Of a DNA stretch of 64,000 nt, positions 1-64,000 are shown piece after piece. Source of the stretch: Blastocladiella emersonii ATCC 22665 (lineage: Eukaryota > Fungi > Blastocladiomycota). Within the stretch, counting starts at the first letter, position 1, and the number at the start of each line of letters is the position of its first letter. Both the position numbers and the translations under genes were made by a program. The notes under the pieces are model-generated. The model did not search any database. It had not been told where the DNA came from and saw only the letters and a list, made by a program, of their open reading frames with translations. Location of the stretch: assembly GCA_025594325.1 (NCBI GenBank), contig JANHCV010000001.1, positions 4,836,001 through 4,900,000 of the forward strand. Reading direction: 5' to 3'.

Positions 1-1623
1 GGGCGAGTCGCGCCGCGCCGGCCGCGTCCCGCGCGTGTACGGCAGACCGAAGAAGCGGTGCGCGTGCTCGTTGGCGTCCTCAGTGGCATCCCAGATGGCC
101 GAGTCAAGTTTCGCCGCGCCGTACCCGCCCACGACGCCGCCCGCGAGCCCGCCCACCACGCCCGCGGCCAGGAGCACCCAGCCGGCCGGGTTGCTGACGA
201 GCGCGAGCGTCGCGGCTGTCGTCGCGGCCGCAGCGACCACGCCGCCCGCGGTCCCGCCGAGCGCGGTCGCCGACCGCTTGCGGAACTCGATGACCGTGAT
301 CTTGCCGCGGTGGAGGAGCGACAGGTCGTGGAGCATCATGAGCCCCGTGGTGACGGTGGCGACGCCGCTGGCCTCGAGCAGAGGCGAGAACTTGGTGAGC
401 GTCGGTCCCCACAGCGAGCCCGCCAGGGCGTCGCCGTGCATGGCCGTGAACCCGCCGACGCCGCCAATCGCCGTCTTGGCCGCAATCGCCTCGGCCTTGT
501 CGTACTGCGTGCGCCCGGGCGTCGCGTCCTTGAGCTCGGTCGCGAGTGCGAACACGAAGGTCCCGAGCGCCGCGGTCCCGACGGCGCCGACGACGTTGGG
601 CCCGGCCGACGGGCCCGTGCTCCCGTTGTTGCGCTGCACAATCGACGTGAGCAGCTTGCGCACGTCCTCGGGGTCGACGGGCGACGAGATGTCGGACGTG
701 TACAGCGCCGACGCCTGCATCGCGTCCTCGGCGCGCAGGTGCAGGCTCGCGTCGCGAGGTTTCGCCGACCGCCACTGCTGCAGCACCCACGCCGCTGCGT
801 CCGCCGCCTCGGTGCCCTTGTGTGCGTCGTCGAGCCCGGCCTGCGACGCGGGGGTTTGAGCGGCGAACACGCTCGCGGCCGAGGCGCGGCGCTGCCACCA
901 CTTGCTCAGCTTGTTGCGCACCGACCCAGACTCGGCGGTGGTGGCGCGCGCGTCCGCCTCGGCGACCACGCCCTCTTCGGCGAATGCGTGCAGGACCAGC
1001 GTTTCGCGGATCCGGTCCATGACCTCGTCGACGCCCACGTCGCGCGCCCACCGGTGCGCCACGCGCTGCCCGGGCCCGGCCTTGGCCTGGAACACGCGAC
1101 ACCGGCGCGTCTTCACCTCCTCCTTTTCATCATCGGCTGCCGCCGCCAGGTCCTCGGTCGGCAACGGAATCGCGGTGAACACGAGCCGCTCACCACCCAC
1201 CACGCCCGCCTCTTCAGCCGCCGGCGCGAGAATCACCTGCACCACGCGCCCGTCGCGCAGCTCGTCCTCCATGGCGAGCACGTGCGCCTCGAGGTTGCCC
1301 GCGGCCCGCGCCACCGTGTGGATGTGCACGTCGCCCAAATCGTGCGCGGCGGACGTCGACGTGAGCGGCGCCGTCGCCCACTCGGCGGGTAGGGCGTCGT
1401 GCTCGGCGGGGTTCGCCGGTGGTGGGGCGGAAGCGACCGACTCGAGGTGCTGGTGCAGGTACTCGAGCTCGCGGACTAGCTGCTCGACCTCGTGCATCGA
1501 GAACGGGTCGGCGGCGGTTTCGGGGGCCGGGGCAGGGGCGACGGACGCAGGTGGGGTCGCGGCGCGCGAGGTCGTCGGGGCCTCGGAGGCGTCGGTGGGG
1601 GTGGGGGCGGCTGTGGCCATCAT
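1..1623 (-). CDS. Hypothetical membrane protein with C-terminal glycine-zipper helices (partial; runs off the window start)
   Basis: Manual translation from ATG at 1623 (MMATAAPTPTD...) is open to base 1 with host-like GC3 codons. The C-terminal part has ...TALGGTAGGVVAAAATTAATLALVSNPAGWVLLAAGVVGGLAGGVVGGYGAAKL. It is absent from the ORF track because it has no stop in the window. Confidence 0.7.
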   Translation of the reverse strand, partial: MMATAAPTPTDASEAPTTSRAATPPASVAPAPAPETAADPFSMHEVEQLVRELEYLHQHLESVASAPPPANPAEHDALPAEWATAPLTSTSAAHDLGDVHIHTVARAAGNLEAHVLAMEDELRDGRVVQVILAPAAEEAGVVGGERLVFTAIPLPTEDLAAAADDEKEEVKTRRCRVFQAKAGPGQRVAHRWARDVGVDEVMDRIRETLVLHAFAEEGVVAEADARATTAESGSVRNKLSKWWQRRASAASVFAAQTPASQAGLDDAHKGTEAADAAAWVLQQWRSAKPRDASLHLRAEDAMQASALYTSDISSPVDPEDVRKLLTSIVQRNNGSTGPSAGPNVVGAVGTAALGTFVFALATELKDATPGRTQYDKAEAIAAKTAIGGVGGFTAMHGDALAGSLWGPTLTKFSPLLEASGVATVTTGLMMLHDLSLLHRGKITVIEFRKRSATALGGTAGGVVAAAATTAATLALVSNPAGWVLLAAGVVGGLAGGVVGGYGAAKLDSAIWDATEDANEHAHRFFGLPYTRGTRPARRDSP

Positions 1624-1859
1624 GATGTCGTTCTTGATGCGTTGCAGGTTTACTAGGTTGCTGCAGATAGAGAATACATGTGCGTGCGGCCAGCGCAGTT
1701 TGATGAGGGAGAGAGCGAGGCCAGGGTTCTAGAACCCCTGGCGAGGCCATGCGTGCTGCCCGCGCCACCCTTGTCCACCCAACCCCGAGCCAAGTGCAAA
1801 GAAAAGTGCTCTATAGAAAATAAAATATACACACTGCCGCCCCCTTCCTACCCTCCCTA

Positions 1860-4810
1860 CTACCGCTTGAGGAACTGCTTGTTGAGCAGCTGGATGAGCC
1901 GGGGCACCGACAGCTGGATGTACTCGAGGTCGAGCGCCATGATGCCGTCGTGCTGCTTCTCGAGCAGGTCGTCGAGCCGGAGGTCCATTTCGAGGATCGG
2001 CCGGTCGCGGCCCTTGTAGTCGAGCGACACCAGGAACGACCCGGGCGACGGGCACTGCACGCCCACCGTGATGTTCGGTTTCCGCTGCTCGGGCACGTTG
2101 CTCTCGGTGATGACGCCGTCGCGCTCGAGCTGCGCGTGCGAGAACGACTTGGAGACCACCACGTGCCCGCCGCCGTTGCTGCTGCCACCGGACCGCGTCG
2201 CGTTCGCCACGGCGCCCGCGAGCGCGCCGAGGAACCCGCCCGAGGAGCCCTGCGAGGTCGATGAACCGCCCAATGGCGGCATCGGCTCGGCTGCCGCGGC
2301 GATAGAGCGGCTGGACCCGCCGCCGGAGCTGCTGGAGCTGCTCTTGCCGAACGGCGACTTGCGCCCGCCCGAGCTGCTGGCGACAGCGGCGCCGGCCGTC
2401 TTCATGCGCACGTTGGCGAGGTACGCCTTGTACGTGTCGAGCTGGGAGATGAGGTACTCGTTGTGCTCGCAGATGGTGCGGTACACGGTCTCGAGACTGC
2501 CGGCCTCGGCGAGCACCTTCTGGCGCAGGGTGCCGAGGTGCGCGAGCTCAGCCGCGACTTCTTCCGCCAAAATCCGGTACCCGTCGCGGCGACGGACGAC
2601 CCCCGCGCGCTCGAGGTCGCCGAGCATGTCGAGGGCGCGCTGCGCCATGTGGGCGACGGCCGCGTCGTGGGTGGCGGCAGTGGCGAGGGCGAGTTCGGCG
2701 ACGCGGTCGAGCTCGAGCGGGCCGGTGCGCGGGACGAGCGCGGGGACGCGGCGCAGGAGGTGCACGAACTCGGACTTGGCGTCGAGGAACAGCGCCTCGT
2801 TGGGCGACGTGTCGGTCTGCGTCTTGATGAGCTGGTCCGAGTCGGCGATCTCCGTCTCCCACCGCGAGATGAGCGGGAGCGAGTGCGACGTGTTGAGCGG
2901 GCGCGGGACCTGCGCGGGCGCCGCGGTGCCGAGCTCGTGCAGCAGCGTGTCGAGGTGCGAGCCGGGCTGGCACACAAACTCGCGGTGCTTGAGCAGCAGC
3001 GCGTGCGTCGCAAACACCTCGTTGGTGGTGATGGTGATGTGCAGGTCGCGCTTCGACAGCGCCAGGTACTGGTCGAGCTCGAGCGACTCGTAAAAGTCGC
3101 TCACGTCCGTCAGCGCGAGCAGGAACCGCTGGATCCGGTCCTTGTTCTGCTCGCCCCACGAGTTGAGCGGCGCCATGTACGACTCCTTGACGGCCGACGG
3201 CTTGTTGGCGAGGTTCTGCAGCATCTTGGCGACCAGCGTCAGCGTGCGGCGCGGGTGGGCCGACGGCTGCGACGGGACGAGCATGAAGGCCTGCGGCGTG
3301 ACGATGGCCGGGTTGACGAACCGCAGCATGAAGAAACCGCCGATGAGCGAGCACAGATCCCAGTCGGACGCCTCGGGGTACTTGCGCTTGGCGAGCCCCT
3401 TGATTTGCTTGCAGATCCAGCGGATGCCGTAGGGGACGCTGTCGATCGAGTCGATGATGGTATTGAGGAAGGAGGTGGCGATCTCGAGCAGCATGCGGAC
3501 GCGCGGCACAACGAGCGCCTGGACCTCGGGGATGGCCGCGGCCTCGTCCATGGTGACGGCGGACCGCGCCGGGTCCGTGTCGCCCGTCGACTCGAGGATC
3601 TGCTGGTACACCTTGACGGGGTTGATCTCGAGGTTGAGGTCCTTGTGCTTGATGAGCGAGGCCATGCGCTCGCTCAGCAGCGTCTTGAGGTACGTCTGGC
3701 CGGGCCCGCGGCGCGTGTACGTGGTCATCATGCGCGACACGGGGGTGTTGGCGCGGAGCAGCGACCCGAAATCGGTGGCCTGGTCGAACTGGTGCGACAG
3801 GACCGTCTGGAACATGGACAGCAGCAGGTACTCCTCGCGCGAGTCGTACTGGTTGCCGTACAGCGTGAACATGACCGTCTGCAGCAGGCTGTCCATCTGG
3901 TCGAGCGTGACGCGGCGGCACAGCGTAGCAATGTACCGGGTCTCGGTCTGCAGGATGTAGAACAGGTTGCCGTACAGGCTGGTGCGCCGCTCGTCGAACT
4001 TGGTCACCTGCTGCTGCTGCTTGCGCGCGCCCGACTCGTCCGCGTCCTCCATGACGTGCGCAATGTCGCGCGCCTCCTTGTCGTCGAGCTGCATGCGGTT
4101 CTGGATCAGCAGCGCGATGCGCCCGTCGAGGTACCGCACGTCGCGCTCGAGCGTGAAGTTCTTCTTGGACTGCACCGAGATGAGCTGCTTGAGCTCCTTG
4201 AGCCGCTTCTGGGCTACACGTCGGGAGTCGAATTCGAGGTGGGAGGGAGAGCGTGGGAGGATTCGTCAGTCCGGTCCAGTCCAAACCGAAGCTTTCGCTG
4301 CGGGCGCGAAACGGCAAGTGCGCTCCTCCCGCCCAGCCCGCGGCGTGTGCGCGTGGGGACCCCTCTTGCAGCGGCCGCCAACGAGGCCGCGTCTGCCGGC
4401 TGGCCACATCCGGGGAGCCGGCGTCGACGAGGGGGGCGCCGTCGAACGGGGCGATGGGCCGTGGCGCACACCACTCGCGTGCCGGCGCGCGCTCGCTGGT
4501 GCCGCGGCGCGGCGCGGCGCCGCGCGCACGGACGCAAAGTGGAGCCAAGCGAAGATGATATCTCCGTACCCTGAGCGAGCTCGTCGTCGACGGCCACCTC
4601 CTGCTCGGCGCGGGCGGCCAGGACGTGCGCGTACGAGACGCGCTTGTGGTCGGGCGGCGGGGCGCGGCGGCCGCTCTTGCGCGGGACCGTCGAGGAAGGA
4701 CCACGGGGGTCGGGCAGCGCCGAGGCCATGCCGCCCATGTTGTAGGGGCTGCCGGAGCCGCCGCCGCCGCCGTCGACCATGCCGAGGTGGGTGCTGCTGT
4801 AGGACGACAT
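1860..4810 (-). CDS. gap1: Ras GTPase-activating protein, Sar1/Gap1 type (RasGAP + RasGAP_C), 2 exons
   Basis: ORF 1860..4175 has the RasGAP signature FFMLRFVNPAIVTP and LVAKMLQNLAN. Exon 1 is 4810-4570 and the GT-AG intron is 4569-4214, joining DDELAQ|AQKRLKELKQLISVQSKKNFTLERDVRYLD, which resembles the fungal Gap1 N-terminus. Confidence 0.88.
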
Positions 4811-5345
4811 GCCGAGTCGCCGGCTGCTGCTGTTGTATGGAGTGTAGATGGACTGCTTGCCCTCGTCTAGGTCGTGTAGGATGGAGGAAGGGCCGGGCAG
4901 GTCGTAGCAGGCAGCACGCAGCGAGGGGACGGTTGTCGATGCGTAGCAGCGAGCGAGGGTAGTGTGTCACTCCAGCTGGGAGAGAGCAATCGGGCAAGCG
5001 AGCGAGCGAGTGCGGGTCCCTGCAGCCAGTGCCGGCGGCCAGTGATGCAGCAGAGTCGTGTGCGGGCAGCGTCGGCAGCGGGAGGAGAGGAGAAGCCGAA
5101 GGCAGGGCTGGGCCCGTGGCGTCGACGATCGCTGTCAAGGCCAGATTGCCGCCCGCCCATTGGCTGCAGGTCACGCCGCGTGTAATGACGGCTGCAGCCT
5201 TCTCAACGCGTCCTTGGCCCGAGCTTGCTTCACGCCGCTGCTGCTGTGCCACCACGCCTGTGCGCAAGCGCGTCCCACGCCATACCATCATCGCGCATCG
5301 CGGTTCTATTCTTGGGAGCATCGTACACGCGCCGTACATGAAAAT

Positions 5346-7294
5346 TCAAACAACAACAGCATCTCGCGCTTCAGGCCACGGCGAGCCCCTGCAGCGCCTG
5401 CTGGATCACCGACACGGCGCCGTCCTCGTGCAGCGTCTCGGCGTACTTGAGCGCCGTCTCGTACCCGCCGCGCGCCTTGGCCGGATCCACCTTGGCTACA
5501 CGTTTGTGAACAGCGTCAGCCCATGCTCGCACGTCTCCATCAATCCTCGCAACAGCGTCAGCGTACCAAACACCTGACCCTCAAGGACGTGCGAGTTGAG
5601 CAGCCAGCGGGGCTCGGCCGACTCGACGGCGAACGCGCACGACTTCTCGGCCATGGCGCGCGCCTGGTCGTCGCGCCCGAGCTCGAGGTAGCACCGCGCA
5701 ATGTCGTGGTACAGCCACGCCTTCTCGACCGGCGACAGCGGGTACTCGAACCCGAGCTTGCGCTCCCAGTACGCCGCCGCCTCGCTGAACTTGCGCTGCT
5801 TGGCGTACGCGCGGCCTAGGTGCCCGAGCGTCATGGACTGCACCTCGGGCGTGATCCCCGACGACGACAGGGCTACATTCGTGCACCGAGGGTTAGTTCG
5901 TGACTCGTCGACGGCACCGGCGTGAGCGTCGTACCCTGCAGGTACCGCTTCTCGGCCTCGGGGTAGTTGCCGAGCTCCATGGCCGCCGTGCCCATGACCG
6001 ACAGCACGTGCGCGCGCAGCTGGTCGCGGTCCTCGACGTTCTCGAGCTTGGCCGACAGGAAATCGCGACCGAGGTTGATGACGCGCTTGTGGTTAGCCGC
6101 CGCGATCGCGCGGTCGATGGCCACGAACAGCTCGCGCGGCGACAGCACCTTGCGCTTGGGCGGCGCGTTCGGGTCGGTGCTCGGGCTGCGCGTCGACGAC
6201 GACTTGGTCGGCGACCCGGGCGACGACTCGCCGCCTGTCGCAGCAGCCGCGGCCGCCGCCGCGCGGTCCTTTTCGCGCGCCTGCTGCCGGCTCCGCGCGC
6301 TCGCCATCTTGGTCCGGATCGTCTGCGCCTCCTTGCGCCGCGCGTAAATCGGCTTCTGCTGCCGCCAGAACTCGGTCCGCGTCTCGAGGTACTTGAGCGC
6401 ATCGCTTACCAGGTCGAAGATCCGGTCGTTTGGGTTGTTGACAAAGTCTACTCGCAAGTGTCCGTCAGCGCAAATCGTCGAGAGTACTGTAGGCAACACG
6501 TACCGCGGTCGTTGAGAAGCTGCTCGAGATACTGCTTGTCCTCGTGCAGCTCGCCGAGCAGCTGCTTGACGTCGCGCTGCGGCGGGACGGGCGCCGCGGA
6601 CTCGCCGCGCGGGATGATCTTGCGCGTGTTGTTGAGCGTGCTGACGACCACGCCGCCCGCGCCCTTGTCGCCCTTGGCCGACTTCTTCTGCTGCGACGAC
6701 CGCGCCTGCGGTGGCGACATCTGCCGCTTGTTGGTATCGGTGGCCTGGCTCGCCGGCGCCTTGAACTTGTAGTCGCGCGGGTCGCCGATGCTGTTGTCGA
6801 TGGCCTCGCGCGCCTTCTGGATCCCGAGGCGGAACTCGTCGAGCTCGGGCCGCAGCTTGTTGCCGCGGTGGTAGAAGACCAGGGCCATCTCAAAGTCGCC
6901 CTTGGCGTACAGCGCCTCAGCCTTCTGGTACATGCCCTTGAAGAACTCGGCGTCCTCCTTGAGCGCCGTCTCCGCGTCCTGCAGCGCCTGGTCCGCGTCG
7001 CCCAGCTGCAGGAAGCACTTGGACCGCGCCACCAGGCAGTTTTTCTCCGTAGGCCGCATGTTGAGCGCCTACACGAGGGACGGGGTCAGCACTGCGCGAC
7101 CCGACGACACATCTCTAGGAGGATCGCAGCCGTGCCTTGGTGTACGCTTCAATCGCCTTGCGATACTCGCCCTGTTTGGCGAGAATGTCGCCCTCGGCCG
7201 CGTAGCTCTGGAACGAGCTCACGGGCCCCTCCACCTCGCTCCCGTCGCCATCGAAATCGGCCGGCGGGTTCTGGGTCGCGGGTGTGCTCGGCAT
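5346..7294 (-). CDS. ODAD4: Outer dynein arm docking complex subunit 4 (TTC25), TPR protein, multi-exon
   Basis: Exons read SFQSYAAEGDILAKQGEYRKAIEAYTKA / KNCLVARSKCFLQLGD...KGMYQKAEALYAKGDFEMALVFYHRGNKLRPE..FRLGIQKAREAIDNSIG and FWRQQKPIYAR, which are recognisable TTC25 motifs. The last exon is AKVDPAKARGG...DAVVV*. Confidence 0.9.
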
Positions 7295-7805
7295 GGTTGG
7301 ATCAGACGCGTTGCGCGCAGTTACATGGGTTCCAGTGTGATTCGTGGTGAGTATGTGAGCTCGCGAAGCGTTGCGGCGGCGGCGAAGTCGCTGGTCGCGT
7401 CGACGCGTCTCGAAAGCACGTGCAGGAGTGGAGACAAAAACGTGCAGCTGAGCCACGCGTGAGACAAGGATCCCCGCCTGTTCCTCCGCCCGCCGCACTC
7501 GACTCGATGGGCTAACGTAGCTTCATGCAACGTGCTTGTGGGCGCTTGTGGGCGCTTGCGGAGACGCAGCGCGCCACCACCTCACGGTTTGCGACGGGGC
7601 GCAAGGGATGAACCTGAGCGGTCGGTGATTGGACGCGAGGTCGGCGAGATGCGGGTTGTTGCTCCGCCGGCGCACGCGCAGATCTTGAGCGTCCCGCCGC
7701 CGCTCTTCGCCACACTTGGAGCCGTGCACGCGCTAGGCGACCGGGACGAGTATAAAGGCGGCGCCGGCGGTCGACATGAGGCTCTCTTCCTCCTCGCACG
7801 CCACC

Positions 7806-8860
7806 ATGACAGCTGCTTCAGGATCGGGCACAATCGTCGGCTCCGGCTCGGTGCTGCCCACGACGAAGTGGGCGGACGGCCTGCTCTTCGTACGGTCGTT
7901 CTCACCCACAGCTGTACCGAGCGCCACTGATCCGTGTGCGACGCGTAGACGCCGCTGACGCGCGAACTCAAGCCCTTTCTCCTCGCAACCCGGAACCTGA
8001 CGTGGGCTGAGGACCAAATCGACGCGTGGTTCGACATTCAGGAGAAGGACGCACCCGAGGGCCCGCGTCGCCGCATGTTCGCGCTCTGGATCCCCGCCGC
8101 CGACTGGGACGCCGGCCTCGCCGCGTATGAGGTCGTGAACGGCCCCGGCCGCGTCGTCAAGAGCAGCGACGGGACGTCCGTGGAGGGCGTCGACCTCCGC
8201 GCCGCCTGCGCCACGCTGCGCACCGACGAAGACCTCTGGCGCCCGGTTGCGACGGTCGCCATCGAGTACGAGAACCTCGACTACGGCCTCGACGTGTTCG
8301 GCGGCGACGCTGACCTCATGCGCCGCGCGTACGCGTGCCGCGAGACGGCGACCGCGGCCGGGTCGATGCTCGCGACGCTGCCGCCCTTTGCGCGCCTCGG
8401 GTGCGGCGTCGCGTGTCTCGAGTTCGCCGAGCGCCACGTCATGGCGCAGGGCCGCGGGTGCGGCGACGAGACGCTGCCCGTGATCCGCCGCGCCGCGACC
8501 GCGGCGCCCAGCAGCGACGAGCGGCTCGCCCGCCTGTACACGCGCCAGGGGTGCACGCGCGAGTTTGTCGGCAGGGTGTACTGGGGCGAGGCTAGCTTCT
8601 ACGTTAAGGACCTGGCGCCCATTGGCGAGACGGTGCGGGCCGCTTCGCAAGAGCAGGCCGCGGTTCAAGTCAGAGCTTCACCCGTTTCGGTTGCCAACAC
8701 CAAGCAGAAGAAGTTTGGTCTTGTGCGTCGACTCGCCATGCTGCCCTCAAAGGTTTGGAAGTTGCTGGGTATGCATGGGCCGGTGAAGCCGCCCCGCCAA
8801 CTCCGCCGCTCGAAGGAGAACTCGGCCGAGACGCAGCGCAGCGCCGTGGTCTCCGCCTGA
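7806..8860 (+). CDS. GNAT-family N-acetyltransferase-like protein (paralog 1), 2 exons
   Basis: Exon 1 is 7806-7889 (MTAASG...WADGLLF) and the intron is 7890-7948. Exon 2 reads TPLTRELKPF...MFALWIP...AMLATLPPFARLGCGVACLEFAE (motif A-like) and LARLYTRQGC (motif B-like). Confidence 0.6.
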
Positions 8861-9322
8861 TGCCATGAGTCTAAGCAATACAGACTTTTACTACAGACTT
8901 ATGACTGCGCATAAACCCTTCGCCCGTTCGTGATGAAGCAAGCGCTAGCTGAGACGGAAGCTCCTCGAAGTACGAGGCCGCGAGCGGAAGCGATCTCGCA
9001 ACGCGTCCCGCAGCAAGCCTCTCAACTCGAGTAAATACTCGCGCCGTTCATAGCTAATAGTGGCGCGCCGCAGGCTGCGGGCGCTACGACCGTGACGCGT
9101 GCGGGGAGCGGTGAGCCGCAGCGGGCCGACCTGAAACGCGACGCGGTCGGCGGTCAACGGCCGCGTCCAAGTTTAGCTGCAGCTCGCTTTACGCCGAGTG
9201 CGAGCGCTCTGAAGTACAAAAGACCTCGACTCCCCGATCTACTCCAACGATATCAGTATCAGTATCAGCACCAGCATCAACCCAACCAGCACTCCATCAC
9301 ACCACCCATCAAGCAATCCAGC

Positions 9323-9760
9323 ATGACCTTCTGCGCTCCGATCCACGTCCCGACCGTCCAGGCCCAGTCGCAGTCGCAGTCGCAGTCGCAGATGCAGTCC
9401 CAGTGGGGCAACCACCACGGCGACGTCGCCCAGACCCAGTCGCAGAGCCAGTCCCAGTCGCAGTGGTCGCACGGCCACGGCGACGCCTTCATGTCGCAGT
9501 CGCAGAGCCAGTTCCAGGCGGGCGGCCACAACTCGGTCGACGGCGTGTTCGTTGGCGGCAACCCCGACACGTGGAGCCCCTCGACAAACGATGTCTTTGT
9601 CGGCGGCAACCCCGATACGTGGGCTCCCTCGTCCTCGAGCGACGGCTTCGTCGGCGGCGACCCGGCGACTTGGGCTCCTGCCAACGACGCCGGATTCGTG
9701 GGCGGCAACCCTGATACGTGGGCTCCCTCGGACGACCTCGTCAGCAGCTGCCTCTTCTGA
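9323..9760 (+). CDS. Small repetitive protein: (QS)n N-terminal half plus four FVGG(N/D)P(D/A)TW(A/S)P repeats
   Basis: This is the ATG 9323 portion of ORF 9092..9760, with strongly GC3-biased codons and peptide repeats that vary at synonymous positions. Confidence 0.75.
   Translation: MTFCAPIHVPTVQAQSQSQSQSQMQSQWGNHHGDVAQTQSQSQSQSQWSHGHGDAFMSQSQSQFQAGGHNSVDGVFVGGNPDTWSPSTNDVFVGGNPDTWAPSSSSDGFVGGDPATWAPANDAGFVGGNPDTWAPSDDLVSSCLF
9548..9727 (+). repeat. Four coding repeats of an 11-codon unit FVGGNPDTWxP with 5-6 aa spacers
   Basis: Units start at 9548, 9596, 9647 and 9695. Confidence 0.95.
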
Positions 9761-10929
9761 TCGAAGCTGAAGCGGCTCTGCCTCGGTCCACCTTGTACAT
9801 TTGTATCCAAGCTTCTATTAGCATACATGTCTCCTTCATCATCATGTTTCCTTGCGAGCGAATTGAGCGACACGAAGGGGGCGCGAGTTGAATCGTGATG
9901 GCCGATGTGATCTGAGTCGCACCCCGCCGGCCGCGACGATCGTGGCCGTGCCGGTGTTTCGCACTCTGGCAGTCCGGCAGTGCCTTGACGAGAATGGCAC
10001 ATTAAACAGTTCTAGAGTCTCATGATGTCTTTCGGTCAACCGGATCGGGCAGCGTGTTTGCGCACGAGTGGGGGCAGCCGAGTAGGGGCAGCCGAACTCG
10101 AGGTGGCGTCGTGGCGCGACGACGCGCCGCGAAATCACGTTTTGTCTCCGCCCAAGTGCGAGACGCGTCTCCCCCACCTGGGACATCATCTCCCAGTGAC
10201 CAAGTATCATCCCGACGCCACCGCATGGCCCGGTGAGGCGGCGTGATGGTATCCCGTAGCCCAAGTCAACACTCGGTGCAACGGCGAGCGATCGCGGGCC
10301 CGCCCCCGCCCCTCAAATACCGGCCTGATCCCCGGCCATCCCCTGACTCTCTCACCCCAAGAGCGAATAACATCCACTGTTGCGTCAATGCCTAGCTTGT
10401 TCCACCGCGCGCTCCCCCCTATCCGTGCCGAGTCCGAGCCGCGTCTGTGGCAGCGGCGCAGGCTCCTTGGACCACGGCCAAGCGATCATGGCGACGTGTA
10501 AAGACAGCGGAGGTGGTACGGCCTTCGCCCACCATGGAGTGTGGATATGGTGCTACTTTATAGTCTCTCTAAACCGCCGATTCTTGTGGATTGGATATTT
10601 TGCTGCTTAAATAGAACTCTGTTTTCCCGTGCGGCTGTTCGAAACACTATTCTTTCCCGATCCAAGTAATCGTTCCTATCCTCACGAACGGACTCGCGTT
10701 GCTGCCGCCTCGCTTACGCTGGGCTATTGTGACTGAGGGCTTTGTCATCATCAGTGGCTTTAGTTAAGATTTGCCTCGCCGACACGCTACAGCGTTCTCT
10801 CGTATCGCTCGGGGCGGCGGCGTGTAAACCTGAAACGCGACGCGTTGTTCATCTTGAACTCGAACGGGGCGCTCGACGAGAGGAAGGCCTTTGAGAATGC
10901 ATGATCATTATATATCTGAGCTCTTGAAA

Positions 10930-13790
10930 CTATAGGACGAGTGCAAAAAAGATCGGAACAACCGAAAGAAGCAATGTGGAGCAAATCGTGAGGAGGCCGC
11001 TCGAGTCAGCCGCCAGCGGGGCGCGAAGTCGCGTCGGCGATGCGTTGGTCGTGTTGGTCGAGTTTTGGCTGGTCGTGTTGGTCGTCGCCGTTGACGAGAT
11101 CGTCGAGTTTGCAGTAGTTGTGGTTGCCGTGCTCGAAGTCGACGCATCGGATGTCGTCGTTGTTGGGCCATCCGAGGAGGATGCCGTGAAAGTCAAGCTG
11201 GTAGTCGAGGACGGCGAGTCCGAAGTTGTTGTGGTAGTCGTACTGCTGCTAGTCGACTCGGTGCTCGTAGGGCTTGGACTCGCGCTCGATGACGACGATG
11301 AGGTGGTGCTTGTCGTGGCCGTAGTGGAGGAATCGCTGGTGGTCGAGCTTGTAGACGAGGAGGTTGAACTTGACGTACTTGGTGCCGGATCCGTGGTTGC
11401 TGTAGTCGTACTCGTACTCGATGGGGAAGGCGACCCGATAGTTGAACTCGTGGTCGGCGTCGGCGTCGTGGTGGAAGTAGGCGTCGGCGTTGGAGTAGGT
11501 GTAGGCGTCGGAGTAGGCGTCGGAGTCGATGAAGAACTCGGCGTAGGGGTCGGTGTGGGCGTGGGCGTCGCGGTAGCGCTGGTCGTGGTGCAGGACCCGG
11601 CGAGGCAGTACCCAGTCACACCCGACGTGTACGGGCACGACGCGTAGTCGGGCGCGACGACGACGAGCGACGATGTGTAGCTGAGGTTGACGCACTGCCT
11701 ATTGCCGTTCTGGCAGTAGAGGGTGCATGCGCTGCTTCCCGCGCCCGGGTCGCAGGACGGCGAGTACCCATACCCGTAGATCGAGCAGACGCTCGCCCGC
11801 GACTGGCAGAAACCGCGGTTACACGTTCCCGCGGCCGCGTTCGTGGGCGCGTCGAGGAAGCACGAGGCACCGTTGGCGACCGTGCGATCCGTGCACACGA
11901 ACGAGTTGCCGGTGCACGTATCCTGCACGTCGCACAGTTGACGCACCGCGTCCGTTGCGCGCTGGCGACAGATGGTGCCGGCGGCGACGAACTGGCAGTT
12001 GCGGCAGCACTTGCCGTTCTTGTCGTCGCAAACGGCGCCCGTGCGAAGGCGGCAGCGCGCGGTGCAGCAGGAGCTTCCCGTGAGCGGGTTGCCTGAGTCG
12101 CACTGCTCGCCAGGATCGACGACACCGTTTCTACACGAAGGTCGGAGTCAGTGGACGCGAACAGATAGGAGCAAGCAGCCATGCGTACCCGCAGAGCGCC
12201 GGCGCGTTATCGAGACAGCTCGTGTCGACGTTGATCAGGAACGACGTGATGGCCGTGTCGGAGCAGCTCGAGAACTGGTTAGGCAGGGTACCGCATGCGC
12301 TGCAGGTCGACGGCTGCATGATGAAGCCGTAGTTGGGGCAGTTGTTGTTGACCGAGTCGTGACCCGCACCAAAGTTGTGGCCCATCTCATGCGCCATGAC
12401 GGTCCCCTGGTACGCGAGGTCGACGACGCGTTGCGCGTGGATCACAGCACACGAGTTGGCCGCGTTGCACATTCCGCCCGTGTACCCGTATCCCTCGATG
12501 GCGGCGGTTACGCCCGAAGCGGTGAGCGTGCGCGCCGTGAGCAGGTGGCCGAGGTCGTTGTACGCGAGGAAGGTGCCGGCGTTTGCCGTCGCCGAGGCCT
12601 GCGACCGCCGCCACGAGCAAAACTCGGACAGGAGCGTGGTCACGTCGACAGTCGTCGTGCTGCCGGCCACCCACATGGGCGTGGTCGCCGTGTACTGGCC
12701 GGCGACGGTGACGACGATGCGGTACGGGTCGGCGATCAAGTTGGAGCGCAGATACAGTGCGGCGGCGACGTTGACGATCTCGAGCGCCGAGAGCTCCGTG
12801 TCGTTGCCGAAGATCTGGTACCGCTGGTAGTCGTTGGCGATCATGAGCTCGACCCTCAGGTTGGCCGTAGATGCGATCTGGCGGCGGACGAGCTGCGTCA
12901 TCTCGAGTGCGGACGAGTGGAAGGAGGTGCTGCCGATCAGGCTGAGCTCGGCCGGGTCACGCTTCTGCAGCCGCGTGCGGCGCGGCGCCGACGCCGGGAA
13001 GCCTGGATCCGTGTTCGGGCAGAAGTGTTCCGAGTCCGAGTTGGGCGACTCGCTCGACGACGCGGACTCGCGAAGCAGGACGTGGCGGCGCGCAAGGCCG
13101 GTGGCATTGGTGGCATTGGTCATGTCGTGCTCGAGCGCGTGGATCGAGTAGCGGAACGTCGAGTTGACCTGGATCAGACCATGCTACTCGGGCACAACTC
13201 GTCGTTAGCTTTGATTAGTGTGCCGAATAAAGGAAGCGCGAACGTACCAGTCCGTCACATGCGCTCACGGCGACGACCGAGCCGAGCTGGCCGAGGACAT
13301 GCCCGTGGAAGAGGCAGTCTACGCGGCCGTTCGCCGCACCCTTGACCTCTCCTCCGCTGTAAATATGCTGGTATCCCGGGCTAATCAACTCCTTGTTGCG
13401 CTACACTCCGTGCCGCGTGAGCGAGCGTTGACGGGCGTCGGGTTGCCGCGTAGCACCTTGAGCTGGATCGTCAGTCCATCGGACCCGACGCCCGACAGCT
13501 TCACGAGCGCATGGTCGCGGTACGCGGAGGTGCCGTCGAGATCACGGCGCTGCAGCGTCGAAAGTGCGTGGCCCGTCGTCGGGTGAACCAGCGTAGCGTC
13601 GACCACAAGTTGCTCCACGGAGCTCGGCAGCTCGAGTCCTGAAGGATTTTCGATCAGCTTGAAGACCCTGGCGGTAGAACGTGATGCATCACGTACCGCG
13701 CTTCGTGAGCACAGCGCGTTCCAAGCCTCGTGTTGCGAGCACGACGAGTGGTGAGATGATGTATAAAAGTGCGAGTTCTATGAGTTTCAT
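10930..13790 (-). CDS. ADAM/reprolysin (M12B) metalloprotease with disintegrin domain, S/T-rich stalk and probable GPI signal; multi-exon
   Basis: It has the zinc motif HEMGHNFGAGHD, Met-turn FIMQP, basic processing site RLQKR, and a disintegrin/Cys-rich region (CDPGEQCDSG...CCRNCQF...CDVQDTCTG). A (TP)n stalk and a hydrophobic C-terminus follow. A signal-peptide-like MKLIELALLYIISPLVVLA starts at 13790, but its 5' junction is uncertain. Confidence 0.88.
11450..11580 (-). repeat. Coding (Thr-Pro)n repeat in the ADAM stalk
   Basis: TPTPTPTP...TPTPTPTPTPTPTP in ORF 10930..11946. Confidence 0.9.
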
Positions 13791-14079
13791 GGCTTCTATG
13801 ATCTATGCTTCGTGAGTTAGGGGAGCGAGAATCGGGGGTGTATGTCTCCTTGCCGCGGCAGCCGGCGTGGCGCGTCGGCGACGCGACGCGCCAAGCTATC
13901 ACGTGTTTTGTCTCCCGCGTGTCTCGCACCGCGCCACCGAGTCGCCCGCCCACGCCTCGCGATGCCTCCTTCCGATCGCCGCAGCGGCAGGCGGCCGTCG
14001 ATCAAGACGGCCCCATCATCTCCAAGCAACGGTGCACGAGCAAACCAAGTCAAAATAAATAAGTAATGGGTCGCCAATC

Positions 14080-17000
14080 TCACGAGCTCCGTGCCGCCGC
14101 ATACGTTGCCGCAGCCGCCGCGAGCGCGTCCGTCGCCCCACCGCCGCTGCCGCCGTCGTTCTTGCCGCACGTGCACGGGCACTTGCACACCTTCTTGTGC
14201 TTGCGCAGCTCGGCCATGCGCTCGTTGAGCATCATGGTGCGCGTGAGCTGGTCCTTGTACCGCGTATTGTCGTCGTTGAGCGTCGCAAGTTTCCGCTTGA
14301 GGTCGCGCAGCTCGTGCTCGGTCTTGTCCTGGACCTGCGCCACCACGTCCTTGACTTTCGACATGAGCATCTCGCTGATGCTCGGCACCACGCGCTGCAG
14401 GACGCGCTGGACCGCCGCGCACGCCTGGACGACCGCGGGCGTCGTCGCCGTGGTCGATGTCGCCGAGGCGTTGGAGTTGCGGCGAAACAGGAACGAGTCG
14501 GCCGACGTGCCCGAGTCGCGCCCGCGCGTCGGCGAGGGCGACCGCGGGGACGTCGGGTCGCGCGCCTCGCGGAGCGCGGCCGCGGCGAGGTCGAGGTCGC
14601 TGAGCAGCTCCTCGTCCATGAGCCGGCGGTCGACGAGATCGTGGAACACGCCGCGGAGCGCGTTTGCCGTCTCGAGGATGTGCGCCTGGAGCTGCGCGAC
14701 GGCGCGCCACGCGGCCGAGTCGGGCGCCGCTGCCGCCGCCGTGTCGTGCGCGGACGAGCGGGCCCACCGCGCGTCGCGGGTCGAGGCGGACGCGGCGGGG
14801 TCGCGTGCAGCCCCACGCGCGGCCTGCTGGCACAGGCTCGAGATGACGACTTCGAGCGCCTCGAGCAGGTCTTCGGTAGTGGTGAGGTTTTCGGCGGACA
14901 GGGACTCGGACCCGGCGAGCGAAGTGAACCGGGCGGCCGACTGGACGATGCGGCGGCACCGCGTGAGCAGCTGGTGGTGCTCGGTGAGCACGTCCCAGTC
15001 GATGGCGTTGCTCGAGTTGGCGGCGGCGGCGGCGCCGACGGACGCGCGGAGCGGCTGGGCGCGGTCGACGATGAGGCCGGCCTCGAGCACGTTGGTGTAG
15101 AGGGCCTTGTACTTGTGCAGCTCGCGGGTGCGGCGCTCGTACTTGTCGCGCTCCTCGGTGATGTGCGCGAGCTTGTCGTCGAACTTGGCGCGCGCCGCCT
15201 GGTACTTTTCGATGCGCGCGAGGAACTTCTTGTTGTCGGCGATGAGCCGCGTGCGCTCGTCGGACGTCAGCTGGACGCGGGTCTTGGCCTCGGTCAGCTG
15301 GCGGTCGAGCTCCTGGACGTTCTTGACGGCGCTGGCGAGCTTGGTCTGGTACGTCTCGGCGTCCAGGGCCGCCTTCTTGGTGACGCGGTCGAGGTCGCCC
15401 TGCTTCTCGCGGATCCGGGTCTCGAGCGACTGCAGCTTGTGCTCGAGCGACCGGTTGTCCGCGAGGACCTGCTTCCACTGCAGCTCGAGCGTGTCGAGCT
15501 TGGAGGCGCGCTCCTCGGAGACCTCCTTGGTGCGGGCGAGCTCGCGCTTGGCGTCGTCGGCGCGCGTCGCCATGGCCTGGATCTTCTCCTGGAGCTTGTT
15601 GATGCGCTCCTCGAGCGCGCACCGCTGGTTGACGGCGGTCTCGAGCTCCTTGCGCGTCAGCTTGAGCTCGTCGGAGGTGTTGCGCAGGGTGACGCTCGTG
15701 TTGGCCTCCTTGGACTCGGCCTCCTCGCGCTGGCGCTCCGTCTGCTTCTTGTGGGCGAACAGCACGTCGTTCCGGCGCTTGAGCTCGACCTGGGCCTCCT
15801 GCATGGCGTTGTACCGGACGCGGAGCTCGTCGAGCTGGCGCTCGGTGCTGCGCTGCGCCTTGAGCGCGTTCTCGAGCTCCGTCTGCACGCGGTTGAGCCG
15901 GAGCTCGAGGTCGCGGCGGACCAACGCGAGCTGCTCCTTTTCAGCAAACACGCGCTGGTACTTTTCCGCGTGCTCCTTGAGCTGGTGCTCGTGCGACTCG
16001 AGCAGCTTGCGCGTCGCCAGGAGGTCCTCGCTGCCCTTGCGCGCCTGCGCCGTCGTGTTCTGCATTTTGGTCTTGGCCTCGGCGGCCTCGGCGGCGAGCG
16101 CCGCGCGCGCGGCCTCGGACTCGCGCAGCTTGGCGCGCAGCTCGTCCTCGCGGCGGTTCGCGTCGGCGAGCTGGTGCTGCACGTGGTCGACGTCGCGGCG
16201 CGCGCTGGCGAGCTCGTCGAGCGTGACGCGGTGTACGCGTTTCGCCTCGTCGAGCTGCGCCTGCAGCTCGTCGGCGCGGATCTGCGCCGCGTGCACGTCG
16301 CGCGCGGTCGCCGTCGACGCCGCGGTGCGCTCCTGCGCGAACCGCAGCTTCTCGATCTGCTGGTTCACCTGGTCCTGGATCACCATCAGGTCCGACTCGA
16401 GCTTCTGCTTGTCGGCCGTCAGCACCCGCACCTGCTCACGCTCCTGCTTGAGCTGGTCGTCGGCGCGCGCGCGCGCGGCCTGGGTCTCGGCGAGCTCGCC
16501 CGCCAGCCGCTCGGTCTCGGTCTGCGCCGTGGCGATGGTCCGGAGCTGCGTCTTGATGGTGTCGCGGAGCTCAGCGATGGCCGCGTCCTTTTCGTCCATG
16601 TCCTTCCACAGCGCCGTGGTCTTGGCATCCTCGGCGGCGGCGAGCTGCGCGTTGGTCGCCTTGAGCTGCGACAGCTCGGCGCGGAGCGCCGTCAGGTTGG
16701 TCTCGGCGAGCGACTTGCGGCGCGTCGCGTCGTGCTTGGCCGCCTTGAGCTCGAGCTGCAGGTCCTCGACCATCTTGCGGTACTTGACCATCTCCTGGCG
16801 CACCTCGAGCAGCTCGCGGTGCTGCTGCGGCGGCGATTTCGGCGGGTCCGCGCGGTCCGCGAGCGATAGCGCGCGGCGGTCCGTGTCGTTGCGCTTCTTC
16901 CACATGCCGATGCGCCGCTCGACCTCGTCGAGGTTCACGACGTTCTAGCGGATTTGGGTGTGAGCCGACGTGGCCGCGCGGCGGTACCCCCGAAAAGGAG

Positions 17001-18121
17001 AAACGTACGTCAGGCCCAACGAGCGTCAAGTCGAGCGCGGTCTCGAGCATCTCGAGGACGCCCTTGAGCGCGCGGTCGGCCTCGGACCGGTTCTCGGTGA
17101 CGACGACCGTGTTGTAGCTGCGGAAGGGCGTCGCCGAGGAGGAGGCGTTGCTGGCGGCAAAGGCGGTGCCGCTGAACTCGACAATCTCGCTCGTCAGCTT
17201 CTCGCTCTCGATGATCATGCCCTTGGTCTCGCCCATGTTGCGGCGCATGCGCTCGAACGGCGGGGTGCCGGTACCGCTGTTGCGCGCGGGCGTCGCAGTG
17301 GTAGTGGTGGCGGGCGCGTTGACCGAGGCCGTCGTGCGCACCGAGGCGACATGGACGACGGAGGCCGGGCGCGCTACTGGCGCAGCAGCAGCCGATGCCG
17401 TTGGCGGGCCGCGTTCGGATGGCGCGTTGACCGAGACCGTGCGCGCCGTAGTCCGGGCGGCATGAGCCGGTGCGCGAGCCGCCGGTGTCTCGCCGAGAAA
17501 TTCGTTCACGTCGAACTTGGACGTGTCGGCGCCGGGGACGAACGACATGTCGCCGACATCGACCTGGAAACTGGTGGACGCCGTCGATGTGCGCGCGTGC
17601 GGGTTGGCACCAGCGCGCACGGGCGAGACGTCGACAGACCCGAGGGCATCGACAAACGAGGGCCGGTTGCTCTGCGGTGGTGGAGATGCAGGACGCAGCC
17701 CGGTGTCGACGCGCGCCGAGACGTGCGAGAAGTCGGGCGCCCCGGTGCCAGTGCCATCGGTCTGCGTGCGGTGGTGCACGAGGCGCGGCTCGGGCGACAC
17801 GGCGCGGCGCATGGCGGCGTTGGTCAACACGTCCTGCGGGCGGCGGATCGGCGGCGAGGGTGACCGTGCTGACCGCTTGGTGAGCGATTTGAACGGCGAC
17901 TGCGGTGGCTGGACGGGCGCCGCCATCGCTTTGCGCGGTGACGCAGTTGGTGGCGCGGCAGCAAGCGCGCTCGATGGACCCGACTCGCCGAACCCAGCAG
18001 TGCGAGGACGGCGGTTGGCGGCGGGCGGCTTCACGCGGTCCACGGTGGCCGAGGCGCGCAGCGGCGAGCGCGAGCGGCCCGGGAACTGCGGCCGCGCCGA
18101 GGCCGCCGCGGTGGTGCTCAT
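14080..18121 (-). CDS. Long coiled-coil protein (~1300 aa) with a disordered basic N-terminus, 2 exons
   Basis: Exon 1 (18121 to ~17010) is S/P/R-rich. A GTACG...TAG intron (~17009-16946) joins ...LDLTLVGPD|NVVNLDEVERR to the heptad-rich ORF 14080..16938. Confidence 0.75.
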
Positions 18122-18481
18122 TTGGTGGGAGGGCGAGTACGTGGTGCAAGGGATAGAGGGTCCGATGGACGGGAAGGCAGGAACAAGTCGGAGTTGGTCG
18201 GGCGGGGACGCCCGTGCGAGCAGATCAGCGGGACCGTCTCGGGCAATGAGTTACGTTGCAATCAGTGGGGATGGTATTCGGTGCCATGAGGTGCATTGCT
18301 CGTGGCGGCCGTCCATCGCACACGGCGAGCGCGTCCGCCGCGACGCAAAAGAGGGGCAGCCTGAACCGCTCAGGGGTAGTGGCGCTGGGCATCACGTTGG
18401 TGGCGCACGCGCTCTGCGTCTCCTTTCCCGCCTCAGCGTCCAGCTCACCCTCCCCCTCCGCCCAAGGCCGAGAACCTAATC

Positions 18482-19743
18482 ATGGAGCAACCTAATGCAA
18501 CGAATGAAGAACTGCCAACGCTCGCCGCGTCGCTCGCCACGGAGTGCGAGTGCACCGCCAAGTATCCGGCGGCTGTCCGCCACCTGCAGCGCGTCGCCGC
18601 CAGTGGGGACGAATCCGACATAGGTGTCGAGTTCCGCGGCAAGACATACTCTCTGCACCGAGTCATGCTTATCCAGAGCCCGTTCCTCCGAGCGCTTCTC
18701 AGCGACGCCTGGCATTGTCCTGGCGACAACGGCGTCCCCCGCATCATGTTCACCCTGTCTGACGACGATGCGGAACACGGCAGCACCGACGCACGCGCTA
18801 TTTATGCCTGGGAAACCGCCATTGCCGTCATGTACGGTGCATGCACCAAGATTACTGCCGCCCGCATGTCGGACCGGAACTTCATGGACATTCTTGATGC
18901 GGCTCTCTTCTTCGGTACGTTTTGCTTGACGCAGCATGGAGCGACGTTACTCACTTTGTATCCACGCGCTCAGACCTTCCCGAGCTGGCCAACGCGTGCC
19001 GCGAGTACAACCTGGCGCGGCTCGCCAACTGCGCGGCCACGTCGGACCCTCCCTCCGCGGCGTTTATCTCCCTCGTCGCGCGTGTCATGGCATTTTGTTC
19101 GCGGGCGGCACTACCTAAACAAGTCGCCGAGCTGCTCAATCTTACCATCGCTCATCTCCAGTTTCTTGGCACACACTCTATCACGCGCACGATCCTTGAG
19201 CAGTGTGATTCCAGTCTCGTCTCCCGCGTCGTTGGCTCGCCCACTTTCTGGATCCCCTCCGAGTACCAGTTTTTCGAGTTTCTCGCCGAACTCAAGGTGG
19301 CGCCCGCGCTTATCCTGCGCGTCGTCAAGTTCAATACCATGTCCGACGGCGAAATGTTTCGGGTGCTCTCCAGCCCGCTTGCCTTGGCTGATTCGCACTT
19401 CCATCTCGGAGTCCGCGCCGCTGCCTTCCAGGCACATGAACTTCGGGCTGCGATCCTCGAGGCGAAACCAGACGATACACGCTTGCCCCAGCCTGGCTAC
19501 CCTGACCCGCCGACAGCATTCGAGCCAATTGAATGGAGTGGCCCTGCTGGGAGCGGGGACAACTTGGGACAAGGGCCGAATCACGCACGCGTGCTTGATC
19601 CCGTCTTGGCTAAACGCCGGCACTGCCTGCGGGTGACGCTCTCCTTTGACGCCGATTCCAGCGACCCGATCATTCTTGGCGAGCCCGTGTTCTTTGGCGG
19701 GGCGTTTCGCCAGCTTCGAGCTACTCGAAACAAGGAGAACTGA
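18482..19743 (+). CDS. BTB/POZ domain protein (germ-cell-less-like); the C-terminus probably continues to 20044 in a +1 frame
   Basis: The BTB start SDIGVEFRGKTYSLHRVMLIQSPFLRALL is present. An intron at ~18916-18972 joins FF|DLPELANAC. Confidence 0.7.
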
Positions 19744-20402
19744 ATCGACGAATCGCCCATGTAGTAAACCCTGCAAGTCGAGCACGCCAGCTCCATACAC
19801 AGATCCGCGGAGTAGTATCCACCAACGCGCTCGCATCATGACACCATTTGCTGGCAACTCTAGCCCTCGACTTGCATGCTCCCTTCTGCAACCGAGCTCC
19901 TTCGCCGCCTGGTCGGTGCCAAAGTGGTCCAGGCCGCTGACTCTAGAGAGCGGTTCTGGCTGGGTTGATTCGTTCACCCCTGCCAAAACCTCAATCGACG
20001 GGAAGAAGACTATTCGCGTTGCTGCCCTGTTCGAACTGCTTTGAGCGATCGTTACTCTTGCCGTAAGGATTTGGGAATTGACGTGCATCTATTTTTCTTC
20101 CGCTTCGAGCCTTGATGGCCATGAGGAGGTGGAATCGATATTCCCGCACCGCGTCGTTCTCCACTTTGATGTTGCTCTCGCAAACCTTTCGCGTTGAAAA
20201 CACGGGCATACTTCCAGCCGTCAGGTAGCGTGAGGAGCAATATACTTTTATTAAGTGCTGAAACAACGCGAATGCCTGGCGTCTTCACGAAACCGCGACT
20301 CAAGGGGGACGCGTCGCGATATCATGTGATCGACGTGAGACGCGACTGTCTCGCGCTTGTCCGCCCGTTCGCGAGCGCCGATCCGGTAGCCGTCCGAACG
20401 GG

Positions 20403-20458
20403 CTTTCTCCTCCCACGCGAGCTGCGCAATTTTTCACAGCCAGCGCAGGAGGAGAAAG
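20403..20458 (+). repeat. 56-nt hairpin element, copy A
   Basis: CTTTCTCCTCC...GCTG-CGCAATTTTTCA-CAGC...GGAGGAGAAAG, with a perfect 11-bp outer stem. Confidence 0.85.
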
Positions 20459-21291
20459 GGAGCTCATGCGGGTGTCGGAGCGGGTGCTGAGAGCGCGCAC
20501 CAAGTCGTCTGAGCAAGGCTTAGAGCGGCGACATGCAAGCGAGCGTGCCACGGAGCGAGGAGTGAAAAAATTGCACCACTTGATCGTGAAATCAAGGCAA
20601 GGAAGTGTCGCGAAAACGGTACTAGTAGGAGCAAACACCTTGCGCGAGTGGGCCGAAAGGATTGCAGAGTCGCGCGCGTCATACTTGTCGGTGATGCCGC
20701 GATGATCCTACATATCCGCGTGGTGGTGAGCAGTTGCGCTATGGGTGAGGTGCCGAGTCACAGCATACGTCAGCGGCGGATGAGGTCGCGCTGGCGCGAT
20801 GTCGCTTGAGCGTGAACATTTCCGAGTTGATCTACGTGATCGCGTGCGCCAGTGAGTAGGGTACGAGAAGGGTGGGAAGGCGTGCTGCAGCTTACGCCTC
20901 TCGGTTACGGCAAGCACAAGGGCGAGTGAGACTTTGCTACTCATGATCGACCAAGACGCGCGGCTGTTGCAGTTCAGCTATGACCACAAACTTGCCCTGA
21001 TCAGCGAGGACCGAAATGGCACGCAAATGACGCATTCACCCTCCTCTGGTCAAAAGAGCGATGGATGGATGCAAATAGGCGTGAGCGGTGTAATCACCAA
21101 ACGCAGGCCATGAGTTGATGGAATCGGACGTACCAAAGTCTCAGGCAACATTTCGAGTTCGCACCGTGCTGCGGCCAGCGATTCAGAGCAGCCGACGACA
21201 TAGATGACGTTCAACGACGGTGCAGCGGCCCGCTGATTCACAACGCGGACCGGGACAACCTGAACGCCGACCGCGTACCACTCAAGTCGAG

Positions 21292-21347
21292 CTTTTCCTT
21301 CGCACGCGCGTTGCGCACTTTTTCACAGCGCGCGCACGGGGGAAAAG
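21292..21347 (+). repeat. 56-nt hairpin element, copy B
   Basis: CTTTTCCTTCG...TTG-CGCACTTTTTCA-CAG...CGGGGGAAAAG. Confidence 0.85.
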
Positions 21348-22149
21348 GAAGATACCACGGGTACCGGATCGGAGTCAAAGTGCACGCGGTCCCGCTCGTG
21401 AAGTTGGTCCGCATCGTGACGTGGTCGTGAAATGAAAGCGGAGCGTTAAGTTGAATGGCCAAATCGATCTTTCTCGCTGATCCAGTCCAGTTCGAGGCCG
21501 CTTGCTTCCAGGGGAGCTGTCCTTGCCTGTGCACGCGCAAGTGAGATGAGGACTCCACAACGAGACTAAGGGGAAGGCGTACCTTCAATTACGGCACGTC
21601 TGCCTCGCACGAAATACAAGCAAGTCGCGTGGACCAATGTGCGAGAGCAGCTGGAAGTTGTCGACTGACACATCACCCTAACTGTCAACGCTGATACGAG
21701 CAGGATCCGACCCCATCACCCACAAAGCAAGCACAAATGATCCGAAAGGAACGGTAAGCAACCGAGCTGAACCGCCGGCGGGCCCACGTTGCGAGGGACG
21801 GCGGCATGGCAACGGCGGCGTCAGCCGCATCAGGGCGGTGACCATCCGAGCGCGACCGAGAAACGCTGACCGCGGCGCCAAGTTACATTCGACCAGTGCG
21901 GGCCGCAGAGCAAGTTTCGGCCGCCCAATTGCATCAGCTTTCATAGGTTGGGGAGCGTGGACCGAGCGCGAGGGCGTTCGTCGACTTGAGCGGAACGCGT
22001 CTCGGCGATCATCACGTTGGTGGCGCCCGGTGTGGCGCACGCGCGTGGGGCGGGCGTCGAGTCTCCCTTCCTCGGCGCTCCCCTCCCTCCCCTTCCCTCA
22101 CACCCCGCCCCTCCATGTATCTTGCCCGCCGGACCAACTGATCGCAACC

Positions 22150-22627
22150 ATGTCCTCGTCCTCCTCCGTCTCCTGGACCGGCCGCGCCGTGCTGCTCTCG
22201 GCGTTCCTGCTGCTCGCGCACGCCGGGTACTCGGCGCTCGAGCGTTCGTAGCCCTGGACGACGCGCTACCACGATCCACATGTGTAACCGGACCGTCTTG
22301 ACGCGTAGACGTGGCGTACCTCAAGACGATCGACCGGGTCGACGACGGCCTGACGACCGACGTACGCTTCCCCCTCGCCCGCACCCGCCAGTCCCCTAAC
22401 GCGCCGCTGCCACGTAGATCATCCTCGAGACGCTCATCTCGATGCTGCTGTGCTTTGTCGGGATCGCGCTGGTCGCCGACCCGCTGCAAGAGCTGGCGCT
22501 GCACTCGGAGCTCAAGAAGCAGTCGCGCAACGCCTTTGAGGCGCGCCCGAGCTACCACAGCTTCGGCCACCGCGCCCGCCACTTTAGCGCGCTCCTCGCT
22601 GCGTCTGCGGCGCCCGCGCAAGAGTGA
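22150..22627 (+). CDS. EMC5: ER membrane complex subunit 5 / MMgT family, 3 exons
   Basis: MSSSSSVSWTGRAVLLSAFLLLAHAGYSALE / VAYLKTIDRVDDGLTTD / IILETLISMLLCFVGIALVADPLQEL...FEARPSYHSFGHRA matches the MMgT/EMC5 pattern. Confidence 0.85.
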
Positions 22628-22676
22628 TGATGTGACCGAATCTATATATGAAATGCGTTCCTCTCCCTCCCTCACT

Positions 22677-25600
22677 TCACGCGACCTCGGGCACCGGCAC
22701 CACGAACTTGAGCGCGCTAACGAGCGGGTGCGGGGTGCCCACGCGCGCCGCGTGGCACAGGAGCGTCCAGGGCGCCGCGGGCCGGCCGAGCGCGCGGACC
22801 ACGACCTCGCGGGCCTCGCGCGCGGGGACCCCGCACAGCGTGACGGCCGGGTGGCCGAGCAGCCGGACGCCCGCGAGCGCGTCGGGGCGGACCTGGACCA
22901 GAAAGTTCTGCGGCATGTCGGCGTGGTTGTGCACGGCGAGCGTGACCTCGTGCAGGTGCGGCGTCACGGGCGACCGGGTGACGCGGGCGACGGCGACGTC
23001 GATCGACTGCTCCCACAGGAGCGGGATGTGCGCCGGGTCGACGGCGAGCGCGGCCAGGTCCACGTCCCCGGCGTGCCCGTCGTCGGACGTCCACGACGCG
23101 CGCACGCGCGAGAGTATGTACTCCTTGAGCCAGAAGCACATGGTCTTCTCGCGGAAGTTGGCCGGCAGCTGGCCGTGCTTGGTCATCACGAACTGTTTCG
23201 CCTTGAGCGTCGGGATCGCCGCCACCAGGTCCGACTCGGCCGCCACGCAACGCGGCAGCGTCACGGCGCACCGCCGCGTCGAGCCCGCCTGCACCGTGAC
23301 CACGTCTTCTTCGTCACCCTCGGTCGAGTTGGAGTCGGACCCGGACGACTGCAGCCGCACGCGGATCGGGACGTGGTGCTGGTTGGCGAAATCGACGTGC
23401 ACGCGGACGCGGTCGCCCGCCTCAGCCGCGGTAGCCGTAGCGCGCGACACGGACAGCGCGGCGGCCGCGACCGACGGCGCGACCGTGACGCTGAGCGACG
23501 TGGTGAGGTGCCGCGAAAAACTGGCCCCGCCGATCCCGTACACGAGATGCACATCGACCCCCGTACACCCTCGCTTGCCGAACGCGCGGAGCGGGAGCCG
23601 GACGGCCGCGCCCGCGGGGATCGACGCGGGGACGTCGCCGTCGACGGCGAGGGCCGCGTGCGCGAGGTCGTACTTGTCGGCGCCGTGGACCGCGATCGGG
23701 TCGCTCTCGTTGACGGGCGGGAGCGTGCGGTGCTCGGCGAACTGGAGCTGCAGCGAGGTCACGGGGAGCGACCCGACGTTGTGCACCTGCAGCGCGAGGT
23801 CCGTCCACTGGCCCTCGAGCAGCACCACGCACTTGTGCACGGCGCCCAGGCTGCGCACGCGGAGCAGCGGCAAAGGGTCGATCACGTCCCACGTGAGGTC
23901 GCCGCCAGCTGCGTCTGCGGGGTCGTCGGCGGGAGCCCCCAAAAGGCTGCCGCCGTGGCTCGCGGACCGCGCGTGCGAGGCGGCGGACCGCGACGCGGAA
24001 GCGGGGTTGAGCGCCTCGGTGGCCGTCATCTTGATCTTGGGCTGCGGCGCGGGCGGGCCGCCCGTCAGCGTGCACTGCTCCTTGACGCCGAAGATGCGGA
24101 ACTCGCACCCGAGCACGCGCAGGCGGCCGGTCCCGCGCGGCGTGCCCTTGAGCGTGACAGTGACGCTGCCGAGGGCCGGGAGGGACACGTCAATGGGCTC
24201 GGGGTCGAACGACACGCCCGCCGGCGCACCCTCGCCACCCTCCTCCTCGGATGCGGTGGGCGTGCCATCCTCGGTGAGCAGCGCCATGGCCTCGAGCGTG
24301 ACCGAGAACGAGAACGGGTTGACGAGCTGGCACTTGAATGCGACGGGCTCGCCGGCGACGAGGTGCAGCGGGGCGTCCTTGGCGCCGCGCTTGGCGAACG
24401 CCGAGTACAGGAACGGGTCCTTGGCGGCATCCGCCTTGACGACGGCGCGCTTGTGCGGCATGAGTGCGGCGGACGGCGGGACGACGGCGATCTTCTTGAG
24501 GAACGCGAACTGGCGCAGCGGGCGGCCCTCGAGCGACTGCGACCCTTTCGACGACCGCTGCAGGCGCGCGACAATGTCGAGCATGCCGTCGAGCGACAGC
24601 ATGCTCTGCAGGCGCTGGAAGCACTTGACGATGAGCAGCGTCAGCGAGCTCGCGTCCTCGACCGCGTCGGCCAGCCGGATGCAGTCGTCGAGCACCGCCG
24701 TCTGCAGCGCGGGCCACCCAAGGGGCTCGACCGTCAGCAGGCCGTACAGGTGCGCGAGCTTGTCCATGAGCTGGAACTGCGTGGCCGGCGCGACGTGCGC
24801 GGCGGGCGCCTCGGCGAGCACCGTCGCGGTCCCGCGCACCGCCAGCATCAGGAACAGCGCCTGCTTGCGGACGAACCCGAGCGCGCCGAACAGCGCCGCG
24901 GCCTCGACGGCGAGCGCGAGCTGCGCGCGCGGGCTGACGCCGGTGCCCGTACCGAGGTCCATCCCCGAGGTCAGCAGCGCGGCAGTCGCAGCGCGCGGTC
25001 GGCCCGCGGCGTGCATGACGGCGGCGAGCCGGACGCTGAGCTCGGCGGCGAGCAGCGGCGCCTCGCCGCGCTCGTACATGGCGACGACCTCGGTGAACTT
25101 GCTCTCGACGTCGGCCACGCCGGCCACCTTGAGCCACTCGCGCACGGGCTGCGGCAGTGACGTCATTTTTTCGGCGGCGTCCGGCACCACGTCGCGCAGC
25201 GTCAGCATCGCCGTGTACAGGCCCTCCATGGCGGCGGCGAGCCACAGGTGGTCGAGGTTGGCTTTCGCCGCGTCCATGGCCTCGAGGTACTTGTCGATGG
25301 CCGCGGGGAGCTTTCCCGCGAGGAGCAGCAGGTCCGCGACGAGTTTCGCGGCGCGGCCCGGCGCGCGCTTCTTGAGCCGCGCTTCCTGCGTCTGCAGCAG
25401 CGCCGCGGGCTGGAACCCGGCACCTCCAGCGCCGCCGGACCCACCGCCGCCGCCGCCAACGGCCGTGACGGCGGCGGACATGGGCGACCCGGGGGTGACG
25501 AGGGCCGTGGGCGACATGGCGGCGTTGAACTCGTTGGAGAGGGCGGCGCCGGCGAACCCGAGCGCGTTGGGCGGCGGCGAGTGGATGACGGAGCGGACCT

Positions 25601-26200
25601 CGATGCTGGCGGCCATATCCTGGAACCCGGACAGCAGGGCAGTGGCGAGGTCGCACACGAGCGTGTGGGTGTAGAAGGCGAGGTCGCCGGCGGTCGGGAT
25701 CAGGGTCAGGTCCGGGATCGTGTCGGCGAGCTCGTCGTCGGGGGAAAACGCCAGGCACCGGTGGACCAGCGCGGCCTGGAACTTGGGCACGACGTGGTGC
25801 ATGAAGGCGGCGTGGCACTCGGGCACGGCGTGTAGCCCGCACTCGCCGCAGTGCATGATCCCGACTACGGCTAGCACCGACCGCGCCTTCTGGAACTCCT
25901 CGAGCGTCACGTACTCGTCGTCGTACTCGGTCACGAACGACAGCCGCAGGATGCCGTTCGGGAACGTTGGGCCCGTGAACTCGCCTACGCGAACGCGGGG
26001 TGTCAGTCTTGTGCGATGGGGATGAGTCTCGAGAGCAACGCACTCCGGTTCTCGGTGACATCGGGCGTCAGCTCGCCGAGCGCAACATGCGAGTGCTCGC
26101 GCAGGCGGGCGAGCGCGGCCTGGAACGACGCGCGCCGGATGCGCCCGACGGGGACCACCAGCACGCGCACGCTGGTCGTCGGCTCGAATAGGGGCTCCAT
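22677..26200 (-). CDS. TRS120: TRAPP II complex subunit Trs120/TRAPPC9, 2 exons
   Basis: The N-terminal SVRVLVVPVGRI..FQ..L..L is followed by an intron and then GILRLSFVTEYD..YVTLEEFQKARSVLAVVGIMHC. It also has GRAAKLVADLLLLAGK, DHLWLAAAMEG, GFVRKQA and KDPFLYSAF. Confidence 0.88.
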
Positions 26201-26390
26201 GGCGGTTGCGGCGACTAGTTCATGGGTTACGTGGTTCGTTGCTGGGAGAGGAAGCGGTCGTGGTGGCGAAGGCGGCGCGATGTCGAGCGCGTGGTGTGTG
26301 GCGTCGTTGGCCGTCGCCGCGCTCGCGATGCTCACACGTGGGCCCGTTTCTCTCGCCGCGGTGAAGGCGACGACGGCCTCGATGACAGCC

Positions 26391-27672
26391 ATGGACGCGC
26401 AACTCGATGCAACGGCGGTAGTGGGCGCTGAGACCGACGGGACCGCGGCGGTCGAGCCAGTCGCTGATTCGGCGGCGTACCCGGCGTTCCACTTCGACTA
26501 CGAGCACAAGCAGCCCGCGGCGCTCGTGGTGAGCACGGCGCGCACGATCCCGAGCCTCGCCAAGAGCGTGGCTGACGCCGACAACTTTACGCGCTGGGCT
26601 GCCTGGTACGCTCGCCCATCTTGCCCTGCTCCCTCACCGCTTCGGCTGACCGTCGCGCCCACAGAGCAGGTCTCCCGATGCCGCGACGCTCGCGACCGTG
26701 TCCAACGACCGCACCGTGCGCTTCTGGTCGTCGGCCGCGCTGCTCTCGAGCGCAACGCCCGCCCCGCCCGCCTCGACCATTGCGAGCCACTTCACGTGCG
26801 CCGAGTCGGTGTACGACCTCGCGTGGTACCCGTACGCGTCGGACCTCGCCGCCGTGTCGATGCCGCACCAGCCGATCCACCTGCTCAGCGCGGCGACGGG
26901 GCAGCCGGCAGCGACGTATGTCGCGTTTGACCACCTTGACCAAGTCGCAGGCCCGACCTCGCTCGCCTTCTGCCCGCGCACGGGCCACCTGCTCGCCGGG
27001 TTCACGGGCTGGCTGCAGCGCATTGACCCGTCGCGCTCCGGCCGCGTCGAGAACGGCGCGCGGATCGCGACCACGCCCACGCGCCGGTCGCGCCTCGGCC
27101 AGAAGGGCATCCTGTCGTCGATCGCGCACATCCCCGAGTACGCCGGGTACGCCGTCGCCTCGTACCGCCGCACGCTCGGCGTCTACGACGCGGCCACCGA
27201 TACCTGCGCGCACCTCGTCCGCGGCCTCCCGCCCGCCACGCACCTCGCGGCGCACGCGCACCTGCTCGTCAGCAGTCACCGCGAGGCCGGCGGCCTCGTC
27301 GCCGCGCACGATGTGCGGAATCTCGCGCGACCGCTGTGGACGTACGAGCGCGGCGACGGGACGAATATGCGCTCCAGTGTTACGGTGACCCCCGCGGGGG
27401 ATGTCGTTATGGCGGCCGCGGGACCCGGTGGGCGCGAGGTGCATGTCACGGACGCGGCGACGGGGGCGCGACGCGGGAAGGTTGTGGGGGTGGCGGACGA
27501 CCTCGTCGCGTGCTGCGCGGTCCGCGACGCGTGGTGGGCCACGACCGCTGGGCAGCGGCACTACCGCGACCCAACGGCGGCCGCCGAGGAGGACGCAGAG
27601 GCCGTGGAGCGCGACAATGCGCTGCGCGTGTGGCAGGTCCAGGGCGAGTACCGCGCAGTGGGTGGTGACTAG
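26391..27672 (+). CDS. WRAP53: WD40 protein WRAP53/TCAB1 (telomerase Cajal body protein) homolog, 2 exons
   Basis: DNFTRWAAW|SPD..., ESVYDLAWYP, PIHLLSAATGQPAATYVAFDHLDQVAGPTSLAF and GQKGILSSIA parallel the WRAP53 motifs. Confidence 0.75.
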
Positions 27673-27713
27673 CAGTGCGTGATATATTATTGCTTATGTA
27701 CAAAATACGTGAT

Positions 27714-29321
27714 CTAGCTCGCTTCCTCGTCGTCGGACCCGCCTTCGCTCGCCGAGTCGGCGAGGAACAACAGCCGCGCGTCGTCGCCCGTCGCGAACGC
27801 AGCCGCCGCGGCCGGACCAGCGGCGTCCGCGGACGACCTGCTGCGGTCGAGCAGGTGCGCGTGCTTGGTGCGAAAGTCGGGGGACGGCGAGCGGTGCCGG
27901 AGGTGCGAGCCGGGGTGGCCTGCTGCCGCTCCCGCCTCGTCGTCGTGGTGCGGAGACTCGGCCGCGTCGAAGAGGACCTGCGTCATGTCCTCGTCGTCGT
28001 CGTCGTCGGTGTCCTCGTCGGTGTCCTCGTCGTCGCCAATGACAAAGTGCGAAGAGAGGCTTGGACCGGTCACGGCGTCCATCTCGGTCGGCGCATAGTC
28101 GGCCGTCGCGGCGGCGCGCGCCACGGCCTGGTACTTGTAGTAGTTGAAGTAGGCGATGGCGCCGAGGCAGATGACCATCCCGACGACGTTCATGGGTGTG
28201 AGCGCGTCGCCGAGGAAAAGCACACCGATCAAGATGGTCAAGACCTCCTTGGCGGTGCCCGCGACCGAGATGGTGAGCCCGGACGTGAGCTGGATCGCGC
28301 GGTACTCGGTGACGATCATCGAGAACGCGAGCGTCCCGCCGAGCACAATGAGACCGAGCGTATGCGCCGTGGCCGACGACGAGTTGAAAAAGTCGGTGGT
28401 CCCCATGGACCCGATCGGCTCGATGGCGGCCGCCATCGGTAGCAGCGTGAGGAACATGAACGGCGCGAGGTACAGGTTGGTCATGAACGGGTTATCGAGG
28501 CGCAGCTCGGACCGCTGGAGGAGGACCTGGATCAGGATCATGCGCAGTCCCCCGAGCACCGACGCGGCCATGACCTGCGCGAACCCGACCCACTCGAACG
28601 CCGACTCGTGCGCGTGCGCGACCATCAGGCACATGCCGAGCGAGATGCTGATCATGACGACTACCAGGCGCACCGAGAGCCGCTCGAGCCCGAGGGCGAG
28701 CGCGAACACCAGGCCAAAGAACGGGACGCTGCTCTTGACCATCGTGTAAAACGAGAGCGACAGCGTCTTGAGCGACGCATTCGACAGGCCAATGTCGAGC
28801 GCCGTCGCCATGCCGCACGGGATGACGCGGATCAGGACGCGGCGGAGCGACGGGCGCGGCGAGGCCGGCGGCGTGTCGGTGCCGCCCTGGTCGTCGTCGG
28901 TCCGCACGGCAATCGCATGGTGGTGATGCCGCGACGAGCTGCTGCCGCCCTCGGGCTTGTCGGCGAGCAGCAGCGCGTCCTGGTGCTCCTTATTGCGCCG
29001 ACTACCCGACGACGACGACGACGCGACCGCCGCGACGCCGTCCTCGACGAGCGGGATGAAGGTCACCCGCACCCCGCTCCCGCTAACGCGCCGCCACGGC
29101 AGCTCGAGCTTGCCCGCGGCGACCAGGACCGCGGCCGAGAAGGCAAAGTGCAGCGTCGCGTGCAGGCACGTTGTGAGGAGCGGGAACGGGAAGTGCAGGC
29201 CATTCTTGCCGAAAAGCGTCTTGTTGTAAACACTCAGCGCGATGGACAGCGCATACCAGCCAAGCGTGTAGCCGATGGGCGCGAGGCCGAGACCCGGCAG
29301 GCCGGGTGGAGATGGATGCAT
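27714..29321 (-). CDS. Triose-phosphate/nucleotide-sugar transporter family (SLC35C2/Ymd8-like)
   Basis: It has ALSVYNKTLF..FPFPLLTTCLH, ALDIGLSNASLKTLSLSFYTMVKSS and SVAGTAKEVLTI, with multiple TM helices. Confidence 0.88.
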   Translation of the reverse strand: MHPSPPGLPGLGLAPIGYTLGWYALSIALSVYNKTLFGKNGLHFPFPLLTTCLHATLHFAFSAAVLVAAGKLELPWRRVSGSGVRVTFIPLVEDGVAAVASSSSSGSRRNKEHQDALLLADKPEGGSSSSRHHHHAIAVRTDDDQGGTDTPPASPRPSLRRVLIRVIPCGMATALDIGLSNASLKTLSLSFYTMVKSSVPFFGLVFALALGLERLSVRLVVVMISISLGMCLMVAHAHESAFEWVGFAQVMAASVLGGLRMILIQVLLQRSELRLDNPFMTNLYLAPFMFLTLLPMAAAIEPIGSMGTTDFFNSSSATAHTLGLIVLGGTLAFSMIVTEYRAIQLTSGLTISVAGTAKEVLTILIGVLFLGDALTPMNVVGMVICLGAIAYFNYYKYQAVARAAATADYAPTEMDAVTGPSLSSHFVIGDDEDTDEDTDDDDDEDMTQVLFDAAESPHHDDEAGAAAGHPGSHLRHRSPSPDFRTKHAHLLDRSRSSADAAGPAAAAAFATGDDARLLFLADSASEGGSDDEEAS

Positions 29322-29555
29322 GTGCTTCGTCGTGTGTGCAAGAGGGCGAGTTGGGGAGAGCGAGAGAGGAAGGCGGCGAGGAGCGCGAAGGCTTCGCCGC
29401 CGTGTGGCGTAGCTCTCCGACCCGCTGCCGCCGCCACTCACGCGAGCGCGGCCAACCTCGCGTCTCTCACATCACAGCTTAGATCACAGCGGTTGGAGTG
29501 TATTGACATGAGGGCATAGACACAGCGCACATAGACACAGCGCAAAGACGCGCGC

Positions 29556-31373
29556 TCACGGCGGAGTCGCCATGCTCGTCGTCGACTGCGCGAATAGCGC
29601 GTCAATGTCGTTCGAGTGGTGTACGTACACCCGGTCGAGGACGGGCCGCGGCAGCGACCGCAGCGCCTTGATCATGCGCGCGTTCTCGGCCTCCTCGTCG
29701 AGGATCGACGACGAGTCGCCGCCCGCCTCGCTGCTCGTCGCCACCGACGCGCGGTCCGCCGCGTCGAGCGCGCCGAGGCTCGCGCTCCCGGTCCCGGCAC
29801 CCGTCGGGTCCTCGGCAATCGGCTCGCACGTCATGCTGCCGCCGCCGTGGTCCCCCATCGAGTGCGACGTCGGCAGGAGCGTCGGCGGGGACTGCGCGTG
29901 CAACGTCCCCCCGCCGCCGCCCGTGTGGTGGCTGAGCCGGTCAGCCGACGACCGCGGCGATACGTTGGACGGCGACGACACGCCCGAGTGGTCAAAGTGG
30001 CGCAGGTAGATGGCCTCGTTGGACGACCGCAGCTGCTGCGTGCCGCCCGTCATGACCGACGGCGACCGCACCGCGCGCACCGACGACGATTCGGGCCCGT
30101 TCTTGTGCGTCGACGCCAGCGTGCCGTGCACGGGCGTGACGGCGGCGCTCGGCATCCCGTGCGACGAGGCCGCGTGCCCGTTAGCCGACGCGTTGTTGAG
30201 CGGCGACGGCGTGTACACGGCCGTCGTCGACGCGGACGCGCCGTGCGCACGGGGGTTCGCGCGGCCGACGTTGTTCATTGAAGCCGAGTGCGCCGAACGG
30301 CCGCCGCCCGGCTTGGGCTTGGCCGACGACGACGGGCTGCCTGAGGACGATGGGACCGTGGCGGCCGACCGTTTGCTCGACTTGCTGTTCCCCGACTTGC
30401 GCGCGCTCCGCGACACGCCAAACGACGTGAGCAGCTCGTCGATATCGACGGGCGTGGGCAGCGGGAGGTCGCGGACCACGGCGCTGGCGCTGGGCTCGAG
30501 CAGCGGCGACGCGGTGCCGTGGCCGCGCGTCCCGGCGGGCGACCCGAGATCGTTCATGGACCGGTACCGCACCGTGACCGAGGCCACGGGGATCCCGCTA
30601 TCGGACCCGATCGGCGACAGCGCCGTTTTCGGGTTGTCGGCGCCGTTGACCTTGTTCGGGGGGTCGCGCGTGAGCGTCATGCCGGGCGCCGACCACCGGC
30701 GGACGTGGTCGTGGCGCCCACCGTTTTTGGCGGACAGCGTGTTGCTGTTGCGGACCGCGGCATCGGCCTTGGTCTCCTCAACCTCGGCCAGGATCGTGTC
30801 GATATCCACGTTCTGGCGCCCGTGCCGCAGGTACGGCATCGTCGGCTCGGGCGTGTACGCGTCCTCGGGCTTGACGTACAGCGCGTACGTCGACCGCCCC
30901 GACAGCGCGTGCGACGACCCGGCCATCCCGCCCGCCGCGGCCGCCGCCCCCGCGGGCGAGTGGTGGTGGTTGGAAGCGGCGCGGCTGAGCTGCGGGCGGA
31001 TGCTGAGCCGGTGCACGAGCGTCGACACGCCGCGCGGGCGCGGAGTCTCGGAGACGGCGGGCTGCGCCTCTTGGACCGCGGCCTCGATGCCGAGCAGCTC
31101 GTCGATGTCGGACGTGAGCGGCGGGCGGTGCGACGGCGCCGGGCCCAGCGCCGCGGTACTCGAGTACCCGCCGCCCAGCTTGAACAGCGACCCGGCCTTG
31201 GTCAGCACGTTGCCGCTGGTGCTCTTCTTGAGCCGTCCGCCGCCGCCCGGGTCGCCACCGGCGGACGTGGACATGGGCCCGCGGTCGTCGTCGCGCAGCG
31301 GCTCGCGCGTGCTCGCCGCCACGCTCGACGTGTGGTGCATGTGGCTCGACATGGTCGAGCGGCTGTTCTTCAT
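29556..31373 (-). CDS. Intrinsically disordered S/H/G-rich hypothetical protein with four DID(E/T/A)(L/I)(L/F) motifs
   Basis: Single ORF from MKNSRSTMSS at 31373 with GC3-biased codons. Confidence 0.7.
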   Translation of the reverse strand: MKNSRSTMSSHMHHTSSVAASTREPLRDDDRGPMSTSAGGDPGGGGRLKKSTSGNVLTKAGSLFKLGGGYSSTAALGPAPSHRPPLTSDIDELLGIEAAVQEAQPAVSETPRPRGVSTLVHRLSIRPQLSRAASNHHHSPAGAAAAAGGMAGSSHALSGRSTYALYVKPEDAYTPEPTMPYLRHGRQNVDIDTILAEVEETKADAAVRNSNTLSAKNGGRHDHVRRWSAPGMTLTRDPPNKVNGADNPKTALSPIGSDSGIPVASVTVRYRSMNDLGSPAGTRGHGTASPLLEPSASAVVRDLPLPTPVDIDELLTSFGVSRSARKSGNSKSSKRSAATVPSSSGSPSSSAKPKPGGGRSAHSASMNNVGRANPRAHGASASTTAVYTPSPLNNASANGHAASSHGMPSAAVTPVHGTLASTHKNGPESSSVRAVRSPSVMTGGTQQLRSSNEAIYLRHFDHSGVSSPSNVSPRSSADRLSHHTGGGGGTLHAQSPPTLLPTSHSMGDHGGGSMTCEPIAEDPTGAGTGSASLGALDAADRASVATSSEAGGDSSSILDEEAENARMIKALRSLPRPVLDRVYVHHSNDIDALFAQSTTSMATPP

Positions 31374-31975
31374 GGTGGTGGTGGTGGCAGTGGTGATTCG
31401 TTCGGAAACCCCGATGGGTGAAGGTGGGGGGAGAAGCAGGGGTTCGCGGTTCGGAAACGGGGGGAAATTGTTGTAGCAGCGAACTGGGGCACAGGATGAA
31501 AGAGGGTGGGAGAGGGGCACGGGGGAAGAATATGATTGCATGACATCAATGGGCTGTCAAAGGGTGGCGAAACGCGTGCGCATGGGCGAGGAGACGCGAC
31601 GAAACAGGTGCGAGACATGCGAGACACGACACGTGATGGTCGCTGACCAACTTCAAAGTTGGCGACCGCCCTCGCGCTCGATCCGCTCTTCCCGAGCGAC
31701 GGAAGCACATGCATGCGGGCGGCCGCCCAAACGATTCGCGGCCGCCCAAACCGAATGTAACTTGTTGCAGCGGTTAGCGGAGCCACGTCAGGCTCGGCTC
31801 GGACGGCGTCCTGAATCCGACGCTTGAAGTCGTGCAAGGAGTTCGCCCCGTGCTTCGACTTCTGCCCGGCTTGCTTGTGCCCCGTCGCTCCCGGTTCGCT
31901 CGTGTCCGCTTCGCCGGCGTGTTGCCAGATCCGCGTCCGCTGCGCTGTCACCGCTCCGGTACCCACGTTCTCGGC

Positions 31976-32031
31976 CTTTCCCGTCGTGCGCGGGCTGTGA
32001 AAAAGTGCGCAGCGCGCGCACTACGGGAAAG
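31976..32031 (-). repeat. 56-nt hairpin element, copy C
   Basis: The minus strand reads CTTTCCCGT-A-GTGCGCG-C-GCTG-CGCACTTTTTCA-CAGC-C-CGCGCAC-G-ACGGGAAAG. Confidence 0.85.
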
Positions 32032-32598
32032 CTCGATTGTGTGGGTGCCGGGTCGTCGGTGCTGCAAGCGTGCGCTGGCCCGCTCATTGGGTGTTCGTTC
32101 CGAGCCTCCCGCGCTGAAGGTGAGCGCAGGTCGACTCGTAATCCTGTTGGTCGCATCCCCGTCGAAGCAGGGCGTCCGGCACGGTGGCTCGCTCTGTACT
32201 GCTGGCTGCACAAGAACTGCGCACGGGCTCCGCGCCACACGTCATCACGAAGTACCATCGCAACAAGCTCATCGTGGTGTACGGCTACACGTTCCAATGT
32301 ACATGCGCTCGTGCGGTAGACGCGCCCGCCAACGGTGCGTGCTTCACTGGCAAAAGCGACTGTATCTGTTTGGACATGTAAACTAATGTTGTTCGCGCAC
32401 CATGTCCAGATCGGTGTCCCTCACTTCGTTGTGAACTACTCACGAGGTTTCAAAGGGCTCCGAGAATACGAGGTTCTGGACAACTTCCGCCTCACCCCCA
32501 TCACCATGTCGCGCTCGCTCGCTGTCGGCGCCGTCAGGTTCTGACCAGGCGACCTCGCGCGCGTCCTCGGCGCCCGCTCCACCATCCACACGAGCAGC

Positions 32599-32654
32599 CT
32601 TTCTCCTCTTGCGCGTGCTGTGAAAAGCTACGCAGCGCGCGCAGGGGGAGAAAG
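32599..32654 (-). repeat. 56-nt hairpin element, copy D
   Basis: The minus strand reads CTTTCTCC...TGCGCG-C-GCTG-CGTAGCTTTTCA-CAGC-A-CGCGCA...GGAGAAAG. Confidence 0.85.
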
Positions 32655-32809
32655 CTCGCTCGTGCGGCTGCTGGTGCGGGCGGACGGGCGCGAGACAGTC
32701 GCGTCTCGCGTCGATCGCGCGATGTCCCGGCACGGTGTTGCGAACGAATGGTTGGTTTGTATGCGTAGTCAATAAACAAAAATGTACACGTCGTCATCGT
32801 CGTTGCCTT

Positions 32810-34477
32810 CTACTTGACTAGGATGACGCCGGTGTTCTCGGACGCGGCCTTATCCTGCTTGCGGCCCGCGACGAGCTGCACCTGGTACTTCTCGAACACC
32901 TTGACCGCCGTGGCCTCGGTGACGCCCTGCTTGCGGCAGTCGGCGACCCACTCGGCAAGGGGCTTCTTGGCGAGCTCCATCCACGGCGGCATGCGGCCGA
33001 GCTCGCCGCGCGCGGCGCGCTCCATCTTCTCGCCAAGCGTCGACGACGACGTGGTGAAGGGGATGATCTTCTCGAGCGAGATGGCGTTGTTGGACCAGGT
33101 CGCGATCTTGCGGGCGAGCATCTTGTACGGCCACTTGGACGGGTGGATCGGGCCCGAGGCCGCCGCGGCCGTCGCGTTGAGGCGGCCCGTCACGGCCGAC
33201 TTGGCGTGGTCCATGGACGAGGCCTTGAGGTTGGCCACGTAGCGCGCCGTCGACAGCGAGTGCTGCGAGTCGGCGAGCGACGGCGCGAGGTGGCCGATGA
33301 ACACGGTGCGCGTCGGCAGCGAGGACGTCGGGTCGAGCGCCTCCTTGAGGACCAGCGTGAGCTTGGAGGTGCGGAACGGGATATGGATGTGCTTGCCCGT
33401 GTCGAGCGAGTGCAGGTAGCGGTTGCGGATGCACTCCTTGAGGGTGGCGAGCGACTTGTTGGTCACCTGCGTCTCGCGGATCCGGACCGCGTCGTGGTGG
33501 GCCTGGTCGCTGCTGCGCTCGGATCCGGCGAGGTCGACCATGAGCAGCGTCGACGCGCCGAGCGGCAGGTGGCCGTCCTCGTCGGCGGCGGGCAGCGGGT
33601 CGGCCTTGCGGCGGAACGACACGGCGCACACGGCGTGCGAGCGCGACGACACGTCGTTCTTGAAGGTGGCGCGGGTACGGCGGTGCTGCGCGCCGACCTC
33701 GACGACCGTGAGGAACTCCTCGGCCGTCTCGACGGGCACCTGCAGGGCGCCGACGACCACGGTCGACTCGGCCGTGGCGCGGATCCGCAGCTCGGCGCGC
33801 TCGTTGAGTAGGTCCGTGACCGTGTCGCCGTAGATCTCAAAGTACGAGACCGTGACCGTGTACTCGTCGGCGATCCCCGGGAACAGGTCGAGCGGCAGCC
33901 GCTCGTGCAGCGACGTCATGGTGAACGTCTTTCCCGAGCCAGTCTGACCAAAGCACAGCGCCGTAGCGAGCCCGCCGCGCAGGACGAACGGGATCAGCGG
34001 CTGCAGCACCGACGCGTAGATGGTCTCGGTGTCGGCGTCGGGGCCGAACGACACGTCGACGTTGTCGAACCGGTGCGTCTCGAGCGACAGCGCCGAGAAG
34101 GTGCCCTCGATCGGGTGGTAGATGTAGGTCGCCGGGTTCTGGACGTGGATGCCCGTGAACAGGCCGCGCTCGGACACCTCGTGCGGCAGGATCGGCCGCA
34201 CGCGCAGCGCGACGCTGATGGTCTGGTCGAAATCCGTGTCCCCGTACGGCCGCGCCTCGGACGGGTCCAGCGTCGCCTGGTGCGACCGCATCGCCTCCTC
34301 GAGCCGCGGCTGCTCGCGCTGCAGCGGCGTCATGGCGGCGCGTGCGGCGGCGGCGGCCAGGCGCTCCTCCTTGGTCATGGCGGGCTTGGACCGGCTGCGC
34401 GCCCGCGCGGCGGCGGCCGACGGCGTGGTGCGTGTGGTGGTCCGGGACGACGAGTGTAGCATGGTGTCGTCTTGCAT
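32810..34477 (-). CDS. Kinesin motor protein, kinesin-13-related
   Basis: It has P-loop GQTGSGKT, switch I NDVSSRSH, switch II DLAGSE, NKSLATLKECIR and HIPFRTSKLT. Confidence 0.88.
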   Translation of the reverse strand: MQDDTMLHSSSRTTTRTTPSAAAARARSRSKPAMTKEERLAAAAARAAMTPLQREQPRLEEAMRSHQATLDPSEARPYGDTDFDQTISVALRVRPILPHEVSERGLFTGIHVQNPATYIYHPIEGTFSALSLETHRFDNVDVSFGPDADTETIYASVLQPLIPFVLRGGLATALCFGQTGSGKTFTMTSLHERLPLDLFPGIADEYTVTVSYFEIYGDTVTDLLNERAELRIRATAESTVVVGALQVPVETAEEFLTVVEVGAQHRRTRATFKNDVSSRSHAVCAVSFRRKADPLPAADEDGHLPLGASTLLMVDLAGSERSSDQAHHDAVRIRETQVTNKSLATLKECIRNRYLHSLDTGKHIHIPFRTSKLTLVLKEALDPTSSLPTRTVFIGHLAPSLADSQHSLSTARYVANLKASSMDHAKSAVTGRLNATAAAASGPIHPSKWPYKMLARKIATWSNNAISLEKIIPFTTSSSTLGEKMERAARGELGRMPPWMELAKKPLAEWVADCRKQGVTEATAVKVFEKYQVQLVAGRKQDKAASENTGVILVK

Positions 34478-34713
34478 GTGCAAATTTTGAGGTGTTGGCG
34501 TGGGAAGAGAGAGGGAGCGTGGGGGAGGTGCCCGCTTTTTGAGATCCGAGTGACCCGACACGGCGCGTGTGGCGTGCGGACGCGCCGCGCCTGTGCGACG
34601 CCCCGCTGTCGCTTCCGGGCGCGCTCCCTGGCCGACTTCATTCCACTCCGCAACCAGGCAACCGATTAAAGAAGTTTCATATTTGCACCAGTGACGGTGG
34701 CGAGGGGGCGAGA

Positions 34714-36411
34714 TCACCCGCAGCCGGGATCATCCTCGGCCGGTGCTGACCGAGTCGGCGTCGCGGCGGCCGCGGACTTCTTCTTGCGGTTCCGCCGCGA
34801 AGACGACGCCGACTTGGTGGCAGAGTCGCCGTTCGCGCCGCCTGGTGCAGAAGCGCCCTCCGCGGCATCGTCGCCGTCAGCGGGAGGAGCACCGGCCTCG
34901 GCGGCATCGCGTCGCGCCTTACCCTTGCCCTTCTTGCCGCCCGCCGACTTGACGGCAGCGGCCGCTGCGGCCTCGGCCTCGGCGTCGACGTAGACGGGCC
35001 GCACCGCGAGTGATGCGTGGAAGAAGGCGCCGGTCCCCTCGGCCGCGTCCTTGCCGGCCTTGTCCTTGGCCACCGCCGCTGTCGCGGACGGGTCCGCGGG
35101 CTTGTTCTTGCCGCCGACCACGCGCGCCTTGCCGCCCTTGGTGTCGACGAGCGTCCACGAGTAGACGGCGTTGGCGATCTCGTCCGCGTCGTCAAGTAGC
35201 TCCTCCTCGTCCTCGTCGTCCGCGTCCACTGCAGCCGCGGTCGCCGGCGTGGCCTCCGAGACAGAGAGGTTCTGCAGGTCAAGGTCGATCGCGTACCCGC
35301 CGGTGCGCACGGGCGCCGCCGCGGCCTTGAGTGCGGTAGCCTTGCGCTCGGCGCGCTTGCGCTCCGCGTCGGTCAGCCACTGCTTCCCGATCCCCTGGTA
35401 GTCGATGAAGTCGGCCTTGACGTCGATCACGGTGGTCCGCTGCGCGCTCGTCGCGTCGTACTCGAGCAGCCGCGCCTGGTTGGCCTGCGCGCGCTCGAGC
35501 AGGTCGCGGTCCACGACGCGCAGCGCGGTCGCGTCGTCGGCGCCGCCGCCGCGGTTGTGCAGGCGCGCGAGCTGGTCGGCGCCCGAGAGCACCACCTCGC
35601 CGCACGTGAAGCACGAGCCGGGACCCTCGGCCATGCACAGGATCCGGCCGCAGCCCAGGCAGTTGGTGAAAAGTTCGTGCTGCGTGGCTACAATCGACGA
35701 TGTGGTAAGCGGCGCTCGATCGGATTGAAGGAAAGGAAGGCATACCAGCACATCCACACGCGCGGCGGTCCTTGTTGAGCAGACCCTTGCGCTCGAGCTC
35801 CGTGAACTCGGCGAGCGTCATGCCGCCGTTGCGCTTGGCCTCCTTGGCGCGCTTGCGCTTCTGCCGCTCGCTCTCGGGCTTGTCGTTGAGCGCGGGCGTG
35901 CTCGAGCGCGCCTGTTCCGCGGCGGCCGCTGCCGCGGCGGCGGCCACAGCGGCAGCGGCCTCGGCCTCGGCAGCAGCGCGGGCCTCTTGGAACGCCGACG
36001 CGTACGAGATGCCGGCGACGGGCGTCGCGGTGTGCCTACACGCGCTCGCCGTGTCAGCAGGAGTGGGTACAACTCGGCGGGTTCACGGTCGACGAGGCGT
36101 ACTTGGGCTGCGGCTCGGCCTCGGGCAGGTTGAACCGGCCGAACCGGCGCGCAACAAACTCGCCGATCAGCGTCAGCATCTCGGCCTCCTCGCCGAGAAA
36201 GTTCTACACGGTGCGGTGGCCGCCGTCAGCGACTCGTGCTCGCCCGGTCTCGTACAGCAGATCCGCGTACTAGCAGCGTCGAGGACAGCTCGGCCTCGTC
36301 CATGGACTTGAAGTAGGGCAGCGTGCCCTCGCGGATGTCGGCCTCGGGCAGGCCCATGTGCATCGACAGCACATGCGTCGCCCAGTCGTCAAAGTCGGCA
36401 ATGTTGCTCAT
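34714..36411 (-). CDS. TRIP4: Activating signal cointegrator 1 / Rqt4-like C2HC5 zinc-finger protein, multi-exon
   Basis: CGC|ATQHELFTNCLGCGRILCMAEGPGSCFTCG forms the zf-C2HC5, followed by ARLLEYDATSAQRTTVID. The N-terminal exon is ORF 36226..36411. Confidence 0.8.
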
Positions 36412-36636
36412 GGCGGCGGTCGCGAGTCGTGGATCTGTGCAGGAGCTCGATGCGTCTAGTTACAGGGCGAGTCTTTATGCGGTCCGTCGCGATTCATGTC
36501 TCGTTGAGCAGGAGGAGGCGCGGCGCGCTCTGTGATTCAACTGGCAAACACGAACATCGACTCACGCCGCGCGCCCGCGCCCGCTCCTGAAGAACAGCCG
36601 CAACGTCCTCGCTCCCACCTTCAACGACCCGCAACC

Positions 36637-39600
36637 ATGAATCCAACCGAAATGGACCACGAAGCTGATGCAATCGACTCGCAGGCCACGGCCATCGAGG
36701 ACGCGGCCGCCCCGCCGCCCTCGAGTGGCGCCTCGCGGCTCCCGCCCGGGTCGGCGCCCCCGAGCGGCGCGATGCTCGCGGGCTCGTATCCGGTCCCGCT
36801 GGACGACGAGCCGCCGCCCGACGACAGTCAATTCGACGAGCTCGACCCGCATGCTGGTCCTTTGTGGCGTGTCTCCGCCTCGCTTACCGCCGGCGCCGCG
36901 TCTGAGGCCGACGAGCTCGCCGACAGCGACACGGACAGCGAGCCGGTCCCGGATCCTCCCGCGCCCCGGCACTTTGCGACCGTGGCGGCCGCGCTTTTGC
37001 CCACTTCTGCTCGCTTGCCCTCATTCGCGCCGGTCGTCGCGGACCCTGCCGAGCCTGTCGATGAACTCGAGCCCGCGGCTGCGTCGATGCCCGAGCCCGA
37101 GGCCGAGGCCGAGCTGGCGCCCGATGTGGCCGAGGGGCCAAGGACGCCGTGCGTTAAGCCGGTGGAGCTCGACCTTGAGCTCGAGTGGCCCGCCGACGCT
37201 CAATGGGACATGCGACTTGTCTACGACGGGCCCGAAGGCCACTGCGAATATCCTCTGCAGCAGCACGCCATCAACATTATCGGCTGCAACCCGACCCCGC
37301 ACTTGGAGGATCTGCGCCACTTTGTCACGGTCCCGTACACGGCGGTCAGTCGGAACCATGTCGCGCTGGGTACGCTTTGTCTCTTGCTCCTGAAGACTTT
37401 GCGGATCACTCACGTACTACTCGACGATCCATAGCATCACTCACCCCGTACGCGATCGGAGTTGTGGGTACGATTCCGGCGGCCATCACGGCCATTGACA
37501 GCAAGGCTGACACTTTCTTCGCACTACTCTAGACATGGGCTCGACTTCGGGAACCTACATTGCACCACGCGCGAACTGGCCTCCCATTAAGGTTGAGCCC
37601 ACTACCTTTGAGTCCCAGCAGCCTCCCATCCCACTATTTCCCGGCCAGGTGCTTTACCTCGGCCCGCACGCCTTCACGCTCGTGTCCTCGGTGATGCCGC
37701 CGCCACCACCATCGCTTCCGCCGGCCGAGCTCGAGCCGAGCGTGCCAATTGGCACCGAGACGCAACCCTTACCCATCAGCTCGTCGCAGACGCAGGCGCG
37801 CGGTGCGGACACGCCGCCCGCTCCCATCGGCTCGTCGCAGACACAGGCGCGCCCGTCCTTCTTCCTCGTCGGCTCGCAGGAAACCGGCTTCCTCGCGGCG
37901 GACGGTTCCGCGACGCCCGTGTCGGCGGCGGCTTCGCACGCGCATCCCGCCTCGCTTCTCCCGGCCAGCACTCCGAAACCCGGGCTTCTCGCGTTCAGCG
38001 GGTCCCCGATCCAGCCGACGCCAGTCGCGCAGCGGACGCCCGGCCTCAACAGCGCGAGCACCGACCCGATGCTCGCCGACGGCAACCAGTTCGATACCAC
38101 ACACGTCTTTGTCGACGCTGGCGACGACACGCACGACTTTGGCGCGGCCGCCGCTGACGAGGTGATCGGCTCGCCCGAGATCATTTCGCGGTCGGGGACC
38201 GGCCGCCTCAGCAGTCTCGGCTCCGACCCGGCTGCGCCGCCGCGTCCCCCGTCGTTTTCCGCGCTGGACTTTGGTACAGCTGCGGCCGCAATTGCACCGA
38301 AAGACTCGGGCCTGCGCTTGGCCACGCTCGAGCCCAACAACACGCTTTCGACAGTCACGACGCTCGAGTCCAACATCTCGGTGCTTCTTCAGCAGCCGCA
38401 GGACGGGCTCGCGCCGGCTTCGACTCCTGCGCTGGGTCTGGTGCCCGACACGGACGCCATGGACGCGGACGCGGCCGGCGAGACCACGCCGACCGCGGCT
38501 TCGATGCAGGCGCAGGCGGTCATCGACGACGACGACGCGGAGCGCGCCCCCGTCGGCGAGTCGGCGGCGTCGGTCATGGACCTCGATCCCACGCCCCGCC
38601 CGCCCAAGGACGCGGCCTCCGCGCCCGAGTCGGTTGATGGGTCGTCGCAGCTCCCTGCCGCCAACCAGGCCGCTGTCGACGCCGAGACGGACTCGATTGC
38701 TCCCGAGCTGCTTCTCGTCGCCCCCGCACCCGCCACCACTCCCGCAACGGCGGCGTCATCCTCGCTTCCCGCACCCGCCGCCCCGCTCGCCGCCGCGACG
38801 GCGTCGGCCGATCCCGTGCCCGCGCCCGCCCCGACCGCGCCCAAGTCGCGCAAGCAGGCGCACCCGAAGCGGCTCGGCTCGCTCTCGACCTTGTCGCAGC
38901 CGTCCGACGTGTCCTCGCAGATGCTCAGCCCGACGACGACCGACGGCCCGACCTTCTTCGCGCCGATCAGCGCGACCACGGCCCGTACTCGCGCGAGCGC
39001 TTCGCCTGCACCCGCGCCGGCGTCCGCGCCCGAGGACGAGCTCATGGGCGACATCACCATCACGTCGCCGCCGCCGCGTGCCAAGCGCACGCGCAGCGCG
39101 TCGTCCAACGGCAACGCGAGCGATATGGGCAACGACTCGTCCATCTTCGACCTCTCGTTCGCGCCCGCGCCACCCCCGCCGCCGCGCGCCAAACGCTCGC
39201 TCACGCGCAGCCCAGCCGTGCCCGCGTCCATTGTCGGCGATCTCGACTCGCAGGCGTCGTCCAACATCGGCCTGTCCCCGCTGCTCCCGGCCATGCGCGC
39301 GCCCGAACCCGAACCCGAGCTAGAATCGGAACCCCCGGCCAAACACCCGCGCCGGTCCGCGACACTCGCCACGACGCGCCCCGTGTCGCCGACCCGCACC
39401 ATGCCCGCCCGCGAGACCCGGTCGCGGTCGCTCCGCCTCACGGATGCGGCGGCGGCCGCCGCTGACGATTCGGCCGCCGAGTCGGTCGCGTCATCGTCGT
39501 CCACCTCGTCCAAGTCGCGCACCCGTACCGGCGCGATCACGGCGATTGCGTCGTCGGCCGAGCCGCCCACCGCCTCCTCCTCGTCGTCTGCGTCTTCGGG

Positions 39601-40858
39601 TACCGTGCCGGCGGCGGAACCCGAGCAGGCGGTGCCCGAGCCCGCCAAACCGGCGGCGCGCGGGCGGCGCAAGGCTGCGGCCAAGTTCGCCGCCGAACCC
39701 ACGCCCTCACCTGCTCCTGCTGCTGCGCCCGCCAAGGCGACGCGCAAGCGCAAGAGCCGCGCCGATACCGCTGCTGCCGACGATACCCCCGCCGCCGACG
39801 ACGAGGACGAGCCGGCGGCACCCGCACCAGCAGCCCGTAACCGCGCGTCATCGCGCCGGCTCGCGGAGCTGGCACTCGCCGCGGATACCGCATCGACCCC
39901 GCCTGCGGCTGTCTCAGCCCCCGCCGAGCAGCCGGAACCCGAGCCGGAGCCCGAGGACATGGTGACGCCACCGCTCAAGAAGCTGCGGACCAAGCGCGGG
40001 TCGTCGTCCGCGGCGTCCACGGCTACGGCCACCCCCGCGTCGACGGCGCCGTCGAGCGCGGCCACGACGCCGCGGCCAACGACGGCGGGGCGGCGCAAGC
40101 GGAGCAACGGGAGCGGGAGCGCCAGCAGCAGCTCGACGCCCGCCGCCGGCGCCGCCGCTGCGCCTCGCATCCGCGTCATGTTCACGGGCGGCGACCTGGC
40201 GTCCAAGCACGAGAAGTTCGTGGCGTCGCACGGCGGCGAGATCGTGAGCAAGTGGGAGGACTGCGACGTGGTGGTGTGCGACAAGGTGCGGCGGACGGTC
40301 AAGTTCCTGTGCGCGCTGGCCAACGGGCGCGACCTGGTGTCGGGCGACTGGCTCGTTGCGAGCAAGAAGGCGAAGCGGCTGCTCTCGCTCGACGACCCCG
40401 CCGAGCTCGCCAAGTACGCGCTGGCCGACGACGACGGCGAGGCCACGTACGGGTTCTCGCTCGCGCACAGCGTCGCGCAGGCGCGCGAACACCGCGTCTT
40501 CGACGGGTACCGGTTCTACGTGTCGGACGGGACCAAGCCGCTCCGCGCCGATATGCGGCTCATCGTCGAGGCCGCGGGCGGCGAGTGGGTCGACAGCGTG
40601 CCGTCCGTCAAGTACGACGCGGCCCGCGACGCGCACCTGATCCTGGTGGTCGCCCGCGAGGACCCCAACACGGTCCGCAAGCTGCGCAACCTCGGGTACC
40701 CGCTGCACACGGCCGAGGTGGTGCTCACGGGGATCCTGCGCCAGCAGGTGCTCCTCGGCGGCGAGTTTGCGACCGAGGACGGCGCACCCGGGCCCAAGGT
40801 CGGCGTTGGGCTGCCCGTCAGCAAGCGCGCGCGCGCGGCCAAGACGCGGGGGTCGTGA
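36637..40858 (+). CDS. FHA + tandem BRCT DNA-damage mediator (MDC1/Mdb1-like), multi-exon
   Basis: The FHA-like region reads IIG...VSRNH / DMGSTSGTY. There is a DSDTD motif and SQ/TQ sites. The C-terminal tandem BRCT has VMFTG and RRTVKFLCAL. Confidence 0.8.
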
Positions 40859-40907
40859 TTTTGCGGGATCGGATGGTGTGCGTGTGATATCAATCCACGA
40901 GAGTCTA

Positions 40908-41798
40908 TTATTTCATTCCTTGGTGGGAGAGCGGCGGGATGCCCATGGGCAGCTCGTCGCGGAGAAACGCGTCGACGACGCGGCGGTACTCGCGCGGGAA
41001 CCGGCGGAAGTGCTCGACGTGGCCCGAGTCGAACCACACGGCCGCGGTGCGGTCTTCCCGAAAACACTTGCTCGCGAGCTCGACGATCGACGCGGGCGGC
41101 ACGATACGGTCTCGGTGCCCGCCGAGCAGCAGCGTCGGGCACGGCGGGAGGTCGGCGAGCGCCGCGTGCAGTCGCTCGATGATCCGCGCGTGCGGGCCAA
41201 AGCCGAGGTACCGGCGCGCCGCATCCGTGACCCACGCAGGCGTCGCCGAGCCGGGCGGGAGGACCGCGCCGAGCGTGCCGGCGACGAGATTCTCGGGCGT
41301 CATAAACGACGGGCCCGAGTCGCACACCGAGTGCGCGGTGCTGATGGGCCGCAGCGCATTCGCGAACGCGTACGCGTATGCGCCATTGTTGCTCAGCGTG
41401 TGCACGGCGGTGAGCGGGCGGTTGTCGGTGGCGCGCGCGAGGCCGTCGCGCAGGCGGCGGATGTTGGTGTCGAGGGAGACGAGCGGGACGAGGACGCAGT
41501 GCGCGGGAAGCGTCGCGTACACGACGTTGGCGCCCCGCTGTAGGTGCAGCGCCACGTATTTGTGCAGGTGGTGCGGCGCGGCGTTCCACCACCCGAGCAC
41601 GAGGACGGTGGGTCGAGGTGAGCGGGAGAGAGGGAGAGTTGGGTCCTCGGACGACGGGCGCGCGGTGCGGACGAGGCCGTGGGCGTCGACGGGCGCATCG
41701 TGGAAGGCGGGTGACGGGTACGCCAGTGGTTTGGCGGACGTCGCGAGCGTCCGGCGGGCGGCGCAGGTCCTCAACTGGTTTACAAGAGTCGATTGCAT
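40908..41798 (-). CDS. DUF829/TMEM53-family alpha/beta-hydrolase-fold protein
   Basis: Motifs are VLVLGWWNA..HHLHKY, VHTLSNNG, VCDSGP, DRIVP and FDSGHVEHFRRFPREY. Confidence 0.8.
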   Translation of the reverse strand: MQSTLVNQLRTCAARRTLATSAKPLAYPSPAFHDAPVDAHGLVRTARPSSEDPTLPLSRSPRPTVLVLGWWNAAPHHLHKYVALHLQRGANVVYATLPAHCVLVPLVSLDTNIRRLRDGLARATDNRPLTAVHTLSNNGAYAYAFANALRPISTAHSVCDSGPSFMTPENLVAGTLGAVLPPGSATPAWVTDAARRYLGFGPHARIIERLHAALADLPPCPTLLLGGHRDRIVPPASIVELASKCFREDRTAAVWFDSGHVEHFRRFPREYRRVVDAFLRDELPMGIPPLSHQGMK

Positions 41799-42114
41799 GA
41801 TGTCTAGCGCTTCATGGCGAGGCGGAGGAGGGTGGGGAGGGAGCAGGGAAGAGCGGCGGCCACGTCAAAGGGTCCCTGAGCGACGCGGTCAGCTGATGCG
41901 GTCGCCGCCACACGCCCGCCGCCGCCACCCGGCCGCCGCCGACAACGCCCTGCCGCCGACGCAGCCGCTGACGCCCATCCTCGCTCTCCTCGCTCCACTC
42001 TCGAGTCGCTGATCAGCCACGGCCCCTCCCTCCCTGCACGCGCGTGTGCGAGCCGCTCTCCCGCACCCGCTCGACCGGCCCGGATCGGATTGGCCCGCCG
42101 CCCGCCCGCCCACC

Positions 42115-45100
42115 ATGCATCACCAACTGCGCCCGCCCGCCCCCGGCGCCGCCGCTGCCGCCACAGCGGCGCGCCGCACGCTGTCGCCCGAGGAGCGCGT
42201 CAACCTCATCTACCGCGAGACGCTCAGCGTGCTGTCGTACATGCACCGCAGCGCGCGGTTCGGCCCGCTGACGGCGCTCGGCTTCACGCTGCTGCCGTCG
42301 CCCTACGCCTCGACCAACGCCGCCGTCGCCGCCGGGCTCGATGCACGCGCGCTCGCGGGTGCCACGCGGTCGGGTTCCGCTGCGAGTGGCAGCGGTGGCT
42401 CGCCCACGCCCGCCTCGTCGTCGTCCTCAACCTCGCGCGACGAGTACCTCGACCGCTGCGCCCGCCTCTTCGCGTGGGCCGGCGAGCCGCACGTCCCGCC
42501 GATGGTCCACACGCCCGTCACCCGGTCCACGTCGCTCGACGACCTCGACGAGGTGGTGGCGCAGCGCGCGCCGGGAGTCGCCACGACGGAGAGTACGCGC
42601 GTTGGCATTTGCCGCTGATCGACTCGCTTGGACTGACTCTTGAGCATCGCTACTAGCCCCGCAGAGCGCGACGACCGCCTCGCTCTCCATCCACGTCGCG
42701 GACCCGGTCCCGGCTCCCGCTTCCTCCGCGTCTGCCGCTGACGCCTCTACCGCCGCTCTCTCGAGTATCAACGACAGCGAGTCGGCCGCCCTCCTCGAGT
42801 ACGACCATCTCGACGACTCGGAGGCTTCTACGACCAACACGGCTGCGGCGCCTGCACCCGCTCCATCCTCGTCTGCTGCCGCACCCTCTGGCAAGCGTGC
42901 GATCACTTCCACTCCCAACCCGCCACACCCGAAGCTCACCCCATACCCGTCTAGTCATCGGCGCCGCGCCCTCGGCCCACAGCGTCCCGATCCCCGCCAC
43001 GGTCCTGATCCAGGGCTTCGAGGAGCTGCTCAAGCGCCTGTCGGCCCTCGACCGCCCCGACCGCCTCGAGGCCCGCATCTCGCCGCTCTTCCTCCTCACC
43101 CCCTTCATGCGCCTGCTGCAGTCCAGCGACACGCTCGGCCACATCTCGACCGCCGCCATCGTCAGCCTGCACGAGTTCCTCGCCAACGACGTGATCCGCG
43201 GCAGCCCGCGCGAGCTCGCCCCCGTCGTCGCCCACCTCGTCCAGACCGTCACCTCGCCGCGCTTCCAGCTCACCGGCAACGGGACCGGCGGGTCCGGCTC
43301 GGCCGGCAGCGGGAACAGTGCGGGTGGCAGCCACGCCGACGACACGCACCAGCTGCAGTGGCGCAGCCTCAGCTTCCTCCTCACCCTGCTCGAGTCGCCG
43401 CTCGCCGTCTACCTCACCGACGAGGCCATCTGCTCCGTCTTCGAAATGGCCCTGTCGGTGTGGATGATGGCCGACCACCGCGACATGACCCGCCGCCAGG
43501 CCCTGCGCGTCCTCGAGGCCACGGCCCAGTGGGTCTTTGGGCAGCCGCCGTCGCCCTCGGCCGCGACTGCCGCGGGTGTCGAGCCGGGCACCCCGGCCTT
43601 CACGTCGCTGTGCCAGGCCGAGATCCTGCGCGTCCTCGAGTCGATCTTGTCCGCGAACCTGCTCCCCTCGGCGAGCCCGAACCCGGCGTCCGAGTCGACG
43701 CTGCTCGTCGCGCACTCGCTCGTCCAGACGCTGGTCCAGACGTCCGACGACCCCGCCGTCCACGCGTCGATCCTCGACTACCTGCTCCTGCCCTGCCTCA
43801 TGCTCCTCGACCAGCAGTACTCGAGCCCCGACGGCGTCCTCGACAACGCCGTCGGCGTCGGCATCAACGCGCCCGCCGGCCGCCACGCCTTGACGCGGCC
43901 TGCGACCAACGTCCTCGTCATGACGTGGCAGACGGTTCAGGTCATGTGGACCAAGCTCGCGCACAAGATGGGCAACTACTACGAGCTCCTGTTCGAGCAG
44001 CTCCTGCGCATGCCCGGCGCGCTCGACGTCAACGCCGCGCCGTCGCCCGCGCCCGCCACCGCCGCGGCGTCCGCGGTCGCGGCAGCCAACGGCCGGCCGT
44101 CCAGCGCGTCGGGCCGGTCGAGCGCCACGGGCCCCGGCACCGCCGATTCGGGGGATGACGACGACGCCGAGGTATGGGAGGTGCGCGAGGCGCGGCTGGT
44201 GCTGCTGCGGCAGGTGACGCGGACGCCCGGGCTCCTGTTCGCCGTGTACCGCGAGTTCGACTGCGCGCCCGCGCGGCCCAACCTGTTCCACCGCATCATG
44301 GAGTACCACTGCGGCCTGCTGCAGCGCGGGTCGCTGGCCTCGCTCGGCCTCGATTTCCTCCAGTACTTTCTCCTCACCCTGCACGGCGTACCGTCGGCCG
44401 TCGACGAGCCGCGCCGCGACAGCAAGAAGCGCAAGGCGGCGATTCGCCGCGGGCTCGACGCGTTCAAGGCCAGCGCCAAGAAGGGGATCGAGTACCTCGC
44501 CGAGCACGGGCTGCTGGGTCCGCAGGGTAAGGATCCCGCGGCGATCGCCGCGTTCCTGTTCGACACGCCCGGCGTCGATAAGGCGACGGTCGGCGACTAC
44601 ATTTCGCGGCAGGCCAACGCCGAGGTGCTCGCGCACTACATGGGCAAGTTCGACTTCCTCGGCCAGCGGCTCGACGAGGCCCTGCGCACCATGATGCTCA
44701 AGTTCCGCCTCCCCGGCGAGGCGCAGATGATCGACCGCGTGCTCGAGTCGTTTGCCAAGCACTTTTTCGCGCAGAACCCGGCGCAGACCGAGATTGCCAA
44801 CGCCGACGCCGGGTTCATCTTGGCGTTCTCGGTCATCATGCTCAACACGGACCAGCACAACCCGCAGGTCCGCAACCGCATGAACGTCGACGCCTTCTGC
44901 CGCAACCTGCGCGGGCTCAACAACAAGGCCGACTTCCGCCGCGAGTACCTCGAGGAGATCTTTGCCAAAATCCACGACAACGAGATCAAGGACGTGGTCT
45001 CGCTCGACTCGCGGTTCCTCGACGCCGCCCGCAACCCGAACCCCGTCGACATCCGCCTGCCCGGCGCCGGGAGCGCGCTCGCTGATGCCGCGGCTGCCGC

Positions 45101-47186
45101 GGCGGTCCCCGCCGACACCGAGGCCGTCCTCCGCGACGTGTTCCCGCTCGTTCTCGACGGCCTGCTCGGCTCGACCGAGCCGCGCGTCCTCACGTGCCTG
45201 TCGCTGCTCTCGCAGCAGCACGAGTGCTCGGACGCGCTCCTCGGCAAGCTCGCTGCGCTCAACAAGCTGTCGCCCATCTCGTCCGCCACCGGCACGGGCG
45301 CTCCCGCGGGAAAACTCAAGCTCAACCACACGCACCTGATCCTCTTCTTCTCGACGCTGTTCCACCAGCGCGCGTCGCTCGGGCCCGTGGCGCGGAACTT
45401 TGCGATCCACGCCCTCGCCAACCTGTTCCTCCACGACCTCCTCCCGCAGCACCTCATGGAGTACCGCGACCCGCTGCGCCCGCAGCGCGAGATCCGGATT
45501 CCCGTGTTCACGGGCGCTGCCGCTGGTGGTGGGGCTGGCGGTCAGGGTGGGGCGGTCGAGCGCGACGCGTCGGGCCGTACGTCGCCAACGGGTTCCACCG
45601 CGAGCGGGCAGTCGGGTGGTGCTGCTGCGGCGCCGCGCGCCGGGTCGTCCATCTTCTCGTTCATCTCGTACCTGTCGACGTCGTTCACGTCGCCCGAGCC
45701 GCTCAACGAGGAGGACCTGCTCGTCAAGGACCTCCTGGCGCGGTGCCACGTCGACGAGATCATGCAGACGTGGGGCGGCGAGCTCGCGGGGCTCCGCGCC
45801 GCGGCCGCCGAGACCCCGTCGCTCGCCGGGTTCTACGGAACGTGGATGGTTCGCGCGCTCGAGGCTGACCCGGCGGACCGCGCCGACCAGATCCCCGGCG
45901 TGCGCGACTTTCTCGCGACCACTGTGCTCCCGCAGGCCCCGCAGCTCGCGGCCGCGCTCACCCTGCGCCTCGCGGTGCGGTACCCGGCGTTGTTGGGGGA
46001 CGCGCCGCAGTTCGCCGCGTCGGTCGTCGCGGGCGTGCCCAACCTCGTCGAGCACTTTGCCACGGCGTCGCTCGACCACGCCGCCGCGCTCGTGCCGTAC
46101 CTCCCGCCCGCGCAGTTCATGGCGCTCGTCGACCGCACGCGCGCGTGCGACACGCTCGCCCGGGTGCTCCGAGCGTACGACGCGCACATGGTGCACCTCG
46201 CAGACGCGGACCTGCGCGTGCTCGTCGGCGCAATCTACCGCGTGCAGATGCGCGGCGAGTCCGCGGCGGCGGTGTCGGCGGTCGTCGACGCGGCGCTCGG
46301 CAAGGGAATCTACGCGCGCATGGCGGCCGGCGACGCGCTGTTCGCCGAGTACATCAAGCTGTTCGCAATCCTCATGTTCCACGCGATCCCGGACGTTCAC
46401 TCGCTCGCGCCGCTCGAGCGCGCGCTGTTCCAGGGGTGCTCTGCCGGCGGGAGCGTCGCGCAGCCCGCGTCGAGCACGGTGCGCGCAGTGTACGCGAACG
46501 TCCTGCTCCTCCTCCCGCGCCAGTTCGCCAGCGACCCGAAACGCCGCGCCGACCACGCGCGCGCCACCGTCCTCGCCGTCAAGTACTTTGTCCACCACCT
46601 CGCGGCCGTCGACGACAAGACGCTCGTCGAGGTGTGGGACCAGATCCTGGACCTCGTGCTCGCCGTCATCAAGGCGCCGCCCGCGTCGCCCGTCGCGGGG
46701 AAGCATAGCGAGGAGACGGTCGTCCAGGCCGTTGAGAACGCGGTCCTCGTCATGCACACGTCGGCTCTGTTCGTCGACGCGCAGGGACGGCCCAACGATA
46801 TGTGGGTGTTCACGTGGAAGAAGATCCGTAACGTGTTCCCCGGCATGCAGGACGACCTGTTTCCGCCCGCGGTACCCGCAGCCGAGCCGGCGGCGGTGCG
46901 CGCGACGTCGGCTACGTCGCCGCGGTCCGGACCCGTGCCTGCGCCGATCCCGCGCGCCGCGAGTCCTGTCCCGCTGCCGACCGCCGCTGCCGCCCCTGTC
47001 CCTGCTGCTGCTGCGCCGGCCCCTGCTGCCCCTGCGCCCGTTGCGGCGCCAGCACCAGTCCCGGCTCCTGCACCACCAGCCCCCGTCCCCTCCGTCGCGC
47101 CGGTCCCAGCACCACCAGCACCCGCGCCCGCGCCCGCTTCACCTGCTCCCGCTGACGACGAGTATTCGGACGTGATGACCATCTAG
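42115..47186 (+). CDS. GBF1: Large Arf guanine-nucleotide exchange factor, GBF1/Gea family (DCB-HUS-Sec7-HDS), multi-exon
   Basis: The Sec7 glutamic finger FRLPGEAQMIDRVLESFA and ILAFSVIMLNTDQHNPQV are present, with HUS-like YREFDC. The first exon (ATG 42115, CCCACCATG) has IYRETLSVLSYMHRSARF, resembling the GBF1 N-terminus, and is joined by introns near 42594 and 42896. Confidence 0.85.
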
Positions 47187-47238
47187 TCTACAACTATATC
47201 CCGCAAGACCACACACATACAATTTGTCTCCACTTCAT

Positions 47239-48058
47239 CTAGAGTTCTTTGGTGAAGAACGTCGCGCTCCCCCACCCCATATCCGCGTCATGGACCCGCT
47301 CGTACCCGCGGCGCGTGTACAGCCCAACCAGCGTCCCATCAAACGCGGCCGTGCACAGCGCGGCGCGCGTGATCTCGGGCAGCGGCACGTCGTCACACGC
47401 CGCGCCCTGCTTCATCACGCGCATCTCGACGAAATCGAGCACGCGGCCGCGAGCCCGCGCCGCGCAAACGGCGGGAGCACCGCAAGCATTGCGACGCTCG
47501 CCGTGTGTGTCTCCCGGCACGCGTACGCCGTCTGCATCAGGCGCGCGTCGCCGTTGAACGCGGCCAGGCCGTAGTCCGTGTTCTCGTACTCGACCGCGAC
47601 GGTTGCGACCGCGCGCCACGTCGTGCCGTCGCTGGCGAGGGTCAGGACCGGGCAGGCGGTGCGCAGGTCGAGGCCTTCGACGACGCGCGGGCTGTAGCAT
47701 GTCTGGACGCGGTCAGCGCCGTGCTCGGCCTCGTAGCTGGTGAGAGCAGACTCCCAGTCGCTGGCGGGCAGCCACAGGGCGTACATGCGGCGGCGTGGGC
47801 CCTCGGGCGCGTCGTCGGATTGAAGCGCGAGCCAGTGCCCGATCTTGTCCTTGCTCCACGTCAGCTCGCGCGTCGCGGTGAAGAAGGGCTTGAGGTCCTG
47901 CGTCAGCGGGGTCTACGAGGCGGGCGGTGTCAGCGGGCGGAGAGGACGGGCAAAGAGAAGCGGAGGCGGACGAAGAGACGCGAGTCCGTCCACTGGCACG
48001 TCGGCAGGATCACGGACGAGGCCGCGTCGGCGTTGCTGAGGGTGCCGTGCGCGAGCAT
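47239..48058 (-). CDS. GNAT-family acetyltransferase-like protein (paralog 2) with a 1-nt frame break at ~47447
   Basis: It is collinear with 7806..8860 (TPLTQDLKPFF...PEGPRRRMYALWLP...VATVAVEYENTDYGL...YACRET...AMLAVLPPFARRG) and has the same intron position. The C-terminus VLDFVEMRV...LYTRRGYERV is in ORF 47239..47700. Confidence 0.6.
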
Positions 48059-48439
48059 CGTCAAGGGTCTAGGTCGTTGAGGGCGAAGCAGGAGGAGAAA
48101 TCGGACAGATTTGCAGACGATGCTAAGAGAGGGCGACGCACAAGTGTGGCTGCGCCACTCGCCTGACCGCGATCACGGCGGCCATCAAAGCGCGAACCTG
48201 GTGCTGCCTGCCCTTGCGATCCGGATGTTGAGACGCGGCCAACGATGTGCACCGAGGTCAGTGCCTTCCTGACTCTGGAGTCCGAGACCTGAGGTTTGGG
48301 GCAGAAAAAGTTGAAATGACTCGACCGAAGGCTAAATGACGCGACTGACGGACTGACGCGATGGTGCGCGCCACACCACCGCGGTCAGAGATGAAAAAGC
48401 CGAATGACCCGCTTTCGCTCTCGCAACTCACCCGCAACC

Positions 48440-50735
48440 ATGAATCAAAACGAACCACTTGATGCAATCAATGAACTGCCGCACGAGCTCGTCGAGCAAG
48501 TTGTCGCACTTTGCGCCCCGCGGAGCGCGCTCGCCGCCGCGTCCAGCGCGACGCTGACGGTGGCCCGCTCAACCACGGTGCTTCGCCCATGGGCCCGCCA
48601 TGTCGTCGGAAGCGTCGCGCTCGGAGCTTATCTCAATCCACCCGGAATCTCGGACGACGACTGGATTCCGAGCGGCATTGAGCTCGACGAGCGGCTTCCG
48701 AATACCAACCAGCTCCAGCTGCCGTTTGCTTGGTACCTCAAGACGCGCTTCCCGGCCTCCCTGCGCTTGCTCAAAAACATCACTTGCGCCGAACTCGCTC
48801 GAGTGCGCGCCTCGCACCCGTTCACGGCGCCGGCTCTCGCTGCCGTGTACCGCACCATGCCCAGTTGCGCCGGCCGCTCGGTCGTCGCCATGCTCCGGGA
48901 CCTTGCCGAGGCACCTCTCGACTCTCTGCACTCTTCCATCGGGCTCCGCGCGGTGCCCGAGGGCCTGCTTCTGCCGTACTTTTTCTTGCACGCCAACGAC
49001 GTCGACAACATGGTCGGCTGTCTCAATCGGCTCTTCGCGCTCTTTCCTTCGCTGACCGTTGAGCGCGCTCCACTCGCGCTTTGGGCGCGGGTTTGGCTCA
49101 CCGAGGACCGTAACACGCGCGAGTGTCTCAACGTCGCCGCCGAAACCTTCGTCGACTCGACGTGCACCTTCACGGGCGCCCTTGCACTCGGCGCCTTGGC
49201 ATGCTGGAACCTCCCCGCGGTGCAGCGGCTTGTCGACGGTTCTTTCGGCTTGACCCGCGCCGAGCTCGTGCAATCGGTTTCTCTCGGCGAGGTCGCCGAT
49301 GTCTTCTTGACCAACATGTGCTACCAAGAGAATGCGGCGCAAGTTGTCCCGGAGCTGCTCGAGTGGTTGCACGACCGCGGCTTCCGCGTGCAGCTTGAGA
49401 ACACGACTTGCTACACCACGGCCTACATGTGGGAGCCGGGCCACGCGGCGCTCTTCCAAGCTCTCTTCGACAAGTTTGACTCGAAATTACTCGACCAGCT
49501 TGACGAGCACCAGCGGTTTCGCCTCGGCTCGCGCATGGCCGAGAGCGTGGTCCACGATCTTGACCATATCGACCTCGTCCCGCGCTTCGCCGAGCTCAAC
49601 CTGATAGACGAGGACGCGTGGGCCAAGCTCGTTGTCCATCTTCACGGCGGCGAGCATGAGCCGATGCTCTTTGATCTCCTGCGGCAGCTTCCGTTGGAAA
49701 AGATCGAGTCGGTGCTCACCGCTGGTACGATGGCATTCTAAACCTTTGTTCCGGCAATCAGGTGTTGACTGACTGACAAACAACTTGTGCGCACTACTAG
49801 CTGTCTGGGAACGGTGGCGGAGGCTCGACAACCCGTCTTGGACCGCTTTCTGCCGCGCCGCGTCGACTTTGGGCTGTGAACCGTTTACGATCCTGAAGCC
49901 CGCACTCAAGAACCTTGCGCGCGAGGATCTCGTCTTCCTCATGGGTCCCGAGAGCCCCGTCGACTCGAGCCTTGTCTTTGCGCACTTGATCGAACATCTT
50001 CTGACCAACCGCGACAACCGACACGTCTGCGCTCGCGCCATCGTCGAGCACCTGTTCGCCGCCCTTGGCCAGAAGCCGCAGGGTGGGGCCATGGACTGGA
50101 TTTTCCAGCCACTCGATGGCGACACTCCTGAGCGCCATGAACGGCAGCGCGCCATCATTATCGGCGTGCTGCACCAGTGCATTGTGCGCCAGACCGGCGT
50201 GCTGCAGGGTAATTCTGGCGACGACGGCGAGGACTCGCAGGCCATCGCAGTTCTCTCCGCTCTCTTCGCGCGCTACCCGGAACGCGGCCTCACTACCTCG
50301 ATGCCCGCCGCTCACCAGCTTGTCAGCGTGCTGCGTCCCTGGTCCCGCCTTGGTTTTGACACGCCGGCCGACACGGACATGGAAAAGTACTCTGCGTTCC
50401 GTGAACTTTTCACCAAGGTCGTCGCGTACGACCCCGAGATGACCAGCCAAATCATTACTTGGCGAGCCTTGGTGCCCGTCTGGGTGTGGCAAGTTGTGGG
50501 CGCGACTGAAGCTGGCCGCGCAAGTCTGGCCAAGGTGGTCAAGGTGCCCGCCGCGCAGTCGACGATCCGCAAGGCTTTGTTGAACGGAGACAACAACGGT
50601 GCAGCGCTCGTGATGCGACTCGTTCCTTCTGCTCTCAAGGCGCCCAATTTCCGCCGCGAGCTTGTTGGGATGGTCGCTGCGCGCGGATTGCCAGGCGCCG
50701 TGGAGGTGCTGGCTGAGTTTGATCTGGTGCAATAA
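48440..50735 (+). CDS. F-box-like protein with a long alpha-helical C-terminal region, 2 exons
   Basis: The N-terminal INELPHELVEQVVAL is F-box-like. A GTACG...TAG intron (~49724-49800) joins ORF 48404..49741 to ORF 49785..50735. Confidence 0.6.
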
Positions 50736-50954
50736 ACGATGTGATTTGAAGTCAAGTGTTGCTGTCAAGATAGCTGGATGAGGTGCCGATCTAGGAGATC
50801 TTGGTCCGGCGAGTTTTAAGCGTTACATTATTGGCCAATGAGGCAGAGACAAAAGTGGAGACGCGTCGCGAAATAACGTGGTGTCCGCGTGACTTACGTC
50901 GCGTCGCTTTCGCCACCTCTGCTATTTACAAATCAAACAACAAAAATTGGAGGT

Positions 50955-51189
50955 AAAGTGCACCGGCCGACAATGCGGCCGAACGAGGGTCACCCGGCCC
51001 AACAGGGCAGGGGCACCTCGCAGCTGGGCTCGCTGCTACTATTCGAGCCACCGCCCCGCCGCTGACTCCTAAGCACAGCGCGTGCTCGTGGTCTTGGCAA
51101 AGGAAGCACGGACGTGCGGACACGATGCGTGTCACACGCTCGGACCCAGCTGGTGGATGGTGAGGGAAGGAGGGTAAGGACGGCTTGCA
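50955..51189 (-). ncRNA. Candidate Fanzor omega-RNA scaffold (3' of the nuclease ORF)
   Basis: It lies directly downstream of the Fanzor stop and contains several stems: CAGCTGGG/CCCAGCTG (51021-28/51145-52), GACACG/CGTGTC (51119-33), AGCAC/GTGCT (51072-86) and GGCCG/CGGCC (50965-80). The sequence becomes abruptly AT-rich below ~50957. Confidence 0.4.
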
Positions 51190-52758
51190 CTACTCGACCG
51201 TGGGCGTGGTGCGGCGCTTGCGGTGGTAGCGATGCTTGGGGCGGGCGGCGGGCAGCGGGTTGCCGTCCGCGTCCTTGGCCTGGTCCTCGAAGACGAGCTG
51301 CTTGATGGCAAACGAGAGGATGTTGACGGCCGCGTTGCGGTCGCGCTGGACGCGGACGCCGCAGCGACGGCACGCGCGCGTCTGGGACACCTTCTTGTTG
51401 GTCTTGCCGAGCGGGTTGGTCTTGTCGGCCTTGGCGGCGGCGGGGTCGGCCATGGCGCACGCGGCGCACCACTTGCTTGAGTAGTTCTCGTTGACGGCGT
51501 ACACGGTGACGCCGCGCGAGCGCAGCTCCTTGACCATCTCGACCACGGGGCCCTTGTTGGCCGCCGAGATCATGTCGAAGCCCGAGAAGTTGCGGCCAAT
51601 GAGCACGACGTGGCCGCGCAGCGCGCGGGCGAGGTCGGCCCAGTACGCCTTGCGGCGGCCCTCGTTGGTGAACTTGGTGCTGCACACACCGTGGCTGCAG
51701 TTCTCCTCGACCTTGGCCTCCATGTACTCGGTGGCGACCCGAGCGACCGCGCGGTGGTCGCCGGCAACGCACGAATGCGCTGCATCGCCTTGTACGAGGC
51801 CCGCCTTGGCGCGTGACGCCTTGCGCTGCTCGCGGGCCTGGTCGGTGCCGACGTGGTGGTGGAACTCGTCACTTGACAGCGACCAGAACAGCGGCCGAGT
51901 CAGGACGACGCGCGAGACCGCCGACCGAATGTACGCCTTGAGCACCTCGGACCACGGGCCGTCGCCACCCTGCGCCGCCAAGTACGCAAGGTACTGGAGC
52001 CGCCGGAACAGGCGCGCGAGCTCGAACGGCACGACGAAGCCGGTGAGGAAGTCGCGCACGCCGGCGTCGATGACAAACATGCGCTGGCCGTAGCGGACGA
52101 CAATCTTCTTCTTGTGCGACTCGATCTTGTCGCGGCCGCCCGGGATCGGGACCTGGACCGAGCCATGGGGCGCGAGCTTGTCGGCCTCGGCGAGCACCTG
52201 GTCGAGCGTGAGGCCGCCTGCGCCGTCGACCGAGACGCCCGCGAACGGCTTGTCGAACTTGCCCGTGGAGCGACGCCCTTGACGCCCGCCCGTCGTGGTG
52301 GTGGTGGTGGTGGTCTTGGTCCCGGCCTTCTTCTTGCCGGCCGCCTTCTTGACCGTGCTGCCGCCCGCGCCCTCCTCGTCCTCCTCCTCGTCACCGCCGC
52401 CCCCGACCGTGTCCGCCCTTGGCCGGATGCCGCCCTTGTACAGGTACATGCGAACGACATGGCCGTCGGTCGAGATGCGGCCCTGGAACTTGTGCGACTT
52501 GACCAAGTTGTTGTTGTATATGAAATTCATTACCATGTCGACCTCCTCGATTGCCATGTATCTTCTCGTCGATGCGACCTCCACCGCCTCGTTTGCCGCT
52601 GCTCCCTCGTCCCTCGAGATGCAAGTTGCGGCGACGACCACGGCGTTTCTCGCGCACAACGGCCACGACCACCCGCTCGCTCTCTGCCGCTGCTCCGCGG
52701 CGGATGAGCCGACCAACGTTGACACGACGACCCTGGCCTCGGTCAGCACCCTGTCCAA
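51190..52758 (-). CDS. Fanzor1-like (eukaryotic TnpB/OMEGA) RuvC + zinc-finger RNA-guided nuclease; N-terminus short or truncated (alternative start 52557)
   Basis: It has WED-like KFQGRISTDGHVV, RuvC-I FVIDAG and RuvC-II VLIG...GPVVEMVKELRSRGVTVYAVNENYSSKWCAAC. The C-terminal zinc finger and RuvC-III read CRRCGVRVQRDRNAAVNIL. Confidence 0.85.
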   Translation of the reverse strand: MDRVLTEARVVVSTLVGSSAAEQRQRASGWSWPLCARNAVVVAATCISRDEGAAANEAVEVASTRRYMAIEEVDMVMNFIYNNNLVKSHKFQGRISTDGHVVRMYLYKGGIRPRADTVGGGGDEEEDEEGAGGSTVKKAAGKKKAGTKTTTTTTTTGGRQGRRSTGKFDKPFAGVSVDGAGGLTLDQVLAEADKLAPHGSVQVPIPGGRDKIESHKKKIVVRYGQRMFVIDAGVRDFLTGFVVPFELARLFRRLQYLAYLAAQGGDGPWSEVLKAYIRSAVSRVVLTRPLFWSLSSDEFHHHVGTDQAREQRKASRAKAGLVQGDAAHSCVAGDHRAVARVATEYMEAKVEENCSHGVCSTKFTNEGRRKAYWADLARALRGHVVLIGRNFSGFDMISAANKGPVVEMVKELRSRGVTVYAVNENYSSKWCAACAMADPAAAKADKTNPLGKTNKKVSQTRACRRCGVRVQRDRNAAVNILSFAIKQLVFEDQAKDADGNPLPAARPKHRYHRKRRTTPTVE

Positions 52759-54011
52759 GCAGTTCGACGACCCCGCCGACGCCCAAGCCCTCGGGTGCCA
52801 CGCCGACGCAGGGCACCAGTCGTCGGGTCTCGTTCTCGCTCAAGGACCTCGTGTACGAGTTTGAGCTCGAGTACGAGTGCAAGTGCGACGAGTCGGAATC
52901 CGACGAGTTTGACGGAAGCGACGAGTCGGCCGACCTCGTGCCCGAGCTCAAGTCCGAGTACCGCCCGGCGCCGTCCATGTCCACCACGGATGTGTACGCG
53001 CGCCGCTGCGAGATGTTCGGCCCCATGTGGAACGAGCTCGCGACCACCAACCCCACCGCGCGGGCCGAGGCGGTCCGCCTGATGCGCGACGTGTTTGCCG
53101 GCATCGAGGCCCGCAAGCAGCAGCACCATGACGGGGCCCAGAACCAGGACCAGCGGGAGCAGGAGCTCGAGCAGTACCAGCCGATGGCCGTCGTCGACGC
53201 CAAGCACATGAAGTGGCAGCAGTGGCAGCAGCCCGAGGCGCGCGCGTGGCAGTCCGCGCCTCATCATGTGTCCGGTTCGACATCGACGCAGTACCAGCAG
53301 CACGAGTACCAGCGGTACCAGTGCCAGTACCAGTACCAGCAGAGGCCGCAGACGTTTCACTACCCGGTCCAGACCCTCATGTCGACCGGCCAGCCGCGGG
53401 TGCACCAGGCGTTCGAGTGGCACGACACGCCCGCCTTTGCCCCCGTCTCTCCCTCAACCCCTACGGTCCCGAAACAGCTGCAGTGGCAGCAGCAGTTGCA
53501 GGGCCATCTCTCGACTACCATCCCCGCCCCGCCCGTGGTCCCAATCCAGCTGTCGTGGCAGCAGCTCCAGCAGGACCACCACCATCCCAAGCCGGCCGCG
53601 ACGCCCGTCGTCGTCCCTCAGCTGCAGTGGCAGCAGCACCAGAACGGCAAACCGTTGCCGCCGCCGCTGAACAAGACCGAGTCCGAGGTGTCGTTCCCGC
53701 CGATCGTCTTGTCGTCGGTCCCGCTCGCGTCGCTCAAGCAGAGCAAGTACTGCGAGATCATGACCCAGGCCAAGCGCTGGGTCCGCTACCACTGCAGTCG
53801 TGGCAGCGGCAGCAGCTCGGCCGTTGTTGGCCCGACTTCGCTGACGGCAAGCAAGGGCAGCGAACTCGGCTCGGACCAGACGCTCGTTGGCACCGAGTGT
53901 CCGGACCCCAAGGCCAAGTTCTCGTCGTCGCCGCGCTCGCCCAAGTGGAGCGCGCTCAAGCGCCGCTGCGCTGCCGTTTTCAGTCCGGCGGCGGCAGTCA
54001 AGGCGTGTTGA
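52619..54011 (+). CDS. Q-rich hypothetical protein with an RVxF motif and repeated QL(Q/S)WQQ units; start uncertain
   Basis: ORF 52551..54011 has host-like codons from ~52780 onward. Upstream of that, GC3 bias sits in the frame starting MQVAATTT at 52619, which implies a frame break. Confidence 0.55.
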
Positions 54012-54394
54012 TTTTCACCTTGTCTTCATATTATACCCAGTTTTTGCTTCTCTCCACACGTTGTTGCTGGTCGCAAGGAGTGATGAAATGTTTTGATCGT
54101 GGGCTGATCCGATGAACGACGCGTGGCGCACGGCCATGCAGCCTCACTTCCCGGCGGCCCGGTTGCTTGAATTTGAACGCGATTCGCTGGAGTAAGCGAC
54201 GGTTAGCCTGGATACGCATGGAAACGCTTGAAAACGCGTCGCGCGGCGGCGTGGCGTAAGCAAGGACGCGTCCGTCACATGGGGGATGCGGTACGCGCTC
54301 TCAGCGACGGCCACAGCGCACCGCTCAGGCGAGCTCTTCCCACTGACTCTCTAGAGCCCCCGCCTCCATGTCAATCGAATGAAAACTTGCTGCA

Positions 54395-55894
54395 ATGAAC
54401 TCTACCGGCCCTCAAAAGCGCACACACTCGTCGACGAAGCTGTTGGAGCCGAACACGTTTCCTGGCGCTCTCCAGCTGGGCTCCGAGAGCCTCATGGCCG
54501 TTCCGCCAGGAGTTGAACCTGCCGAGTACTTTCGGGCCAATTCGATAGTCGATGTCGGCAGCTGGGACTTGAACCTCAACCGCCAACACCTCATGGATAT
54601 CGCGTTCGCACTAACCAAGTATCTTGACAAGTTAACCAAATTTACTGTTACAGACGGGAGCACTTCTGCCGAATCAAGGCTGGTGAATACCTTCTACAGC
54701 TGGGGATGCGGCGTCGGGGTGTGGAAACCTCCACTTCACACCTTCCGAGGCTCGAGCGAAGACCGCCTGTTTATCGACCCACGCACTCAAAAAGAGCAGA
54801 AACAACGCGCTCAGCTCATTCGAGACTTCATATCACGCTATCTCTCGGAGTGTATCGCCGGAGCTCGCGGATTCGGTTCGCTTCAGCTTCTCGCACACGA
54901 TGACTTTGGCGAGCATCGCTATTTTGTCAGCTCTGCGCTTCGCTCGAGACAAATAGCGGCGGGGAAGCCAAAACTTTTACCTCTGCAACCCGGCCTTGCT
55001 ACTCCACTCGCGGCATCGCAGCAGCAAACCACGATCACTGACTCCGCGGCGAGCATTTCTACTTTGCCTGGATCGTCGACATCATCGTCGTTCACTCCCA
55101 ACCCTCCACGCCAAAGTCTTGCAAACCTGGAATCGCCTGTTCCGGTACCCGCTCGTCACGCAGCTTCGGCCGCTTCTCTCTCACCGCTACCGAGCGCCAC
55201 GAGCTCCCTCCCTCGGACCAATCCCGGACAAATGCCGCTCGAAATGCCACCGATTGCTCAAGTCCCTCACTACTCGACTGCGTCCGGGACCCCTGTGCCC
55301 GATTCCGCGCTCAACGCTGTCAAGCGCGAACCGATATCAGCACCTTCGCAGCTTCCTCCTGCCGATTTGACAGCCAGCGACCCGGCCGCAGACTCAGACG
55401 ATGACGAGGTCCTGATCTTTGTCGCCCCGCCTCGTTCAAAGCGACCCCTTGGCGTCGACCATGGTCCTGATTCTGTGGCTTCAAAGCGGGCTCGGACTGT
55501 AGCGGAAGTCGCCTCCGCATCGTCGACCGCAACCAGTGTGCCCCCTCCGCAACTCCCGTTCGCAGTCCTCACCCGGCTTGCTTCACTCTTCTCTTCGGAC
55601 GACCTCGGCACGCACATGGCCGCTGCCCGGGCTGTGGCGGCTGCAACCAACGGGCGCAGATGGTCAGTCGCACAGCTCGACAGCTTCATCCAAGTCTACC
55701 CGCGGGTTGCAATCGCATCGGGATTCGAGCAAGGATCCGCATCGAGCCTTGCAGATCTCTTTGAGCTCGCTCGATTCGACGTCGCACTCGCGACCGCGGC
55801 GCTCAACCAGGCCATGGCGGGCGTCGCCTTCACGGACCGCTCGTTCTGGAGCATCGCAGCAATGTGCCTCGTCGTCGACCCGACTCACTCGTAA
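54395..55894 (+). CDS. Orphan hypothetical protein (globular N-terminus, S/P-rich linker, short helical C-terminal domain)
   Basis: 499-aa open frame in lower-GC sequence with no family I recognise. Confidence 0.55.
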   Translation: MNSTGPQKRTHSSTKLLEPNTFPGALQLGSESLMAVPPGVEPAEYFRANSIVDVGSWDLNLNRQHLMDIAFALTKYLDKLTKFTVTDGSTSAESRLVNTFYSWGCGVGVWKPPLHTFRGSSEDRLFIDPRTQKEQKQRAQLIRDFISRYLSECIAGARGFGSLQLLAHDDFGEHRYFVSSALRSRQIAAGKPKLLPLQPGLATPLAASQQQTTITDSAASISTLPGSSTSSSFTPNPPRQSLANLESPVPVPARHAASAASLSPLPSATSSLPRTNPGQMPLEMPPIAQVPHYSTASGTPVPDSALNAVKREPISAPSQLPPADLTASDPAADSDDDEVLIFVAPPRSKRPLGVDHGPDSVASKRARTVAEVASASSTATSVPPPQLPFAVLTRLASLFSSDDLGTHMAAARAVAAATNGRRWSVAQLDSFIQVYPRVAIASGFEQGSASSLADLFELARFDVALATAALNQAMAGVAFTDRSFWSIAAMCLVVDPTHS

Positions 55895-56424
55895 TACAAA
55901 TGAACGTAATGGTGCGCCACTGCTCGCAGTGCGAGCTACAGAGCCAGTTCACGTAGCACTGTTCTGTTCCGCTTTTGGGCCTTCGCTCACACTACGTGAC
56001 AAAATGCACTCTTAAAGCTGATCCAGTCCCATCCGTCACATTTCTCTCGCAGATAGCGAATTGCAGTCAACGAGCGGATCTGCAGCGTGTCTCGCAACGT
56101 GTGCGAGACAGTCACGTGAGTGGCGCATCGCGTCCCCTCCCCCCTCCCGCACCGGCGAGGTCTGCACAAACACGAATGCCCGGCTCGCGTATAGCATAGC
56201 ATCTGCATGGAGCTCAATTCCCTGAAACTCTTGAAAAGCACGCCAGGATTGAATGCGTAGGCCACGGCAATCATCATTGAAAACCTGCGTGGTGGAGCAG
56301 GCAGCGCAGCGCACTTGGCGCTGGAACGCGAACCCGCTAGATGGTCCGGTTGCTCTCATGGAATGCTTTCCACGTTGGATGGACTTCAATAACAACAATA
56401 CATAGAGCACCGCGAACAGACGTA

Positions 56425-58341
56425 TCACAATTTGGTCGCCACCGTGAGCTGCTTGAGGTGCGTAAGCGAGTTGAGGCTCGTTCGAACAGCGTCGCTGATG
56501 CTGACCGCCTCGATCTTGACGTCCTCGAGATTCGGCCACAGGTCCACCGGGATTTTTTCAGGCGAACCGCGGACTTTAAGTTTGCGCAGCTGAGCGAGCT
56601 GCACATGGCGAAGGACGTGGCACATGGATGCCGAAATATCCAGGTCGCGGAGATACGGAAAGTGAGGTTGCTCGTTAATCTTGAAGTAATCGTCCCGCGC
56701 ATGAACCCCTGGAATCACGATACGCCCAAGCTTTGGTGACATGAGAGACAATTTTAGTAAGTCCCAGTCGTCCCACTTGGCGTAAGCATGGCAACCTTTG
56801 TGCTCGCGCGCCATGCGCACCTCGCGAAGGGCGGGAAACGCAGGCCAAAACTGTAAATCGATGTGGGGAGAACACTTGACCATGTAAGCTTGGGCCTTGT
56901 CACTGTGAAGTTGCGGAGGCGCGGGGTAGTTCATGGTTGCGTGGCACCATTCGGACATGTCGTTGTGGAGGACGAGAGTTTGAAGGACAGGAAACGCGAA
57001 ATCACCAGAGTTGAAGTTTGAGGTCGACGTGAACAAGCCGGTTACGCATGAGAGGGTGAGTTCGAGTGATCGCAGGCTTGTCATGGATGCAGAAACGTTG
57101 GAATAAAAACAGCCCGATAGGCCACCTGTGGCAAGTACTGCCAAGTACTCAAGGTGCGGATGCGTCAACATGCTTTGGAACTGTTTGGGACAAAGCGATT
57201 CCCCGCGCAGTGTGAGGGACCAGATGCGTCGGTAAGCGCAAGGCTGTGAATTGTCAAATTTGTAACCATTGTCCAAAGCAAGCCCTGCCTCGACCTCATC
57301 CGTAGCACTGCTCTCCTCCTCGTTCAAATTACTTGGTGTAGGGAGAAGTGTTTCTCCTGCCTGAGGCGCGGCTGCTGCTTGAAGCGGATCGCCCACGAGG
57401 TAGCCTAGACCAAGCCGACGCAACTGTCGAACTTGGTTTTTGGTGAGGATCAACGAGTTGGTCGAGGGCTCGGCGTGATAATTCAGGTATTGGGATTCAA
57501 AGTCGAGGTCGCGCACGCCCAGCGGGACGAGGTCCAATATTGAGCCCACACCGCGGTTGGAGAAGCAATATGTCGCAGCGTGCGGAAAGCAGCGAGCGAG
57601 GGCAGCTGTAAAATCGAGAATACCTGCGGACACGGAGCGTACCGTGAGGAACTTGATTGCAACCGGGTCGAGTTCCTTGAGGAAGGGAAGACGATTAAGG
57701 TCGCGCGGACCGCAATATGATGAGAAAAAGGCCTGTTCTTCGATCCCGTCAAGGATCGAAAGTGACGACACAAGCGGAAGCGGAAACGGGACGAAAACAA
57801 GGTCGTCGGTGACTTCGCAAGCAGAGACGACTTTTGAAAGCGCAGTTTGATCAATAAAGTGCGACCACAACGAAGCCAGGCCCGTGCGAACCCGGTCGAG
57901 CTCGGAGCATGCGTTCGCTTGGGATGCCATGCACAGCTTGCCGCCGCGAACCACAAACGGGTAAACAAAGGGAGCCTCCGAGTACGTCCAAGGGCAAGGA
58001 AGTAGTGGGGAAGTGTTCCGGTTTCGGGGGACCTGTAAATTGGGAACGGGAAGCGCGTCGATCATACGGTCCCACTTGGACGGGAATGGGTCCATTGCAT
58101 CAAGACGGAGTCCGAGGACCAGCTCGCCAAAGACATGGGGGCGGGATGCAATGTAAGCCGCACGGCTAAGGTTACCGAGGCGGAACAGGTCCCAGCGCCA
58201 CGTATCAGCATCGTCCTTCGAGTCACGGCCTCGAGCCACGATGAGGCCGACGACAACTTCCCAAAGTTCAACGGGCAGGTCAAGATTGGGAGCCTTTGGT
58301 GGCGCTATTGCATCAAGTTTCATGTGTTCAAATTGCTCCAT
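56425..58341 (-). CDS. F-box/LRR-like protein (tandem paralog 1)
   Basis: MEQFEHMKLDA...DLPVELWEVVV...WRWDLFRLGN is F-box-like. Later SLRSLELTLS, VLQTLVLHND, LRDLDISA and LRKLKVRG are LRR-like. Confidence 0.7.
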   Translation of the reverse strand: MEQFEHMKLDAIAPPKAPNLDLPVELWEVVVGLIVARGRDSKDDADTWRWDLFRLGNLSRAAYIASRPHVFGELVLGLRLDAMDPFPSKWDRMIDALPVPNLQVPRNRNTSPLLPCPWTYSEAPFVYPFVVRGGKLCMASQANACSELDRVRTGLASLWSHFIDQTALSKVVSACEVTDDLVFVPFPLPLVSSLSILDGIEEQAFFSSYCGPRDLNRLPFLKELDPVAIKFLTVRSVSAGILDFTAALARCFPHAATYCFSNRGVGSILDLVPLGVRDLDFESQYLNYHAEPSTNSLILTKNQVRQLRRLGLGYLVGDPLQAAAAPQAGETLLPTPSNLNEEESSATDEVEAGLALDNGYKFDNSQPCAYRRIWSLTLRGESLCPKQFQSMLTHPHLEYLAVLATGGLSGCFYSNVSASMTSLRSLELTLSCVTGLFTSTSNFNSGDFAFPVLQTLVLHNDMSEWCHATMNYPAPPQLHSDKAQAYMVKCSPHIDLQFWPAFPALREVRMAREHKGCHAYAKWDDWDLLKLSLMSPKLGRIVIPGVHARDDYFKINEQPHFPYLRDLDISASMCHVLRHVQLAQLRKLKVRGSPEKIPVDLWPNLEDVKIEAVSISDAVRTSLNSLTHLKQLTVATKL

Positions 58342-58987
58342 GGTAGTGTTATGCTGCAGCGAATGTGGGAAGCGGGCCGGGAACGAAGTCCAAACTTTGA
58401 AGCGCCACCGAATCGATGCAGCCGCCCGGATCACGGGTCCGATCACGCAACTCTGGAACGACACGCGCTCCTGTCCGCCTCGCACGCAGCGGGAACATGA
58501 AAATATGAGAACGTTAGCGAGAGTATATATCAAACGTTTAGGTCTAACATCAATTTCGGCTGAAAGCAAGCGCCGCGCTTGCATGACCGCCGGGTGAAGG
58601 ACGGCCCGTCCTTCACACAAGTGCTTGATCGCACCTCGCTGTGCGGGTTTGGCCTCAGGGACTGGACATTTGGCGCCAACGACTGTACAACTCGAGCCGG
58701 CCTTACCATATCTTCGCGCCATTGGGGTTAGCTTGGCGGTCGTCCTGATGTGCTCTCGGTTCTTGTGGAGCCTGCGCTAGGCCCGGGTGTTGAGATCCTT
58801 TCGTTTTGTATAGTGCGTGACGTGGGAAAACTCGGGCAGTTATCGCTAGACACCATTGAGAGTTCGACTAAAGAACTGTCAATCTCCTTGCCAAGCGCAG
58901 CGTACGGTTGAACGATGCGCCGCGGGATGGGACTCTCCAGAAACCATAACAAGACTTTAAATTCGACAAATGATACTAGCAAGAGCA

Positions 58988-60757
58988 TCAGCAAGATTGG
59001 CCCAAGGTGAGCGAGGTCAGGCGCGGCAGCAACGCCAGCTTGGCTCGCAGCGCGGAGCGAATTTTCACGGGCTCGAGCTTTATGACTTGAAGCGTCGGCC
59101 AAAATTTGAAGGCCGAGCTACCGATTGCTCCCCGAACCGTCAGATTCCGCAGCACGGGCAGGCTCGAGAAACGCTCGAGCAATATGCAAACAGAAGCATG
59201 GGCATCGAGCTCAACTAGGCATCCAAACTCGCTGGGATTCACGACCACGTCAAGTCGCGAGTACACGGTGGGGATTGAAAGCTTTTCGAGGCGTGGGGCT
59301 CTTTGAGACAGTGCGCACAGGTCGCTGAGTTGAACAAAAGAGCGAGCCCGGAGTCCTCGATACTCGGGTTTCACAATCAAGCTGCGAAGGTTCGGGAGGA
59401 TTGGAAGCCAGCCAAGAGATAGCTCTGGGACAAGAAAGTCCGTGCCGTTTCTGTCAAGCACGAATTGTTTGTAAAAGGACGGGTCCAGCAGCGGGCCAGT
59501 ATGACTTTCCCGTGCAATCTCGGTCTTGTCGTTGAACAGAATGAGCGTCTCGAGCACGGGAAACGAGGATTCGAGGCAGATCATGGTTGGTGCGAGGCGA
59601 TTTTGCCGAAAGACACCATTCAAGGCCGAGTATGAGAGCTCCAACTCGCGCAGGGTCGACCCTGTGATAACGATCGCATCGTTGTTGCGAAAGACAAAAG
59701 AGTGGTGCGCGAGGATGGACAGTCGCTCCAACTTCGCATACATGAAAAGCTGATCCGGGCTGGCACATTGCCCAAGGAGACCAATCAAAGTAAGCGATCT
59801 GTGCTGGGGCCGGGTTGGTGAGTTTGACAGACCAAAAATCCAGTCGTGAACAAGGCGGGCTCGTACACGCGCAGGTTCCGGATGTTCCAAAGGCTGGGCC
59901 AGGATCGCGGGCGTGACGTTGAAATCGTTGTCGCCCCAATCCAGCTTGATTGCTTCGGCGCTGAGCGGACAGAAAGTCCGCGAAGTGTCGTCGGGGAAGA
60001 ACATTTGCATGTGGCACTTGGATACTCGCGGGAATCGGCTGCAAAGAAACGTGGCGAGCTTGCTGAGGTCGTCAGATTTAGATCGCAGGGTCAGCTGCCG
60101 GACCGCGCTGTCAGGAATTACTGAGAGAAAGTCGAAGTCCCGAAGCTCATACGGCGCCGGCACACCTGGAGTTCCATCTCCGGTACGACCAAAGTCGCTG
60201 ATAATCGTCAGCGAAGACACGAGGGCCAAGGGATACGGAATCAACACAAGTCCGTTCGTGACCATCGGAGTGAGCTCGGCGGCTGCGGAAGCATCGAGGA
60301 CGCTCGACCAGAGCGAGCGCAGACCAGATTGGACGTGCTCGATTGCGTCCGTTGGTCCGGCGAGCGAAGCAAGGTACAAACACCCGCCGCAGTCGACAAA
60401 AGGGTGTACGACCGGCAGTTCCGACATTTGGCGAACGCGCTGGACTAGAAACGACGCATCTGGGTCCGCGACTGGACGCAAGTTTGGGAAAGGCAGATTG
60501 GCTGTGAGCGGGTCCCAGGCCGGCAGGAGCGGGACCGTGAGATCAGCGCGGAAACCGATTACCAGGTCTCGAAACAATCGTCTGCGTGTGACTGAGTAGA
60601 AGAGGCGGCAAGCGTTGCCGAGACGAAGGAGATCCCACCGCCACGACTTGCCGTCAATGTGCTCGACAACGACCTGCCACAATTCGACGGGCAGGATTTG
60701 ATAAAAAGCATCCTGGGACTCTTTTGCATCGAGTCGCATGTTCTGGATTCGTTCCAT
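58988..60757 (-). CDS. F-box/LRR-like protein (tandem paralog 2)
   Basis: MERIQNMRLDA...ILPVELWQVVV...WRWDLLRLGN, TLRELELSYS, VLETLILFND and LRNLTVRG are collinear with paralog 1. Confidence 0.7.
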   Translation of the reverse strand: MERIQNMRLDAKESQDAFYQILPVELWQVVVEHIDGKSWRWDLLRLGNACRLFYSVTRRRLFRDLVIGFRADLTVPLLPAWDPLTANLPFPNLRPVADPDASFLVQRVRQMSELPVVHPFVDCGGCLYLASLAGPTDAIEHVQSGLRSLWSSVLDASAAAELTPMVTNGLVLIPYPLALVSSLTIISDFGRTGDGTPGVPAPYELRDFDFLSVIPDSAVRQLTLRSKSDDLSKLATFLCSRFPRVSKCHMQMFFPDDTSRTFCPLSAEAIKLDWGDNDFNVTPAILAQPLEHPEPARVRARLVHDWIFGLSNSPTRPQHRSLTLIGLLGQCASPDQLFMYAKLERLSILAHHSFVFRNNDAIVITGSTLRELELSYSALNGVFRQNRLAPTMICLESSFPVLETLILFNDKTEIARESHTGPLLDPSFYKQFVLDRNGTDFLVPELSLGWLPILPNLRSLIVKPEYRGLRARSFVQLSDLCALSQRAPRLEKLSIPTVYSRLDVVVNPSEFGCLVELDAHASVCILLERFSSLPVLRNLTVRGAIGSSAFKFWPTLQVIKLEPVKIRSALRAKLALLPRLTSLTLGQSC

Positions 60758-60958
60758 GGTTGTGTTCTGCTGGTACAGGGAGAGCGGGAGTCGCAGAGAG
60801 GCGCCACGCCTCGACCAGCGCCCTGACCAGCAGCGCGTCGACACGTCGGTCATCATCAGCTCAGCCCATCACGGCATGAACAGCTGCTCACTAGGCTGGA
60901 TAAGAAAAATCGTTCAAGTTAATGTGGTATAACGTATCAAAAAATCCCATCGAGACAA

Positions 60959-62787
60959 TTAGTTGCGGCGCTTGAGCTTGATCTCGATGCCCGTGGCGTG
61001 GAGCAGGCCGCCAGTCGGCGTCGTGTCGGGGACACCCGCGAGCGCGGCCTTGTTGCCCGTGACGGTCCATTCGTAGCGGAGGAGCATCATTGAGAGGATG
61101 ACGCGCTGCTCAATGATCGAGAACGACTGGCCGAGGCAGATGCGCTGGCCGCCGCCGAACGGGATCCACTTGAAGTCGTGCGCGCTAGGGTTCATGGCCA
61201 TGACCTTGTCCTCGTTGGCGAGGAACCGCTCCGGCTTGAACTGCAGCGCGTCGTCGCCCCAGTAGTTGCGCGCCGTCTGGATCGCGAGCACGCGCAGCCA
61301 ACCGGAGTGCCCTTGGGCAGGCGCATGCCGTCCGACAGCTCCTTCTCCTCCATGAGTTCGCGCACGGGCATGGCGGGGAGACTCGGGAAGGCACGCATGG
61401 TCTCCTTGATGATGGCTGTGAGGTACAGCATGTTCTGCTGCTCGTCGTTGGTCGGGAACGGGAACTCGCCGGCCGCCGTGCCCTTGTCCGCGTCGCCCAT
61501 GACCTTGAGGACCTCGGCGCGCGCCTTGTGCTGGATCTCGGGGTTCATGCTGAGCATGTACAGGGCGAACGTGAGCGCGTTGGCCGTGGTGTCGTGGCCG
61601 GCGATGAAGAAGGCGACCGTGTTGGCGCGCAGCTCCTCGCGCGAAATGCCGCCCGACTCACTCGCCTCGACCATGAGCGCGAGCAGGTCCTTGGCGTCGT
61701 CGTCGCCCGACATTTCGGCGCCCGCAGCGCGGCGCTTGGCGGCCTCGGCGGCCTTGGCGTCGATCAGCGAGAAGATGTACTTGTTGAACGTCTCGACCGA
61801 CTCGGCGTACTTCTGGAAGCTGGGCATAAACTTGGTGAAGGGCGCGAGCAGCATGAACTTGGCGCTGAGCAGGTCGTTCATGACCGCGTTGTAGGTCTTG
61901 ACGAGGGGCGTGTTGGGGTCCTCGAGCGAGCCGAAGTTAGTGCCGAACGCGGCCTGGGACAGCGCGTCGAGCGTCATGCGCTGCATGAAGTCCGAGACGT
62001 CCACGGCCGTGTCCTCGGTCTCGAGCTTGTCGAGCTGCTCGAGCAGCGAGCGCGCGGGAGTGCCGAAGAGCGACTTGGCCCAGCCGCGGCGGAACGCCGG
62101 GTTGACAACCTTGCGCTGGCGCTTCCAGGTCGACGTCTGAGTAGGTGGAGAAAGAAATGTGTTAGTAGTCGCACGAAGGAAGTTCACCGACTGTGAAGCG
62201 TACCCGCGTCATGGCGACGTTGTCGCCGAGGAAGGCGCGGCTGACGGGGTTGGGCATCTTGGACACGTCCATCTTCTCGAACTGCTCGTGGCCCGTCAGG
62301 AGCATCTTCGCGTCCTCGGGGTTGGCCACCACGACGGTCCAGCGACCCATCCTACATCAAAAACATTGTGAGTATGAAGGTTTCGGCTTCAGTAAGAGCG
62401 CGGGCGCGAAGGCACTTACATCCAGTTGAGCCACATGCGCGGCGTCTGCTCGGGCGACGTGATGGCGCCGCGGCGGAGCGCGTCCTCGCGGAGCAGCTTG
62501 ATCAGCTCGGGGCGCCAGTTGAGGAAGCCCTCGCCCGAGGTCATGAACTTGATGGTTTTGCTGATGGGGACTCGCGGCAGGTGGCGGAGGTGCGGCGGGA
62601 CGCGGAACATCTTCCACCACAGGCGACCCGTGAGGACGGCGATGACCGCGAGCGCGGCGAGGAGCGACGACTTGCCCGGGCCAAGCAGCTGGGCGAGCTG
62701 CGTGAGCGGGGCCAGGCGCTGCTCGAGGTGCAGCGGCTCGAGGGCCTTGGTGACAGAGTTCAGGAGGGTGCTCGAAGTCGATGGCAT
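60959..62787 (-). CDS. Cytochrome P450, multi-exon, with a 1-nt frame break at ~61298
   Basis: It has I-helix FFIAGHDTTA, K-helix KETMR, FKPERF and the heme motif WIPFGGGQRICLG. The N-terminal anchor is SLLAALAVIAVLTGRLWW. Confidence 0.9.
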
Positions 62788-63748
62788 GGTTTTGTGTGGT
62801 TGAGTATCAGTTTGAAGGAAGGCAGTGCGAGCGGGCGCTGGCCGCTTCATATAGCCCTCAGCGGCCGGCATATGCGCCGCGCTTGGACTGACTGTCAGGT
62901 CCTTTCGCTCCCGCCGCTTCCGACGGACCACGGATTCACACGCGTGCGCGGGAGGCATTGGGCGGCGGCGTTGAGTGCACGGAGCGCTTGATCGCGCATG
63001 CTGGCCCGGTCGGTCCGTCGGACGTGTGCGTGGCTGCGCCACCCTGAACGCGCTGAGCCACCGCCACTCCTGACCACCTCGCAAGTGCCCATTGACGAGG
63101 CTTACATGGCGACGCGAGTGGCAGCGGGAGCGGTCACAGTCATGTTGGTTCGTAAGATGGTCGATTTGTTGCTAGGGTCGGTAGGTCGATGGTTTTCATC
63201 GTCAACCGGCCAGAGCCGCGCTTTATAGGTCTGGCTCACAGCCTCGCTATCCGATGCGCTTGACGCTCGCGGGTAATGACGCGCTCAGGCATCCATTTTC
63301 CGTTGAGCGCGAAGTCAAGAAAGACGGGCTGCGCGTCGACGCGTCGTGCCGCGTTACCGCTCCCAAGGTGCTGAAAGCAGTCCGGTAGACTCCCTGTGTA
63401 CCGTGGACAGAGAACACACGGCTGCCGAGTGTGTGTGCCAGCGCGGCGGTGCGTCTCCGGAATCGGTGCCATCCGCACTGCGCGATCGGAGCGCTACTCC
63501 GAGCCACCGGGTACTTTGTACTTACGTCGGGCCGGGTACGCGGAAGACGCGTCGCGTCGCCTGGCGATGTATGTGGCTGTGATTTGAAACGGTGATCGGC
63601 CCCTAGCGACCGGCCACGTGGGCTGGAGTGATTTGATGTCGCAACTCGCCCCTCGCCACTGCTCGCGCTCATCGACGCGTCTTGCGCGTGCCTGTGCCGA
63701 GTGTGGGATCCCGAAACGAAGCAAATTAAACACACGTAGCAAATCGCC

Positions 63749-64000
63749 ATGGCCGAGGAGCTCACACGCGCGCTCAAGTCGAGCGCCGTCCCCGCGGCCG
63801 AGAAGCTCTCGCTCGCCGCGGCCGCGTTCCGCAACCCGCGCCTACGTCTGCCGCGCAAGGCCGAGTTCCTCGCCGACTGGCTCGTGAACCTGATCTTCAA
63901 GTCCCGCACCTGGGAGAATCTCGCCTTCGACACCACGCCGATCCTCGGCCCCGCCTACTGGTCGCTCCTCACCGAGCTGCTCGCGTCGCCCGCGCTGCAG
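63749..64000 (+). CDS. 5' part of a protein resembling nucleolar pre-ribosomal factor Urb2/Npa2 (partial)
   Basis: MAEELTRALKSSAVPAAEKL...LPRKAEFLADWLVNLIF...YWSLLTELL resembles the Urb2 N-terminal pattern. It is open to the window end. Confidence 0.45.
   Translation, partial: MAEELTRALKSSAVPAAEKLSLAAAAFRNPRLRLPRKAEFLADWLVNLIFKSRTWENLAFDTTPILGPAYWSLLTELLASPALQ

Follow-up and report, generated by a model that had tools for sequence, protein, structure and literature searches.

Dispersed hairpin repeats that combine clean covariation with an invariant loop are well known from bacteria, as the REP sequences, and from organelles; to our knowledge, there is no report of them from the nucleus of a fungus. 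REP/BIME (RAYT) elements are short, GC-rich, imperfect palindromes present in more than 100 copies, extragenic, positioned past gene 3′ ends or between convergent genes and often arrayed, and their stems are kept while the stem sequence drifts. Palindromic MITEs and foldback elements, a group that takes in the MITE-derived hairpin RNA loci of plants, are inverted repeats of a few hundred base pairs that lie near genes and fold into long hairpins. Mobile hairpin repeats are also known from the phylum studied here, in the Allomyces mitochondrial double-hairpin elements and fungal mitochondrial GC clusters. Two further systems invite comparison: Helitron2/Helentron elements, with compensatory-change hairpins, head-to-tail arrays, variable interiors, and a single-strand intermediate, and the Rnt1p-type RNase III and fail-safe termination hairpins found downstream of genes, in which the terminal loop is conserved and sets a cleavage site at a measured distance down a stem whose sequence is free.

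The hairpins of Blastocladiella emersonii, whose lineage lies near the base of the fungi and is under development as an optogenetic model, resemble each of these systems and depart from each. Unlike REP/BIME elements, they are eukaryotic and nuclear, form a 55–56-nt apex on a 150–300-bp palindrome, are invariant in the loop rather than in a 5′ tetranucleotide, stand ~1.2 kb apart rather than adjacent within arrays, and come from a genome in which no Y1 transposase was found. Strong covariation, an invariant asymmetric loop, and strand-biased pairing set them apart from MITEs and foldback elements, as does the lack of visible target-site duplications, sharp ends, or recent near-identical bursts. 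The Allomyces elements and GC clusters are short, mitochondrial, and double, whereas the present hairpins lie on Mb-scale nuclear contigs. In contrast to Helitron2, the same module flanks each spacer on both sides, the complementary arms are long, and no hairpin site is near a Rep gene. Finally, the loop is not the AGNN (or AAGU) tetraloop of Rnt1p substrates but 7–8 nt long, rich in A on one strand and in U on its complement; a single RNase III-domain gene was detected, and cleavage of the present hairpins is putative. We found no description of this family in Rfam or in the literature searched.

Four hairpins in two tandem pairs

The window is a 64,000-nt stretch of the B. emersonii genome (contig JANHCV010000001.1). 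An earlier note on it reported four dispersed hairpins of 56 nt, and all four (A–D) are present where it had placed them, on the strands and with the length that it gave (Table 1). Where 0.07 occurrences of their loop word would be expected in the window, there are four. Folding yields one hairpin per 56-mer, with energies of −29.5 to −34.7 kcal/mol (z −5.9 to −6.8) in the family orientation and −31.1 to −45.1 kcal/mol for the reverse complement; on the + strand, which carries the GUGAAAA loop, hairpin D folds with a perfect 24-bp stem and an 8-nt loop. When positions 17–36 kb were scanned with a covariance model, A–D scored 66–76 bits, the background at most 15 bits, and the sole other matches above 15 bits were the same four sites on the opposite strand (25.6–38.3 bits).

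Several details of the earlier description changed once the family was seen as a whole. A CTTT...AAAG boundary marks the small subfamily of A–D, but most copies start with GGGCC or CGCAG; the fixed 56-nt length holds for A–D and becomes 55–56 nt family-wide, with the change in length confined to the loop and none in the stems; and what had been described as a 12-nt loop is a loop of 7–8 nt closed by four further positions, among them an invariant C.A (U.G on the other strand). The partial loop word noticed near 20563 was located at 20562–20576; it is not a family copy, since the covariance model finds no match there even at E values up to 10.

Judged from their alignments, the A–B and D–C pairs are the two copies of a segment that was duplicated long ago in inverted orientation. 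Positions 20315–20553 match the reverse complement of 32504–32729 at 72.5% over 240 nt, and the duplicated block beyond hairpins B and C is the far edge of the segment that carried both pairs. Neither a coding gene (GC of 53–64%, with no third-position GC signal, vs at least 0.8 in real genes) nor a repeated transposon body lies between the hairpins: the A–B spacer is unique, and the spacers of other loci could not be aligned as DNA or in translation. Near position 20044, domain searches confirmed no BTB domain.

Table 1. Annotated features of the window (positions from its first letter; fold energies in kcal/mol; a point marks features given without strand)
Feature	Position	Strand	Remarks
Hairpin A	20403..20458	+ (family orientation +; better-pairing strand −)	66.4 bits; −29.5 on +, −40.2 on −
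Hairpin B	21292..21347	+	75.7 bits; −30.6 on +, −31.1 on −
Hairpin C	31976..32031	− (family orientation −; better-pairing strand +)	74.9 bits; −34.7 on −, −41.7 on +
Hairpin D	32599..32654	−	74.9 bits; −30.8 on −, −45.1 on +
Extended palindromic module around A	20310..20553	.	Inverted repeats; homologous to D module
Extended module around B	21265..21377	.	Inverted repeat; homologous to C module, 80% over 95 nt
Extended module around C	31940..32070	.	Inverted repeat with 42-nt arms; folds as ~130-nt hairpin with internal loops
Extended module around D	32504..32734	.	Inverted repeats; homology to A module
A–B spacer	20459..21291	+	Unique in genome (self-match only); ~55% GC; no coding signal
D–C spacer	32032..32598	−	Non-coding; no alignment to A–B spacer (z 2.7)
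Duplicated block	21864..21987	+	Inverted copy at 31656–31779; 72.4% over 127 nt
TRAPPC9/Trs120 gene	22677..25934	−	E 1.5e-103
661-aa ORF	29556..31541	−	GC3 0.91; no Pfam match
Kinesin gene	32810..34717	−	Kinesin motor, E 4.9e-60; GC3 0.92

A genome-wide family

Hairpins A–D, as two tandem pairs, belong to a family that extends across the genome of this GC-rich zoosporic fungus (32.65 Mb in 21 contigs). The covariance model returned 130 matches at ~110 distinct sites, all but ~45 of which were read as sequence, and their scores form a continuum from 78 down to ~40 bits; the exact loop pattern matched 93 times, against five in a control. Each hairpin tops a palindrome that extends over 150–300 bp, and copies occur singly or in same-strand arrays of 2–4, 0.6–1.6 kb apart. 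The longer palindrome, the size of the family, and the association with gene 3′ ends described below were absent from the earlier note.

Array spacers are unique, non-coding, and lower in GC, and no motif is conserved in them apart from GC-rich words. In 28 of 30 spacers, G exceeds C on the gene-sense strand, which makes the GUGAAAA strand C-rich, like known sense strands in this genome. In tandem duplicates, the modules are 80–83% identical, compared with 66–69% for alignable spacer; by hand count, their hairpin cores differ by 5–11%, a divergence 3–6 times slower than that of the co-duplicated spacer. Flank profiles run over ~240 kb gave 37 matches, all adjoining a hairpin core; flanks were never found alone. 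The best explanation is that self-contained modules were dispersed, whether by duplication or by transposition, and were also duplicated locally in tandem together with ~1 kb of fast-evolving non-coding DNA.

A search for environmental relatives gave no exact matches in metagenome contigs; 37 word matches in viral contigs, all at most 18 bits with the model, are chance, and a viral origin is rejected. The 36 TnpB/Fanzor-like genes of the genome do not co-locate with hairpin sites beyond chance.

Selection on a single-stranded structure

Among 63 distinct copies aligned, 91.7% of stem cells are paired, whereas shuffling leaves 74.2%. Both sides have changed in 19 of 21 stem pairs, and the stems are free of indels across the family. 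The covariation score is 0.471, a value reached in none of 500 shuffles, against 0.154 for shuffled alignments and at most 0.106 with the partner slid. The compensatory arm changes with retained length first noticed in four copies thus persist in 63, and the functional structure proposed from them is strongly borne out, fixed length and compensatory change implying selection on a single-strand structure. Compensation is concentrated between loci, where 8053 differences are compensated and 6169 one-sided; within arrays, 132 are one-sided and 18 compensated.

Sequence conservation resides at the apex: 62 of 63 copies carry the C.A (U.G), and the adjacent pairs are G-C in 62 of 63. Pairing is strand-asymmetric. 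Read on the gene-sense strand, mismatches comprise 80 A.C and 40 G.U; for the 17 lower pairs alone, the counts are 75 and 38, with loci split 21 vs 6 (p 0.006), and in the main subfamily, variation of the lower stem proceeds mostly through U.G on the GUGAAAA strand. This strand gives the more stable fold at 31 of 35 loci, a per-locus advantage that derives partly from the single invariant U.G common to all copies. It also forms a lower stem of 8–10 bp, joined 3–4 nt upstream of the hairpin and ~20 nt after it, from which complementarity continues to 60–150 nt. The statement that the transcribed strand could not be told holds for A–D taken alone but not for the family, in which the GUGAAAA-loop strand is favored. 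Likewise, a cruciform protein-binding site is disfavored because asymmetric pairing argues against any symmetric cruciform or double-stranded DNA site. However, G.T is tolerated in ssDNA hairpins much as G.U is in RNA, so the two nucleic acids are not told apart by the asymmetry. The constrained part is a strand-specific single-stranded hairpin with a 21–24-bp stem of fixed length and free sequence and a near-invariant apical motif.

Placement at gene ends

In the window, the kinesin gene, on the strand of hairpin D's family orientation, has its stop codon 155 nt before D; hairpin C lies 434 nt upstream of the first ATG of the 661-aa ORF; and the TRAPPC9/Trs120 gene, transcribed toward B and A, ends 1,329 nt from B. 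Genome-wide, placement was scored in ~30 loci with genes called crudely from ORFs and GC3. Gene ends within 600 nt of a hairpin are 3′ ends in 14 cases and 5′ ends in 3, the first hairpin lies 150–600 nt past a stop codon in 14 clusters, and it is the hairpin end of an array that adjoins the stop codon. Classified by hand from the strands of the adjacent genes, 11 arrays have convergent neighbors, 8 have tandem neighbors, and none has divergent ones. No particular upstream gene family is involved; the neighbors are unrelated housekeeping genes. With respect to the gene whose stop codon is 150–600 nt from the hairpin, the GUGAAAA strand is the antisense one.

Structure and gene-end placement together point to an undescribed single-strand signal, probably of RNA, or to a mobile element.

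Possible functions

Our preferred reading, which we hold tentatively, is that the hairpins are a duplicated palindromic repeat acting as a putative RNA hairpin that stops or processes transcripts entering a neighbor's 3′ end. The structure, its covariation, the family, its placement, and the strand asymmetry are established by the data, whereas transcription of the region, RNA and not ssDNA as the single-stranded form, and a role in termination or processing are inferred. The antisense placement of the GUGAAAA strand favors a mechanism acting on antisense transcripts. We posit that polymerases heading for the neighbor's 3′ end could be (i) reading through from a convergent gene or (ii) starting at a divergent promoter; in their RNA, the hairpin would form on the GUGAAAA strand, where a protein or an RNase III-type enzyme may read it through its loop and the measured length of its stem. 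The recognized transcript would then be stopped or cleaved before it runs antisense into the neighboring gene. Some observations weigh against such an RNA signal: one-sided changes within arrays and the continuum of scores look like decaying repeats, not tightly held functional sites, and a mobile origin is suggested by the 150–300 bp of homologous sequence that over 100 loci have in common. Terminators arrayed in groups of 2–4, ~1.2 kb apart, would also serve no obvious purpose.

The main rival, possible if doubtful, is a selfish, non-autonomous palindromic element (MITE-, foldback-, or REP-like) that does nothing for its host, whose transposase would read the loop and whose stem would form in a one-strand ssDNA intermediate. 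The hairpin would be kept while subfamilies were active, inserted copies would then decay, and most survivors would be found between convergent genes because an insertion is least harmful there. More than 100 dispersed copies, grouped into sequence subfamilies and sharing 100–300 bp, fit this account, as do the spread of scores, the mainly one-sided changes within arrays set against mainly compensated differences between loci, the avoidance of divergent promoter regions, the palindromic character of the entire module, as in many MITEs, and a one-strand G.T tolerance suited to an ssDNA intermediate. The account sits poorly with the slow divergence of the core relative to co-duplicated spacer and with the consistent facing of the hairpin end toward gene 3′ ends. 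Moreover, no near-identical groups hint at recent activity, near-identical copies being restricted to segmental duplicates, and pairwise alignments revealed neither sharp termini nor target-site duplications because conservation fades gradually from the center, although old copies could hide both. A Y1 (IS200/IS605/RAYT) transposase was not found either: the Y1 HUH profile PF01797 has no match in this genome but matches 6 of 14 control genomes. The suggestion of an attC- or REP-like site fails on defining features, given a eukaryotic genome with no Y1 transposase; an integron attC is further rejected because conservation lies at the loop rather than at the stem base.

Small-RNA precursors, hpRNA- or miRNA-like, in which the ~22-bp stem would be diced and loaded into an Argonaute, are unlikely. 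A 21–24-bp stem with a 7–8-nt loop atop a longer imperfect hairpin has the appropriate shape, the genome encodes four Piwi-domain genes, and weak Rfam similarities include miRNA precursor models. But the arms, which would supply the small RNA, vary freely under an invariant loop, the reverse of miRNA families, and a single one-domain RNase III gene (C1:2959691–2960185) and a sub-threshold Dicer_dimer match are all that was detected; with no clear Dicer found, the Dicer-type precursor entertained earlier fits poorly. The view that the hairpins match no recognized RNA family stands: Rfam 15 gave no match at the gathering score for the window and 11 other loci, and relaxed E values brought up only miRNA, scaRNA, and CRISPR-repeat models at 14–27 bits, far under cut-offs of 38–98. 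Retrozyme or Penelope-type ribozyme repeats are rejected, no ribozyme family having appeared in these searches.

It is quite improbable that the hairpins are instead a sense-strand 3′-end signal of the upstream gene, with the U-run and following CA of the loop marking, in a very GC-rich genome, where transcripts are cleaved and polyadenylated or terminated. The spacing of the first hairpin from the stop codon, the strong fold on the sense strand too, and a positive spacer GC skew along the sense strand, like that of R-loop-type terminator zones, would suit such a signal, but the A.C mismatches and invariant C.A fall on the sense strand, second and third hairpins lie 1–3 kb past the gene, and only ~1% of genes would use it.

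Least probable are Helitron2/Helentron ends in head-to-tail arrays, in which one element's 3′ inverted repeat and hairpin would join the next element's 5′ inverted repeat: Helitron2 elements end in a hairpin on either side, with compensatory changes, and vary in their interiors (Bao and Jurka 2013, PMC3627910), the genome holds Helitron Rep genes (12 Helitron_like_N matches), and a 10-bp lower stem flanks the hairpin on the GUGAAAA strand at the spacing given above, but none of the 12 matches is near a hairpin site, complementarity spans 60–150 nt and not 8–15 bp, both arms are present in gene-proximal hairpins, and the junction model is rejected because the orphan 5′ half-module that it predicts at each array start was not found in the ~240 kb of flank searches.

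Concluding remarks

To return to the preferred RNA signal, we consider it a more speculative, rather doubtful step to view the family as a eukaryotic counterpart of REP turned dedicated RNA signal, a hairpin of constant length whose loop bears the invariant U.G and which a specific protein or RNase III would read, terminating or cleaving antisense and read-through transcripts and so shielding gene 3′ ends. If true, the hairpins would be RNA polymerase II terminators or insulators of a class not described before, multiplied by duplication in a compact, very GC-rich genome. As an RNA signal, they would offer a compact sequence-plus-structure element for termination or processing and a route to the protein that reads it; as a mobile element, they would constitute a eukaryotic family of single-strand hairpin transposons with no recognizable transposase.

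Four hairpins and their family

The 56-nt hairpins of the window, A to D, stand exactly where the earlier note had placed them. The loop word that they share has four occurrences in the window, where chance would give 0.07, and each copy folds as a single hairpin (z-scores -5.9 to -6.8). A covariance model of 16 genomic copies (A2, R1), run over 17-36 kb with speed filters off, gives them 66-76 bits, with weaker matches of 25.6-38.3 bits at the same four sites on the opposite strand. Since no other site on either strand of that interval exceeds 15 bits, the partial loop word that the note had picked out at ~20563 is not a copy.

The window spans C1:4836001-4900000 in an assembly of 21 contigs and 32.65 Mb; it has a GC content of 55-73% and carries the eukaryotic genes TRAPPC9, kinesin and triose-phosphate transporter. 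A genome-wide search for the loop word that tolerated one mismatch gave 16 sites, all of them hairpins (3 sites in a reversed control), and a loop-only pattern finds 93 (5 in the control). The covariance model yields at least 130 matches at no fewer than ~110 distinct sites distributed over almost all contigs, a lower bound because only 150 first-look candidates were scored; the copies read come from all but ~45 of these sites. The window copies belong to a small subfamily, and the majority of the family shares another arm sequence and a length of 55 nt.

Rfam searches matched no family, viral contigs searched gave no source of the hairpins, and metagenome contigs searched held no exact relatives. 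The genome has no Y1 transposase gene that we could find; its Helitron Rep genes and 36 TnpB/Fanzor-like genes show no co-location with the hairpins. The TnpB/Fanzor-like genes were matched in six frames by the Cas12f1-like TNB (zinc-ribbon) domain, many in long open frames, and include a 549-aa ORF of the window (E 3e-10). Elsewhere in the window, a multi-copy sequence recurs in at least 10 other places on C16, C19 and C20 at 64-79% identity (longest matches, 65-73%); it has no Pfam domain and a GC3 below that of ordinary genes here, and represents a gene family or, alternatively, an old mobile element; no BTB domain could be confirmed nearby. One of several multi-kb non-coding islands in the window is a stretch of 55-59% GC that lacks high-GC3 ORFs.

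Coordinates of hairpins and other features (window positions unless a contig or locus is named), with fold energies in kcal/mol
Feature	Position	Strand	Energy, GUGAAAA strand	Energy, other strand
Hairpin A	20403-20458	+	-40.2	-29.5
Hairpin B	21292-21347	+	-31.1	-30.6
Hairpin C	31976-32031	-	-41.7	-34.7
Hairpin D	32599-32654	-	-45.1	-30.8
Partial loop word	20562-20576			
Duplication blocks	20315-21987, 31656-32729			
Multi-copy sequence	~18475-19540	+		
ORF enclosing it	18380-19633	+		
549-aa TNB ORF	51193-52839	-		
Non-coding island	54000-60000			
RNase III-domain and Dicer_dimer loci	C1:2959691-2960185, C16:1047555-1047710			
Hairpin pair, 312-nt spacing	C16:731577/731889			
Hairpin pair, 413-nt spacing	C21:1311304/1311717			
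Array-unit traces	L048:5467-5520, L047:6104-6213			

Structure and strand

The hairpin caps a longer palindrome: around C the fold reaches ~130 nt, and for the main subfamily both sequence conservation and complementarity extend 60-150 nt per side. Read on one strand, the consensus folds with a lower stem of 8 bp; between it and the upper stem lie 3 nt on one side and ~21 nt on the opposite one. The compensatory change that had been reported for the arms is upheld by 63 distinct copies (A5), in which both sides have changed in 19 of 21 pairs and standard pairs fill 91.7% of cells, versus 74.2% in column shuffles. The observed covariation score of 0.471, which none of 500 shuffles reaches, compares with 0.154 when shuffled and at most 0.106 when the 3' partner is slid. 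A fixed length of 56 nt holds for A to D, and stem length is constant, with no stem indels in the copies read; family-wide, most copies measure 55 nt, all length variation lying in the loop. Nor is the loop the 12 nt first described: inward from three G-C/C-G pairs come a purine.G mismatch, a covarying C-G/U-A pair, G-C, a near-constant C.A (62 of 63 copies), G-C and a loop of 7-8 nt.

The strand, which the earlier note considered impossible to infer, is indeed not fixed by four copies, but emerges across the family. Non-Watson-Crick transition pairs in the stem are A.C in 80 cases and G.U in 40 on the gene-sense strand (75 and 38 in the 17 lower pairs; loci split 21 to 6, p 0.006), so the excess reads as G.U on the opposite strand. 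Folded as RNA, that strand, with its GUGAAAA loop, gives the more stable structure: of 35 loci, 31 show this for the core (by a mean of 3.9 kcal/mol, partly due to an invariant U.G) and 30 for a length of 206 nt; D forms on it an unbroken stem of 24 bp. In 28 of 30 intervals, the spacers between array hairpins have an excess of G on the gene-sense strand, which makes the GUGAAAA strand rich in C; sense strands of coding and 3'-flanking DNA here are also C-rich, a weak calibration for strand. The observed bias is expected of one strand acting in single-stranded form, as RNA or ssDNA; a symmetric cruciform or duplex-DNA site would yield none and is disfavored.

Arrays and duplications

Copies are single or form same-strand arrays of two to four, spaced mostly 1.0-1.3 kb apart (range 0.57-1.63 kb); two pairs stand closer. 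The DNA between array hairpins is unique in the genome, has 53-64% GC without the third-position signal of real genes here, and gave no alignment between loci. Four arrays (L060, L066, L048 and L047) retain collinear remnants of spacer homology past the last hairpin and are therefore tandem duplications of a unit of module plus ~1 kb. In tandem duplicates, modules are 80-83% identical versus 66-69% for alignable spacer, and hairpin cores diverge by 5-11% (differences counted by hand in the listed copies). Traces of an additional unit past the last detected hairpin of L048 and L047 suggest decayed copies below model detection.

Within the window, the pairs A-B and D-C represent an old segmental duplication in inverted order. 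Its blocks, 72-80% identical where surviving, bracket ~10 kb in which lie TRAPPC9, a 661-aa ORF and a sugar-phosphate transporter. Alignment at 72-80% is still possible for the modules and for a block 0.2-0.5 kb past B and C, but no longer for the two spacers (833 and 567 bp; z 2.7).

Gene context

With genes called heuristically (ORF of at least 90 aa, GC3 at least 0.8, GC1 > GC2), 14 of the 15 clusters that have a gene within 600 nt on their 5' side, in family orientation, adjoin a same-strand gene whose stop codon faces the hairpin, at a median of 438 nt. Toward the opposite side, the median distance to the closest gene is 988 nt. Among gene ends up to 600 nt from a hairpin, 14 are 3' ends and three are 5' ends; a second gene-context tally omits L063, where a same-strand gene stands 169 nt away. 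Neighbors of the 19 arrays with both genes called, strands classified by hand, are convergent in 11, tandem in 8 and divergent in none (~4.75, 9.5 and 4.75 expected; chi-square ~13, 2 df). Because the same-strand rule follows from geometry in convergent regions, the informative facts of placement are array polarity, 3'-end association and absence from divergent regions. In the window, 155 nt separate the kinesin stop from the start of D downstream of it, and 1,329 nt separate the TRAPPC9 stop from B, also downstream; C precedes the next gene's ATG by 434 nt. The adjoining genes are unrelated, including elsewhere TOR kinase, AP mu subunit, SMC, cap methyltransferase, an aminotransferase and a SPOC protein.

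Interpretation

Readings as a decaying repeat and as a function in place remain close. The family resembles repeats that have spread and then decayed, with subfamilies and a continuum of scores; changes in arrays are mostly one-sided (132 versus 18 compensated), and between loci compensated differences dominate. Function in place is suggested by several features: change in the core is several-fold slower than in co-duplicated DNA, loop and one wobble pair do not vary, stem length is constant, pairing is strand-specific, and the hairpin end points toward gene 3' ends. The main rival, nearly as probable as the reading favored below, is a wholly selfish palindromic element that would pass through an ssDNA intermediate. 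Small-RNA precursors are a lesser alternative, for which four Argonaute genes speak (Argonaute/Piwi loci on C11, C17 and C20) and against which stands the lack of a clear Dicer in the genome; a single RNase III-domain gene was found, and a Dicer_dimer match is sub-threshold. Also lesser is a 3'-end signal on the sense strand, opposite to the strand that folds more stably at most loci. Helitron2 elements, whose ends both carry hairpins and short asymmetric inverted repeats with compensatory changes (PMC3627910), are likewise a lesser candidate: all 37 matches of left- and right-flank profiles adjoin cores, so the module is one unit rather than two transposon ends meeting by chance, orphan half-modules were not found, and its complementary arms are long.

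Weighing the decay-like features against those of function in place, we tentatively favor a repeat that may work as an RNA hairpin. The hairpin would form on the GUGAAAA strand and would halt or process transcripts running toward the 3' end of the adjoining gene, its loop and measured stem being read in the manner of RNase III substrates.

Follow-up and report, generated by a model that had tools for sequence, protein, structure and literature searches.

A probable 5'-truncated copy of a multi-copy Fanzor1-type element in the genome of Blastocladiella emersonii

Introduction

Does an open reading frame with an intact RuvC triad in the fungus Blastocladiella emersonii ATCC 22665 encode a working Fanzor nuclease, or is it what remains of one? 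In Fanzor elements the guide (omega) RNA is encoded at the 3' end. Both the reading frame and the sequence that follows it were analyzed. The frame lies on the minus strand of the stretch of DNA under study (the window; 64,000 nt, positions 4,836,001 to 4,900,000 of contig JANHCV010000001.1). An earlier note on this DNA had read it as a Fanzor1-like RNA-guided endonuclease and had suggested that its Fanzor lineage could be new, and either compact or domesticated. The literature searched contained no mention of Fanzor together with Blastocladiella, and the text-form supplements of PMC10711439 do not name B. emersonii.

Results

Coding content of the locus

The minus-strand ORF claimed at 51190..52758 was present and encoded 522 aa, with TTG as its start codon in the ORF listing of the window. 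The GenBank model of the gene is a single exon of 446 aa, which starts at M77 (52530), 88 bp from the neighbouring divergent gene, and is labelled as a hypothetical protein. Pfam PF07282 (Cas12f1-like TNB) matched residues 413-480 with 40.5 bits, above the cut-off of 26.3. The NCBIfam model guided_TnpB matched the same residues weakly, and its score of 34 bits was far under the cut-off of 100. Rfam and tRNA scans across the window gave no matches.

The residues and motifs listed in the earlier note were all located, and in view of the Pfam match and of the confident part of the structure model (below) they go beyond chance. The RuvC-I motif IDAG (residues 230-233) contains the catalytic Asp D231 (52066..52068), whose column was conserved in the family alignment and invariant in the RuvC sub-alignment. 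The motif VNENYSSK (422-429) contains E424 (51487..51489), the RuvC-II glutamate in its alternative position (Ealt), with six residues between it and the first CxxC, and its column was invariant in the family alignment. The third acidic residue, the RuvC-III catalytic Asp D473 (51340..51342) in QRDRNAA (471-477), was invariant in the family and aligned with RD.NAA of LaTranC and TnpB. The two CxxC pairs, CAAC (431-434) and CRRC (463-466), supply C431, C434, C463 and C466 of a CCCC zinc finger/TNB domain (51361..51468) with a loop of 28 residues. The motifs described as Fanzor1-type were found as FQGRISTDG (residues 91-99; 52462..52488), a WED-domain strand with the TDG motif and with N.F.G...TDG conserved in the paralog alignment, as SSDEF (295-299), as KFTNEGRRK (362-370), and as VLIGRNF (385-391) followed by GPV (403-405).

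The acidic/Lys/Thr-rich insertion noted before RuvC-I is a low-complexity linker (52210..52416; residues about 115-183) with DEEEDEE at 123-129 and a Thr run at 149-156; its length and sequence differed between paralog families in the alignment, and pLDDT was 26-33 over most of residues 111-180. The basic C-terminal tail RPKHRYHRKRR (residues 506-516; 51211..51243) was common to all copies of the subfamily and is a possible NLS, which may serve nuclear import. An insertion of about 50 aa after RuvC-I had been called unusual. The region is present, but it is conserved family-wide, and its start folds as a pair of long helices (51901..52026; residues 245-286), modelled as H245-263 and H268-286 with pLDDT 76-89.

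Copies, ends and 5' truncation

The window copy was compared by blastn with five sister copies from its own subfamily, L001-L004 and L019. The data showed that the B. emersonii genome contains at least six copies, which are 86-96% identical. All copies read ran to a common 3' end, which lies ~264 nt beyond the stop codon at window position 50926 or so (the alignments end at 50920-50928). The shared terminus on the minus strand reads ...TTTTTGTTGTTTGATT(T)GTAA at about 50926, and in a second rendering ...CCAATTTTTGTTGTTTGATT(T)GTAA. The 5' break points varied, with no common end. In window coordinates they were 51686 for L019, 52140 for L003, 52293 for L004 and 52493 for the window copy; the homology of L001 reached 121 nt upstream of 52493, and that of L002 still further.

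Depth was analyzed on DNA contigs from four public runs, which appear to stem from one sample, probably that of the assembly itself. The summed contig depth over the element was 4-10 times that of the flanks, with steps exactly at about 50936 and about 52457-52490. More contig break points were present on the 5' side, and one of them, 51686, equals the break of L019.

Family homology in the window started at 52493 (residue ~90), both in comparison with the close copies and in comparison with distant paralogs (30-40% identity). The ORF is thus divided into a Fanzor-homologous coding remnant (51190..52493, minus strand; residues ~90-522 and the stop codon, delimited by blastn to L001-L004 and L019, with 90-96% identity and no alignment that starts outside 52493) and a non-homologous 5' extension (52494..52758, minus strand; residues 1-88), which is read-through into flanking DNA. 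Residues 1-88 resembled no family member, at either the DNA or the protein level, and were modelled at pLDDT < 50, and codons 1-47 overlap an annotated opposite-strand gene at 52619-54011. The remnant frame was open through 434 codons without a stop or frameshift, and all catalytic residues and zinc ligands were kept. The GC3 of the remnant was 0.93, and that of the window's GC-rich genes was 0.87-0.94, which agrees with the host-like codon usage reported earlier and fits a long stay in the B. emersonii genome.

In the longer paralogs P0003, P0007, P0008, P0009, P0014 and P0017, two conserved elements, the strand P.L....RF and the helix A..HWD.L, precede N.F.G...TDG. The longer family members have an extra ~100-300 residues of conserved N-terminal sequence, and the full-length paralog P0007 is about 640 aa long. 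The window copy did not contain a complete REC lobe (N-terminal WED strands and REC1). The N-terminal parts of four family members were used in tblastn searches, which found no match to the WED strand or the REC helix in the 64-kb window, and a hidden upstream exon that would restore the N-terminus was therefore rejected within that window. Since homology starts at residue ~90 and the N-terminal motifs are missing, the window copy is a fragment and not a complete member, and its apparent compactness results from 5' truncation. In the model of the closest long relative (P0003:185-788), the N-terminal 300 residues had pLDDT < 50, so the extent of the loss was judged from sequence conservation and not from structure. 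On that basis the copy has kept the last WED strand with TDG, the disordered linker, the whole RuvC domain (D231, E424, D473), the CCCC zinc finger, the basic tail and the 3' tail of about 264 nt, and has lost the N-terminal WED strand and REC helix common to the longer family members. Taken together, the locus is probably one copy, truncated on its 5' side, of a multi-copy element of the Fanzor1 type that is specific to B. emersonii.

The 3' tail as a candidate omega-RNA region

The conserved non-coding tail (50926..51189, minus strand) lies where the scaffold of a Fanzor omega-RNA would lie, and by this position it is a candidate omega-RNA region, with a candidate guide starting beyond about 50926. 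A truncated locus with such a tail could be ghost-like: the protein would be dead, and the tail would still be transcribed as omega-RNA and used in trans by an intact Fanzor. Loci of S. punctatus that contain only omega-RNA ('ghost' loci) support the activity of SpuFz1 in human cells (PMC10432273). The tail of the window copy was complete to the common family end and, among four copies, its 264 nt were slightly better conserved than synonymous sites (4-6% divergence vs a dS of 7-11% in the coding part), both of which are consistent with a guide locus.

Two types of tail were present among the copies, type A in the window copy and L001-L003 and type B in L004 and L019. The two types were about 40% different in the central ~150 nt and had 20 nt at their start and ~135 nt at their end in common. 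RNAalifold on both types showed two adjoining hairpins (50985-51019 and 50960-50984, minus strand), which were retained in both; a single change, from C-G to U-A, was compensatory, and several others affected one side of a pair only. The persistence of these hairpins also argues for a guide locus; however, the covariation comes from only two independent lineages and is weak, and the single-sequence fold of the tail (z -1.34) was not significantly better than that of shuffled sequence. In addition, neither a full-length intact master copy nor an intact protein of the subfamily was found among the six loci read. We consider a ghost-like guide locus unlikely. As its guide, such a locus would use the new flank that lies just below ~50926 (minus strand).

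Affiliation of the family

The relatives of the truncated copy were analyzed by sequence searches. The closest proteins were all from B. emersonii ATCC 22665 (GCA_025594325.1). When phmmer was run exhaustively against 1.8 billion representative proteins, it gave 16 matches with E < 0.001; nine of the ten matches named were B. emersonii proteins and one was a spurious orchid protein, and the other matches listed were copies from the same genome. Apart from this orchid protein, no homolog outside B. emersonii was found by single-sequence, exhaustive phmmer, profile or conserved-C-terminal-region searches, and phmmer made no connection between the window family and SpuFz1, the Fanzor1 of Spizellomyces punctatus (PDB 8GKH, 9CEU-9CEZ). 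The family is very divergent, and only profile or structure comparison ties it to known Fanzors.

Such isolation could mean that the family is a separate eukaryotic TnpB/Fanzor2-like radiation, possibly derived from giant viruses, whose likeness to Fanzor1 is convergent or due to a shared RuvC core. The profile searches are in keeping with this reading. The family profile matched LaTranC (E 1.6e-5), TnpB (4e-4) and Cas12f in the PDB, and its match to SpuFz1 (0.0077) was weaker than those to LaTranC or TnpB. When the profile was limited to the RuvC helical region, it gave no significant PDB match and failed to retrieve SpuFz1, so that sequence by itself cannot assign the family to Fanzor1. The closest ESM Atlas clusters were TNB proteins of 600-800 aa from eukaryotes or giant viruses, and these neighbours were largely Nucleocytoviricota. 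A scan of IMG/VR viral contigs gave 11 weak TNB-domain matches with 24-37% identity and without a Fanzor-type label. The RuvC-I motif was DAG, not DPG, in the window subfamily, and DPG in P0011, P0012, P0013, P0015 and P0017.

Structure comparison pointed the other way. An AlphaFold model built on the 15-sequence family alignment had pLDDT 80-90 over residues ~205-505 and was poor outside this region. It contained a RuvC (RNase H-like) fold split by the zinc-finger (TNB) domain, and SpuFz1, with which the earlier note had proposed a comparison, was the best Foldseek match (E 2.9e-6). In the structural ranking, Fanzor1 structures took ranks 1-5 and stood 1-3.5 Z units over the best others, which were Cas-phi (10.1), the mimivirus Fanzor2 (9.8) and ISDra2 TnpB (9.5). 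REC2 of Fanzor1 consists of two long helices that project from the RuvC domain (PMC10711439). In the model, the helix pair 245-286 resembles this double helix, and the stretch containing it aligned with SpuFz 362-623.

The motif fingerprints agreed with the structural ranking. The Bao and Jurka superfamily motif, D-X(125,275)-[TS][TS]-X-X-[C4 zinc finger]-X(5,50)-RD (PMC3627910), was present as D231, 195 residues, S427 S428 K W, C431..C434, C463..C466, GVRVQ and R472 D473. Fanzors have an alternative RuvC-II Glu six residues before the zinc finger (PMC10711439), and Gly or Pro in place of the canonical Glu (PMC10530073). The window protein had the corresponding spacing, E424-x6-C431, and G388 in VVLIGRNF (51595..51597), 36 residues upstream of E424, is by its position the putative site of the canonical RuvC-II Glu, here replaced by Gly. 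The TDG motif is characteristic of the WED domain of Fanzor1 (PMC10711439); T97-D98-G99 of FQGRISTDG matches it, and TDG was kept in most paralogs. DPG at RuvC-I is a Fanzor motif as well; it is carried by the paralog families named above, which speaks for a Fanzor placement, and the window subfamily has DAG. A published strict regex, made for prokaryotic TnpBs, missed the window sequence on spacing alone (190 vs 120-160 residues, and a zinc-finger loop of 28 vs 12-18). The top five structural ranks argue against a separate radiation, and so do three Fanzor1 traits, the WED TDG, the long double helix after RuvC-I and the large size of full-length paralogs such as P0007, as does the lack of an IS607 TnpA serine-recombinase domain in the six neighbouring ORFs analyzed, and we regard that reading as distinctly improbable. 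The claim that the locus encodes a Fanzor/TnpB-superfamily RuvC nuclease was thus borne out, with Fanzor1 as the nearest known kind. The B. emersonii family is probably Fanzor1-type, a placement that is carried by the structural ranking and the motif fingerprints and is thin by sequence.

Activity, decay and selection

In SpuFz1, residues of the WED and REC domains read the TAM, seat the beginning of the heteroduplex and stack its first guide-target base pair (PMC10432273). Because most of the N-terminal sequence that has these roles in solved Fanzor1 complexes is lost here, the encoded protein, if made, should be unable to act alone as an RNA-guided endonuclease.

The state of the other copies was examined by translating them in register. 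The frames of the window copy and L001 were clean. However, L002 had an in-frame deletion of 8 aa directly before the catalytic glutamate, L003 had a 1-nt deletion causing a frameshift together with a Cys-to-Arg change of a zinc ligand, and L004 had a premature stop within the VDEN-Y-SSK motif.

Pairwise dN/dS between copies was 0.33-0.5, and together with the open frame of 434 codons this may reflect a degree of constraint, either on the lineage or on the window copy itself. The private substitutions of the window copy were 8 synonymous and 10 non-synonymous (pN/pS 0.41); the private pN/pS was 0.52 in L003, a dead copy, and 0.85 in L004. On these counts, the private changes of the window copy appear no more constrained than those of L003, and about 18 private substitutions without a stop codon are unremarkable for a GC3-rich frame. 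The window copy is probably dead or inert.

A functional compact or domesticated Fanzor, that is, an active minimal RNA-guided nuclease of 446-522 aa or a derived host gene, is very improbable: although frame and triad are intact, GC3 is host-like, the tail is basic, GenBank annotates a single-exon gene and active TnpB enzymes as small as ~400 aa exist, the shortness is a break in homology before which residues 1-88 are unrelated and not a shorter family design, and the locus lacks the WED strand and REC helix that are conserved at the N-terminus. Moreover, there are at least six copies in all, which are truncated at different points and in several cases carry disabling lesions, and the private substitutions of the window copy show no more constraint than those of dead L003. 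The suggestion of a new, compact or domesticated lineage was not supported, since the small size is due to 5' truncation of a multi-copy, decaying gene, which is not a single conserved host gene.

Mode of spread

We also searched for features that could account for the spread of the truncated copies. The six large ORFs next to the locus (48.4-60.9 kb) contained no transposase domain, including serine recombinase (IS607 TnpA), in agreement with the earlier observation of no adjacent transposase. There was no inverted copy of the terminal motif in any locus and no TSD flanking five copies. As neither TIR, TSD nor transposase was found, the label 'transposable element' is derived from copy number and shared ends alone. 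No T-rich 5' flank was found at the copies. A poly(A) tract after the 3' end was absent in every copy, and for this reason an origin of the copies as mRNA retrocopies is thought unlikely.

One 3' end combined with differing 5' ends implies a 3'-anchored mechanism, and a replicative process of this kind would underlie the spread of the family. Its closest precedent would be the Helitron2-borne Fanzor1 elements of Chlamydomonas. A more detailed proposal is that B. emersonii Fanzors may spread 3'-anchored, by a Helitron2-like rolling-circle or an RNA-mediated route undescribed for fungal Fanzors, and that the beheaded copies would be useful as omega-RNA ghosts or as REC-less trans modulators of an intact member. 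We offer it as speculation that is very unlikely to hold as a whole.

Discussion

The element at this locus is a divergent member of an already known kind and is not a new compact or domesticated nuclease. The window locus itself is a gene fragment and has very little significance. The family to which it belongs extends Fanzor1 to Blastocladiomycota, given the probable affiliation described above. Its shared 3' end and varied 5' truncation would make it the second example, after Chlamydomonas, of one-ended Fanzor propagation, and propagation of this kind could help explain how Fanzors move without a transposase of their own. The locus also serves as a warning for annotation: a gene may have an open frame with an intact RuvC triad and still be no intact Fanzor.

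The B. emersonii protein differed from the canonical TnpB family (ISDra2 TnpB and Cas12f). The canonical Glu of TnpB lies ~50 residues before the zinc finger, and TnpB has a D-hydrophobic-G motif (PMC10711439). In contrast, the window protein has Ealt six residues before the zinc finger and Gly at the presumed canonical site.

The elements CRe-1/2/3 of Chlamydomonas reinhardtii, which are Helitron2-borne Fanzor1 elements (PMC3627910), resemble the B. emersonii copies in their constant 3' end and variable 5' truncation. However, CRe elements insert after TTTT, and truncated CRe copies have TSDs of 7-19 bp, whereas the five B. emersonii copies analyzed for flanking repeats had no TSD and the copies had no T-rich 5' flank.

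The identity between the B. emersonii protein and SpuFz1 was just 12-17%, and the window copy has no equivalent for the greater part of the N-terminal WED/REC region (~360 residues) of SpuFz1. The SpuFz1 elements carry 30-nt inverted repeats at both ends, whereas none was found for the B. emersonii 3' end, and the B. emersonii copies, unlike those elements, are truncated from the 5' side. The two proteins share an alternative RuvC-II glutamate, a zinc finger of the CCCC type and a TDG motif in the WED domain, and the host is a zoosporic fungus in both cases. S. punctatus, like B. emersonii, has many copies, both full-length and partial, with no transposase within the element (PMC10432273).

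3'-tail types and break points of the Fanzor1-type copies

The 3' tails, which contain the candidate omega-RNA region, were compared among copies of the subfamily, and two tail types were found, one at the sister loci L004 (12148-12435) and L019 (4375-4670), and the other at the window element (50905-51195). The coding parts of copies with differing tail types were 93-95% identical. The first 20 nt and the last ~135 nt of the tail were also kept, while the tail centre (~150 nt) was ~40% different between the types. Because the centre diverges while the coding parts and tail ends stay alike, the alignment points to recombination between element lineages as the putative source of the two types.

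A dispersed repeat of 244 bp, present at L004:47-290 and L004:10814-11057 (95.5% identical), lay immediately next to the point where the L004 Fanzor copy breaks off on its 5' side; therefore, the truncation of this copy may stem from another insertion.

In the public DNA run X4, loose contig ends at window positions 51839 and 52399 bore apparent loxP-type letters (ATAACTTCGTATA...), which would fit the linker of a Cre-lox mate-pair library rather than a biological origin.

Genomic surroundings of the copies

The GC content of window 48000-60900 was 0.55-0.64 in most 2-kb bins, lower than in the remaining window, and GC3 was 0.53-0.78 in comparison with 0.87-0.94 elsewhere in the window. Six large ORFs tested in this stretch gave no Pfam match, and for the ORF at 56425-58722 (-) the ESM Atlas offered no more than a weak F-box-like lead.

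At L002, positions 17686-22676 formed a portion of a predicted 8047-aa gene built from perfect (100% identical) 1491-bp tandem repeats, which could reflect the collapse or expansion of a repeat array, or an artefact of the assembly. At L003, a full Argonaute/Piwi gene with ArgoN, PAZ, and Piwi domains (11688-14599, -) was encoded on the strand opposite to the truncated Fanzor copy, starting ~440 bp beyond that copy's 3' end in the downstream direction.

L004 also carried another Fanzor paralog, the divergent P0008 (505 aa; 19090-20631, -), ~7 kb away from the truncated copy (11051-12411). The family alignment showed ~31% identity between P0008 and the window ORF. In P0008, the alternative RuvC-II glutamate and the RuvC-III RD motif were both intact, and RuvC-I read WMDPS instead of DPG.
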